Source: a bacterium
GTDB lineage: Bacteria > Zhuqueibacterota > Zhuqueibacteria > Oceanimicrobiales > Oceanimicrobiaceae
Assembly (NCBI GenBank): GCA_046757525.1
Contig: JBHHYI010000011.1
Span: 1-46,000 of the forward strand
Direction: 5' to 3'
Length of the DNA: 46,000 nucleotides
Within the stretch, counting starts at the first letter, position 1. Each line of letters opens with the position of its first letter. The position numbers were made by a program, and so were the translations under genes. Positions 1 through 46,000 of this stretch are shown here, piece by piece. The notes beneath the pieces are model-generated. The model worked only from the letters and a program-made list of their open reading frames with translations. It ran no database searches and was not told the origin of the DNA.

Positions 1-100
1 CGGGACGTATCGAAGGGCGACGGCCGTCACCCCTCGATACGGTCACCTGAGAAGCAGCGACCTACTCGGGATGACTCGCATATTGCTTCCAAGAAACGCC
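1..100. repeat. Dispersed ~100 bp REP/MITE-like repeat, copy 1 (may be truncated by the window edge)
   Basis: Shares CGGGA..TATCGAAG..CCGTCACCCCTCGATACG..CAC.TGA..AGCAG.GACCTACTCG..ATGACT..CGCA...TGCTTCCAA..ACGCC with 11115-11210. Confidence 0.85.
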
Positions 101-125
101 AGTGACCCGGCGCAAAACAGCCCCC

Positions 126-2405
126 TCACCTGAGCAACACCATGGTGCGTGTTTTCTGAAAGCTCTGCCTAATTGCAGCGTGGACCGGCTCAGCCTTCAG
201 AGTCACCAGATAGAGGCCGCTGGCAACAGCCTGGTGCGCAGCGTTGCGGCCGTCCCAGACTTTGCGGTAGCGGCCCGGCGCAGCGACCCCGTCCACCAGC
301 GTCGTGACTTTTTGTCCAAGGGTATTGTAAACGGTCAAAGTCACCCTGGCCGTCACCGGCAGTTGATACTCGATCGTCGTTTGCGGATTAAAAGGGTTCG
401 GGTAGTTTGGCAGCAACGAGAACTTCGAGGGCACCGGACCAGAACCTTCCGGATTGGACGCAACCGCGGTCACCGGAAAGAAAAACCCCAACACCCGCGC
501 CAGCACCTCGTTGCGAGTCTCTTCACCGGTAATGGTTTCAAATGGGAAGGCTAAATAGACCAGTTTCCCCGGCGTGGTGCCATTACCAAAGGTCCCCGCG
601 TACTGAATGCCCGCATTTTTGACCGCGCTGTATTTCAGGTTTATGGTTACGTTTTCACCGAAGGGATTGATGACGTCTGGGAAATCCTCCGGATAAGGCG
701 TCACGCCATAGTCCAGGTTCACGCCCTCAAAAATGGTTCCATCCACGCCAGTAGCCGAGAGGATTTCGGAATCGTCAGCGGCATAATCGGCTTTCAGGTA
801 GGTATGCAAAAACTGCTCGTCCGCTGGCGTGGAACCGCTGGAGGCGTTGTCCTGGTCCAGGTCCCAGGCGATCTCAGAGCCACTAACGAAAAGCATGCCG
901 CCGTTTTCCAGGTAGCTCATGACCAGACTCTGTTCTGCTGAGCTAAACGTTTCCTCATCCGTCGATTCATCACCAAGCAGCCAGAAAACCGCGCGGTAGT
1001 CGTTCAAATCGACCGCTCCACCCACAATGGCCTCGTTGGCGGCGGTGTCGAAGCTGAAACCGTTGGCAACGATGGCCCTGCCGTGGGTAAAGGCGAAGAA
1101 GTGGTTGGGTTGGCTCCAACTGCCGTCCGTGCGGTCAAAGCCGTCGACGATGAGCACTTTTTCAGAAAAATCCCCGTTGCTCATGCCATAGACGTCCGAA
1201 GTCTGGCTTTGGTTCGGCACCGGTGCGTTGTCGACAGCGGTCACGCGGAAGTAGATGTCGCCATTCAAAATCGCATTAAAAGAAGTGTCCACCTGCGTGG
1301 CCCCTAAGGTCGACTCATCGCTCCTCAACGACCAACTGACATTGTCGAAACTAAAATACAATCGGTAGCCTAACAAATCTTCGTCAGCGTTTGGAAACCA
1401 GTTCACATCGAGGCCGTTGGCAATTTCCTTGACCAAACCGAGCACGGGTTGCGCCGGCGGCAGCAGATCCGCGTCTGTCGTTTCCACGTCCACATACAGG
1501 GTGTCGATGTTGTGGCGGGTATCTTCGGTGAAGGCCATGACCACGTAGCGGCCCACGGGCAAGGCGGCGGTGTTCCAAAAGTTGTCCCGCGTGATGTCGT
1601 TGCTCACGATGTACACATGACTGGTAGTGCTGGAGAGCTGATCGAAGTAAACCCGGTGCACGTGAGAATTGCTCGGCTTGGTATCGAATTGGAAGCGCAC
1701 CCCGCCATTGGGCGGCTCAAAAACCACGGTACTGGTGTCGGCTGAGAGAATCTTGTAGCCGATCTTGTAGGTGCCGTTGTTGCGGCGGGAAACCCTGGAA
1801 GTGGGTGGCCCATTTTGTTCGTCCACCTTGACGACGATGTCTACCAAATCGCTCAACTTGTTGGTGGGGAATTCATTGGCTGTGTTGTTTTGAAAGAAAC
1901 GCACGAACCGGATGATCGGCGGCCAGGGGTCTTGCAGCGCGGCGAAGCCGCTGTTGGGCAGCATGCTGTTTTTTTCGGCCCCCACAAAGCCGTTGGTGAA
2001 GTGCACATGTCCTAAACCAGCGAGGATGGTGCCCAGCACCGTCTCCGACGCAAACACCGAATCCCCCACCGCTAACACCGGATTGGGGCCGATGTGCACA
2101 TAGGCCACATCCTGCACGCGGAGGAATGCATTGGAACCAAATTGACTAACCGTGCCGATGGAGGTAACGACCCCATCTTTTACGGGGTAAACCGCAGTGC
2201 CGTCCGGTTCGGGAATATCGGTGCCGTTGTGGAAGTGATCGGCGTTGCCGGTGTCGCGGAACTCGGCAAAGTTACCCGTAATTTCGTGACTGGCATTGAA
2301 GGGCTGCACCGGCCAGGGGAATTGGCTTTGGGCAAACAGTAAGGTGCCAGTGTTTAGCGTCAAAAATGACAACAAGAAGGCCGAGCCAAGTCTGTTCCAT
2401 CTCAT
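126..2405 (-). CDS. Secreted multidomain protein: M23-family peptidase domain, FN3-like domain, C-terminal FlgD-Ig/T9SS-like sorting domain
   Basis: Signal peptide; M23 Zn motifs HNGTD (HxxxD) and HVH; FN3-like 'W..N...DLLGYRLY...YFRVTAVD'; C-terminal 'FSLLPNYPNPFNPQTTIEYQLP...WDGRN...VASGLY'. Confidence 0.8.
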   Translation of the reverse strand: MRWNRLGSAFLLSFLTLNTGTLLFAQSQFPWPVQPFNASHEITGNFAEFRDTGNADHFHNGTDIPEPDGTAVYPVKDGVVTSIGTVSQFGSNAFLRVQDVAYVHIGPNPVLAVGDSVFASETVLGTILAGLGHVHFTNGFVGAEKNSMLPNSGFAALQDPWPPIIRFVRFFQNNTANEFPTNKLSDLVDIVVKVDEQNGPPTSRVSRRNNGTYKIGYKILSADTSTVVFEPPNGGVRFQFDTKPSNSHVHRVYFDQLSSTTSHVYIVSNDITRDNFWNTAALPVGRYVVMAFTEDTRHNIDTLYVDVETTDADLLPPAQPVLGLVKEIANGLDVNWFPNADEDLLGYRLYFSFDNVSWSLRSDESTLGATQVDTSFNAILNGDIYFRVTAVDNAPVPNQSQTSDVYGMSNGDFSEKVLIVDGFDRTDGSWSQPNHFFAFTHGRAIVANGFSFDTAANEAIVGGAVDLNDYRAVFWLLGDESTDEETFSSAEQSLVMSYLENGGMLFVSGSEIAWDLDQDNASSGSTPADEQFLHTYLKADYAADDSEILSATGVDGTIFEGVNLDYGVTPYPEDFPDVINPFGENVTINLKYSAVKNAGIQYAGTFGNGTTPGKLVYLAFPFETITGEETRNEVLARVLGFFFPVTAVASNPEGSGPVPSKFSLLPNYPNPFNPQTTIEYQLPVTARVTLTVYNTLGQKVTTLVDGVAAPGRYRKVWDGRNAAHQAVASGLYLVTLKAEPVHAAIRQSFQKTRTMVLLR

Positions 2406-3658
2406 TGCTTAGACCCGTAGATACGATAGGAGTTTCCGAATCCGACCACGAGGTGGCGGTGGTCGGCTGAAAGCTCAAGAACGGGCTTTTCGAACGATTC
2501 GCCCTCCAGGTCGATTTCCTGCTGCAACTGGCCCGCACGATCCACCACCTTGACGCGGGGCTTCGTAAACAAGAAGACGCCTTGTTGAAATTGATTCTTC
2601 GCCATTAGAAGGGCTGCGTATTCTCCTGCGTTGGAGAGGCCGATCGCTGCAATCATGCCCTGGCTTCTTGGTAGCCTCTCGGTCCAGACGATTTGCCCGC
2701 TTGCCGATTGGACCAGCGTGGCGGCGTTGTTTTCGGCCAGCAGCACATATTTGGCATCGGGCGAGAAAGCGGCGTATTTGAAAAGCAGGTCGAAGCTGCC
2801 GGTCCGTTTGCCGTCCTGGGAGAACAACAAGCTCTGCTTGTTTACTTGACCCTGCTGGTCCACGGTGTAGCAGTTTGCGACGATAACTTCGCCATGCGCG
2901 GAAATGGCGGTAGCCGCAGTGTTAAATCCTGGCAAAGGTGCACTCCACAGTTGTTCTCCGAATGGTGTGAACAAGAACAGGTACGGCTCGCCGGAAGGGT
3001 TGGGAGCCTCTGCGCCCCACGGTGCACCGCCGCGTTTGCTGGCTCCCACTGCCAGCAGGGTCCCATCCTCGCTCAAATCGAGATACAGGCTTCGTTCCAG
3101 GTCGTAAGCCGCGCCTGGAAACAGGGTGACTTCCTTGTTCAGAACGCCGTGCTGGCCATAAAACCGCAGCGTGCCTGTGCTGTTCCGGCCCAAAATAACC
3201 AGACCTTTCTGGTTAGAAACGACCACCACCGGCAACGAATCGTCGAAGTACTGTTTTTGGTTCAGGGAATAAAGCTTTTCTGTCGTAGCTGAATCATAAA
3301 GCTCTAAACGTAAGAACTTGTCGCCATTCCCTGCTTTTTCGGTTTGACGCAAACTCACGACGGCAAATTGACGTCCGTGTTCAGAAAAAACCGTGCTTAA
3401 ATAGCCTGCGGGCAAGGAGAGCTTTTTGGGCGGCGCTCCGTTGAACCATCTGATCTGCTCCTGCTGCACGGCGACGGCTGCGAAGCCGGGTTCTGCGGCA
3501 CGAGGTGGAAAAAGCCAGGACTTCACTGGTTGGTGAAAATCTCGTGAGGCCAACAACTCGAACCGCACCGTTGGTTCTGTTTGCTGTTGACTCAACAAAG
3601 CCGATGGTAAAGCTACACAAAAACTCACACAGATGAGCTTTGTGAAAGAGACCTTCAT
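2402..3658 (-). CDS. Secreted beta-propeller (WD40/PQQ-like) protein
   Basis: 418 aa ORF with signal peptide; repeats such as 'LDLSEDGTLLAVG', 'AISAHGEVIVA', 'AAFSPDAKYVLL', 'LSADHRHLVVG'; ATGA overlap with the downstream gene. Confidence 0.7.
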   Translation of the reverse strand: MKVSFTKLICVSFCVALPSALLSQQQTEPTVRFELLASRDFHQPVKSWLFPPRAAEPGFAAVAVQQEQIRWFNGAPPKKLSLPAGYLSTVFSEHGRQFAVVSLRQTEKAGNGDKFLRLELYDSATTEKLYSLNQKQYFDDSLPVVVVSNQKGLVILGRNSTGTLRFYGQHGVLNKEVTLFPGAAYDLERSLYLDLSEDGTLLAVGASKRGGAPWGAEAPNPSGEPYLFLFTPFGEQLWSAPLPGFNTAATAISAHGEVIVANCYTVDQQGQVNKQSLLFSQDGKRTGSFDLLFKYAAFSPDAKYVLLAENNAATLVQSASGQIVWTERLPRSQGMIAAIGLSNAGEYAALLMAKNQFQQGVFLFTKPRVKVVDRAGQLQQEIDLEGESFEKPVLELSADHRHLVVGFGNSYRIYGSKQ

Positions 3659-3702
3659 AGAGTTTTCCCTTGCTGGTGGCAGGTACCCTCTTTAGTAATC
3701 AA

Positions 3703-3731
3703 AATATACTCAGATATTGCCAGAGAATCAA
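3703..3731 (-). promoter_or_regulatory. Putative sigma70 promoter for the 3658 operon
   Basis: TTGATT-N17-TATATT on the minus strand, ~45 bp upstream of the ATG. Confidence 0.5.
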
Positions 3732-3802
3732 CTGCAAAAAACCATTTATTGGCATTAAATGGCTTCGGCACATTCTCAACCATTCAGAGCCACATTTTCG
3801 GG

Positions 3803-3831
3803 TTGATTTTAGTCGTAGGATTGTTTATATT
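3803..3831 (+). promoter_or_regulatory. Putative divergent sigma70 promoter
   Basis: TTGATT-N17-TATATT on the plus strand. Confidence 0.45.
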
Positions 3832-3879
3832 TTCTTAGGTTATTTGAGATAAGTAGTGCCTGACTGAAAACTCCAAAAG

Positions 3880-4000
3880 TGTCATTTCGACCCTGATTTT
3901 CTTCCTTTAAAAAAATAATAATAGAGAAAATCAGGGGAGAAATCTGGTTTAGTGCACTTGTCAGATTTCTCGACTCCACTTCGTTCCGCTCGAAATGACA
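3880..4000. repeat. Nested palindromic (REP-like) element
   Basis: Outer inverted repeat TGTCATTTCGA (3880-3890)/TCGAAATGACA (3990-4000); inner CCCTGATTTTCT/AGAAAATCAGGG and GAGAAATCTG/CAGATTTCTC stems. Confidence 0.8.
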
Positions 4001-4427
4001 ATTTTGGGCTTAAGTTGACGCACATGGGCAACTATCGGACAAAAGAGAAATTTTGTTTGGCGAGTACTTGTTGTTTGGTGTTAAGCCAGATTTCTCCGTC
4101 GCTTCTTGCGGCCAAATTGACAGGTCCCGCTGAAGAGTGTTCTCTCAATCGCAAAGTAAATGAACCCGGGGCCTTTTGAGGCGATTTCCCAGAATAACGG
4201 GTAACCAATAGTTTGGGGTAGCCCGGGTTAATTCGCCGCGCATTTCAAAATCTGGATCAAAGGATTTGCGCAGGAATTTACTGAAAAACTTTGACATGTC
4301 GGGGAATGAAATCGAAGATACGCTTGTCCAATGGTTAAGGAAAGTGGCCTCTACCGGGCACTAACCGTTTTACTTCGTCAAATCACACTGAGCTGTAAAA
4401 GTGAATCACAAAAAACACAGGTATTAA

Positions 4428-5615
4428 ATGAAGCAGTCAAGAACGCAGTTATTGATCGGCATAGGGATTATCGTCCTCTCCACGGCTGGATTTTTCTTTT
4501 ACAAGAACGGCAAAATAGAAGATGCCAAGGGAGATGCGCCCAAGTACAAAGAGATGGCTGTTGAACGAGGGATGTTCCAAATCGTGGTTTCGGCCAGCGG
4601 CCTGGTGCAACCCATTGATCGCGTGGAAATCAAATCCAAGGCCAGCGGGCGTATCGATCAACTGCCCGTGGAAGAAGGGGACTTTGTCAAGAAAGGTGCC
4701 CTCATTGCACGACTGGACCAAACCGATGTACGTGCAGAAGTGGACCAGGCGCAAGCGGATCTGGAAATTGCGCAAGCAGAGCTCAAGCAAGCTCAGCACA
4801 CCTTCGACCGCCGCGACCAGCTTTTTCAGAAGGGGCTTATTTCCGCTGAAGAGAGAGACCAGATCGAACTCACGCTGGCCCAGGCCAAAGGCAGGTTGAT
4901 TCGCGCGCGCACCGCTTTAGACCAGGCCCAGGTGCGCTTAAACGACACCATCGTGCGGGCACCCATCAGCGGCATCATCCTACAAAAATATGTCGAAGAA
5001 GGCCAGATTATCTCTTCTGGCATCAGCAACGTTGGCGGCGGTTCCCCCATCGCCGATATTGCTGATATGAAGGCCGTTTACATCGAGGCTGGCATCGATG
5101 AAATAGATGTTGGCAAGGTCCGCATCGGACAACCTGCCAAGGTGGTCGCGGACGCCTTCCCGCAGACGACCTTTTCCGGCCAAATCATCCGCATCGCCCC
5201 GGAAGCAAAAGTGGAACAAAATGTGACCCTCTTTGATGTAGTCATCGCAGTGGCAAACAAAAATGGCAAGCTAAAATCTGGCATGAACGCCACGGTAGAT
5301 ATCACCATCGTCAGGAAGGAGGATGTGCTGCTGGTGCCCACCATGGCACTCAAGAAGCCCCAGAGTCGCAAGGCGCCGCGCAACGTACGCCGGGTCTTGT
5401 TAAAACAGGATGGTGAATTCAAACCGCACAAAGTTGAGATCGGCCTTTCAGACTTCAAGCATGCCATCGTTCTCTCGGGGTTGCAGGAAAACGATATCGT
5501 AGGCATCCCCATGTTCTCGCGGCTCAAAGCCGCAAATGAACGCCTGGAACGGATGATCAAGAGCAGCAGAAGCTTCGGAACCAGCGGCTCTCAATCAAGC
5601 TCGCGCCGAAAATAA
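4428..5615 (+). CDS. Efflux periplasmic adaptor subunit (MacA/HlyD family membrane fusion protein)
   Basis: N-terminal TM helix; lipoyl-like 'GRIDQLPVEEGDFVKKG', coiled hairpin, 'VRAPISG', 'LKSGMNATV'. Confidence 0.9.
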   Translation: MKQSRTQLLIGIGIIVLSTAGFFFYKNGKIEDAKGDAPKYKEMAVERGMFQIVVSASGLVQPIDRVEIKSKASGRIDQLPVEEGDFVKKGALIARLDQTDVRAEVDQAQADLEIAQAELKQAQHTFDRRDQLFQKGLISAEERDQIELTLAQAKGRLIRARTALDQAQVRLNDTIVRAPISGIILQKYVEEGQIISSGISNVGGGSPIADIADMKAVYIEAGIDEIDVGKVRIGQPAKVVADAFPQTTFSGQIIRIAPEAKVEQNVTLFDVVIAVANKNGKLKSGMNATVDITIVRKEDVLLVPTMALKKPQSRKAPRNVRRVLLKQDGEFKPHKVEIGLSDFKHAIVLSGLQENDIVGIPMFSRLKAANERLERMIKSSRSFGTSGSQSSSRRK

Positions 5616-5650
5616 TCGGCAAACTTTTGAACTTAATCCCCAGATAGACC

Positions 5651-6850
5651 ATGATTGTAACCGAAAACGTTTTAGTTGCGCTGCAAAGTCTAAGGTCCAA
5701 TCCATTAAGATCTGTGTTGACCTTGATTGGCATCGCGGTAGGAATTGCAGCCGTCCTCTACGTCGTAACCTTAGGTGAAATCACACAGATGCGCATTAAG
5801 CAACGTCTGGATTCCCTCGGTACCAATGTGCTCAGCATTCGACCCGGCTATTCCCGCCATCACGGCGTTCGCACTTCTGCAAGTGTCATAAATCTGACCT
5901 GGAAGGATGCCCAAGAGATCCAAGAGACTTCCAAGGTGATCGATACCACGGTCCCGAGCTATTCCAATAATGGCGCATTAGAATACAAAGACAAAAACTG
6001 GACATCTCGAATCACGGGTAGCACGCCACTATTCCAAACCGTCAACAATTACAAGACCGTGGAAGGCCGCTTTTTCAACGATGATGAACTTACCGAACGT
6101 GCGCGCGTTTGTGTGCTGGGCGCAACAGTACACGATGAGCTTTTCGGCGAGGCGTCTCCCATCGGTGAATATATCACCATCAACTCCAAACGCTTCCAGG
6201 TAATTGGGCTTTTGGAGGCCAAAGGGGAGAGCTGGACCAACCCTGATGACCAGGTGTTTATCCCCATAACCACCGCTCAAGAGCGTCTGTTCGGCGTGGA
6301 TTATCTCAACACCATCTGGGCCCAAATGCTGCATGCCGAAGACTACGATGAAGCGCTCTTCGATATTGAACACGCACTCAGAACCAACCATCGGCTGCGC
6401 CCCGACCAGGAAAACGACTTTCGAGTCAGACGCCAGGATTTCTACCTTTCCACCATTCAGGAAACCAACGAAGAAATCGCAGATTTTATCATCATCATCG
6501 CCCTGGTTTCACTGGTCGTTGGAGGTATTGGCATAGCCAACGTCATGCTGGTGTCGGTAACCGAACGCATTCGCGAGATCGGCATTCGGCGCGCCATCGG
6601 TGCAAAAAAAATCTTCATCATCGCCCAATTCCTGGTTGAAGCCATGGTCCTGGGTATCGTTGGCGGACTGCTGGGCATCCTGGCCGGCATCACTCTCAAC
6701 GAAATCAACCTGGGCGAGCAATTAGTCCTACCCTGGCAGTGGATAGGCTACAGTTTTATGATTTGTGCAAGTATTGGAGTCATTGCAGGGCTGTACCCCG
6801 CTTTGCGGGCAGCCAATGCCAACGTGATTGAAGCCCTCCGATATGAATAA
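5651..6850 (+). CDS. MacB/FtsX-family ABC transporter permease
   Basis: 'RSVLTLIGIAVGIAAV', periplasmic domain, 'GGIGIANVMLVSVTERIREIGIRRAIGA', 'GLYPALRAA'. Confidence 0.92.
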   Translation: MIVTENVLVALQSLRSNPLRSVLTLIGIAVGIAAVLYVVTLGEITQMRIKQRLDSLGTNVLSIRPGYSRHHGVRTSASVINLTWKDAQEIQETSKVIDTTVPSYSNNGALEYKDKNWTSRITGSTPLFQTVNNYKTVEGRFFNDDELTERARVCVLGATVHDELFGEASPIGEYITINSKRFQVIGLLEAKGESWTNPDDQVFIPITTAQERLFGVDYLNTIWAQMLHAEDYDEALFDIEHALRTNHRLRPDQENDFRVRRQDFYLSTIQETNEEIADFIIIIALVSLVVGGIGIANVMLVSVTERIREIGIRRAIGAKKIFIIAQFLVEAMVLGIVGGLLGILAGITLNEINLGEQLVLPWQWIGYSFMICASIGVIAGLYPALRAANANVIEALRYE

Positions 6851-6897
6851 GGTCTTATCCAGAAACGTTGTCACCGAATTTCTGTAACCAAAACTGA

Positions 6898-7761
6898 ATG
6901 AGCCTGGCAAATCGAGAAAGGACCATAGTTCCAAAGGGAATATTGAGCCCAACTATAAGACCTGCGGATTTTCAAAACTGGCATGCCTACTACTCGCGTT
7001 ATCAGTACCTGTTGGCTAAAGAATACATTTGTCCACTTTTGCAAACCTGGCAGGTGCCCATCGCCGGGGCGCGTGTCTTAGACGTCGGTTGTGGCGACGG
7101 TGGTTTCGACCACGCGTTGGTGGACCTGGGAGCCCGGTGTTTAGGCGTAGACATCAAGCCCTTCGGCTGGGACGCGCACCCGGCCGACAAACTCCGTTTC
7201 ATAACAGGGGACTTCTGCAAGCCCGACATTCTCACGGAAATCCAGGTTAAATTCAATTTAGCGATTATTAGAGATGTTATTGAACACATTTTTGACAAAG
7301 AAGCGTTTCTCAGAAACATCCTTTCCGTACTCGAAGATGACGGAAAACTGTTCTGCTCATTCCCGCCATTTTACTCGCCGTTTGGTGCGCACCAGCAAGT
7401 TTTTCTGAAATCGAAGCTAAAGGCCGTACCTTTCTTACACTGGCTGCCCGACAGGCCGTACGTTTGGCTGGTGAGTCACGCTGAACATGGCAGGGAGCAC
7501 TGGGCTGAAATGTTGGACATTCGCAAAACACGAACCAGCATTCGTCTCTTCAAAGCCTTGATCAAGAAATTCGACTTGAAGGTACTTGGTGCAAAATACT
7601 ACCTGTTTCGGCCCACGTTTCGCATTCGCTACGGACTGCCTACTCTGGAGGCCTTTTGGGGCAAAATTCCGTGGGTGAACGAAATCTCGGTTACCGGCGT
7701 TTACTTCTTGTTGGGTCGTGCAAGATTACAAGAACAACTTTTGGCGAAAAAGCAATCTTAA
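6898..7761 (+). CDS. Class I SAM-dependent methyltransferase
   Basis: Motif I 'VLDVGCGDGG', 'DVIEH'; start codon uncertain. Confidence 0.85.
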   Translation: MSLANRERTIVPKGILSPTIRPADFQNWHAYYSRYQYLLAKEYICPLLQTWQVPIAGARVLDVGCGDGGFDHALVDLGARCLGVDIKPFGWDAHPADKLRFITGDFCKPDILTEIQVKFNLAIIRDVIEHIFDKEAFLRNILSVLEDDGKLFCSFPPFYSPFGAHQQVFLKSKLKAVPFLHWLPDRPYVWLVSHAEHGREHWAEMLDIRKTRTSIRLFKALIKKFDLKVLGAKYYLFRPTFRIRYGLPTLEAFWGKIPWVNEISVTGVYFLLGRARLQEQLLAKKQS

Positions 7762-7806
7762 TAGTCAATCCTATTTTTAACCTTTAGATATACGAGCAGA
7801 GGGTTT

Positions 7807-8688
7807 ATGTACACAATCACGGGTGCCACGGGAAACATCGGTAAAGTCATTGCCAGGAATCTGTTGCAACGCGGCGAAAAGGTGCGCGTAATCGGCAGAA
7901 ATGCGGAAAGACTGCAAACCTTTGCAGAAAAAGGCGCAGAAGTGGCTGTGGGGTCTCAAGACGATTTAGAATTTCTCACCAACGCCTTTCGTGGAGCCAC
8001 GGCGGTCTACTACATGACACCGCTCAGCTACGCCGCTGAAGATTTCACGGCCCACCAGAATGAATTAGGTGAAGTGGCTCAAAAAGCGATCCAGGCCACT
8101 GGTGTATCGCACGTTGTCAATCTATCCAGCATGGGCGCCCATTTAGGCGACGGCGTCGGCCCGGTCAACGGGCTGTATGACGTGGAGCAGCTTCTCGACG
8201 AGACGGACGCCAACGTTGTGCACTTGCGGCCGACCTTTTTCATGGAGAATTTCTACCAATCCATCCCTTCGATTAAGTCGGAAGGCATCATAGCCAATCC
8301 TCTGCGTGAGGACCTGGCCATGCCCATGATCGCCACACGCGACATTGGAAACGTGGCGGCGAAGTTGCTGATCGCACACGATTGGCAAGGTACGCAAGAG
8401 AGGGAATTGTTGGGACCACAGAACTACACCTGTCCACAAGTCGCCCAAATTCTGGGCAAGGCAATCAACCGCGAAGTCAAATTTGTAAGAATCCCACCAG
8501 AGCAGATGCGCCAAGGATTGCTGGCTGCCGGCATTTCAGCAAGCCTTGCAGACTTGCTGCTGGAGATGTATGAAGCTCTCAACCTCGAAGTCATGGTGCC
8601 CACGGAAATGCGCAATCCAGAAAACAGCACGCCCACCACGATGGAGGAATTTGCGCAAGCGTTTGCTCAGGCGTACCGCCAGAGTTGA
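7807..8688 (+). CDS. NmrA-like / atypical SDR NAD(P)H-binding protein
   Basis: N-terminal Rossmann 'ITGATGNIG', 'LRPTFFMEN', 'IATRDIG'. Confidence 0.88.
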   Translation: MYTITGATGNIGKVIARNLLQRGEKVRVIGRNAERLQTFAEKGAEVAVGSQDDLEFLTNAFRGATAVYYMTPLSYAAEDFTAHQNELGEVAQKAIQATGVSHVVNLSSMGAHLGDGVGPVNGLYDVEQLLDETDANVVHLRPTFFMENFYQSIPSIKSEGIIANPLREDLAMPMIATRDIGNVAAKLLIAHDWQGTQERELLGPQNYTCPQVAQILGKAINREVKFVRIPPEQMRQGLLAAGISASLADLLLEMYEALNLEVMVPTEMRNPENSTPTTMEEFAQAFAQAYRQS

Positions 8689-8763
8689 GCGAAGCCTATG
8701 ATCAATACGAATAGCGAACCATTTGCGCCGCCTGCTTAACGCTTGCGTAGAAAGTGTGTGACT

Positions 8764-10137
8764 TTATTTTGCATAATTGAATAACTTTTTAGGCAAGGGA
8801 ATGGTGAAAATAGAGAGCTTACGATACACCAGATACGCAGAGACCAAATTCATGAACGCAACGCTAATTGCATTGGCGGCGGCCGCGCCTATGATTCCAA
8901 AATTCTCGATGAGCACAACGTTCAGCACCAGGTTCAAGGCGGCCGAAACGATGATGTTATTGCGCATGAGCTTTTCATGTCCGGTCATGATGAGCAAATA
9001 GCCAACCGAACCCGTGACCACATTGACAAATTGCCCCACAGCGAGTATGGACAATGCGGGCGCGCCAGATGTAAACTCGGGTCCGTAAAGGCCCAAAATC
9101 CAGGCCGGGACCACGATGAAAAGCAGCAATACCGGCGCGGTGACCAGGGTCATGAACTTGGCAGCATTCCTGGCCAGAGCACTTAGCTCTTGTAGCTGAT
9201 TTTGTGCATACAGCGCCGCAAATTTTGGCGCTACGATGGTGTTCACAGCAAACAGGACAAAGCTGGTAAGCATGGAAACCCGCAGCGCGGCACCGTAGAC
9301 CCCCACAAGTTTGCTGTTGGCCAACATACCCAGTATGACGGTGTCGGCGTTGCCGATGACCCAATTCATCAAAGCTACCCAAAACAGGGGCAGACTCGTA
9401 GAGACAAGCAGCCGCGTGTCGAAGTGACCGGCAACGCCCTTGATCCGCAAAGTGGCCCGACGCCACAAAAAATATCCCAATGCGAGCACGACAACCGTGG
9501 CAAACAGGTAGGCCGCCACAGCCCCATTCACCCCTAATCTGCTGCCAATCAGGGCTAAAACAGGCAAGCTAATAATGGGGATGCCAGCCGCTTGAATAAA
9601 CACCGCGTCTCGAATCTTCTTTAATCCCTTGAGCAACTCGGCATAGATGTTTACTAAGCTCAGAGGCCAGACGCTCAGAGTCATCAGCCGCAGGGGTGCT
9701 GCAAGATTGGGCTTGGCAAAAACGTGCTCGGCAATCCAGGAAGCTCCGAGGAACACGACCACAGTTACGACCGCTGCGGCTCCTGCTGCAATCTTAATGC
9801 CCTGGCGGTAAGCTCCGGCAACTTTGGCCCAGTCGCCCTGCTCTGAACTGTCGGCCACAAAGCGCAGCAAGGCGTTGCCCAATCCCAGGCGACCGAAGAT
9901 CGTGGAAATCGTGACCACAGTCAGCGCTAAATAATAAATTCCAGCGCCTTTTGCACCCAACAGTCGGGCCAGCAAAACATTAAAACCAAAGCCCAGTCCT
10001 ACACCAAGCAGGCGCAAGATGAAAGCCACACTGGCCCCACGCACGACCTCTTTCATGTGTTGGTCGAGCTGCGACAGCCAGGGTATACGTCGACTCAATG
10101 CAATAATAATGTTCAAAGGATTTAACGCATCTTTCAA
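8764..10137 (-). CDS. Polysaccharide flippase (Wzx/MOP family)
   Basis: Many TM helices; 'LARLLGAKGAGIY', 'VGVYGAA', 'NLVLNVVLI..FGIIGAA'; the start could be the ATG at 10056. Confidence 0.88.
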   Translation of the reverse strand: MKDALNPLNIIIALSRRIPWLSQLDQHMKEVVRGASVAFILRLLGVGLGFGFNVLLARLLGAKGAGIYYLALTVVTISTIFGRLGLGNALLRFVADSSEQGDWAKVAGAYRQGIKIAAGAAAVVTVVVFLGASWIAEHVFAKPNLAAPLRLMTLSVWPLSLVNIYAELLKGLKKIRDAVFIQAAGIPIISLPVLALIGSRLGVNGAVAAYLFATVVVLALGYFLWRRATLRIKGVAGHFDTRLLVSTSLPLFWVALMNWVIGNADTVILGMLANSKLVGVYGAALRVSMLTSFVLFAVNTIVAPKFAALYAQNQLQELSALARNAAKFMTLVTAPVLLLFIVVPAWILGLYGPEFTSGAPALSILAVGQFVNVVTGSVGYLLIMTGHEKLMRNNIIVSAALNLVLNVVLIENFGIIGAAAANAISVAFMNLVSAYLVYRKLSIFTIPLPKKLFNYAK

Positions 10138-10143
10138 AAATGA

Positions 10144-11100
10144 TCAGAGATAGGAGACGAACCTATCGGGTAAGAAGCTCACCTTCAAAATCGTGGCATA
10201 ATAAAGAATCTCGGCTTTCCAGTGGTCTCTTTTGGCGGGCTGCACCCCATAGCGCAGCGCTGCAAAGGCAAGCTTCACGGTATAAATCGTCAAGTAAAGG
10301 CAGCGAGTGACCATGGCTTTGAATAGCCCGTGATGTTTGTTGATAAACCGGAATTGACTCTTCATGGCCATTCTCGCTCGAATGATCGAGCGCTTTCCGG
10401 CGCTGCCGCCCAGTTCGTGCCTGATCCTTGCGGCAGGCACGAAATAAACCCCCAGGCCAGTCTCCCTGTTCAATCTGAGACACCAATCGCAATCCTCACC
10501 GAACATAAAGAACCTTTCGTCCATCAGGCCAACTCGTTCCAACTCACTTCTGCGGAACATCAAATCGGCGCCAGGAATATAAGTGACTTTCTTGTTTTGA
10601 AACTTTTTTTCATCCGGTATGATGCCCATGGAAGGGACTTTTCCGTAGAACCATTTGGATAGGCCGGTCGTGTCGAAGAAGGCCTGGGACACCGAAGGAT
10701 TGGCCAGGCTGTAAGTGCGCTGCGGGGTCGTCTCATCTTGCATTAACAAACCGCCTACGGCCCCTGCCTCGCGATGGTTTCGCAAGAATTCCACCAGGAT
10801 GAACAACGCGTTATTCAGCAGTTGCGTGTCCGGATTCAGAAGAATGATGTACTCGCCCACACTTTTGAGCAATCCGATGTTGGTCGCGGCAGCAAAACCG
10901 AGATTTTGACCGGCTTGAATGCACAGGACGTCGGGAAATCTCGCTTTGACCACCTCTGCCGTGCCGTCAGACGATCCGTTGTCAACCACGATAGTTTCAA
11001 ATCGTAGGTTTTCTGTTCGGTCAAATATGGACTGAATACACGCTGCAATAGCGTCGGCATTGTTAAACGTAACAATGATAATGGAAAGATCGATATTCAT
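10144..11100 (-). CDS. Glycosyltransferase family 2 (WbbL/rhamnosyltransferase-like)
   Basis: 'SIIIVTFN', 'VVDNGSSDGT', 'NLGFAAATN', 'LLNPD', 'FFMFGEDCDWC'. Confidence 0.9.
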   Translation of the reverse strand: MNIDLSIIIVTFNNADAIAACIQSIFDRTENLRFETIVVDNGSSDGTAEVVKARFPDVLCIQAGQNLGFAAATNIGLLKSVGEYIILLNPDTQLLNNALFILVEFLRNHREAGAVGGLLMQDETTPQRTYSLANPSVSQAFFDTTGLSKWFYGKVPSMGIIPDEKKFQNKKVTYIPGADLMFRRSELERVGLMDERFFMFGEDCDWCLRLNRETGLGVYFVPAARIRHELGGSAGKRSIIRARMAMKSQFRFINKHHGLFKAMVTRCLYLTIYTVKLAFAALRYGVQPAKRDHWKAEILYYATILKVSFLPDRFVSYL

Positions 11101-11114
11101 TTTTTCCTAAGCGT

Positions 11115-11210
11115 CGGGAGCTATCGAAGCCCGTCACCCCTCGATACGAACACTTGAACAGCAGTGACCTACTCGCCATGACTACTCGCACAGTGCTTCC
11201 AAAAGACGCC
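11115..11210. repeat. Dispersed ~100 bp REP/MITE-like repeat, copy 2
   Basis: Colinear similarity to bases 1-100; intergenic. Confidence 0.85.
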
Positions 11211-11621
11211 TACTCTTCGTAACGCAAACGTCTCGTTTGCGAGGGCATTCTCCTTGCGAAGGGAGACAGATTTTCTCTCGTCCAGAGCGAAAATCAGAGG
11301 GATGCCTGACCGCCAGAAGCTTGGCCTGGGTTTTCTGGGCGCCTCCTAAAATCCCCCTGGTTTTTTCGCTGGACGCTTCAAAAACCGTCCTCCTTCAGAA
11401 AGGGGAATTCTTTGCAACCAGCGTATAATTAAATAGTTGTGACAAGAGTCCAAACAAACGTTCCTTGAACCGGAGTGCCAAAATCAACGAAGCGTTCTTT
11501 TGCAGCCGAACGGTACCGTAAAAATACCTCCTGCGGAATGATTCTTACACTCCAACTACGTTTCTTACTGGAAAAACGACTGCAAGTAGATTGTCACTTC
11601 TAAGGGCACGAGTCGCTGAGC

Positions 11622-12338
11622 TCATCGGTGATCTTTTACACGCGCAATGTAGCCAGACGTGGTCACGTAGATCTCAAACTCATGTTCCTCAGAAGGATAG
11701 GTGAAAACCGTGTTGCCGTAGACAGCGGAAACAAATGGCAGTTTGTGGCCATATTTGTACAGCAGGCGCCAAATGGGTTCCCTTTCTTGCTGCACCAGAC
11801 TGTAAACGCTGGGAACGCGGTGGATTTCATCGTCGGTGGCCAGGAACCTTCCCCGCACCCGAGTCAGTTTGTACATGGAATGCAGCCCCACAAAATTCAG
11901 CCAACTGTCCCACTTCAAAATGTCCCCTTCAACAGCCCACTGATCCCCCTTCAAGACAAACCGTTTTCTCACATCTTGTGGCCGGGACTCGATTTCAAAC
12001 TGCATGGTCTGGCTGTCCTTGAGCGGGTAACATTTGACCTGAGCGACCAATTCTTCCCGAGTAAAACTCTGGTAGGACTGAACAAATGCAGCAAAGAAAA
12101 AGGCGGCTGAAGAAATCGCAATCCAGAACAGAATGGCCAAGAAACGAAAGGTGTTTTGACCGAAGCTGATGCGCTTTCTGTTCTTGTGGGCAAATCGCAA
12201 AAAGGTTCTGCGCACCCGATTGAGCAGGAAAAGCGAGAGAGCCAATAGCCCTGAAACCAATGACAGCAAAGAAGCGTAAAGCCACCAGGATTGACCCAGA
12301 GGCAATTCTGTGACGCTCATCAAGTATGGCTTGATCAT
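11622..12338 (-). CDS. Hypothetical membrane protein
   Basis: 238 aa with two N-terminal TM segments, then a soluble domain ('LKGDQWAVEGDILKW'); 10 bp downstream of the kinase gene. Confidence 0.7.
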   Translation of the reverse strand: MIKPYLMSVTELPLGQSWWLYASLLSLVSGLLALSLFLLNRVRRTFLRFAHKNRKRISFGQNTFRFLAILFWIAISSAAFFFAAFVQSYQSFTREELVAQVKCYPLKDSQTMQFEIESRPQDVRKRFVLKGDQWAVEGDILKWDSWLNFVGLHSMYKLTRVRGRFLATDDEIHRVPSVYSLVQQEREPIWRLLYKYGHKLPFVSAVYGNTVFTYPSEEHEFEIYVTTSGYIARVKDHR

Positions 12339-12348
12339 GGTTTGGTCT

Positions 12349-13533
12349 TCAAAGAATGATTCGCATCGTCGTTCCGTGTCCGGCTTTGGTCTCTTTAATC
12401 AGCAGTTTACCCCCGTGGTATTCTTCCACGATCCGTTTGGCCAGGCTCAAGCCCAATCCCCAACCTCTTTTCTTGGTGCTGAATCCCGGCTTAAACACAT
12501 CGTTTTTTTTGCTGGCCTCAATGCCGCGCCCATTATCGGAAATATCGATATAGATTCGGTGCTTGCCGTTTTTTATGGCACCCAACTCGATTTCAATTTT
12601 ACCGGTGTCCTTCTCCAGGGCGTCCAGAGAGTTCTTGACCAGATTCTCGATTACCCATTCAAACAGGTCCTTGTTGAGCGGCACTTTGGAACACAGGCGA
12701 TAATTCTCAACGATTTTGACCCTTTTTCCCCACTGCGGCAGTCGCCGTCTGAAATATTTCACCACTTCTGAAATGACCGCCCCCACATCGATCTCCTTTA
12801 AATCGGCTTTGGAACCGATTTGAGAAAACCGTGTGGTTACTTTGTTCAGGCGATTCAGGTCTCGTTCCATTTCTAACAGGGTCTTCTGCGTGTCTCTTTC
12901 CAACGACCTGGATTTCAAGATCTCCAGCCAACCCAGCAGCGAGGAGAGCGGCGTGCCAATCTGATGCGCCGTCTCCTTCGACATGCCAACCCAAATAAAC
13001 TGCTCCTCGCTTCTTTTAATGCTCCGAAAACCGAAAAAGCCGATCAAGATGAAGCCACCCACCACGGCGATTTCGATGTAAGGCAACATCTGCAAGCGCT
13101 TAATCAATCTTGAATCGCCATAATAGAGATACCCTAACAAGATATCCTCGTATTTTAACGGAATGGGGTCCGCTTCTCTTTCCATCACTGCGATCATGCT
13201 CTTGACTTTGGCAACGGCTTGCTGGGAGTGGTCGTTAGGGTCGATGTCGATGCCCTTCCACCCCGTGGGTGTGCGGTCAGCGTCGGTGAGAACGATCGGG
13301 AAATTGGTGCGCTGGATGATCTGATCGAAAATAAAATTCAGATTCGTGTTTGATTCGGCCGAGGCTGCCGAGGCATACAGTTGCGTGTAAAAAAGCAAGA
13401 TTTCCCGCGATTCCGCTCTGAGTTCGTTGACAATGCTTTGACTGTAAAGCAGCAACACGATGATGATGAGAATGGCGAAGATGAACAAGAAGCCCTTAAA
13501 GCGGCCTCTGAGATTGTAGAGATTGATCTGCAT
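12349..13533 (-). CDS. Membrane sensor histidine kinase (no adjacent response regulator)
   Basis: Two TMs; H-box 'KETAHQIGTPLSSL'; N box 'ENLVKNSLDA'; G1 'DNGRGI'; G2 'GWGLGLS'. Confidence 0.92.
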   Translation of the reverse strand: MQINLYNLRGRFKGFLFIFAILIIIVLLLYSQSIVNELRAESREILLFYTQLYASAASAESNTNLNFIFDQIIQRTNFPIVLTDADRTPTGWKGIDIDPNDHSQQAVAKVKSMIAVMEREADPIPLKYEDILLGYLYYGDSRLIKRLQMLPYIEIAVVGGFILIGFFGFRSIKRSEEQFIWVGMSKETAHQIGTPLSSLLGWLEILKSRSLERDTQKTLLEMERDLNRLNKVTTRFSQIGSKADLKEIDVGAVISEVVKYFRRRLPQWGKRVKIVENYRLCSKVPLNKDLFEWVIENLVKNSLDALEKDTGKIEIELGAIKNGKHRIYIDISDNGRGIEASKKNDVFKPGFSTKKRGWGLGLSLAKRIVEEYHGGKLLIKETKAGHGTTMRIIL

Positions 13534-13650
13534 TATTGAATCAGAATTGGTTCCGTTTTCAATTTGGCACTCTTGTGCAAGAAATGAGACCTGGTACTAA
13601 AGGGCCTCAAGCTCTCCTTCAAGCATAGTCGTAACAGGCAGCATTGGACG

Positions 13651-16257
13651 TCAACGGTCTGGCGTTTCGGTTGTTTTTAGATAAGCGACGCTTGCGGTTC
13701 TTTTCAGGTTCCGGTTTTGTCGGAGCCCCACAGCTAATATGGCCAGAACGATGAGCCAGCTCACCCCGCTTACCGCTAAGCCGGCCTCAAATGCAGGAGA
13801 TTCAAAAACGAACTCTACGTCGTGAGTTCCCGCTGGCACCCAAACCGAACGCAGCAAGTAATCGGTTTTGTAGATTTGGGTTGGCCGTCCGTCAATACGC
13901 GCATGCCAACCTTTGGGATAATAAATCTCACCTAACACGAGCAGCCTGGGCGAACCGGTCTTTGTTTGCAACCTGATTTTGTTCAACTGGTAGTCCGTAA
14001 TTTGCACCTCGCCCAGGCTATCCCTCTGAACTGCATGTTCCAATGGCTGTTCCAGAATCGCGGTTTGGCTGGGATCGAACTCACCGGATTGCAAGAGTTC
14101 CAACGCTGCGTTCTGATTGGCCACCACTTGCACCTTGCCTACCAGGTAGGCCCTGGGCAGAAAGTGCTCGTTCTGATAAATGTAAATCGGACTTGCTTGA
14201 CCGCGCAGAGCCATCTGAGTTGTTTTCGCCAGTTTAAAGTTAGCTTCGGGAATTGGGTAAGGTGAGACCACATATTTGACATTTAGCAGGTTCAGAGCGG
14301 TCAAATCGACCTGTCTCGTCTGTTGCGAAACTTGCTCTTTTGGAATGGGCTGCAGAGTTTGTTGACCGTTCTGAGTCCGAATCCTGTAATAATTGAACAG
14401 AAAGCCGTTGGGCAGATTCATCGCGTCCAGGAAAGATTGATAGAGTTTTAGCTTGGCAGCGAAGTAGCCGCCAATAGTCGCAAGCCCATGGGCCGACCAT
14501 CTGTTTTCACGGAACAACGGTGGCAGGGGGAAAATGCGGAAAATGTCCTTGTCCTGCTTCAGGAAGTTTACGGTTTCGTCTGCCGCCAAATACTGCTTCA
14601 TGGACTGTCGCGGCTGCGGTTTGTTAAGCTTGAAATCCACAATCCAGAGGTCTACCAGGGTGAGAAACGCCAAAATGAGGCCGAAGTAGACGGATTTCAG
14701 GGATCGCTTCAGCAGCGCCCACAGAACAAGCAAACCCACAGACAAGAGCACGACCATGATCCACATGTCTTTGATCAACATCTCGAAACGCATTCCGTTG
14801 AGCTGTCTCTGAATGTTGGGCTGATAGCGAGAGGGATACATGCGGCTCATAAAACCAAATACTGAGTCGTGGAACAAGGTAACCAGCACCACGACCGCTG
14901 CTAAGGCCCCGGTCGTCAACAGAGCTGTCTTGAAAACCCTATTGGAAAGCGGCATCACGTTCTTAGCTCTCTCGCCCGCTTTTTTCGCGAGTTCCACGAT
15001 GTTCTGCAAGCCCATGCCGGCTAAAACCGCCACCGAGAATTGCACCAGGATAAGAATCATGACCGGCACCCGGAACTTGCTGAAAAAGGGCAAATAACTG
15101 TAAAGCAGTTTATAAGGCGGCGAAAAATGTCTCCCAAAGGAGATCAACAAAGACAGGACGATCATGGTTAAGAAGAACCAGGTCGTCTTTCTGCGCACAT
15201 AAACGAAGGCAAAGATGGCTAATGCCAGAGGCAGGATGCCCATGTAGTTGGGGTAGTCGGTGAATGGCATGGCGCCCCAGTAGGTTTGCCCTCCGAAGCC
15301 AAAAAAGGAAGGGACGAGAAACGTCAACATTTCTTTGGGGTGAAAGGACCATTGGGTGGCGTAGTCAAAGCCGGCAGCCCCGGCCCCGTTGCCGCCGCCA
15401 GCCCCCCCACGAATCGAAAATGGGGTGTATTCGTACACGGAAAGATATAGAATTGCGGAGAGGCCAAAGGCCAATACCAAAGCAGAAGCCAACGCCCCCA
15501 ACGATTTGGAAAGATCGCCCCTCAGCGCTTTATGACGCCAGGTTCGCACCACAAAATAAATGGCGTATAGCCCCAAGGCCATCCAGGTGTAGTAGACGAT
15601 TTGAATGTGGCCTCGTTGCAGTTGCAGCCCGATGACCAGCGCAGCCAGACCGAGATTGCGCAGACTTCTTTTTTCCATTAAGCGATCGACAGCCCAGAGA
15701 ACCAGAGGAATGTAGGCGGCAGTCATCATCTGACTGCCGTGGCCAAAAACCTCCATGGTGATTAAGAAGGGGGTGAACATAAACGTGATGCCGCCTAACA
15801 ACCCGCCCCAAAAATTGACCTCTTTGGATCGGAGAAAAAGGAAAGTCCCCATGCCCGCGAGGATGTAGTGCGCCAAATGCTTGAAGATATCATTAATGAA
15901 GGGCAGTATTTTCGGGATCAATTCCAGCACCAAATAGGGAACATAAACGAACGGATAGTACATGGTACTGCCGAACGAGGGCATGCCCCCGAAAATGTAC
16001 GGGGTCCACTGAGGGTAGACATGATTCTGCCGCAGCGCTTTCACCAATGGCTGCGTCAGGGCCACATGCGATTGGGCATCCGGCACCACGAAGGCCCAGG
16101 CGCCGAAGACGACCTTATGAAAAAAAATGAACACCATGGTAGCAAAAATGACCAACGCCAGGGCATTAGGGTATCTTTCCACCATGTGCTTTAAATCAAA
16201 CTTCGATTGAGGTTGCCGGTTTCTACTCTGGATCTTTTGTCTTCGTTTCTTGGCCAT
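13651..16257 (-). CDS. YfhO-family polytopic membrane protein (GT-C-like)
   Basis: 'PQWTPYIFGGMPS', many TMs, C-terminal 'LVLGEIYYPKGWHARIDG...VPAGTHDVEF'. Confidence 0.85.
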   Translation of the reverse strand: MAKKRRQKIQSRNRQPQSKFDLKHMVERYPNALALVIFATMVFIFFHKVVFGAWAFVVPDAQSHVALTQPLVKALRQNHVYPQWTPYIFGGMPSFGSTMYYPFVYVPYLVLELIPKILPFINDIFKHLAHYILAGMGTFLFLRSKEVNFWGGLLGGITFMFTPFLITMEVFGHGSQMMTAAYIPLVLWAVDRLMEKRSLRNLGLAALVIGLQLQRGHIQIVYYTWMALGLYAIYFVVRTWRHKALRGDLSKSLGALASALVLAFGLSAILYLSVYEYTPFSIRGGAGGGNGAGAAGFDYATQWSFHPKEMLTFLVPSFFGFGGQTYWGAMPFTDYPNYMGILPLALAIFAFVYVRRKTTWFFLTMIVLSLLISFGRHFSPPYKLLYSYLPFFSKFRVPVMILILVQFSVAVLAGMGLQNIVELAKKAGERAKNVMPLSNRVFKTALLTTGALAAVVVLVTLFHDSVFGFMSRMYPSRYQPNIQRQLNGMRFEMLIKDMWIMVVLLSVGLLVLWALLKRSLKSVYFGLILAFLTLVDLWIVDFKLNKPQPRQSMKQYLAADETVNFLKQDKDIFRIFPLPPLFRENRWSAHGLATIGGYFAAKLKLYQSFLDAMNLPNGFLFNYYRIRTQNGQQTLQPIPKEQVSQQTRQVDLTALNLLNVKYVVSPYPIPEANFKLAKTTQMALRGQASPIYIYQNEHFLPRAYLVGKVQVVANQNAALELLQSGEFDPSQTAILEQPLEHAVQRDSLGEVQITDYQLNKIRLQTKTGSPRLLVLGEIYYPKGWHARIDGRPTQIYKTDYLLRSVWVPAGTHDVEFVFESPAFEAGLAVSGVSWLIVLAILAVGLRQNRNLKRTASVAYLKTTETPDR

Positions 16258-17095
16258 AGCCGTTCAGTTTTAGATAAATACGTTCGGTTTCATGGTTACT
16301 TACGATTTTCTTAAAGGTCCACAATCTTCGGATGGGCATTAGAGCGCCGTAGAGATAGACGGCCAGGGCGCTCGGCAGCACAGGTTTGAATTCAACACCG
16401 TAGTGCCTGGCAACCAATTCTACCAGAAGCAATGTGGCAAAAATGTGTAAGATGCCTGGAAAGGCAAAAACCGCAAACAAAAACCGCAGCCCCCGGTTCT
16501 TTGCTTTCTTGGAAATATATTGAAGAGGCAATGCATCGGTGCCTTTTAGTTTGCTCTCCACGTCGGCGTAGTAGTCGTAATTCTTGTCGAGGTGAGACTT
16601 CACGGATTGGGCTGCTTCCAGGTACATGGCGAAAACGTCGAGCCGCAGCGAAAAAAAACCGGCCAAGAACCCAAGCACGACCAGTTCCACCCGACCCGTC
16701 TTCATAAAAGCCCCGAAACCAAATCCAAAAAACATGATCATGATCACGTAGGTGTGGGCCAGGGTGTCGATGTACTTGCCGGTAATGCTGACCTGTTTCC
16801 GGTAGCGGGCCACTTCGCCGTCCACATTGTCAATAACGTAGCTCAGGTAAAGAAAGAAAATGCCCGCCAGTTGTACCTTCAGGTCAGCAAACGCCAACAA
16901 GATAGAACCCAGAATGCCGATGATCATGTGCAAAACGGTAACTTGATTCGCGCTCATTGGCGTCTGTAGAATGAGCCAGGTAAAGTAAACGGAGATAGGA
17001 CGCACCACATAATAGCCAAAATTCGCCCGACCCTCGATTCCTTCGGTGGGATTGATTCGATATTTGAAATTTTTGACTTCTTTCAGAGATAACAT
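16223..17095 (-). CDS. CDP-alcohol phosphatidyltransferase family protein
   Basis: 'SANQVT' and signature 'DNVDGEVARYRKQVSITGKYIDT' (DxxDGxxAR...GxxxD). Confidence 0.88.
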   Translation of the reverse strand: MLSLKEVKNFKYRINPTEGIEGRANFGYYVVRPISVYFTWLILQTPMSANQVTVLHMIIGILGSILLAFADLKVQLAGIFFLYLSYVIDNVDGEVARYRKQVSITGKYIDTLAHTYVIMIMFFGFGFGAFMKTGRVELVVLGFLAGFFSLRLDVFAMYLEAAQSVKSHLDKNYDYYADVESKLKGTDALPLQYISKKAKNRGLRFLFAVFAFPGILHIFATLLLVELVARHYGVEFKPVLPSALAVYLYGALMPIRRLWTFKKIVSNHETERIYLKLNGYGQETKTKDPE

Positions 17096-17098
17096 TGT

Positions 17099-17665
17099 CT
17101 ACTTCTTGCTGATTTGAATCTGCAAATTACGACCAAAAAACAGGTAACGAAGCGCAGGCCGAATTCCTCTTAACAACCACTTCGTGGGGATATGCCGCAC
17201 AATTCTCAATCTATCGATCTTAAAATCCGCCCTTGCAAACAATTCCCCAAGCTCTTTGGGCGTGTACTCCTTGAAATGCTTTTCGTTGTCTCTAAATAGA
17301 TCCGGATTTCTGAGGGGCGTGGACAGGTACATCTTTCCCCCGTCCTCCAAAATGTCATGACAGTTCTGCATGAAAAAAAGCGGATTCATCAAGTGTTCGA
17401 TGACTTCAAAACAAAATATGGTAGTGTAACGACCTTTTAGTTTCTCGGTATCCAGGTCGAGCAAACCGGTGTCCTCGATTTTGACTGCGAAATGCTGCTC
17501 TAACATCTCGGTGAAAGGATTCCGCTCGCCGATGTCCAAAACCTTGCCTTGCGGATCGATTGCAATAAAATCAAGCAGCAGTTTCCATCGCTTTTGGTTT
17601 AGATCGGTGACATAGTTTTCGTCCCAAACGTTCACATAGCCTGGGATCGATTTAAGGTCCGACAT
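17099..17665 (-). CDS. SAM-dependent methyltransferase domain protein
   Basis: 'VLDIG', 'FEVIEHL', 'GGKMYLSTP', 'HFKEYT'. Confidence 0.8.
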   Translation of the reverse strand: MSDLKSIPGYVNVWDENYVTDLNQKRWKLLLDFIAIDPQGKVLDIGERNPFTEMLEQHFAVKIEDTGLLDLDTEKLKGRYTTIFCFEVIEHLMNPLFFMQNCHDILEDGGKMYLSTPLRNPDLFRDNEKHFKEYTPKELGELFARADFKIDRLRIVRHIPTKWLLRGIRPALRYLFFGRNLQIQISKK

Positions 17666-19133
17666 GCATCAAATCGCCTTTTACCACCCGAATCTTATTT
17701 CTTAGTATGGTCGATTGTTCCAATTCCATGTGCATCCGCAACAGCTCATCCAATTTTTCTGCTAAGGTCTGCCGCTGTTTGATTAGGTTGTTCTGTTCGC
17801 CGGGATCGGCCTGCAAATCAAAGAGGTGAGTCGGTCCCATTCTTGACTCCCGGATCAGCTTCCAATTTTGGGTTCTTAGACTGTAAACTTTGGGCACTGA
17901 GTGTAAATCAAAAACCTTCTCGTCCATCGGCATTTGTCCATCGGCGTCATAGGAAGCCTCAGAGATGACAAAATTCCTTTGTTCGATTAAATTCGAATGG
18001 AACACTTGCGTGAAAGCATGGCCAAACATATCCTCGGTGTTGTTTTCAATACCCAATAACCGACAAATAGTGGGCACCAACCCGATATGGCTTATCAGAG
18101 TATGTACTTTCTTTGGACCGTTCGACTCAGGAGTTTTCATCAAGAAAGGAACGTGAATGAGTTCGTCATATAACTTGGACTTGTGCAACAATCCGTTGTG
18201 GTCCTGGAATTCTTCACCGTGATCCGCTGTAATGACGATTATGGAATTGTCATACAGATTTTTGGATTTCAGTTGACTTAAGATTGCGCCAACTCGAAAG
18301 TCCATTTCTCTAATGGTTGCGTCATACAATATTAGACCTTGCTGAACAATCCTCGGATCTGCCCTCCGTTTGAACCGCAAGTGCGCAGCAATCTTTTCCG
18401 CGTCATATTTGTCGATGTTGTCGTCGTAGAAATCTCCCACGATATGGCGTTGCGGTGCGTAAGGATAGTGGGTGTCCATGATGTGTAGCCACAGAAAAAA
18501 AGGTGGGTCTGCATGCAAGTCGATCCAATTGGAAGTCCTACCATAAAATTCATCCAGGAGTTTTTTCTTGTTGGTAACGCTATGGTGAACTGTGGCGTGA
18601 CTCTTCAAGAATACTTTCCAATGCTCCAGGAATTGATAGACTTTGGTGCCGGCGGGAATGAAACCCTTGGCAATTTTCGCCATACCGTCCAATGATTTTT
18701 GAAATAAAGTAAGCTCATTTTCCGATAGTGCCGTCACGATTTTTGAATTGTTTTTCGAAAAGGACGCAAATTCAATGAAATCCTCAAACAGATCAAAGCC
18801 GCGCTGGTACTGAAAATAGCGAGAGACCCAGCAATTGGCGGCAACGAAGCCGGCGGTCTTGTAGCCCATGGATTTCAGCAGTTCAGCCATGGTTACTTTG
18901 GCGTCGAACAAACCGAACCGATTCGACATCAGCGGGTACCTGGAGGCCATAATGGGCGGGAAGGCATGCGGCGTGTTGGGACCATTAGAGAAAGCGTTGG
19001 TAAAAAGATAGCTCTCTTCTGCAAGTCGATCTATATTGGGGGAAGTCGGTTTGGAATATCCATAACAGCCCAAATGGTCTGCGCGCAAGGAATCAACCGT
19101 AATCAAAATAACATTGGGCTTAGTTTTTTTCAT
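17652..19133 (-). CDS. Sulfatase-like hydrolase/transferase (alkaline phosphatase superfamily)
   Basis: 'PNVILITVDSLRADHL', 'HIMDTHYPY', 'ITADHGEEF', 'LYDELIHVP', 'LFDLQADPGEQ'; Thr at the nucleophile position instead of C/SxPxR. Confidence 0.88.
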   Translation of the reverse strand: MKKTKPNVILITVDSLRADHLGCYGYSKPTSPNIDRLAEESYLFTNAFSNGPNTPHAFPPIMASRYPLMSNRFGLFDAKVTMAELLKSMGYKTAGFVAANCWVSRYFQYQRGFDLFEDFIEFASFSKNNSKIVTALSENELTLFQKSLDGMAKIAKGFIPAGTKVYQFLEHWKVFLKSHATVHHSVTNKKKLLDEFYGRTSNWIDLHADPPFFLWLHIMDTHYPYAPQRHIVGDFYDDNIDKYDAEKIAAHLRFKRRADPRIVQQGLILYDATIREMDFRVGAILSQLKSKNLYDNSIIVITADHGEEFQDHNGLLHKSKLYDELIHVPFLMKTPESNGPKKVHTLISHIGLVPTICRLLGIENNTEDMFGHAFTQVFHSNLIEQRNFVISEASYDADGQMPMDEKVFDLHSVPKVYSLRTQNWKLIRESRMGPTHLFDLQADPGEQNNLIKQRQTLAEKLDELLRMHMELEQSTILRNKIRVVKGDLMHVGP

Positions 19134-19340
19134 TTACAAATAACCTAAATCCTCTAATCGCTTCTTGATGATCTCTTCGTCTTCCTTTGAGTAACCGCTA
19201 CCCCTGTCCGAGGAAAACATTTCCTTTAACACGAAATTTAAGTAGTCTGAGACACTTTTAAATTGACTTGATTCAGCCACGATCTTCGCTATTTCATCAT
19301 AATATTCTTTTAGTATTTTTACTTCAACAGTTTCAGGCAC
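19134..19340 (-). CDS. Small CopG/ribbon-helix-helix-like protein with C-terminal 'RLEDLGYL'
   Basis: Likely GTG start at 19340 after a GGAG RBS (the ORF track starts at 19376); strand 'TVEVKI' followed by two helices 'FKSVSDYLNFVLKE'. Confidence 0.7.
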   Translation of the reverse strand: MPETVEVKILKEYYDEIAKIVAESSQFKSVSDYLNFVLKEMFSSDRGSGYSKEDEEIIKKRLEDLGYL

Positions 19341-19421
19341 TTGTTTCTCCTGTCTTAACCGTTTTATCCTTCTCATTTAATTTGTCTAAGAATTTTGCGG
19401 CACGGTTACTAAACTTAATTT

Positions 19422-19619
19422 TCATTTTTTAATCCAATGGGTCATGTCGATAAACTTCTCCTCATCATAATCCTCAGGCGATCCATATTTTTTTGTGATT
19501 TCTTGTAGTTCTTTGCTAGAAACATAGGGAACCAATAATTCGTAAAGGACCAACCTCTCTTCTTTCAACACTTCCCTAACACTTTCCTTAATCAATGCTT
19601 TGAGAGTTTCTTCTTTCAT
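19422..19619 (-). CDS. Small hypothetical protein, possibly antitoxin-like
   Basis: 65 aa with GGAG RBS; 'LKALIKESVREVLKEERL...PYVS'. Confidence 0.6.
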   Translation of the reverse strand: MKEETLKALIKESVREVLKEERLVLYELLVPYVSSKELQEITKKYGSPEDYDEEKFIDMTHWIKK

Positions 19620-19705
19620 GGTTGTGCTCCATTATTTCAGACGTATGCTCATGCTTAAAATTCTAAATTATGAGAAAGACTAAAATGAAAATCGATTTTT
19701 CCTTG

Positions 19706-20644
19706 TCAAACAGTTTTCGATACACTCCTATTTGTCAGAATCTCCTTAAAACCCTTGAACAAGGATGCGATAATTCCAAAATTGCCTTGTGTAAGCTGCC
19801 TGGTTATGAACCAGAACGTAGACCCGTAGACAAAGAACGGAATAGACATCCAGTGATACCAGCGTGCATACTTTTTGAAGAATTGGAAATTGCTTTTAAG
19901 CTTGTGCGTCACCTTGAACGGACTCAGCCCGCCGCCGGAGGTGGCCGAAACCTTGTGCCAGACTTTTGATTCTGGTACATAAACCAGTCGATAACCCGCT
20001 CTTCGGGTTCGCTCACACCAATCCGCATCTTCTGTGTAAATAAAATAAGCAGGATCCAGCAATCCCACTTGCTCAATCACGCCCCTTTTGACCAGCAGCG
20101 TGCAGCCAGTCAAATACGCCACGTCTTGTGTCTCGTTGTACTTCTGGGCATCGTGTTTCCGCAGTCCGCGATGAGCAATTTCCCCGCGCCAAAACGAGAT
20201 CGTGCCCCCTGCCGACCAGATCAAATCAGGTCGATCGAAGTGGTAAATCTTGGAGCCTGCCATGCCGATATGACCATCGGACTCCGCAACCTCTACCAAC
20301 CGGGTTAAAAAATCCTCCGCCACTCTGGTGTCATTATTTAACAGCAGCACGTAATCGGCGCCTTGTTTCAAAGCGTACTCAATGCCCACGTTGTTGCCTG
20401 TTGCAAAACGCAAATTCTCAGAGTTCTCTATAATTTCGACCCTACGGAAACTGCTGCGAACCGCCGCAACCGTTCCGTCAGTAGAGGCGTTGTCCACCAA
20501 ACAGATGCGCCAATTAGAGTACTCGATTTTTTCCAAAGAACTTAAACACGCCAGGGTGTCGGCTTTGCCATTCCAGGTCAAGACGATAATGTAGACCAGA
20601 GGTTGGGCGGGTTTCGCCCTGGCGGTCTTATTAGAATCATTCAA
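19706..20644 (-). CDS. Glycosyltransferase family 2
   Basis: 'IIVLTWN', 'VDNASTDGT', 'LLNNDT', 'YFIYTEDADWC', 'VWHKVS'. Confidence 0.9.
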   Translation of the reverse strand: MNDSNKTARAKPAQPLVYIIVLTWNGKADTLACLSSLEKIEYSNWRICLVDNASTDGTVAAVRSSFRRVEIIENSENLRFATGNNVGIEYALKQGADYVLLLNNDTRVAEDFLTRLVEVAESDGHIGMAGSKIYHFDRPDLIWSAGGTISFWRGEIAHRGLRKHDAQKYNETQDVAYLTGCTLLVKRGVIEQVGLLDPAYFIYTEDADWCERTRRAGYRLVYVPESKVWHKVSATSGGGLSPFKVTHKLKSNFQFFKKYARWYHWMSIPFFVYGSTFWFITRQLTQGNFGIIASLFKGFKEILTNRSVSKTV

Positions 20645-20991
20645 AACTTAAGTATCGATTTATCGAAAATTTAAGCAATTTCTTGCAACTTTGCAACTAA
20701 GTTTTTTGTAACAGTTCACCCGGTAGCGATCGTTAAGGATATTTATCCTGAACGTAAATTAATAGGGAACATCTGTTCTCGCAGCAGTCTCGATGGGGAT
20801 AAATATCCCGACTTAATGTGCGTTCAGCATAAACATACTGAACGATCCATCTACGGCCTGAACTGTTACAGTTTTTTGAATGTGAATTTGGTTCAGACTC
20901 AGGGAGGGATTCAGCGATAGGGGCACGGGGCATCCAGCACCGGGACGGAATCGTTTAGGTTTTTCCGCAGAGACCATCAGTTCCCTTGGCT

Positions 20992-21948
20992 TCAATCCAG
21001 CTCATTTTTCACCAGATACTCCATTCGGTCCTTCCTACTCTCGGTGATCATCTCGCCCAACAGCCCGATGGAAACAAATTGCACGCCGATGATGATGAGC
21101 AGAATGCCCAGGAAGAGCAGCGGTCGATTGGTCAAGAATTGGCCGTAAAACAACCGGGCAATGGCCAGATAGCCGCTTACGGCCACGCCTGCAATGAAGG
21201 TAAACAGACCTGCGAGGCCGAAAAGGTGCAATGGACGTTTGGTGTACCGGGTTATGAATAAAACCGTAATCAGATCGAAAAATCCTGCCACAAACCTGGA
21301 AAACCCGAATTTGCTCTTGCCGTACTTTCTCGGATGATGTTCGACGACGATTTCCCCAACTTTAAACCGTTCCCATTGGGCTAATACGGGCAAAAACCGA
21401 TGCAGTTGTCCGTAAACCTTGATGGTATCCGTCACCTCGCGCCGGTAGGCTTTGAGTCCGCAGTTGATATCGTGAATATGCAATCCAGTCAAAAGACAGG
21501 TCACGCGGTTGAACAGCTTTGAGGTGACTCGCTTCACCGCAGGGTCCTTGCGATTCTTCTTCCACCCCGAAACCAGGTCGTAACCCCCCTGCAACTTTTG
21601 CAGCAGATTGGGGATCTCTTTCGGATCGTCCTGCAAGTCAGCATCCAGCGTGACGATGATTTTGCCCCGAGCCTCTCTAAATCCCAGGGCCAGGGCTGCA
21701 GATTTGCCGTAATTCCTCCTGAATTGAATCACCCGCACCTGTCTGTCTTGCCCATGCAGCTTGCGCAGAACCTCGAAAGAACCATCCGTGGAGCCATCAT
21801 CGATGAACAGGATTTCTACTGGCTTCTCCAGGGTGCAAAGAACTTTAGCGAGTTGTTCATGAAGTGCCACAAGAGATTCTTGCTCATTAAAAAGAGGCAC
21901 CACTACAGACAGCTTCACCGCGTTCTTGTGTGCGTCTTCCTTTGCCAT
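20992..21948 (-). CDS. GT2 polyprenyl-phosphate glycosyltransferase (ArnC/GtrB/DPM1-like)
   Basis: 'IDDGSTDGS', 'RNYGKSAAL', 'LDADLQDDP', two C-terminal TMs. Confidence 0.9.
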   Translation of the reverse strand: MAKEDAHKNAVKLSVVVPLFNEQESLVALHEQLAKVLCTLEKPVEILFIDDGSTDGSFEVLRKLHGQDRQVRVIQFRRNYGKSAALALGFREARGKIIVTLDADLQDDPKEIPNLLQKLQGGYDLVSGWKKNRKDPAVKRVTSKLFNRVTCLLTGLHIHDINCGLKAYRREVTDTIKVYGQLHRFLPVLAQWERFKVGEIVVEHHPRKYGKSKFGFSRFVAGFFDLITVLFITRYTKRPLHLFGLAGLFTFIAGVAVSGYLAIARLFYGQFLTNRPLLFLGILLIIIGVQFVSIGLLGEMITESRKDRMEYLVKNELD

Positions 21949-21968
21949 CAGTCAGCTTGTTTAAGGCC

Positions 21969-22817
21969 TTATTTGATCTGTTCCCGCTCAACCCTCGGAT
22001 GATTCAGACTGCTCCAGTAGATTTTTTTGGCATTGTCGGGGAGCTTTAGTTTAAATTTTTTTGCAGGAATGTGCTTGTTCACTTTTTGCCTGGTGTAATA
22101 AACCGTCACTCTCTCTTTGGCGCGAGGCCGAGTTAAGCGAATCGTCTTCGGCAGCATCAGGCCTTTAGTCTTGTGGATGCGGCGAAACTCCTTGGTCAAA
22201 ATGAGCTGGCCGCGTTCGTTGAAAAGCTCGCTTTTGGTTACGAGAAACTTTTTGGGATCGACCCACTGCTTGACATATCCCTGGCTCAACTGATTTGTCA
22301 CCACGTATTTGCCACGCACAAAATCAACAGTGGACGTTGAATCCACCAGGATTTGCAGCAGGCCGGTAAAAACTTCGTAGAGTTCCTCAGTAGTCAATTC
22401 CACCTGCAGAAAGTCCCTGAGGTCCAAAGTCTTAACTTCACCGTAATAGAAAGTATTTTCTCGCGGGGCATAAGCACCAAAGAGTTGGTGGTTCATGAAC
22501 AACACGCCAATGTCGATTCCTAACATGGCCTCTGTCTTGACCAGCACGGAATCCGGCATGTTCAAATAAACGCTTGCAAAGCCGTTGTAGCCGTGGCCAG
22601 GCAACTCAATGACTACGCGAGCTTTGCCTTCAAAGCTCAGTAATTTCAGGTAGTTGTCCCTGACCTTGGCCTGTAAGAACTGGGGACTGATTTGAGAGAG
22701 ATCGGGAGTTTTGTTTTTGAAAGACGAAGCGCAGTGAATAGAAAAAACACTTACAACCAAAAAAAATAAGTACAGGCTCATCGAGGGGGCCAATCGCCTG
22801 CAATCTTTTTTTGCCAA
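21969..22817 (-). CDS. DUF4292-like putative lipoprotein
   Basis: Hydrophobic N-terminus with lipobox-like 'IHCASS'; 'DSVLVK...LGID'; directly follows a TPR gene, as often seen in Bacteroidota. Confidence 0.65.
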   Translation of the reverse strand: MAKKDCRRLAPSMSLYLFFLVVSVFSIHCASSFKNKTPDLSQISPQFLQAKVRDNYLKLLSFEGKARVVIELPGHGYNGFASVYLNMPDSVLVKTEAMLGIDIGVLFMNHQLFGAYAPRENTFYYGEVKTLDLRDFLQVELTTEELYEVFTGLLQILVDSTSTVDFVRGKYVVTNQLSQGYVKQWVDPKKFLVTKSELFNERGQLILTKEFRRIHKTKGLMLPKTIRLTRPRAKERVTVYYTRQKVNKHIPAKKFKLKLPDNAKKIYWSSLNHPRVEREQIK

Positions 22818-22818
22818 T

Positions 22819-24543
22819 TTAGAATTTCTTATTATTTGAGGCCTTTAGTTTGGTTAGAACACTTTCTCGATCCGGTTCCAATTGCTTCGCCTGTTCCCAA
22901 TATTGGCGGGCGAGGTCTGGTTTTCCCAGTTTTTCATAGACATCTCCGAGATGCTCCATGACTTCGGCAGAATTCTCTCGCTGGTCGACGGATTTTTGAA
23001 TGTATTCGAGAGCCATATCGTAGTCACCCATCTGGAAATAAATCCATCCGATGGTATCGAGGAACGCGCCATTTTGAGCATCCAACTTCAGAGCCTTTTG
23101 CACCATGTCCAGAGCCTCGTCCAGTCGTTGCCCCCGTTCGGAGAGGCTGTAGCTGTAATTGTTGAGAATGACCGCATTGTCCGGGTCTATTTCCAGGGCT
23201 CGATGATAGTAGTCATCGCTCTTTTTGTGGTCGCCAAGTTCATCGTACGCTGCGGCCAGGTTGGCCAGGGTCAGAGGATTGTCCTTGGCAACTTCAAGGG
23301 ATTTGTTCAGATATTCGATGGCCTCTTCATATTTTTTCTTTTGGTATAGCAGCGAACCGAGATAAAAATTGGTACCCGGATGCCTGGGTACTAAAGATTG
23401 GGCTTTCCGCAAGTTCTCTTCAGCCAAATCCAAATTGCCCTTTTGCTGATTGGCTAAGCCGAGACGAAACCAGGCGTCGGGAAGCCTGTCATTGAGGGCA
23501 ACGGTTTTTTCAAAATAAACGATGCTATCGTCCAGCTTCCCACTTGAATAATAAATCATGCCTAACTTAAAATAGCCCCGCCAATCTTCTGGGTATTTCT
23601 TGGTAACCTCCTTGAAGATCTCCTGGGCCTTTAGAGTATCGCCCTTTTGATAATACAAGTCGCCGATTTCAAGTCTATACTCGATGGCCGAAGAGTCGAC
23701 GGCCAGTGCATCCTTAAACAATCGAATCGCAGAATCCCAATCGCTGAGCACCAAATAGGTCTTGGCCAATTCATTGCGAACATTCTTAAAGTTAGCATTT
23801 TCCTTGATGGATTCCCTGTACCACTCAATGGTTTTGGTGGTATCTTTCTGGGTAATGAGAACCGAACCTACCGCCAGATAGCCGCGTTCGTCCTCTGGAA
23901 ACTCGCGCACGTAATGTCTATATACACTCAGCGCTTTGTCATACTCTTTTTCGTTGTAGTAGATGTTGCCCAATTCCAGCCAGATATCCCGGGTGGCCTG
24001 GCCAATGTCAATCAGATACTCGTACTCAGCAGCAGCTTCTTTGGTCTTGTTCTGGGCCAAATAGATGGCCGCTAAGTTTAGGTGGGCATCAATTTTGCTG
24101 GAATCGTATTTGATGATGGTTAGATATTCGGATGCCGCAAGGTCCAATTCGCCTTCGCGGTGATAAATCCTCGCTAGAAGCTCGCGGCTCTCCAGAAATG
24201 TCGGATCGAAGCGCAGTCCTTTCCGGAGCACATGTTTTGCACTTTCGATTTTGCCGAGGTAAATGTAATCTCTGGCGATGGCATTGTAAATCGCCGCTGA
24301 AGTCGAGTCATAGAGCAAGGCCTCCTGGTAGGCCAATAAAGCCTTGGTGTACTCTTCCTTCAAGTCGTAAATCGAGCCTTGAATGACGAGATCCGCTGCT
24401 TTGGTGTCAAACGAGCTCTTCTTGGACGACCTCGGCTTTTGAAAATTCTCGTGAATAAGCTTTGAGGATCCATGGGCATAACAGCCTACCCAAAAAAACA
24501 ATAAGAAGACCGTTAGGTATGTTTTGTACTTGTTAAAATACAT
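22819..24543 (-). CDS. Tetratricopeptide repeat protein (probable lipoprotein)
   Basis: Many TPRs; 'LNNYSYSL..RG..LDEAL', 'FLDTIGWIYF', 'EHLGDVY'; ATG at 24543 with GGAG RBS preferred over 24672. Confidence 0.9.
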   Translation of the reverse strand: MYFNKYKTYLTVFLLFFWVGCYAHGSSKLIHENFQKPRSSKKSSFDTKAADLVIQGSIYDLKEEYTKALLAYQEALLYDSTSAAIYNAIARDYIYLGKIESAKHVLRKGLRFDPTFLESRELLARIYHREGELDLAASEYLTIIKYDSSKIDAHLNLAAIYLAQNKTKEAAAEYEYLIDIGQATRDIWLELGNIYYNEKEYDKALSVYRHYVREFPEDERGYLAVGSVLITQKDTTKTIEWYRESIKENANFKNVRNELAKTYLVLSDWDSAIRLFKDALAVDSSAIEYRLEIGDLYYQKGDTLKAQEIFKEVTKKYPEDWRGYFKLGMIYYSSGKLDDSIVYFEKTVALNDRLPDAWFRLGLANQQKGNLDLAEENLRKAQSLVPRHPGTNFYLGSLLYQKKKYEEAIEYLNKSLEVAKDNPLTLANLAAAYDELGDHKKSDDYYHRALEIDPDNAVILNNYSYSLSERGQRLDEALDMVQKALKLDAQNGAFLDTIGWIYFQMGDYDMALEYIQKSVDQRENSAEVMEHLGDVYEKLGKPDLARQYWEQAKQLEPDRESVLTKLKASNNKKF

Positions 24544-24577
24544 CAGAATATCCTCTCCAAATAACTCTAAACACAAA

Positions 24578-24606
24578 AATATATTACAAATTTCCGACAA
24601 ATTCAA
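24578..24606 (-). promoter_or_regulatory. Putative sigma70 promoter for the TPR operon
   Basis: TTGAAT-N17-TATATT. Confidence 0.5.
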
Positions 24607-24625
24607 CAAAAATCTGTTCCAATTC

Positions 24626-24654
24626 TTGACATGCTTAAATAATATTGTTATTTT
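24626..24654 (+). promoter_or_regulatory. Putative sigma70 promoter facing the asparaginase gene
   Basis: TTGACA-N17-TATTTT with TG extended -10. Confidence 0.5.
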
Positions 24655-24893
24655 GTCTCGAAGATAAGTCATTATTTAACACCTTATTAATCTGTCGCCT
24701 CTTGATGAGAACCTATTTGGAGCCATGCGGCTGCCTGTTACCCAAAGCCACGCAAAGAGTCGCTTTCCCTCATGTTCAGAACGTAGAACGACTCGGAATA
24801 CAGGTAGAAATTCTAAAGAGTTAGCGCTTAACCATAAATGCTGTTTATCGGCAAATTATTTCCACTAGTTTATAACAAAAACGGAGGCAAATC

Positions 24894-25943
24894 ATGTCCA
24901 GGACTTTGAACCGCAGAAAATTCATGAAAAGCATCGCCGGAGTAGGAATAACCGCCCCGTTATTCAGCGGATTCCCTGAAATCCTTGTGCCGCACAAAAA
25001 GGTGGTCGCTCGAAGGCCCATCGTGCTTTGTAGTCGTGGAGAAACCTGGGGGCAGAAGGTCTTAACCCCTGCCTGGGAGATTTTGAGCAACCAGGGCAAC
25101 GTGCTCGATGCCGTTGAGAAAGGCGCAAACGTGGTCGAACTGGACCCCGAAGATAGGTCCGTCGGTTATGGCGGCCGGCCCAACGAGGAAGGCGTGGTGC
25201 AATTAGACGCCTCGGTCATGTACGGCCCGACGCACAATTGTGGCTCGGTCGCCAGCATAGAAAACATCAAAACCCCGTGTTCCGTCGCACGCCTGGTGAT
25301 GGAACGGACGGACCACATGCTGCTGGTGGGGGAGGGCGCGTTGCGCTTTGCCAAAGCACACGGCTTTAAGGAAGAAGACCTGCTGACCGAGAAATCCCGC
25401 ATCGAGTGGCTGAAATGGAAAGAGAATCTCAGCGACAAAGACGATTGGTTTCCCCCTGCTGATGGCAAATATGAGGAAGAGGAAAGGAAAACCGGCACCA
25501 TCAACGTGTTAGGCATCGATCAGGATGGCAATGTTGCCGGCATCACCACCACCAGCGGATTGGCCTGGAAAATCCCGGGACGCGTGGGCGATTCCCCAAT
25601 TATCGGCGCGGGTTTGTATGTAGACAACGAAGTAGGAGCGGCCGGTGCCACCGGAAGAGGGGAAGAAGTCATCCGTACCTGCGGTAGTTTCTTCGTGGTG
25701 GAAAAAATGCGCAGTGGCATGGCGCCGCAGGAAGCGTGCGAAGCCATGTGCCAGCACATCATCGACATCAATGGTGGCCCGGAAAAGGTTGATTTCACTG
25801 ACAAATTCGTTGCCATCAACCTGGCCGGTGAAGTCGGCTGCGCCGCCGTCCGCGGCAAAAAGGGCGAAGAACCGGAAGCCTCTTTTTACACAAAGGACGG
25901 GTTCAGAGTCATCAAAGCGAAGGTTCTCATCGAGATGAAATAA
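24894..25943 (+). CDS. N(4)-(beta-N-acetylglucosaminyl)-L-asparaginase (Ntn hydrolase), Tat-exported
   Basis: Tat motif 'NRRKFMK'; 'SVGYGG.P', 'LDASVM', nucleophile 'GTI', 'TSGLAWKIPGRVGDSPIIGAG', 'TGRGEE'. Confidence 0.9.
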   Translation: MSRTLNRRKFMKSIAGVGITAPLFSGFPEILVPHKKVVARRPIVLCSRGETWGQKVLTPAWEILSNQGNVLDAVEKGANVVELDPEDRSVGYGGRPNEEGVVQLDASVMYGPTHNCGSVASIENIKTPCSVARLVMERTDHMLLVGEGALRFAKAHGFKEEDLLTEKSRIEWLKWKENLSDKDDWFPPADGKYEEEERKTGTINVLGIDQDGNVAGITTTSGLAWKIPGRVGDSPIIGAGLYVDNEVGAAGATGRGEEVIRTCGSFFVVEKMRSGMAPQEACEAMCQHIIDINGGPEKVDFTDKFVAINLAGEVGCAAVRGKKGEEPEASFYTKDGFRVIKAKVLIEMK

Positions 25944-26164
25944 ATTCTGCCTACTTGCAGTAGAAAGATTTTTCCAGAAGAATAGCTCCAGCAGGCTCAG
26001 AGGTAGCCAGCGGGGGGTATAGGTTGCCCACCTGCGCGCCCCCAGGTTCGGCCAGAGTGTCAAAATGCTGCTTTTGCGGTAATGAGGCAACGACATCTTT
26101 TGCAACCGGCTATGGTTACTTTTTTTATGAGTCAATCCGGTGACTTTTGCTCAAATTTTTTTTG

Positions 26165-26193
26165 TTGACAAAAGCGATATATTTTTGTATATT
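26165..26193 (+). promoter_or_regulatory. sigma70 promoter of rpsT
   Basis: TTGACA-N17-TATATT, ~47 bp upstream of the ATG. Confidence 0.7.
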
Positions 26194-26240
26194 TTGATGT
26201 TGATTTTCTACAAAACAGGGAAAGGAACAGTTATCTAACG

Positions 26241-26492
26241 ATGGCAATTCACCAATCTGTAATAAAGCGGGCCCGTCAAAGCGAAAAGGCAAGGCGGCGC
26301 AATCAGAGATACAAATCCGCCATGAAAACGAGCATCAAGAAGCTTCTATCTACAACAGACAAGGAAGCCGCTGAGAACACTCTGAGAAACACGGTTTCCT
26401 TGCTTGATAAAATGGTTACCAAAGGCATTATTCACAAAAACAATGCCGCAAACAAGAAGTCAAGATTAAGCAAATTCATGAACAGTTTGTAG
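26241..26492 (+). CDS. rpsT: 30S ribosomal protein S20
   Basis: 'KRARQSEKARRRN...KSAMKTSIKK...DK...KGIIHKNNAANKKSRL'. Confidence 0.97.
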   Translation: MAIHQSVIKRARQSEKARRRNQRYKSAMKTSIKKLLSTTDKEAAENTLRNTVSLLDKMVTKGIIHKNNAANKKSRLSKFMNSL

Positions 26493-26517
26493 CACAGGCA
26501 GTTCAGGTTTAGCCATT

Positions 26518-26585
26518 AAACCGGGCGAGCAAATCAAGACCGGTAACTCCCCCTAATCCCGGTCGTGAGAAGCGAGCCCGGTTTT

Positions 26586-26587
<2 letters not shown>
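26518..26587. terminator. Long nested hairpin between convergent rpsT and guaB, probable terminator
   Basis: AAACCGGGC...GCCCGGTTT outer stem followed by a T-tract; inner GACCGG/CCGGTC stem. Confidence 0.55.
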
Positions 26588-28157
<1,570 letters not shown>

Positions 28158-28216
28158 TCATAGCGAGGATTTTGGCCCGTGGTTTGTGCCTATCAAGAGG
28201 AAAGGGGACAGCAATC

Positions 28217-29458
28217 TCAATCCGGATGATCGCTCTTGTTGATGAATCTCTTCAGATAGGATCCAAATTTGTTGATGGGAGAGTTGGTCTCTTTGCCGTT
28301 CAGGACCTGAGGCAGGACGCTTTCTGTGGATTCAGCCTCCGGCTTCTTTGACTGGGTCAATTCGGCCTTCAGCACCTTTTCAAAGTTTCTGGAAAGCGCC
28401 TGGATGACTTCTTCGTCCGCGCGGGAGCCTGCCAATTGATTGTTTAAGTATTTCAAGGATTGATCCAACAGATCCAAAATATATTCCGGCACCGGTTCAG
28501 TTTCCAACAATTTTTCGTACGTTAGTTTCTTGAGCGAATCGATAATCAGAATCAGATTCTGGTCCTTGGAGCTCTTAACCGACGTCTGCAAGGCGTCGCA
28601 AGCCTGGCGAATTTCCTGAACTGCTTCCACCGACAATGGGACCATCTGCAGTTCATAGACTGCCTGTTCTATGGTATCCAGGTATCTCTTGTCCTCTGAG
28701 GTGAGGCTTTGTCTTTCAACCACGGTGGCTTCCTGCCGGCGCCCTTGTGAATGGCTGGGATCATTAACCGGGCTCGACAAGACGGTGGTCACCGGCAGAC
28801 GTTCGGGATCGTCAGATTTCTTCGCCTCTGATCCCGCGGAACCCGCTAAGGTCATAATGGAATCGAGCTCCCGAATATCGAACAGATCATCGATTTCGTT
28901 GCCATTTTCCCTGCCGGAAGTCCTGGTCTTTCCATCGCCGTCGTCGAGGAATCGAAACGGCAGCTCCAACTGTCTGGCAAACAAGCGATCAAATTTCCTA
29001 CCTAATCTGTCGGTGCAGGCCTTGATTTTTTTTTGTCGAATTTCTACCTGTTCGTCGAGTTTCTCCATATTCATCTGCAACTCAATGCGCTCTTCCATTT
29101 CCAGCACTTTGTGGATGGCACCAGCAGCAATCTGTACTTTTGAAATAAAGTCCTTGTCCAACGTGTACTGTTGCTGCAAAATCCGGCCGGCGGCAGACTT
29201 GATTTTTTCGGCGATGTTTTCAACCCCCTCATACCCGTGAATCATTGCCAGGTCTTCAATAGACTGGGCTGCATTTTTGAGTTTGCTTAGCCCCTGGCTC
29301 TTGCCTTCACCATTTGCCAGTCCTGACAAAGACAAATCGATTTGCTGGAGATGCCTGCGGACCTCGTCAAAATAATAGTACCTTAGTGAAGTTCTACCGT
29401 CAGAAGACTGTGGAACTGGCAATGAATCTGGGGGGCCTTCGACCATATATATTTTCAT
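28217..29458 (-). CDS. Hypothetical protein with two His-less Hpt-like helical bundles and a C-terminal amphipathic helix
   Basis: 'YFDEVRRHLQQIDLSL...LKNAAQSIEDLAMIHGYEGVENIAEKI' follows the Hpt pattern with Q at the His site; a second, weaker repeat; C-terminal 'INKFGSYLKRFINK'. Confidence 0.7.
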   Translation of the reverse strand: MKIYMVEGPPDSLPVPQSSDGRTSLRYYYFDEVRRHLQQIDLSLSGLANGEGKSQGLSKLKNAAQSIEDLAMIHGYEGVENIAEKIKSAAGRILQQQYTLDKDFISKVQIAAGAIHKVLEMEERIELQMNMEKLDEQVEIRQKKIKACTDRLGRKFDRLFARQLELPFRFLDDGDGKTRTSGRENGNEIDDLFDIRELDSIMTLAGSAGSEAKKSDDPERLPVTTVLSSPVNDPSHSQGRRQEATVVERQSLTSEDKRYLDTIEQAVYELQMVPLSVEAVQEIRQACDALQTSVKSSKDQNLILIIDSLKKLTYEKLLETEPVPEYILDLLDQSLKYLNNQLAGSRADEEVIQALSRNFEKVLKAELTQSKKPEAESTESVLPQVLNGKETNSPINKFGSYLKRFINKSDHPD

Positions 29459-29479
29459 ACCGAATAGCCTAAAAGCTTG

Positions 29480-31255
29480 TTAGAACAACTTGTTGATGTA
29501 TTTTACCGCTTCGTCCACATTCGAGAATTCAGATGATCCGTTGTCTGAGAGACTTCTTTCTGCAACCGCCGACACCACGTCCGCTGGTTGCGCCTCCTCG
29601 CCCCTCAGGCGCGTCTTGTTGTCGTAAGGAACGCTTGCAGAGCTTACCGCATCTGCTGTGCTCAGCGGCAGACCGGTTTCTCGTCGCCTGCTGCTCTTAG
29701 ACTTGTTGTTGCTACCCGACGCGTCAAACAGTTGTAGAATGCCGCTCACCTTGCGCTTGAGCTCAGCCGCAGTGCTCTTCGACTTCTCATCTTCGTTGGT
29801 CAGCCCTGAGACGGTGGACGGCAGCAACCTGAACAACTCGATGACCCCTTCGGACAAGTCAAATTCGCCCTGAACCGCTTTCTCAACGATGGTGGCCATG
29901 GGGCTCATCAGCTCTGCAATGCTTTGGTAGGAAAACAGTTCTGCCGAACTGTTGATCGACGCCACAGCATTCTTTATCTCGCGCAAGTACCGCTCATTGC
30001 CGGAACGATTCCCCACAGCCAGCCCGCGAACAGCCTCCTCCAAAACATAGAGATCTGCCCGGGTCTCCTCCAGAAATATCTCTGAGAACACCCTGCCGCC
30101 CTGTTTTCGCGAGGTGGTTTCAGTCGTCGCTTTCTCAACGGATGCGGGCGCCTCTACTTCCCTGGCCGGCGCGATCGTCTCTGTCTGGTTATCCTGGCTC
30201 GCCCCCCCAACTTGGGCGACTTCTTGTTTCTTGATGGCCATGTCGATTTCAACTGCCGAACGCTTGGTTGTTTGCAAGCAGGTTGCAATGAGCATCACCC
30301 GTATGGAATCTTTCAGCGACTCATCAAGACGGGCTCCCCAGATGATCTTGGCAGAAGGGTCTAACCGTTGCGAAACGACTTGCATGACCGTCCTTGCTGA
30401 TTTCAGTGACATCTCCTGGCCACCCGTGATGTTGATGAGTGCGCTTCTGGCTCCGGTAATGTCCACATCTAACAACGGATTTTGCAGGGCTTTTTCCGCA
30501 GCTACTTTGGCAACATCTTCCGGCGGGCTGTCGCCATCGCTCTCTCCGAGTCCAATCATGGCCATGCCACCATTCTGCATGATGGTGCGCACATCGGCAA
30601 AATCCAAATTCACCAACCCTTTTTCAGTCACCAGCTCGGTTATGCCCTTGACGGCATTCACGAGAATCTCATCGGCGACTTTGAAGGCTGCGCCTAAGGG
30701 CATATCCGGGACCATTTCCAGAAGCCGGTCGTTCTGCACCACGATGACCGTATCCACTTTAGATCGCAGTTGCTCCAGACCTTTCTGAGCGTTCTCCCAG
30801 CGAATGATGCCCTCCTCGGTAAACGGCAGCGTGACCACCGCAATGGTCAAAGCGCCACTTCTCTTGGCTATTTCAGCAATAATCGGTGCGGAGCCCGTGC
30901 CGGTGCCACCTCCCAATCCACAAGTGATGAAAACCAAATCGCTGTTGGCAATCATCGCCTCTATTTCTGCTGCGTTTTCTCTTGCGGAGTCTTCCCCGAT
31001 CTTGGGATCGCTGCCGGCACCCAGACCATTGGTAATATCTTTGCCGATAAGGACCTTGTGGTCAGCCGTGGCAAACAACAGGTCCTGCGCATCGGTGTTA
31101 ATGGCAATAGCCTCCACACCTTTAATGCCGACTTCCAATAATCTCGAAATGGTGTTGTTGCCCGCGCCACCGGCGCCTATGATATGAATTCTGGTCTTGT
31201 GAGCCCCTAATACGGCTTCCAGTTCTTTGTCTGTCTCTACACAATGCTTGGTCAT
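29480..31255 (-). CDS. ftsZ: FtsZ-family GTPase (archaeal FtsZ1-like) fused to a C-terminal His-less Hpt-like domain
   Basis: 'GAGGAGNN', 'NTDAQ', 'GLGAG', tubulin signature 'GGGTGTG', 'PF..EG..R', T7 loop 'NLDFADV'; ~250 aa extension containing 'FSEIFLEETRADL...'; ATG at 31255 (alternative TTG at 31282). Confidence 0.93.
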   Translation of the reverse strand: MTKHCVETDKELEAVLGAHKTRIHIIGAGGAGNNTISRLLEVGIKGVEAIAINTDAQDLLFATADHKVLIGKDITNGLGAGSDPKIGEDSARENAAEIEAMIANSDLVFITCGLGGGTGTGSAPIIAEIAKRSGALTIAVVTLPFTEEGIIRWENAQKGLEQLRSKVDTVIVVQNDRLLEMVPDMPLGAAFKVADEILVNAVKGITELVTEKGLVNLDFADVRTIMQNGGMAMIGLGESDGDSPPEDVAKVAAEKALQNPLLDVDITGARSALINITGGQEMSLKSARTVMQVVSQRLDPSAKIIWGARLDESLKDSIRVMLIATCLQTTKRSAVEIDMAIKKQEVAQVGGASQDNQTETIAPAREVEAPASVEKATTETTSRKQGGRVFSEIFLEETRADLYVLEEAVRGLAVGNRSGNERYLREIKNAVASINSSAELFSYQSIAELMSPMATIVEKAVQGEFDLSEGVIELFRLLPSTVSGLTNEDEKSKSTAAELKRKVSGILQLFDASGSNNKSKSSRRRETGLPLSTADAVSSASVPYDNKTRLRGEEAQPADVVSAVAERSLSDNGSSEFSNVDEAVKYINKLF

Positions 31256-31312
31256 TAGTTGTCTTACCTGTCTGTTGTTCAAGAGTTAGATGATTGGCTT
31301 TTCGTCATCGCT

Positions 31313-33301
31313 TCAGTGAGGATTCCTGTTGGACGCAATCCGCAATGTCCCGGCCCTGCTGGAATCCCAATCTGTTGGAACAGAATAATTCAGTTCCTGA
31401 ATTCTTGTAACGAGCTGCTTGAACTCTCTCTTCTCTGCATCTTCCAACCGCTCGACTTTCCGCAGGTGACTGTAGGCCTCCCGGATGGCCGCGGAAGTGC
31501 TTTGTGCAAGCTCGGTGTCTGTACCCATCAGATGGACAACCAGCGCTTCAATGGCTTCGGGGAGCTTGCACAGGGGTTCCAGGTTTAGCTTTACACAAAG
31601 ATTCTGGATGGATTTGGCTGTCAATTCAAGGTCTTCCAAAGCCTTCCTGTTGTTGGGCTGCTCTTGCAGTATTTGCAGCGCGTCGTCAATGAGGTTGAAG
31701 TAGAGGGCTGCTTCCTCCTTGAATACTTGAACGCCGTCGAACTTGGCTTCCTGAGTGTCCCAACTCAGACGATCAACGATTTCTTCATTCAAATCCTCGG
31801 AACGCTCCCAGGGGTCCACCGCTTCTTCCCGCATCCCAGCTTCCTCAACCGGTGAAGCTGATGTGCCGTTGGACAACTCACCAATCAATTTTTTGATTTC
31901 CACATCGTCTTCGCCTGGCAAGGTTATCTGACTGCCGGTGGCTGGATCCGACTGGTTTCTGGCGATGTTCAACTCTTGTGGCAGTCCCTGGCCTGGGCTG
32001 CCATTTGGAGTCTCCAGTGGAGTGTCCTGGACTGGATCATGGTTCACCACCGGGTCAACCGAAGGCAGCGGATTCTCTGCCGCGGGCTTTTCAGGCTTCT
32101 CTGCTGCAACAGGTTGTTCTCGATCCTCTTCCGGCGGCAGGCCCATCTTTTGAACGTGTTCTCTTATTTGGGCTTCGTCAAAACTCTCCGCTTCACTGAA
32201 ATTCAAGCGGTTCAATAAGGCTAACGTCTCCCGGATGCGCGTCAAATGCCAGCCCGCAACATCGTCAGCCCGATTCGCCGCTGGCGCGCAAAGGTGCTGG
32301 GCTTTGGTAGCGATTTGTTCAAAGGCTTCAAAGCCATAGATCATGGAGCTCTCTTTGATATTCTCAAATATGCACTGGCAGGTTTGCCAGAACTCCTGGG
32401 TTGGCAAGGTGTTGTTCAGCTTGTCAAAAGTGTACTGCAAGTCAGCCAACAGTTCTTCGATTTCATCCTGAAAGGCGTTAACGATACTGGCAGGTTCCCG
32501 GCTAACGTAATTCGATTGCGTTTGCGGGGAAAAATCTGAGCCACCTTCTTTGGCTATGTCGTAGTCAGTCCCATCCTCGGCTGAGGCTTCCCTGCCTACG
32601 GACGTGTTTTGGAGAAAATCCTTTTCCTCCTGGCCGTCGAGCTCTGAAAAGTCGGGGGGGCTCTCCAGAGGGACGTCTGTCACCGCATTCTCGGATACCG
32701 CCGAAGGTGGCTCATGATTGCTTTCATTATTCTCGGGTTCAACTATTGACTCCGCGTGGTCGCCTTGTTCCAGGGTTGGCACCGTTTCCGGCAGAGGTTC
32801 ACCAGCCAGGGTCTCGTCAGTCGCAACAGTTTCAGCAAGGTCGGTAGTCGATTCCTCGACATGCAGAACCTGACTGTTCTTCTTTTGTAGACCCAGATAA
32901 TGATCCAGCTCGAGTCTTGCTGCCTGGCTGTGCAAGGCATTCAAGGTCGTTGTCACTAACGACTGAGCCAGCCGCTCAATCTCGATTTTCATTTGCTCCG
33001 TATCTAAATCGGAGTCGCGCAAACGGCTGACACCTTGATTCAAAGTTTCGTAAAAGGTGGCAAAGCCTCTGATCTGTGCCAGCTTCTCCAATTCCACCAC
33101 TTTATTCTCGGAATTCAATATTTTGTCCAACAGGTTGCCGAACAGCAAATAATCGTCGTTGTTGGAATGGTCATGGTCGAGGATCAATTCAAGCTGATGG
33201 CTAATGCAGTAGAAAAAATAGCTCTTGGGATGGAAAAATCTCTTGATTAACTCTTTGTCAAAGTCAACATCAGACAGGACATTTTGAATTATTTCTACCA
33301 T
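31313..33301 (-). CDS. Large acidic scaffold-like protein with two His-less Hpt-like domains
   Basis: 'FQDEIEELL...IFENIKESSMIYGFEAFEQIA' and 'FKEEAALYF...PNNRKALEDLELTAKSIQNL...LEPL' separated by E/P/S-rich linkers. Confidence 0.7.
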   Translation of the reverse strand: MVEIIQNVLSDVDFDKELIKRFFHPKSYFFYCISHQLELILDHDHSNNDDYLLFGNLLDKILNSENKVVELEKLAQIRGFATFYETLNQGVSRLRDSDLDTEQMKIEIERLAQSLVTTTLNALHSQAARLELDHYLGLQKKNSQVLHVEESTTDLAETVATDETLAGEPLPETVPTLEQGDHAESIVEPENNESNHEPPSAVSENAVTDVPLESPPDFSELDGQEEKDFLQNTSVGREASAEDGTDYDIAKEGGSDFSPQTQSNYVSREPASIVNAFQDEIEELLADLQYTFDKLNNTLPTQEFWQTCQCIFENIKESSMIYGFEAFEQIATKAQHLCAPAANRADDVAGWHLTRIRETLALLNRLNFSEAESFDEAQIREHVQKMGLPPEEDREQPVAAEKPEKPAAENPLPSVDPVVNHDPVQDTPLETPNGSPGQGLPQELNIARNQSDPATGSQITLPGEDDVEIKKLIGELSNGTSASPVEEAGMREEAVDPWERSEDLNEEIVDRLSWDTQEAKFDGVQVFKEEAALYFNLIDDALQILQEQPNNRKALEDLELTAKSIQNLCVKLNLEPLCKLPEAIEALVVHLMGTDTELAQSTSAAIREAYSHLRKVERLEDAEKREFKQLVTRIQELNYSVPTDWDSSRAGTLRIASNRNPH

Positions 33302-33322
33302 TTGTACTCTTTGGTCATTTGA

Positions 33323-33766
33323 TTATGAACTAAGACTCTTTGCAAAAACCGGAGGGCCAACCTCCTCTGGCTTGATTTCATCGTGCTTGTTTTTCACAGG
33401 CGCAGGAGCTTGCAGCACCTGCCGAAGTTTGCTCAGCAACCGTTCGATATCGAGAGGCTTGGTGATCCAACTAACAACGCCCAGTTTTCTTGCCCTTTGA
33501 CGTTGTTCCGGGGTACTGTAAGCCGTCATAATGATGGTTGGCAGCGTCGGGTATAAACGCTGCAACCTCTCGTGTAAGGCCAGGCCCGAAAGGTCTGGCA
33601 GGCACAAGTCGGACAGCAGCAGATCGGTACCCGGGCAAATTTTTTCCAAAGCCGCAGTCGCGTTCTCAGCGGTTGCGACTTCATAGCCTTCTTCGCTCAA
33701 CAGCTCATACAGTCCCAGGCGCGTATTGGGGTCATCCTCGACCAGCAGGATCTTCGACAAGATCAA
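33323..33766 (-). CDS. Single-domain response regulator (REC)
   Basis: 'ILLVEDD', 'LLSDLCLP', 'MTAY', 'TKP'; start overlaps the parA stop codon. Confidence 0.9.
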   Translation of the reverse strand: MILSKILLVEDDPNTRLGLYELLSEEGYEVATAENATAALEKICPGTDLLLSDLCLPDLSGLALHERLQRLYPTLPTIIMTAYSTPEQRQRARKLGVVSWITKPLDIERLLSKLRQVLQAPAPVKNKHDEIKPEEVGPPVFAKSLSS

Positions 33767-34584
33767 ACTCCTTGTAGTTCTTCTTCCGCAGGAGCCACTT
33801 CTTCAGCAACCACTTCGCAGTGGCCGTTCTCACCCAATAGCTCCAGGGCCAGATTCATGTAGCTGGTTGCCCCCTTGCAAGTTTGGTCAAAAACAATAAC
33901 CGGCTTGCCGTGGTACGGCACTTCCGCTAACTTGATATTTCTGGGTATCATGGTGTTGAAGACCAGGCCCTGCAAGGTGTAGCGAACTTTTTCAATGACT
34001 TTTTTGGTCAAGTTGTTTCGTGTGTCCACCATGGTTAATAAGAAGCCCCGGTAAGTCAAAGCAGGATTCTTTTCATTTTTTATCAATCGGGTCATTTTCA
34101 AGAACCTTCCCAGCGCCTTCAAAGCGTAGTACTCACATTGAATCGGCACGATGAGCGAATCTGAGGCAATCAGCGCATTGTAGGTCAGATTGCCTAAGGA
34201 GGGCGGGCAATCTATTAGAATGTAGTCGTATTCGTCCTTGACGGGTTCCAGGGCGTTTCGTAACTTCACCTCTGCTGCCACGCCGATTAACTGCCTTCGT
34301 TCGTTCTCGTCCGACCAGACGTTGGTGGGAATGAATTCGAAGTTCTCCTGCCCGGTTGGGTGAATGGCTTCCTCAATGGGCGTATCGTAGATGAAAATAT
34401 CCAAAATCCCGGCTTTGATGTCGTATTTGCCGTACCCAAAGCTGGTGGCAACGCTGCCCTGGGGATCTACGTCGATCAACAAGACCTTATACCCCAAATT
34501 TGCTAAGCTTGCGCTTAGATTGACCGCGGTGGTCGTCTTTCCGACGCCTCCTTTTTGACTCGCGATGGATATGACTTCGCCCAT
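33763..34584 (-). CDS. ParA/Soj-family ATPase (no adjacent parB)
   Basis: Deviant Walker A 'QKGGVGKTTT', 'IDVDPQG', 'IDCPPSLG', 'PIQCEYYAL', 'IPRNIKLAE'; GAGGAG RBS before the ATG at 34584. Confidence 0.93.
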   Translation of the reverse strand: MGEVISIASQKGGVGKTTTAVNLSASLANLGYKVLLIDVDPQGSVATSFGYGKYDIKAGILDIFIYDTPIEEAIHPTGQENFEFIPTNVWSDENERRQLIGVAAEVKLRNALEPVKDEYDYILIDCPPSLGNLTYNALIASDSLIVPIQCEYYALKALGRFLKMTRLIKNEKNPALTYRGFLLTMVDTRNNLTKKVIEKVRYTLQGLVFNTMIPRNIKLAEVPYHGKPVIVFDQTCKGATSYMNLALELLGENGHCEVVAEEVAPAEEELQGV

Positions 34585-34614
34585 GAACAACTCCTCAAAA
34601 GATAGCTCAAGTTC

Positions 34615-35283
34615 TTAATTATAATAATATAGAAGTACTTTCCAATCTTTTAAAATGGTTCTCTTGATCTCAAATGTTTTAGAAATCATCCTGAAATTGC
34701 CCCTACTCCAATTCAAGATGTTAAAAAGAGCAGACTCGCCTTTTAACTCCCCACATTCGGCATGAATGATCTCACCGTTCTTGAAGTAAATGTTGCCTTT
34801 CTCCTTGTCCCTGGTGATCATCAAAGAAGAAGTGCGTTTTGTCGTACAATTGAATTCCACCAGTTCCCGGATTCCCGCGCTGTAGAAGTAGCCTTTGAAT
34901 CCGAATTTATCCAGATTCAGGGCCTGTAGAATGAGCTGTTTCAAATGACCGATGTCGAAAGGTTTTTCGATGTAATAGAAGCCCCCTCGCTTATCCACGG
35001 CCGTCTGAATGGCTTCGGATCCGTAGGCGGTCATGATGATGATCTTTGTCTGAGGATATTTCTGACGAATATCCATCAACAATTGCAACCCACTTCGTCC
35101 TGGCATGCGAATGTCGGAGACGACGAGGTCAAAGCGAGCCTTTTCTAAGAGTTGCCAGGCGTCATCTCCCGACAGAACACATTCAACTTCCAAAGCTCCA
35201 CACTCTTTTTCCAGGCTTTTGGCGATTCCCCAAACCAAATCTTCTTCGTCATCAACGATTAGAATTTTTTTTGCTTTTGACAC
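34615..35283 (-). CDS. Response regulator with C-terminal DUF4388 (PatA_N-like) domain
   Basis: REC 'IVDDE...SDIRMPG...MTAYG...EKPF'; C-terminal 'GFKG......ELVEF.......KGNIYFKNGEIIHAECGELKGESALFNILNW..GNF'. Confidence 0.85.
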   Translation of the reverse strand: MSKAKKILIVDDEEDLVWGIAKSLEKECGALEVECVLSGDDAWQLLEKARFDLVVSDIRMPGRSGLQLLMDIRQKYPQTKIIIMTAYGSEAIQTAVDKRGGFYYIEKPFDIGHLKQLILQALNLDKFGFKGYFYSAGIRELVEFNCTTKRTSSLMITRDKEKGNIYFKNGEIIHAECGELKGESALFNILNWSRGNFRMISKTFEIKRTILKDWKVLLYYYN

Positions 35284-35330
35284 TTAAAGGCTCCTTAAAT
35301 CAAATAAAATAAAAAGATTAATTTGCTTTG

Positions 35331-35346
35331 TGCAATTCCCATGCCA
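35331..35346 (-). promoter_or_regulatory. sigma54 (-24/-12) promoter
   Basis: Minus strand TGGCATGGGAATTGCA = TGGCAY-N5-TTGCA with exact GG-N10-GC spacing, ~48 bp upstream of the first operon gene and just downstream of an NtrC-family gene. Confidence 0.85.
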
Positions 35347-35419
35347 TCGAAGAATCAGTCGGTTGCAGAGATGAGGAGCCTCCTTTGTCACAAATCTCAC
35401 CTTTTACTTCGTCATATAA

Positions 35420-35432
35420 AATCAAAAACTTA
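35420..35432 (+). promoter_or_regulatory. Putative IHF binding site
   Basis: AATCAAAAACTTA matches WATCAANNNNTTR and lies between the sigma54 promoter and the candidate UAS. Confidence 0.55.
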
Positions 35433-35506
35433 AACTGAGGGAGACTTTTTAGACGCTTTTAGAGGAAAAAAATTGATGGGTAAATATTAACTGATTCGTT
35501 TTGTGG

Positions 35507-35545
35507 GGTGGCTTAAAAACGCAAGAGGTGGTCAATTTTCGACCA
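35507..35545. promoter_or_regulatory. Candidate tandem upstream activator sequence for a bacterial enhancer-binding protein (bEBP)
   Basis: Palindrome TGGTC-AATTTTC-GACCA (35529-35545) and a weaker related site GGTGGCTTAAAAACGCAA 20 bp away; 160-200 bp upstream of the -24 box. Confidence 0.45.
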
Positions 35546-35552
35546 GTTGGAC

Positions 35553-36923
35553 TCACGCTATGCCATAATTTTTCATCTTTTCGCGCAAGGTGGAACGGGA
35601 AATGTTGAGGACTCTGGCGGTTTTGGATTTGTTTCCTTCATATTTCTTGAGAACTTTCATGATGTGGCGTTTTTCCATTTCCTCGAGGGAATCGCTGTCG
35701 GATGTAAACGCGGTAAATTCCGATGAAGTAGAAACCTTCGATTCTCCTTGCTGCAGCTCCAGCGGCAGATGCTCGTTTTGGATGAATTCATCGTTGCAAA
35801 GAATGATGGCTCTTTCGAGTACATTTTTCAGCTCCCGGACGTTGCCGGGCCAGCGGTAATGGAGCAATTGTTTCTGAGCCTCCGGGGCTATTCCCTTGAT
35901 CTCCTTGCCAAATTCCTTGTTGTTGGCTTCAATAAACAACATGGACAACGGCAAGATGTCTTCGGTACGGTCCCGCAGTGGCGGAATATTGATCACCATC
36001 ACCTTTAAACGGTAGAACAAGTCTTCGCGGAAAGCTTGCTGTTCAACGCAATCCTCCAGGTTACGATTGGTCGCAGCAATGATGCGCACGTCGATTTTGA
36101 TGTCGGAGGTGCCGCCGATGCGCCGGAAAGCTTGGGTCTCCAACACGCGCAACAATTTGGGCTGAATGGACATCTGCATGCTCGAGATCTCATCGAGAAA
36201 GATGGTGCCGTAGTTGGCCAACTCGAAGATGCCCTTTTTCATGCTCTTGGCGTCGGTAAAGGCTCCCTTCTCGTAGCCGAAGAGTTCACTCTCGAGCAGA
36301 TTCTCCGGGATGGCGCTGCAATTGATTTTGATCAAAGGCTTCTCGGCCCTGGCACTCCAATTATGAATGGCATTGGCCACCAATTCCTTGCCTGTGCCGC
36401 TTTCTCCTTGAATCAGCACCGAGGTCTTGGGCGTTCCGGACACCAGTTTGATGAGCTTTTTCAACTCGCGTATGGGCTTGGAATTGCCAAACAATTCGTT
36501 GTCGGGGTACTGATCTTTTTGTCGATTTCTTAATCGAGAAACCTCTCGTTTCAAGTGCTGAGCCTCGAGGGCTTTGTCCAGCACCAACTTTAACTCGTCC
36601 AATTCAAATGGTTTCATCAAATAATCATAGGCTCCCATTTTCATGGCATCGACAGCCGGTTGGGCATCCGTTAAAGCCGTAATCATGATGACCAGGATCT
36701 CGGGATCCATTTCTTTAATTGTTTTCAGAACCTTAATGCCGTTCAAGTCGGGCAGTTTGATATCCAACAAAACCAAATCAATAATGTCCTTGTGCAGAAT
36801 GGATAGGGCATGCTCGCCGTTGTAGGCAGTGCGCACTTTGTTCCCTTGCTTCCGCAACACATCAGCTAACGTTTGGCAAAGGTCTTCATTATCTTCCACG
36901 ATGAGTACATTGGCCTTAGACAT
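35553..36923 (-). CDS. sigma54-dependent response regulator (NtrC/AtoC family; REC-AAA+-Fis HTH)
   Basis: REC; 'GESGTGKE'; 'ESELFG.EKGAFTDA'; 'FLDEI'; 'WPGNVRELKN'; HTH 'NKSKTARVLNISRSTL'. Confidence 0.95.
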   Translation of the reverse strand: MSKANVLIVEDNEDLCQTLADVLRKQGNKVRTAYNGEHALSILHKDIIDLVLLDIKLPDLNGIKVLKTIKEMDPEILVIMITALTDAQPAVDAMKMGAYDYLMKPFELDELKLVLDKALEAQHLKREVSRLRNRQKDQYPDNELFGNSKPIRELKKLIKLVSGTPKTSVLIQGESGTGKELVANAIHNWSARAEKPLIKINCSAIPENLLESELFGYEKGAFTDAKSMKKGIFELANYGTIFLDEISSMQMSIQPKLLRVLETQAFRRIGGTSDIKIDVRIIAATNRNLEDCVEQQAFREDLFYRLKVMVINIPPLRDRTEDILPLSMLFIEANNKEFGKEIKGIAPEAQKQLLHYRWPGNVRELKNVLERAIILCNDEFIQNEHLPLELQQGESKVSTSSEFTAFTSDSDSLEEMEKRHIMKVLKKYEGNKSKTARVLNISRSTLREKMKNYGIA

Positions 36924-36929
36924 ATTTTC

Positions 36930-38831
36930 TTACTCCTCGGTAGGCAGCAATATTCTGAAGGTAGTTCCTCGATTTAGTTCGCTCTGCACATGAATGTCGC
37001 CTTCATGTTCGGTCATAATTCGATAAACAATCGAAAGCCCTAAGCCAGCCCCCTGGGGCTTTGTAGTATAAAAAGGGTTAAAAATGTTCGCAATTCTCTC
37101 CGGTTTGATGCCTTCGCCGGTATCGGTGAGATCGACCCGGGCATAAAGGGCCTGCTTGTTTTTTACCGGAAACGGTCGCCCCCTGCGGTCCACACGCCTT
37201 ATGGTAGTGATTTCCGGGCGGGCATCCAGGCGCAATTCACCGCCTTGTGGCATGGCATCCAGCGCATTTAAAACCAGGTTGATGAATATTTGTTGGATTT
37301 GGTAAAAATCCACATAAATCAACGGAAGTTCTGGATCGTAGTTCTCATAGAACTGAACCGATTGGCCCCGCAGCCGATTATCTAACAAAGCCACCGCCTC
37401 CTGCACGATTTCCTGCAAACGGTGATACTTGCGATCCGGTTGCCTTGGCTTGGCATAAGAAAAAATCGTCTTCAACAGATCGTCCATGCGGTTGACCTGA
37501 CGCACGATTCGGGACAAATACTCGCGCCTGGAGTCATCCGGTTCGATTTCTTCTTCCAGGGTCTGCGCAATGGTTTTAATGCCGGCCAACGGATTCCTTA
37601 TTTCGTGCGCAATGCCGGAAGCCAAAACGCCCATGGACGCCAGGCGATCCATGCGCTGCACTTCTGCTTGCATCTGCTTGATCTGGGTAATGTCTCGAAA
37701 TGAAATGATCGTCCCCACCCGATGATTCAGGTTGTCCATGCGTGGCGTTACGGTAAATCCCACGTAAACTCGCTGGCCATCATTTGCTGTCAGCCGCATC
37801 TCCCGATTTAACAGCGACTGTTCCGGGTCGTCAAAATTCGGGATCAATCTTCTGCATTCCTCTTCAGGAAAAATACTTTCTAACGATTTGCCTAAAACTT
37901 CCTCCAGAGTGAATCCCAACAACTCTTCAGCATTGTTATTGAACGAGGTAATCTTACGCTCCAGGTCCAGAGTAATTAAGCCGGAGCCAATACTTTGAAT
38001 GATACTTTCGTTAAAGTTTTGCAGGTCGATGATCTCTTGTTCCAGCTCCTTGCGTTCAGTGATATTGCGAGCAATGCCCACACAGCCAACGACCTGTCCT
38101 TTCTCGAAAATAGGATTGATGTTCGTGGAAAGATAGAGGGTTCCCCCGTCGTGGTTCACCCGGACTTCAAAAATGCTGGACCTACCCTGCAACGTCTTGA
38201 AAAAGTTCGTCTTCGCATTTTCACAGTCCGCAGGAACGATCAAATCAAAGAAGCTGCGTCCCAACCACTCCTCCCGTTCGCCCCCGGTGAGGTCAGGCAG
38301 CCGTCTGTTGATAAACGAGAAGTTCCCCTCCGGATTTAAGGTGAAAATCAAATCGCTGGCGTTTTCTATCAAATCTTGATATTTGTATTCGGTGCGTTTG
38401 ACCTGCTGCTCCTGTTCGCGATTCTTCGTCCGCAACTGGTGCAGGATGAACACGTTGTCGATGACATTCAGCAGTTCCTTGTTACCAAAAGGTTTCACCA
38501 GGAAGGCACTCAGACCCATGTTAAAGAGCGCTTCCCGTTCCACCTCATCTTCAGATTTGGCCGTGAGCATAATAATAGGAATTTCGCGCACGAGCTTGTA
38601 TTTGGGATCGCTGACCATTGTTTGCATGAAATCAAAGCCGTTCATCTGAGGCATCATGTAATCCAATATGATTAAATGCGGCTTCCTGGCCAAAAGCAGC
38701 TGCAAACCGGTCTCTCCAGAAGTAGCCGGAATGAACATGTAGCCTGCTTTTCGTAAAACAATGCCTGCAATTTCCAACATGTCGGGATCGTCGTCTACAA
38801 ACAAGATTGCTTTATTCCTGGCCATCTTCAT
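36930..38831 (-). CDS. Cytoplasmic histidine kinase REC-PAS-PAS-HisKA-HATPase (NtrB/AtoS-like)
   Basis: N-terminal REC, two PAS domains, 'IAHEIRNPL', 'NLVLNALDAM', 'DTGEGI', 'PFYTTKPQGAGLGL'. Confidence 0.93.
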   Translation of the reverse strand: MKMARNKAILFVDDDPDMLEIAGIVLRKAGYMFIPATSGETGLQLLLARKPHLIILDYMMPQMNGFDFMQTMVSDPKYKLVREIPIIMLTAKSEDEVEREALFNMGLSAFLVKPFGNKELLNVIDNVFILHQLRTKNREQEQQVKRTEYKYQDLIENASDLIFTLNPEGNFSFINRRLPDLTGGEREEWLGRSFFDLIVPADCENAKTNFFKTLQGRSSIFEVRVNHDGGTLYLSTNINPIFEKGQVVGCVGIARNITERKELEQEIIDLQNFNESIIQSIGSGLITLDLERKITSFNNNAEELLGFTLEEVLGKSLESIFPEEECRRLIPNFDDPEQSLLNREMRLTANDGQRVYVGFTVTPRMDNLNHRVGTIISFRDITQIKQMQAEVQRMDRLASMGVLASGIAHEIRNPLAGIKTIAQTLEEEIEPDDSRREYLSRIVRQVNRMDDLLKTIFSYAKPRQPDRKYHRLQEIVQEAVALLDNRLRGQSVQFYENYDPELPLIYVDFYQIQQIFINLVLNALDAMPQGGELRLDARPEITTIRRVDRRGRPFPVKNKQALYARVDLTDTGEGIKPERIANIFNPFYTTKPQGAGLGLSIVYRIMTEHEGDIHVQSELNRGTTFRILLPTEE

Positions 38832-40381
38832 CAGACCACAGGTCGTTTCATTTGAGGCGATACGGGTAAGGTAAAATAGAATTTGCTGCCTTCATTGGGC
38901 CTGGAAGTGACGCCCAATTCGCCTCCGTGCAATTCAATTAATTTCTTAGAAAGACTCAAACCGACTCCGACACCGCCATAAATACGCGTTGGCGAGCTAT
39001 CCCCTTGCCTGAATTCATGGAAGATTTTTTCCTGGTCATCAACTGGGATGCCGATACCCGTGTCGGACACATAGAATTTGACCGCAGACGGGGCGCGTTC
39101 CGCACCTACTTCCACGCTGCCGTCGTGAGTAAACTTGATCGCGTTGCCAACCAAAATCACCAGTACCTGGTAAATGCGTCGAAAGTCAACATACAAGAGG
39201 GGCAAGTTTTTGTCACAATGCCGCTTCAGGGCCAGGCCGTTGTTCTTGGCAATGGGCGCAACGGTGCCAAGCGTCGCATCGATCAAATCGTAAGGCGAGC
39301 AAAACTCATATTCGAGTTTCAACTGGTTGCTCTTGATTTTTGAGAGGTCTAATATTTTTTGCACCAGTTCCAGCAGGTTGGAAGCACAGCTTTTTATGTT
39401 TTCCAGGGCAGAAAGCTGGCGTTCGTTGAGTATGCCGTACACGCTGTCCAGCAACAATTCAGAATAGCCCAGGATGCCATTCAATGGGGTGCGAAATTCG
39501 TGGCTGATGTTAGAAACGAATTCCGTTTGCACCCGGGTGCTTTCTTCCAGGCGCATGTTTTTCGCCTGGATCTCAATGCTCAACTGTTTGATTTTCGCGT
39601 CCCGCTCTTCCAGTATCTTCTGAGCTTTTTTTCTTTCGCGAATGTCCCGCGAAATCACCTCGAAACCCACCAGTTTCTTGTGCTTCAGAACGGGTGAAAT
39701 ACTCAGCTCAACGGGAATCAACGCATTGCCTTTTGTTTTGATTTCCAACTCTAACTGCTTATCCCAACGCAAGTTCTTATGTTTTCTAAGCTGACTTCTC
39801 ATGATCCTGTCACCGTCTTCTGGCAGGATGTAGCTGATGTGTTTGTGCAAGAGTTCGCCTCTTGAATATCCAGTGAGTTCTTCAGCCTTGCGGTTTACGA
39901 AGGTAAACAGCCCATTCTTATCGTGAAAGGAGATGGCATCCCGCGCATTCTCAACAAACTCGATGAAGCGCCGGGTGGCGGCGTCTAACAAAGTCGACCT
40001 GTTTTTGGCCAACAAGGCGTCTTGTACGATCTGTGGCAGAGCCTCCAGGTTTTCAGTCGATTTGACGATGTAGTCCAAAGCTCCGCACTTCATGGCCTTG
40101 ACCGCAGCCTCCTCATTGCCGGCGCCGGTAACAATGATGAACGGTGTGCTCAGGCCGTTCTCACGGGCAAGCTCTAAGAAATCGAAGGCATCCATGTGAG
40201 GAAGAACTAAATCGAGCAGCAGCAGTGAGTATTTCTTTTGCGCCAACCGTTCCAGGGCCAACTGCCCGGTTTGCACCCATTCCAAGGCCACCCGATTCCC
40301 CGCGCTCTGGAAGCTTTTGAGAATCAGTTCCGCATGATCCTCGTTGTCTTCTACCATGAGAATCGTGTTCTTCTCGTTCAA
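38831..40381 (-). CDS. Cytoplasmic histidine kinase REC-PAS-HisKA-HATPase
   Basis: REC 'MVEDN..LLDL..VTG..VKS'; PAS; 'SHEFRTPLNGILG'; 'GNAIKFT'; 'DTGIGI'; 'GVGLSLS'. Confidence 0.93.
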   Translation of the reverse strand: MNEKNTILMVEDNEDHAELILKSFQSAGNRVALEWVQTGQLALERLAQKKYSLLLLDLVLPHMDAFDFLELARENGLSTPFIIVTGAGNEEAAVKAMKCGALDYIVKSTENLEALPQIVQDALLAKNRSTLLDAATRRFIEFVENARDAISFHDKNGLFTFVNRKAEELTGYSRGELLHKHISYILPEDGDRIMRSQLRKHKNLRWDKQLELEIKTKGNALIPVELSISPVLKHKKLVGFEVISRDIRERKKAQKILEERDAKIKQLSIEIQAKNMRLEESTRVQTEFVSNISHEFRTPLNGILGYSELLLDSVYGILNERQLSALENIKSCASNLLELVQKILDLSKIKSNQLKLEYEFCSPYDLIDATLGTVAPIAKNNGLALKRHCDKNLPLLYVDFRRIYQVLVILVGNAIKFTHDGSVEVGAERAPSAVKFYVSDTGIGIPVDDQEKIFHEFRQGDSSPTRIYGGVGVGLSLSKKLIELHGGELGVTSRPNEGSKFYFTLPVSPQMKRPVV

Positions 40382-40394
40382 GGCTAATCAGCCC

Positions 40395-41054
40395 TCAATC
40401 GTCCATCTCTATTCTGTTCATGATGCGCTTGGGTCCCACATCCTTGCTCGTTTTCTCCGCATCGATCTTCTTGAGAAGCTTTCTACCACAATTGTAAATG
40501 GCCATCAAATCGAGTTGCTGTCGTTCGTTCAGTTCTCCTTCCACACCCTCTAAAAGGGATTTCGAAAGACCAACAATCGAATTGACGGAATCCTGCAATT
40601 CTTCTTGAAAAACGCCCGGATGGGAGCCCTGAATAGTCCTTTCGGTCATCGCCTTTTTTCTTGCACGAGCTAATTCGATTACATTTTGTATGACAGCTAT
40701 CAATTCTTTGTGACCAAAGGGTTTCTTCAGATAGGCCCACAGGCCTAATTTGAACAAATACCTGATTTCATCAAAACTGCCGTCCCAGGCCGTCAGAATT
40801 ACGACGGGTGTGGATCGTACTTTTTCGAATGATTTGTCTGTCGCAATGGTACGAATGAATTCATCTCCTTTGACATCTGGCAAAAGATAGTCCAGGATGA
40901 TTACGTCGGGCCGGTGCGATTTCATCTTCTCGAACCCTTCCAGCGCCGTGTTGGCCGATAGGAATTGGAAGCCTGCGTTTTCAACAACTTGTTGACCAAT
41001 TGTTAGCATGTCCCTGTCATCGTCGATCAAAAGAATCTTGTGTTTGTTCATCAC
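40395..41054 (-). CDS. Response regulator fused to a His-less DHp (HisKA-like) domain
   Basis: Intact REC; the C-terminus aligns without gaps to the neighbouring kinase DHp with H replaced by E; no ATPase domain. Confidence 0.8.
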   Translation of the reverse strand: MMNKHKILLIDDDRDMLTIGQQVVENAGFQFLSANTALEGFEKMKSHRPDVIILDYLLPDVKGDEFIRTIATDKSFEKVRSTPVVILTAWDGSFDEIRYLFKLGLWAYLKKPFGHKELIAVIQNVIELARARKKAMTERTIQGSHPGVFQEELQDSVNSIVGLSKSLLEGVEGELNERQQLDLMAIYNCGRKLLKKIDAEKTSKDVGPKRIMNRIEMDD

Positions 41055-41066
41055 ACCCGAGTCGAT

Positions 41067-42563
41067 TTAGTTGGGGCTGAGATTTACCATATACTCATCG
41101 GTTTGTTCCAAAGCCATGCCGTTGGTCTTGGGCAGGGTAACCGTAAAGGTCGACCCTTCGCCAAGTCGGCTCCTAACCTGGACTTTCCCGCCATGGATCT
41201 CGATGATTTCTTTCACCAGGGAGAGCCCTAAACCAGAACCGGTGATGTCGCGAACCTTTTCGTTGTCGGAAGCGCGATAGAATTTGTCGAAGATGCGTGC
41301 CACCGACTTCTCCGAAATGCCAAATCCAGTGTCTTCAAATTCAACGCTCAAATCATTTTCATTGTCTTTGATGCGCACGAAAACATGGGCATTTTCGGGA
41401 CTGTATTTTACGGCATTCGAATACAGGTTTAGGATGACCTGTTCCATCATATCGCAATCCACATTGATCGTTGAGATGGACGGTGGCGTTTGCAGGGTTA
41501 CTTTTATGTGCTTCTTCTGGGCCAATTGAGAATTGAAATCCAACACTTTTTCAACAAGAAATTTCAAATCCACTGGCGACTTGTGAACCTGACTCTTGCC
41601 GGCCTCGATCTTGGAAATATCCAAAAATTTGTTGATGAGCTCGCTCAAACGGTTGGATTCTTTGAGAATGATGGCTGCGTATTCTTCCGATTGTTCACGA
41701 GAGGCGGGCGGATCCAACAACAGTTCGCTGAAGCCAGAAATAGAAGTGAGAGGCGATCGCAACTCATGGGCCACCAGAGAGACCAGTTCTGTTTTCATGC
41801 GATCGATCTCTTTCTCCTTAGTGATGTCTCTCAAGACTGTTACGATGCCCATCAATTCCCGTTTGTCGTTCAGGATCCGTGCTGCCCGCGCTTGTAGAAC
41901 GATTTCCTTCCAGCCCTGGTTTGGCTTGATGTTGATTTCGATTGACTCGTACTTCATTTTTTCGCGCGACTTGAAATCGCGAATGAATTTGAACAGTCTT
42001 CTGTTGGGGATCATCTTTTCAATGGGTTGCTCCACAACATTCTTGTCCAAAAGGTCGAACCATTGCTCCGCAACGTAGTTGATCAGCACGATTCTGTGTG
42101 TGGCATCGGTAACGATGACGCCGTCGGCGATATTTTTCAAAATGGTTTCGGTCTTGTTTTTTTCATTGATTATTTTGTTTAAATTCATGTAGTACAGGCG
42201 GCGCAACTCTTCGGTCATGTAATTGAAAATTTTTGCCAGCCGACCAATTTCATCGTCGGACTCCACCTTGACTTTGTGAGAAAAATTCCCCCTGGCGATT
42301 TCGGTGGCACTCTTGATGAAATGGGTGATGGGCTGCACGATGTTCTTGGTAAAGTAGTAGGTCCCTAACGCTGCCAGCACCAACGCCAGGCACAAGAGGC
42401 CGTAAAAAACCAGCGACGATTCGCGCGCTGTTCCTGGCGCTATGCCCTTCTCGATGTAGAAGAAGTACATCCAGGAGAGCGTTAGAGGCAGAACCGCTAC
42501 CAACAAAGTCAACGCGAATAGTTTCTTAAACAGCGTGTTTGTTTTAAGATTGATGAGCTTCAT
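41067..42563 (-). CDS. Membrane histidine kinase HAMP-PAS-HisKA-HATPase (WalK/PhoR-like)
   Basis: Two TMs with a short loop; HAMP 'DEIGRLA..FN.M'; PAS; 'AHELRSPLTSI'; 'SNAVKYS'; 'GSGLGL'; ATG at 42563 preferred. Confidence 0.93.
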   Translation of the reverse strand: MKLINLKTNTLFKKLFALTLLVAVLPLTLSWMYFFYIEKGIAPGTARESSLVFYGLLCLALVLAALGTYYFTKNIVQPITHFIKSATEIARGNFSHKVKVESDDEIGRLAKIFNYMTEELRRLYYMNLNKIINEKNKTETILKNIADGVIVTDATHRIVLINYVAEQWFDLLDKNVVEQPIEKMIPNRRLFKFIRDFKSREKMKYESIEINIKPNQGWKEIVLQARAARILNDKRELMGIVTVLRDITKEKEIDRMKTELVSLVAHELRSPLTSISGFSELLLDPPASREQSEEYAAIILKESNRLSELINKFLDISKIEAGKSQVHKSPVDLKFLVEKVLDFNSQLAQKKHIKVTLQTPPSISTINVDCDMMEQVILNLYSNAVKYSPENAHVFVRIKDNENDLSVEFEDTGFGISEKSVARIFDKFYRASDNEKVRDITGSGLGLSLVKEIIEIHGGKVQVRSRLGEGSTFTVTLPKTNGMALEQTDEYMVNLSPN

Positions 42564-42573
42564 AAATTCCCCT

Positions 42574-43524
42574 CTATGAATCTGCAAAAATCGTGTTTCT
42601 GCCCGCTTGTTTGGCGCGATACAAGCGTTGATCCGCCATGTTGACTAAGGTGTCAAATTCTTCGCCATCTTCCGGAAAGGTAGCCACGCCCATGCTGATG
42701 GTGATTTTCCCATTCGGCTGCGTATCTTCATAGTCAAAATCCTTTTCTTCCACCAGTTTCCTGATCTTCTCCGCAACAATCCTGGCAGCGTTTTTGTTCG
42801 TTTCAACCAGTACTAACACGAATTCCTCGCCGCCGTATCGGGCAGCTAAATCGATGTTGCGAATATTATCCATCAAAAGGCGTGCAATGTTTTTCAATAC
42901 CACATCCCCGGCCGGATGGCCGTTGGTGTCGTTGAAATGTTTGAAATAATCGATGTCAATCATGGCCACCGACACATTGATCTTGTGCCGTCGGGCTCGA
43001 CGCAATTCTTGCTGCAGATGCTCTTTAAAATAACGGTAATTATACAGGCCGGTCAAACCATCGGTTATGGCCAACTGGCGCAACTCCTCTTTAGCTTTTT
43101 GCAACTGCAGAACCTTGTCCTGAAGTTCATCGTGCAAGTACTTTATTCGCAACAACGAACGCACCCGGGCCAGCAATTCCAGCTTGTTGAAGGGCTTGCT
43201 GATGAAATCGTCTGCACCGGATTCCATGCCTTTGATCTTGTCTTGCAGCTCATTGAGCGCGGTCACCATGATCACCGGGATAAAATTGGTTTCTTCATCC
43301 TTCTTGATGATATTGCAAACCTCAAACCCGTTTTTCTTGGGCATCATGACATCCAACAGGACCAGGTCGGGCCGGGATTCTCGAAGCTGTTCAAGGGCCT
43401 CTTCGCCGTCACTTGCGGAGATTACGCGGTAACCTTCAGAAGACAGATAGGTGGTAAGCAACTGGATGTTCACAGGAACGTCATCAACGACGAGTATGGT
43501 CTTGATTTTGGAGTCAGGTGCCAT
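42574..43524 (-). CDS. REC-GGDEF diguanylate cyclase (PleD/WspR-like)
   Basis: REC; coiled coil; 'DGLTGLYN'; 'DIDYFK.FND..GH..GD'; I-site RNID; active site GGEEF. Confidence 0.95.
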   Translation of the reverse strand: MAPDSKIKTILVVDDVPVNIQLLTTYLSSEGYRVISASDGEEALEQLRESRPDLVLLDVMMPKKNGFEVCNIIKKDEETNFIPVIMVTALNELQDKIKGMESGADDFISKPFNKLELLARVRSLLRIKYLHDELQDKVLQLQKAKEELRQLAITDGLTGLYNYRYFKEHLQQELRRARRHKINVSVAMIDIDYFKHFNDTNGHPAGDVVLKNIARLLMDNIRNIDLAARYGGEEFVLVLVETNKNAARIVAEKIRKLVEEKDFDYEDTQPNGKITISMGVATFPEDGEEFDTLVNMADQRLYRAKQAGRNTIFADS

Positions 43525-43553
43525 GATGCGGTGCTACATATACTCCCTGTTTT

Positions 43554-44996
43554 TTACACATGCTTAATGTTCAATTCACGAACGGCCTTAGCCTCGTTTA
43601 AACGGGAAACCGGGGTTGTGTAAGGAGCACCTTTAACCTTTTCAGGGTCTTCTTCAATCTCTTTTAAGATCTGCAACATCGCCTCCGCAAACGCATCCAA
43701 AGTCTCTCTGGTTTCCGTTTCGGTAGGTTCAATCATGATAGCTTCTCGAACAATTAGAGGAAAGTAAATGGTGGGGGCGTGGAATCCGTAATCCAGCAGT
43801 CTTTTCGCTAAATCGGCAGTTTTTGCTCCATGCTTGCGCAGTTTATCTCCTGAGAGAACAAACTCGTGCATCGCAGGGCCCGCGAATGGTAAGGTAAAAC
43901 GGTCCTTGAGTCGGCTCATCAAATAGTTGGCATTGATGATGGCGTTTTCACTGATTCGCTTTAGACCCTCGGCGCCGTGCATCCTGATGTAGCTGTACGC
44001 CCGCACAAACATGCCGAAATTGCCGTAAAAAGAACTGATCTTGCCAATGGATTTGGGATAATCATAATCAAACTCGAACTTATTGCCATCTGATTCGATC
44101 CTTGGCACCGGCAAAAAATTCACCAGCCGATGGCTTACGGCCACCGGGCCAGCGCCGGGCCCGCCGCCACCGTGAGGCGTTGAGAAGGTCTTGTGCAAAT
44201 TGATGTGCACCACGTCGAAACCCATGTCGCCAGGTCTGACAAGTTGAAGCAAGGCATTTAAGTTGGCGCCATCCATGTACATCAACGCACCAACATCATG
44301 CACGAGCCGCGAAATCTCTTTGACCTCCGTTTCAAACAGTCCCAGCGTGTTGGGATTGGTGAGCATTAAAGCAGCCGTGTCTTCGTTCAGGTTCTCTTTG
44401 AGGTGGGCCATGTCTACTCTGCCCCGAGCATTCGACCGGATTTGTACTGAATGGTAGCCGGAGTTGGTCGCGCTGGCCGGATTGGTGCCATGGGCGGAGT
44501 CGGGAATCAGCACGTTTTTTCTTTTGCGCCCTCTGTCCTCATGATAAGCGCGAATCATCATCAAGCCTGTCAGTTCTCCGTGCGCCCCGGCAGCCGGCTG
44601 CAGACTCACCGCTTCCATGCCGCTGATTTCCTTCAAATATTCGCTCAACTCATGCATGAGCCGCAACGCCCCTTGCACCGTGGACTCAGGCTGCAACGGA
44701 TGAATGCCGGCAAACCCGTCGAGCCGCGCCACATCTTCATTGACCAGAGGATTGTATTTCATCGTGCAGGATCCCAGCGGATAGAATCCTTTGTCGATAT
44801 GGTGATTGAGCACCGACAGCCGTACGAAATGCCGGACGACCTCCAATTGCCCTAATTCGGGAAGTGCGGCATCCTGATCACGTAAGAATCTTTGCGGGAT
44901 TAGTGCTTCAGGATCCTGTTCGGGAACATCTAATTTGGGAAGCGTGACCGCCTTTCTTCCAGGTGAACTCATTTCGAACAGCAATTCTTCGCTCAT
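43554..44996 (-). CDS. gcvPB: Glycine dehydrogenase (decarboxylating) subunit 2
   Basis: '[12 protein letters not shown]', 'QPAAGAHGE', 'SAHGTNPAS', PLP-lysine '[16 protein letters not shown]', 'MIEPTETE'. Confidence 0.96.
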
Positions 44997-45087
44997 CTAC
45001 ATGGCTATTGTCGGTGATAATATGCTGTGGTTTAAAAGGATACTTGCTGCTACGCAAGTGGTCAGAAATCGCCCACTTCGAAAGATA

Positions 45088-45170
45088 AAATTACAATTTA
45101 ATTTGTTGATTGTCAAGAAATATTTGATAAATCCAAGTTAAAGTATGTTAACAATTTAGGGAAACGTCAA
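45088..45170 (-). promoter_or_regulatory. Two putative sigma70 promoters upstream of gcvPB
   Basis: TTGACG-N17-CATACT (45170-45142) and TTGACA-N17-TAATTT (45116-45088). Confidence 0.45.
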
Positions 45171-45324
45171 GTAGACTGCAAAATTTCGCGACGCTTGCAA
45201 ACAGTTCATTGGAACAATTTTAACCTGAGAAATCGAGGGCAGCGGCTATTGCCATGTCAATTTAATTATTACTCAATTCCTGTCCGATATTCGACCAGTT
45301 TACCAATCGATCTTCTTGCACGCG

Positions 45325-45654
45325 TTAAGCGGCAAGTCCTGTTTCATACCATCTAACCTCTTTCTCCACGTAAGGACGAATGTAAGGGCTCAAACTTCCA
45401 TGAGTGATCAACTCCACTTTTCTGCAGAATAGCGCTTCAAGACTAAAGGCCAGGTCCATAAAATTATCAAAGTCAGGCTTAGCAAATTCAACCAGGAAAT
45501 CTAAATCGCTGTTTTCTTCCTGCTCTCCTCTGACGTACGAGCCAAACAATCCTATCCTCTTAACGCCATATTTTCGCAAGACGTCTCTGTGCTCACCCAG
45601 AATCTCCAATATTCGTTGTCCTGTAAGCGCTGTGTTTTCATCAATTTCCGTCAT
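45325..45654 (-). CDS. Minimal nucleotidyltransferase (MNT/MntA-like antitoxin)
   Basis: 'YGVKRIGLFGSYVRGEQ...SDLDFLVEF...LE.LF.RKVEL'. Confidence 0.88.
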   Translation of the reverse strand: MTEIDENTALTGQRILEILGEHRDVLRKYGVKRIGLFGSYVRGEQEENSDLDFLVEFAKPDFDNFMDLAFSLEALFCRKVELITHGSLSPYIRPYVEKEVRWYETGLAA

Positions 45655-45764
45655 GAATGCCTCAAATTGGATTATTGTGATTTATGCAGCATAACAAGAT
45701 AGGCTGTAATTTTTCAATTTCAAAGGAAAAATTGAGCCGGACCGTAGAGTAAAATACCTTCTCC

Positions 45765-45945
45765 AATTAAACACCGAAGAATATTGAGTTTTTCTCATTT
45801 AGGCAGTATCTGCCCTTTCGGTGACTTTCGGTGTTCAATTCTTTTTCCCAATTAAGCGCCGAAGAACATTGAGTTTTTCTGAGCTTGACAGAGAGAACCT
45901 GTGAGCCGTTTGCGGTGACTTTCGGTGTGCTTTCGTGTTTCAATT
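45765..45945. repeat. Two tandem copies of a palindromic ~76-96 bp repeat
   Basis: AATTAA(A/G)C(A/G)CCGAAGAA(T/C)ATTGAGTTTTTCT...CGGTGACTTTCGGTGT...TCAATT at 45765-45840 and 45850-45945; the ends of each copy are complementary. Confidence 0.8.
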
Positions 45946-46000
45946 TAGGTCTCAGCGCAGCAGGGTCAGCTTGCGCACTGTGCGAAAGCTTCCGGCTTTC

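Follow-up and report, generated by a model that had tools for sequence, protein, structure and literature searches.

Inheritance of FtsZ is generally regarded as vertical in both bacteria and archaea. The window analysed here, a stretch of 46,000 nucleotides from contig JBHHYI010000011.1 of a bacterium of the uncultured KSB1-type phylum, carries an ftsZ gene whose product looks archaeal, and this raises the question of where the gene came from and what it does beside the host's own ftsZ. The evidence points to an archaeal FtsZ1 that was taken up early in the history of the phylum and fitted with a signalling-type tail. Literature searches found no description of this second FtsZ system.

A second FtsZ with an archaeal-type core

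The source genome (96.9% complete) has its own canonical ftsZ in the dcw cluster on contig C78, together with FtsA and FtsQ, and the encoded protein ends in DIPAYLRR. The second ftsZ is an open reading frame on the minus strand (29480-31282) which encodes 600 amino acids from a TTG at 31282 or 591 from an ATG at 31255. We describe the 591 amino acid form (29480..31255), in which a core of archaeal FtsZ1 type is joined to an HPt domain lacking its histidine, as identified from the reading frame, Pfam, TIGR and PDB searches, a predicted model and trees. The preliminary description gave the coordinates 30250..31255. That interval (minus strand) does hold the GTPase core and its N-terminal helix, but the protein continues for a further 256 residues, to 29480. 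The core matches the Pfam Tubulin and FtsZ_C families (PF00091, 154 bits; PF12327, 106 bits) and TIGR00065 (407.7 bits, cut-off 295.2), and is about 45-46% identical to canonical FtsZ.

Its top match among solved structures is FtsZ1 of Methanocaldococcus jannaschii (398 bits), with the best bacterial chain at 279 bits, and the nine top Foldseek matches of the predicted model are all M. jannaschii FtsZ. The extra N-terminal helix noted at the outset appears in that model at residues 2-18. All of the motifs on which an archaeal FtsZ1-type core had been proposed (DKELEAVL, GAGGAGNNTISRL, VFITCGLGGGTGTGSAP, AFKVADEILVNAVKGITEL, LLDVDITGA and IIWGA), and NLDFAD, are present in the minus-strand reading frame, and structure matches and diagnostic alignment columns agree with that assignment. 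Where three archaeal FtsZ1 groups differ diagnostically from bacterial FtsZ, the protein has the archaeal state in 10 columns and the bacterial state in one. Identity as a CetZ or TubZ was rejected: 4B45, 3ZID and 4B46, which we take to be CetZ, and RepX 4EI7 are the four last-ranked PDB matches, at 31-60 bits, where FtsZ chains reach 236-398. CetZ and TubZ were compared by PDB score alone and left out of the final trees.

The GTP-binding motif GGGTGTG (30893-30913, minus strand) and the T7 loop NLDFAD (30593-30610, minus strand) had been described as intact, and they are widely conserved, GGGTG[TS]G in 156 of 157 homologues and NxDxAD in 155. The second FtsZ is predicted from these motifs to bind and hydrolyse GTP and to polymerise. 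The bacterial C-terminal peptide (DIPxFLR-type), reported missing from this protein, occurs in none of the 157 homologues, and neither does the GID motif, a C-terminal feature of archaeal FtsZ1 (PMC8178401).

The neighbourhood is bacterial, as first described, with rpsT, guaB, a sigma-54 activator and kinases. Gene order across the loci shows that the second ftsZ is not adjacent to ftsA or the dcw cluster, and neither in the window nor in the loci of relatives does it lie beside the translation genes secE, spt5 and L11. Within the phylum it occurs in 17 of 26 families and in 97 of 167 genomes. Family labels placed on the gene tree need 17 changes, against a minimum of 16 and a mean of 44.9 for shuffled labels. 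The second ftsZ is vertically inherited within the phylum, and its uptake dates far back and concerns the phylum as a whole rather than the source genome alone.

A histidine-less HPt domain in the tail

Residues 392-513 (29717..30082, minus strand) form a helical bundle like that of CheA P1, with alanine where CheA P1 has its phospho-accepting histidine, as judged from profile, Pfam and alignment evidence. A profile built from 20 tails matches CheA P1 chains (E 3e-8 to 2e-5). Pfam Hpt (PF01627) is found in 14 of these tails at E<=1, with a best value of 6.5e-7 and 0.05 for the tail in the window. Helices at 384-518 are modelled at high confidence and the Atlas neighbours of the tail are all Hpt. 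The tail with its HPt-like domain did not figure in the preliminary description.

An HPt-like domain without the acceptor histidine is present in 156 of the 157 homologues. The six commonest residues at its histidine position are S, T, K, A, I and L (134 of 156 rows), and a histidine lies within four positions of the site in 24 rows, which matches the counts at -4, -3 and +3. Behind a disordered linker, a short C-terminal helix at residues 580-590 (29486..29518, minus strand) is a possible membrane or partner contact; it is lacking in some families. Two long-tailed proteins considered as members, P0140 and P0146 (511 and 518 amino acids), have no HPt-like domain and fall outside the family.

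A prediction of the complex between the tail (alignment residues 43-186) and the receiver scored 0.20 and 0.02 against a mark of 0.32, with controls not folded, and counts neither for nor against contact between the two. Chemotaxis was rejected as a requirement. The CheA dimerisation domain occurs in 66 of the 167 genomes but is missing from the source genome (96.9% complete) and from all 19 genomes of family f15, 12 of which carry the second ftsZ, so chemotaxis is not required.

Operon organisation and regulation

The genes around the second ftsZ, all on the minus strand, encode further HPt-like and signalling proteins. Upstream is a 662 amino acid protein (31313..33301) made up of a helical N-terminal domain with no family match and two HPt-like repeats, joined by disordered linkers. 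The tail HMM finds the repeats at residues 525-638 (E 1.8e-7) and 277-385 (E 0.76), most homologues have two, and the model resembles CheA P1 (TM 0.74-0.81 by target, E about 0.1-0.2). Downstream is a 413 amino acid protein (28217..29458), again with two HPt-like repeats (tail HMM, E 2.3e-6 and 0.015; homologues), which brings the count to five histidine-less HPt-like domains over three neighbouring proteins.

Further upstream, domain searches identify a single-domain receiver (33323..33766) and a ParA-family ATPase (33763..34590); another ParA, 47% identical, is encoded on contig C97. The first gene behind the promoter (34615..35283) encodes a receiver with a DUF4388 domain, presumably equivalent to PATAN. 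D11, D12, D57, K107 and the surface tryptophan W18 do not vary among the 34 receivers aligned. A sigma-54 promoter-like -24/-12 site (35331..35346) precedes this gene by about 63 bases, followed upstream by a sigma-54 activator with receiver, AAA+ and HTH domains (35553..36923). A sensor block (36930..43524), which relatives keep upstream of the activator, contains a receiver-PAS-PAS kinase (36930-38831), a receiver-PAS kinase (38831-40381), a receiver (40395-41054), a HAMP-PAS kinase (41067-42587) and a receiver-GGDEF protein (42574-43524).

The strict GG-N10-GC pattern is found in 14 of 29 loci (0.02 expected) and a relaxed pattern in 32 of 35 (0.29 expected), and then in 11 of 11 further loci. 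By this site and the adjacent activator, the second ftsZ is predicted to belong to a sigma-54-dependent operon. Among 43 loci, the receiver is upstream in 34, the activator adjacent in 34, ParA present in 16, a lytic transglycosylase in 19 and the upstream HPt protein in 20. The transglycosylase is missing from the cluster in the window; it is present in 13 of 15 loci of the same family, and the remaining two end before its slot. In two genomes of family f4 the place of the second ftsZ is taken by a degenerate copy that lacks the T7 motif, with the transglycosylase still adjacent. Families f20-f26 have 18 loci with just a receiver and ftsZ behind the activator, and f15 has four with the gene alone; therefore ParA and wall remodelling are not obligatory.

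Proposed history and function

We propose that the ancestor of the KSB1-type phylum acquired ftsZ1 from a DPANN archaeon of or near the Undinarchaeota and went on dividing with its own ftsZ. In the new copy a CheA-P1-like domain would have taken the place of the archaeal C-terminal peptide, with loss of the histidine, and the gene set behind a sigma-54 promoter. In two steps supported by sequence, the adjacent kinases would activate the adjacent sigma-54 activator and so turn on the operon, and the second FtsZ would bind and hydrolyse GTP. Filaments would then form without tethering through FtsA or SepF; no SepF match was found in the source genome (96.9% complete). The co-expressed receiver may dock, without catalysis, on the tail and flanking repeats, much as PilG docks on FimL, and its phosphorylation state would then control where or when the filament is placed. 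With ParA positioning and the lytic transglycosylase, the filament may direct conditional, local wall remodelling or a change in division. The signalling-type tail suggests that the filament is built only on signal. This whole history, whose outcome would be an accessory filament that is induced by a signal and serves local remodelling of the wall or control of division, is in our judgement slightly more probable than not.

A protein of the same origin could instead be induced by a signal to slow or modify the normal Z-ring as a brake, co-polymerising with canonical FtsZ or capping it. As the second FtsZ has no FtsA-binding peptide in any homologue, the ring would be loosened from the membrane during stress or differentiation. 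The reduced operons and solitary genes fit this, as do two precedents: a truncated Agrobacterium FtsZ paralogue inhibits division when overexpressed (10.1101/2025.09.29.679267) and PatA destabilises the divisome (PMC7380572). Co-polymerisation is uncertain because identity to the host FtsZ is only about 45%. That the complete catalytic set is so strongly conserved is in line with a polymer that stands on its own, and the dedicated ParA, transglycosylase and repeat proteins of many families suggest an apparatus of its own. We regard the brake as unlikely.

Alternatively, the filament could be a FimL-like scaffold that places receivers and the kinase/GGDEF block and has no part in division or in shaping the wall. 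The five adjacent HPt-like domains and the invariant surface tryptophan of the receiver would suit this, and FimL is a precedent for docking of a receiver (PilG) on a histidine-less HPt domain (PMC3019171, PMC10519157). The lytic transglycosylase, kept in the operon of so many loci and even beside a degenerate f4 copy, argues against it, and we rate a pure scaffold as decidedly unlikely.

The accessory filament can also be extended, as a tentative proposal whose chances we put well short of even, to an inducible DPANN-derived cytoskeletal machine across the whole phylum. Turned on by sigma-54, it would combine docking of receivers on the histidine-less HPt domains of the filament and of two adaptor proteins, placement by ParA and opening of the wall by a lytic transglycosylase in a developmental programme (a special division, budding or an appendage) with no described counterpart. 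If so, the transfer would be a trace of physical contact, early on, between these bacteria and archaea like the Undinarchaeota.

Origin of the second ftsZ

Under LG+C20 with 52 rows, the second FtsZ family is recovered at 100/100 and groups with an archaeal sister group at 100/99, apart from bacteria (100/100) and FtsZ2 (100/99). The same grouping is obtained under LG+G4 (96/84, 100/99) and with 19 sister rows (100/99). The phylogeny of the core thus places the second FtsZ outside bacterial FtsZ, and in AU tests a union with the host's own ftsZ is rejected (p 4e-7). The final trees exclude the two degenerate f4 copies and a divergent paralogue because adding them split the family in a quick tree, a long-branch effect. 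Of 200 bootstrap trees of the 52-row LG+C20 analysis, only 8% recover the sister group as monophyletic, so the bacterial copy mostly nests inside it. P0411, the top hit of one search, is a Thermoplasmatota-type sequence in the tree and no sister.

The archaeal backbone is poorly resolved in these trees, which contain no named Methanococci, Thermococci, Micrarchaeota, Altiarchaeota or Huberarchaeota sequences. In AU tests two other arrangements survive: the family beside FtsZ2 (p 0.083), and the archaeal sister group with other DPANN without the family (p 0.109). On the 326-column gene a place for the family at the base, as sister to all bacterial FtsZ, survives as well (p 0.084 under LG+G4, 0.134 under LG+C20), as expected if no archaea-to-bacteria transfer occurred and the gene were an ancient basal bacterial paralogue kept in this phylum, or passed from it to the archaeal sister group. 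A 2023 survey likewise detected no FtsZ transfer between archaea and bacteria (PMC9871819), but the KSB1 proteins in its data were just two, and each was a canonical FtsZ. When the tree is constrained in this way, the long stem of the bacteria attaches by the family through a near-zero branch, the family remains by its archaeal sister group, and FtsZ2 lands deep inside FtsZ1. Together with the diagnostic columns and the native archaeal context and C-terminal motif of the sister genes, this makes an origin without transfer very unlikely.

The preliminary description was right about archaeal relatedness, but its euryarchaeal, Methanocaldococcus-like affinity is not borne out by identities or trees. 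The window core is 64.6% identical to the sister group, 59.9% to Nanoarchaeota-type, 56.8% to Aenigmarchaeota and 52.7% to Thermoplasmatota sequences, 47.6% to FtsZ2 and 45.8% to canonical FtsZ of its own phylum. A euryarchaeal donor was accordingly set aside as first choice, on identities and on trees without named Methanococci and Thermococci. The sister proteins end in a GID-type motif, and in two of three sister loci fetched archaeal secE and spt5 lie downstream, in one of them with archaeal L11. One member of the sister cluster is named Candidatus Undinarchaeales, a single record on one sub-branch. Among other relatives, Heimdall/Hodarchaeota and Methanobacteria are named in one cluster each, and others carry only the label 'archaeon'. 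Because the copy groups with an FtsZ1 family in this ftsZ1-secE-spt5-L11 context, with one Undinarchaeales member, the donor looks DPANN-like, on the Undinarchaeota side, and not Methanocaldococcus-like. A search of 371 Aenigmatarchaeota-type genomes for P0291 (E<=1e-150), run with no positive control, gave no matches, which is weakly against that phylum as donor.

An assembly chimera or contaminating archaeal DNA, conceivable in a metagenome bin of 438 contigs, has practically no chance and was graded as already refuted, since gene order is identical in many independent genomes, G+C is 0.55 in the core and 0.44-0.57 over most of the window, contamination is 1.0%, and one contig spans 26082-40000 at an even depth of 29.7 while a contig from another run covers 24000-32071 (both runs may be source DNA). 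Inter-domain transfer followed by repurposing, as originally suggested, is the best-supported reading: the core does not group within canonical bacterial FtsZ and the locus is not chimeric.

On this reading 17 of the 26 families in a bacterial phylum would have an archaeal FtsZ1 as a fixed gene, contrary to the published view. It would give a relative date, with the donor lineage predating the diversification of the phylum, and hint at core-gene exchange between DPANN archaea and bacteria. The protein would directly fuse a tubulin-family polymer to a two-component docking domain, and protein, tail and receiver look suited, by size and solubility, to ordinary in vitro work.

Comparison with known systems

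The second FtsZ shares its GTPase core, N-terminal helix, diagnostic residues and tree position with archaeal FtsZ1 (M. jannaschii FtsZ1, PDB 1FSZ/1W58; DPANN FtsZ1). It differs in its bacterial host, which has no SepF match, in its location away from secE-spt5-L11, and in having lost the GID end and gained a tail of about 250 residues with an HPt-like domain. Canonical bacterial FtsZ has the same fold, GTP-binding motif and T7 loop and also passes TIGR00065, whereas the second FtsZ has the low identity noted above, lies outside the bacterial clade and away from ftsA, and lacks DIPxFLR. FtsZ1 and FtsZ3 of Hyphomicrobiales (10.1101/2025.09.29.679267) likewise accompany an essential FtsZ and lack the C-terminal peptide, but they are truncated products of duplication, whereas the present copy is archaeal in type and carries a signalling domain as an extension.

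PatA of Anabaena (PMC7380572) also ties a receiver with a DUF4388/PATAN-type domain to division proteins; here the domain order is reversed, the DUF4388 domain is missing in many homologues and an FtsZ copy of its own serves as partner. The tail has the helical bundle and A-x-H-x-L-K-G-x-A register of CheA P1/HPt domains (PDB 2LD6, 1TQG, 1I5N) but, unlike them, is fused to a tubulin-family GTPase. FimL of Pseudomonas, a histidine-less HPt scaffold, has its acceptor histidine replaced as in the tail, and a possible relationship by sequence is hinted at by an Atlas lead (0.88) to a cluster with 11% FimL_C.

The second FtsZ protein

The window's second ftsZ lies on the minus strand in an open reading frame (29480-31282) of 600 aa, or 591 aa from the ATG at 31255 (P0001). 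The preliminary description had set it at 30250..31255; that interval holds the FtsZ core (residues 1-335 of the ORF) and falls short of the full extent, and every motif it quoted is found in this minus-strand ORF. The core exceeds the cut-offs of PF00091, PF12327 and TIGR00065. Its top match among solved structures is Methanocaldococcus jannaschii FtsZ1 (398 bits, against 279 for the top bacterial chain) and its diagnostic columns show the archaeal state at 10 and the bacterial at 1, in agreement with the archaeal FtsZ1-like core first proposed. An AlphaFold model of P0001, built from 80 sequences (mean pLDDT 82.9), runs from an N-terminal helix, also anticipated in that description, through the FtsZ fold, a linker and a confident helical bundle (384-518) to disorder and a short terminal helix; the nine top Foldseek matches of the model are all M. 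jannaschii FtsZ.

Among 157 distinct long forms of the family, the GTP motif is kept in 156 and the T7 loop in 155, as expected from the description of both as intact, and the bacterial C-terminal peptide, reported there as missing, occurs in none. A pattern check found the archaeal C-terminal peptide in 0 of the 157. Judged from its sequence, P0001 combines an archaeal-type core and intact catalytic motifs with a P1-like tail that lacks the histidine; none of the known membrane-anchor peptides is present.

A profile of 20 tails matched the CheA P1 chains 2LD6 (E 2.9e-8), 1TQG (5.6e-8) and 1I5N (4.9e-6); Pfam Hpt matches 14 of the 20 weakly, and the Atlas neighbours of the tail are Hpt clusters. 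The tail HMM detects the domain in 156 of the 157 distinct long forms. At the phospho-histidine position the window protein has Ala and 134 of the 156 have S, T, K, A, I or L, while histidine within four positions of the site appears in 24 rows, on par with counts at other columns. Across the whole host genome bin (G000) the HMM matched P0001 and only two other proteins, its neighbours (31313-33301 upstream, 28217-29458 downstream), with two repeats in each. The upstream protein is modelled as three helical domains; their P1-like matches reach high TM-scores, but with E of about 0.1-0.2. Genome searches of G000 gave no match to the CheA dimerisation domain or to SepF.

Host genome and assembly

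Two tubulin-family genes are present in G000, whose completeness is 96.9% and contamination 1.0%. The other follows rsmH, PBP, murF, mraY, ftsW, murG, ftsQ and ftsA on contig C78 and ends in DIPAYLRR, a context and C-terminus that identify it as the division protein. Elsewhere in the phylum, G083 (97% complete) lacks a tubulin-family match, and G089 has just two short pieces in different frames (C2:211449-211854), which may reflect either an assembly error or a loss of ftsZ.

The possibility of a chimeric assembly, raised at the outset, can be set aside. In read assemblies a single contig from run X1 covers 26082-40000 at even depth and a single contig from run X2 covers 24000-32071. Since the bin itself may derive from these two runs, the gene order conserved in other genomes is the stronger argument against an artefact.

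Probable archaeal origin

A FastTree built from 331 cores gathers the 69 long forms, without exception, and 7 representatives into a single clade (98). That clade lies outside FtsZ2, on the archaeal side of a split with support 100. A profile of N-terminal halves (18 sequences), run against proteins no longer than 398 residues, found 120 proteins. The 117 of sufficient length for the tree comprise 6 family fragments, 90 that fall with FtsZ1 of the Nanoarchaeota or Aenigmarchaeota type, and 21 that are the sister of the family. These 21 proteins (350-383 aa) carry a C-terminal GID-type motif, an archaeal motif (PMC8178401, which defines FtsZ1 context and motifs), and two are named 'archaeon'. 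In a second search the sister group comprised 36 clusters scoring above 640 bits, followed by a gap to 581 bits; one member is named Candidatus Undinarchaeales archaeon, a DPANN lineage (PMC7414124). An FKBP gene lies upstream in all three sister loci taken from metagenomes and archaeal secE and spt5 downstream in two (the ORF filter did not resolve the third), one of which also has archaeal L11 and RqcH; these surroundings are the usual ftsZ1 neighbourhood. Also on the archaeal side, P0140 and P0146 are FtsZ proteins (511-518 aa) whose long tails are of low complexity and end in a hydrophobic-basic stretch, possibly a membrane-binding helix, and Thermoplasmata genomes (L009-L013) carry two FtsZ1-type genes in tandem.

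IQ-TREE analysis of 52 chosen rows (326 columns) gave 100/100 for the family under LG+C20 and 96/84 under LG+G4; both models gave 100/99 for family plus sister, 100/100 for bacteria and 100/99 for FtsZ2. Family plus sister was again 100/99 with 19 sister rows, and LG+C20 nested the family within the sister group (89/79, unstarred). Identity to the window core falls from 64.6% (sister) through 59.9% (Nanoarchaeota-type), 56.8% (Aenigmarchaeota), 52.7% (Thermoplasmatota) and 47.6% (FtsZ2) to 45-46% (bacterial FtsZ).

An origin without transfer draws on the AU test, which does not reject the family with all bacteria (p 0.084; 0.134 under C20). In the constrained tree the family still adjoins the sister, and the long bacterial stem is attached next to the family through a branch of near-zero length; we read this as low power and root attraction, which lends no support to a bacterial origin. 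Also not rejected were family with FtsZ2 (p 0.083), sister with other DPANN without the family (p 0.109), and family, sister and bacteria together (p 0.234). Duplication of the host gene is rejected (p 4e-7 for uniting the family with the FtsZ that the phylum itself has), and the core does not fall inside canonical bacterial FtsZ. Transfer from archaea, as the preliminary description had supposed, is very probably the origin of the second ftsZ, and a donor on the Undinarchaeota side is likely.

Distribution in the phylum

The core, searched against 167 genomes of the phylum, matched in 106 at E<=1e-85. Scores are bimodal: 97 genomes reach 340 bits or more, and canonical copies score no higher than 300 (the only match in 9 genomes). 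The second ftsZ is therefore present in 97 of the 167, counting G000 and G162 (an unpublished genome, counted only). It occurs in 63 of 105 near-complete genomes and, by the search tables, in 17 of 26 families. The core search at E<=1e-85 found none in f7, f8 and f9 (41 genomes). In both f4 genomes checked, the corresponding slot (receiver, transglycosylase, ftsZ) is taken by a degenerate copy of 510-520 aa that lacks the NLDFAD loop (L282:514-2046, minus strand; L283:1381-2943, plus strand), probably a decayed or re-specialised version of the same system.

Four homologues carry the name 'candidate division KSB1', and Ca. Coneutiohabitans, of the Zhuqueibacterales, is the source of one locus; the host phylum is accordingly most probably KSB1 (Zhuqueibacterota). 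The same gene clade includes proteins from records that submitters labelled Caldithrix, Calditrichaceae, Calditrichaeota and Cytophagia. On a tree of 65 copies, family labels change 17 times (minimum 16, shuffled mean 44.9), so that inheritance after a single early uptake was vertical. The tail domain occurs in 13 of the best 150 representatives (50% identity); 11 of the 13 had sufficient length for the tree or were represented by an identical locus, and the 7 placed are all in the family clade. G020 has a third FtsZ on a long branch (L286:1456-2568, plus strand) that groups with the canonical copies, indicating a separate duplication.

Operon and putative promoter

Across 43 surveyed loci, the window included and some truncated by contig ends, a receiver gene lies upstream of ftsZ in 34, a sigma-54 activator adjoins in 34, and ParA (16), a lytic transglycosylase (19) and the upstream repeat protein (20) also recur. 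In f20-f26, 18 loci have just receiver and ftsZ behind the activator, and in f15 four of the 43 have ftsZ alone. Solitary genes of this f15 type (L200, L201, L206, L207, L006-L008) encode proteins of 700-900 aa with longer linkers and have no receiver, ParA or activator nearby. The transglycosylase slot is empty in the window (33301-33323), though filled in 13 of 15 further loci of its family (the other two end too early); G000 has three homologues elsewhere, on C47, C25 and C6, that on C47 adjoining another sigma-54 activator and a kinase.

The window's activator (35553-36923) and receiver (34615-35283; receiver plus DUF4388) are on the minus strand, with a putative -24/-12 sigma-54 site at 35346-35331 on the same strand, recognised by sequence pattern. 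Of 29 upstream regions, 14 contain the strict pattern, against 0.02 expected. A relaxed pattern permitting one extra base, picked after the misses were seen, occurs in 32 of 35, against 0.29 expected, and later also in 11 of 11 new loci. A predicted sigma-54 site is thus conserved ahead of the receiver-led operon. In the receiver the acidic pocket is retained, as are D57 and K107, and W18 is invariant. Separately, polysaccharide/glycosylation genes lie within 8764-22817 (flippase, four GT2, sulfatase, YfhO, CDP-alcohol phosphotransferase, methyltransferase); a stretch of low G+C occurs there near 19001-20000.

Comparison with known systems

The second ftsZ is real, ancient and phylum-wide, and this FtsZ variant with its operon is hitherto undescribed; our literature searches, which covered papers outside subscription, found no published FtsZ-HPt system. 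As far as its accessible text goes, the survey PMC9871819 states that it detected no exchange of FtsZ across the two domains, and its supplements hold at least two KSB1 proteins, canonical by motif. The available part of 10.1101/2025.09.29.679267 derives bacterial FtsZ paralogues from duplication and mentions neither archaea nor KSB1. Three supplements of PMC7414124 contain no FtsZ and no KSB1; its sister-group tables (Supplementary Data 20-22) could already contain the link. PMC7380572 concerns PatA of Anabaena, a PATAN-plus-receiver protein reported to destabilise the divisome.

As rival readings to the mechanism proposed next, the second FtsZ might restrain the normal ring in response to a signal, or be a scaffold for signalling alone. 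The most likely mechanism is that kinases and the activator would switch the operon on, and the FtsZ-HPt protein would polymerise separately from the FtsA-bound ring. ParA may place the structure and the transglycosylase may open the wall locally, while the tail and flanking repeats would serve as docks for the receiver. The model for this is FimL of Pseudomonas, an HPt protein without the histidine that brings PilG to the pole (PMC3019171, PMC10519157); the P0001 tail is likewise of the histidine-less HPt type, and by analogy it may dock the receiver.
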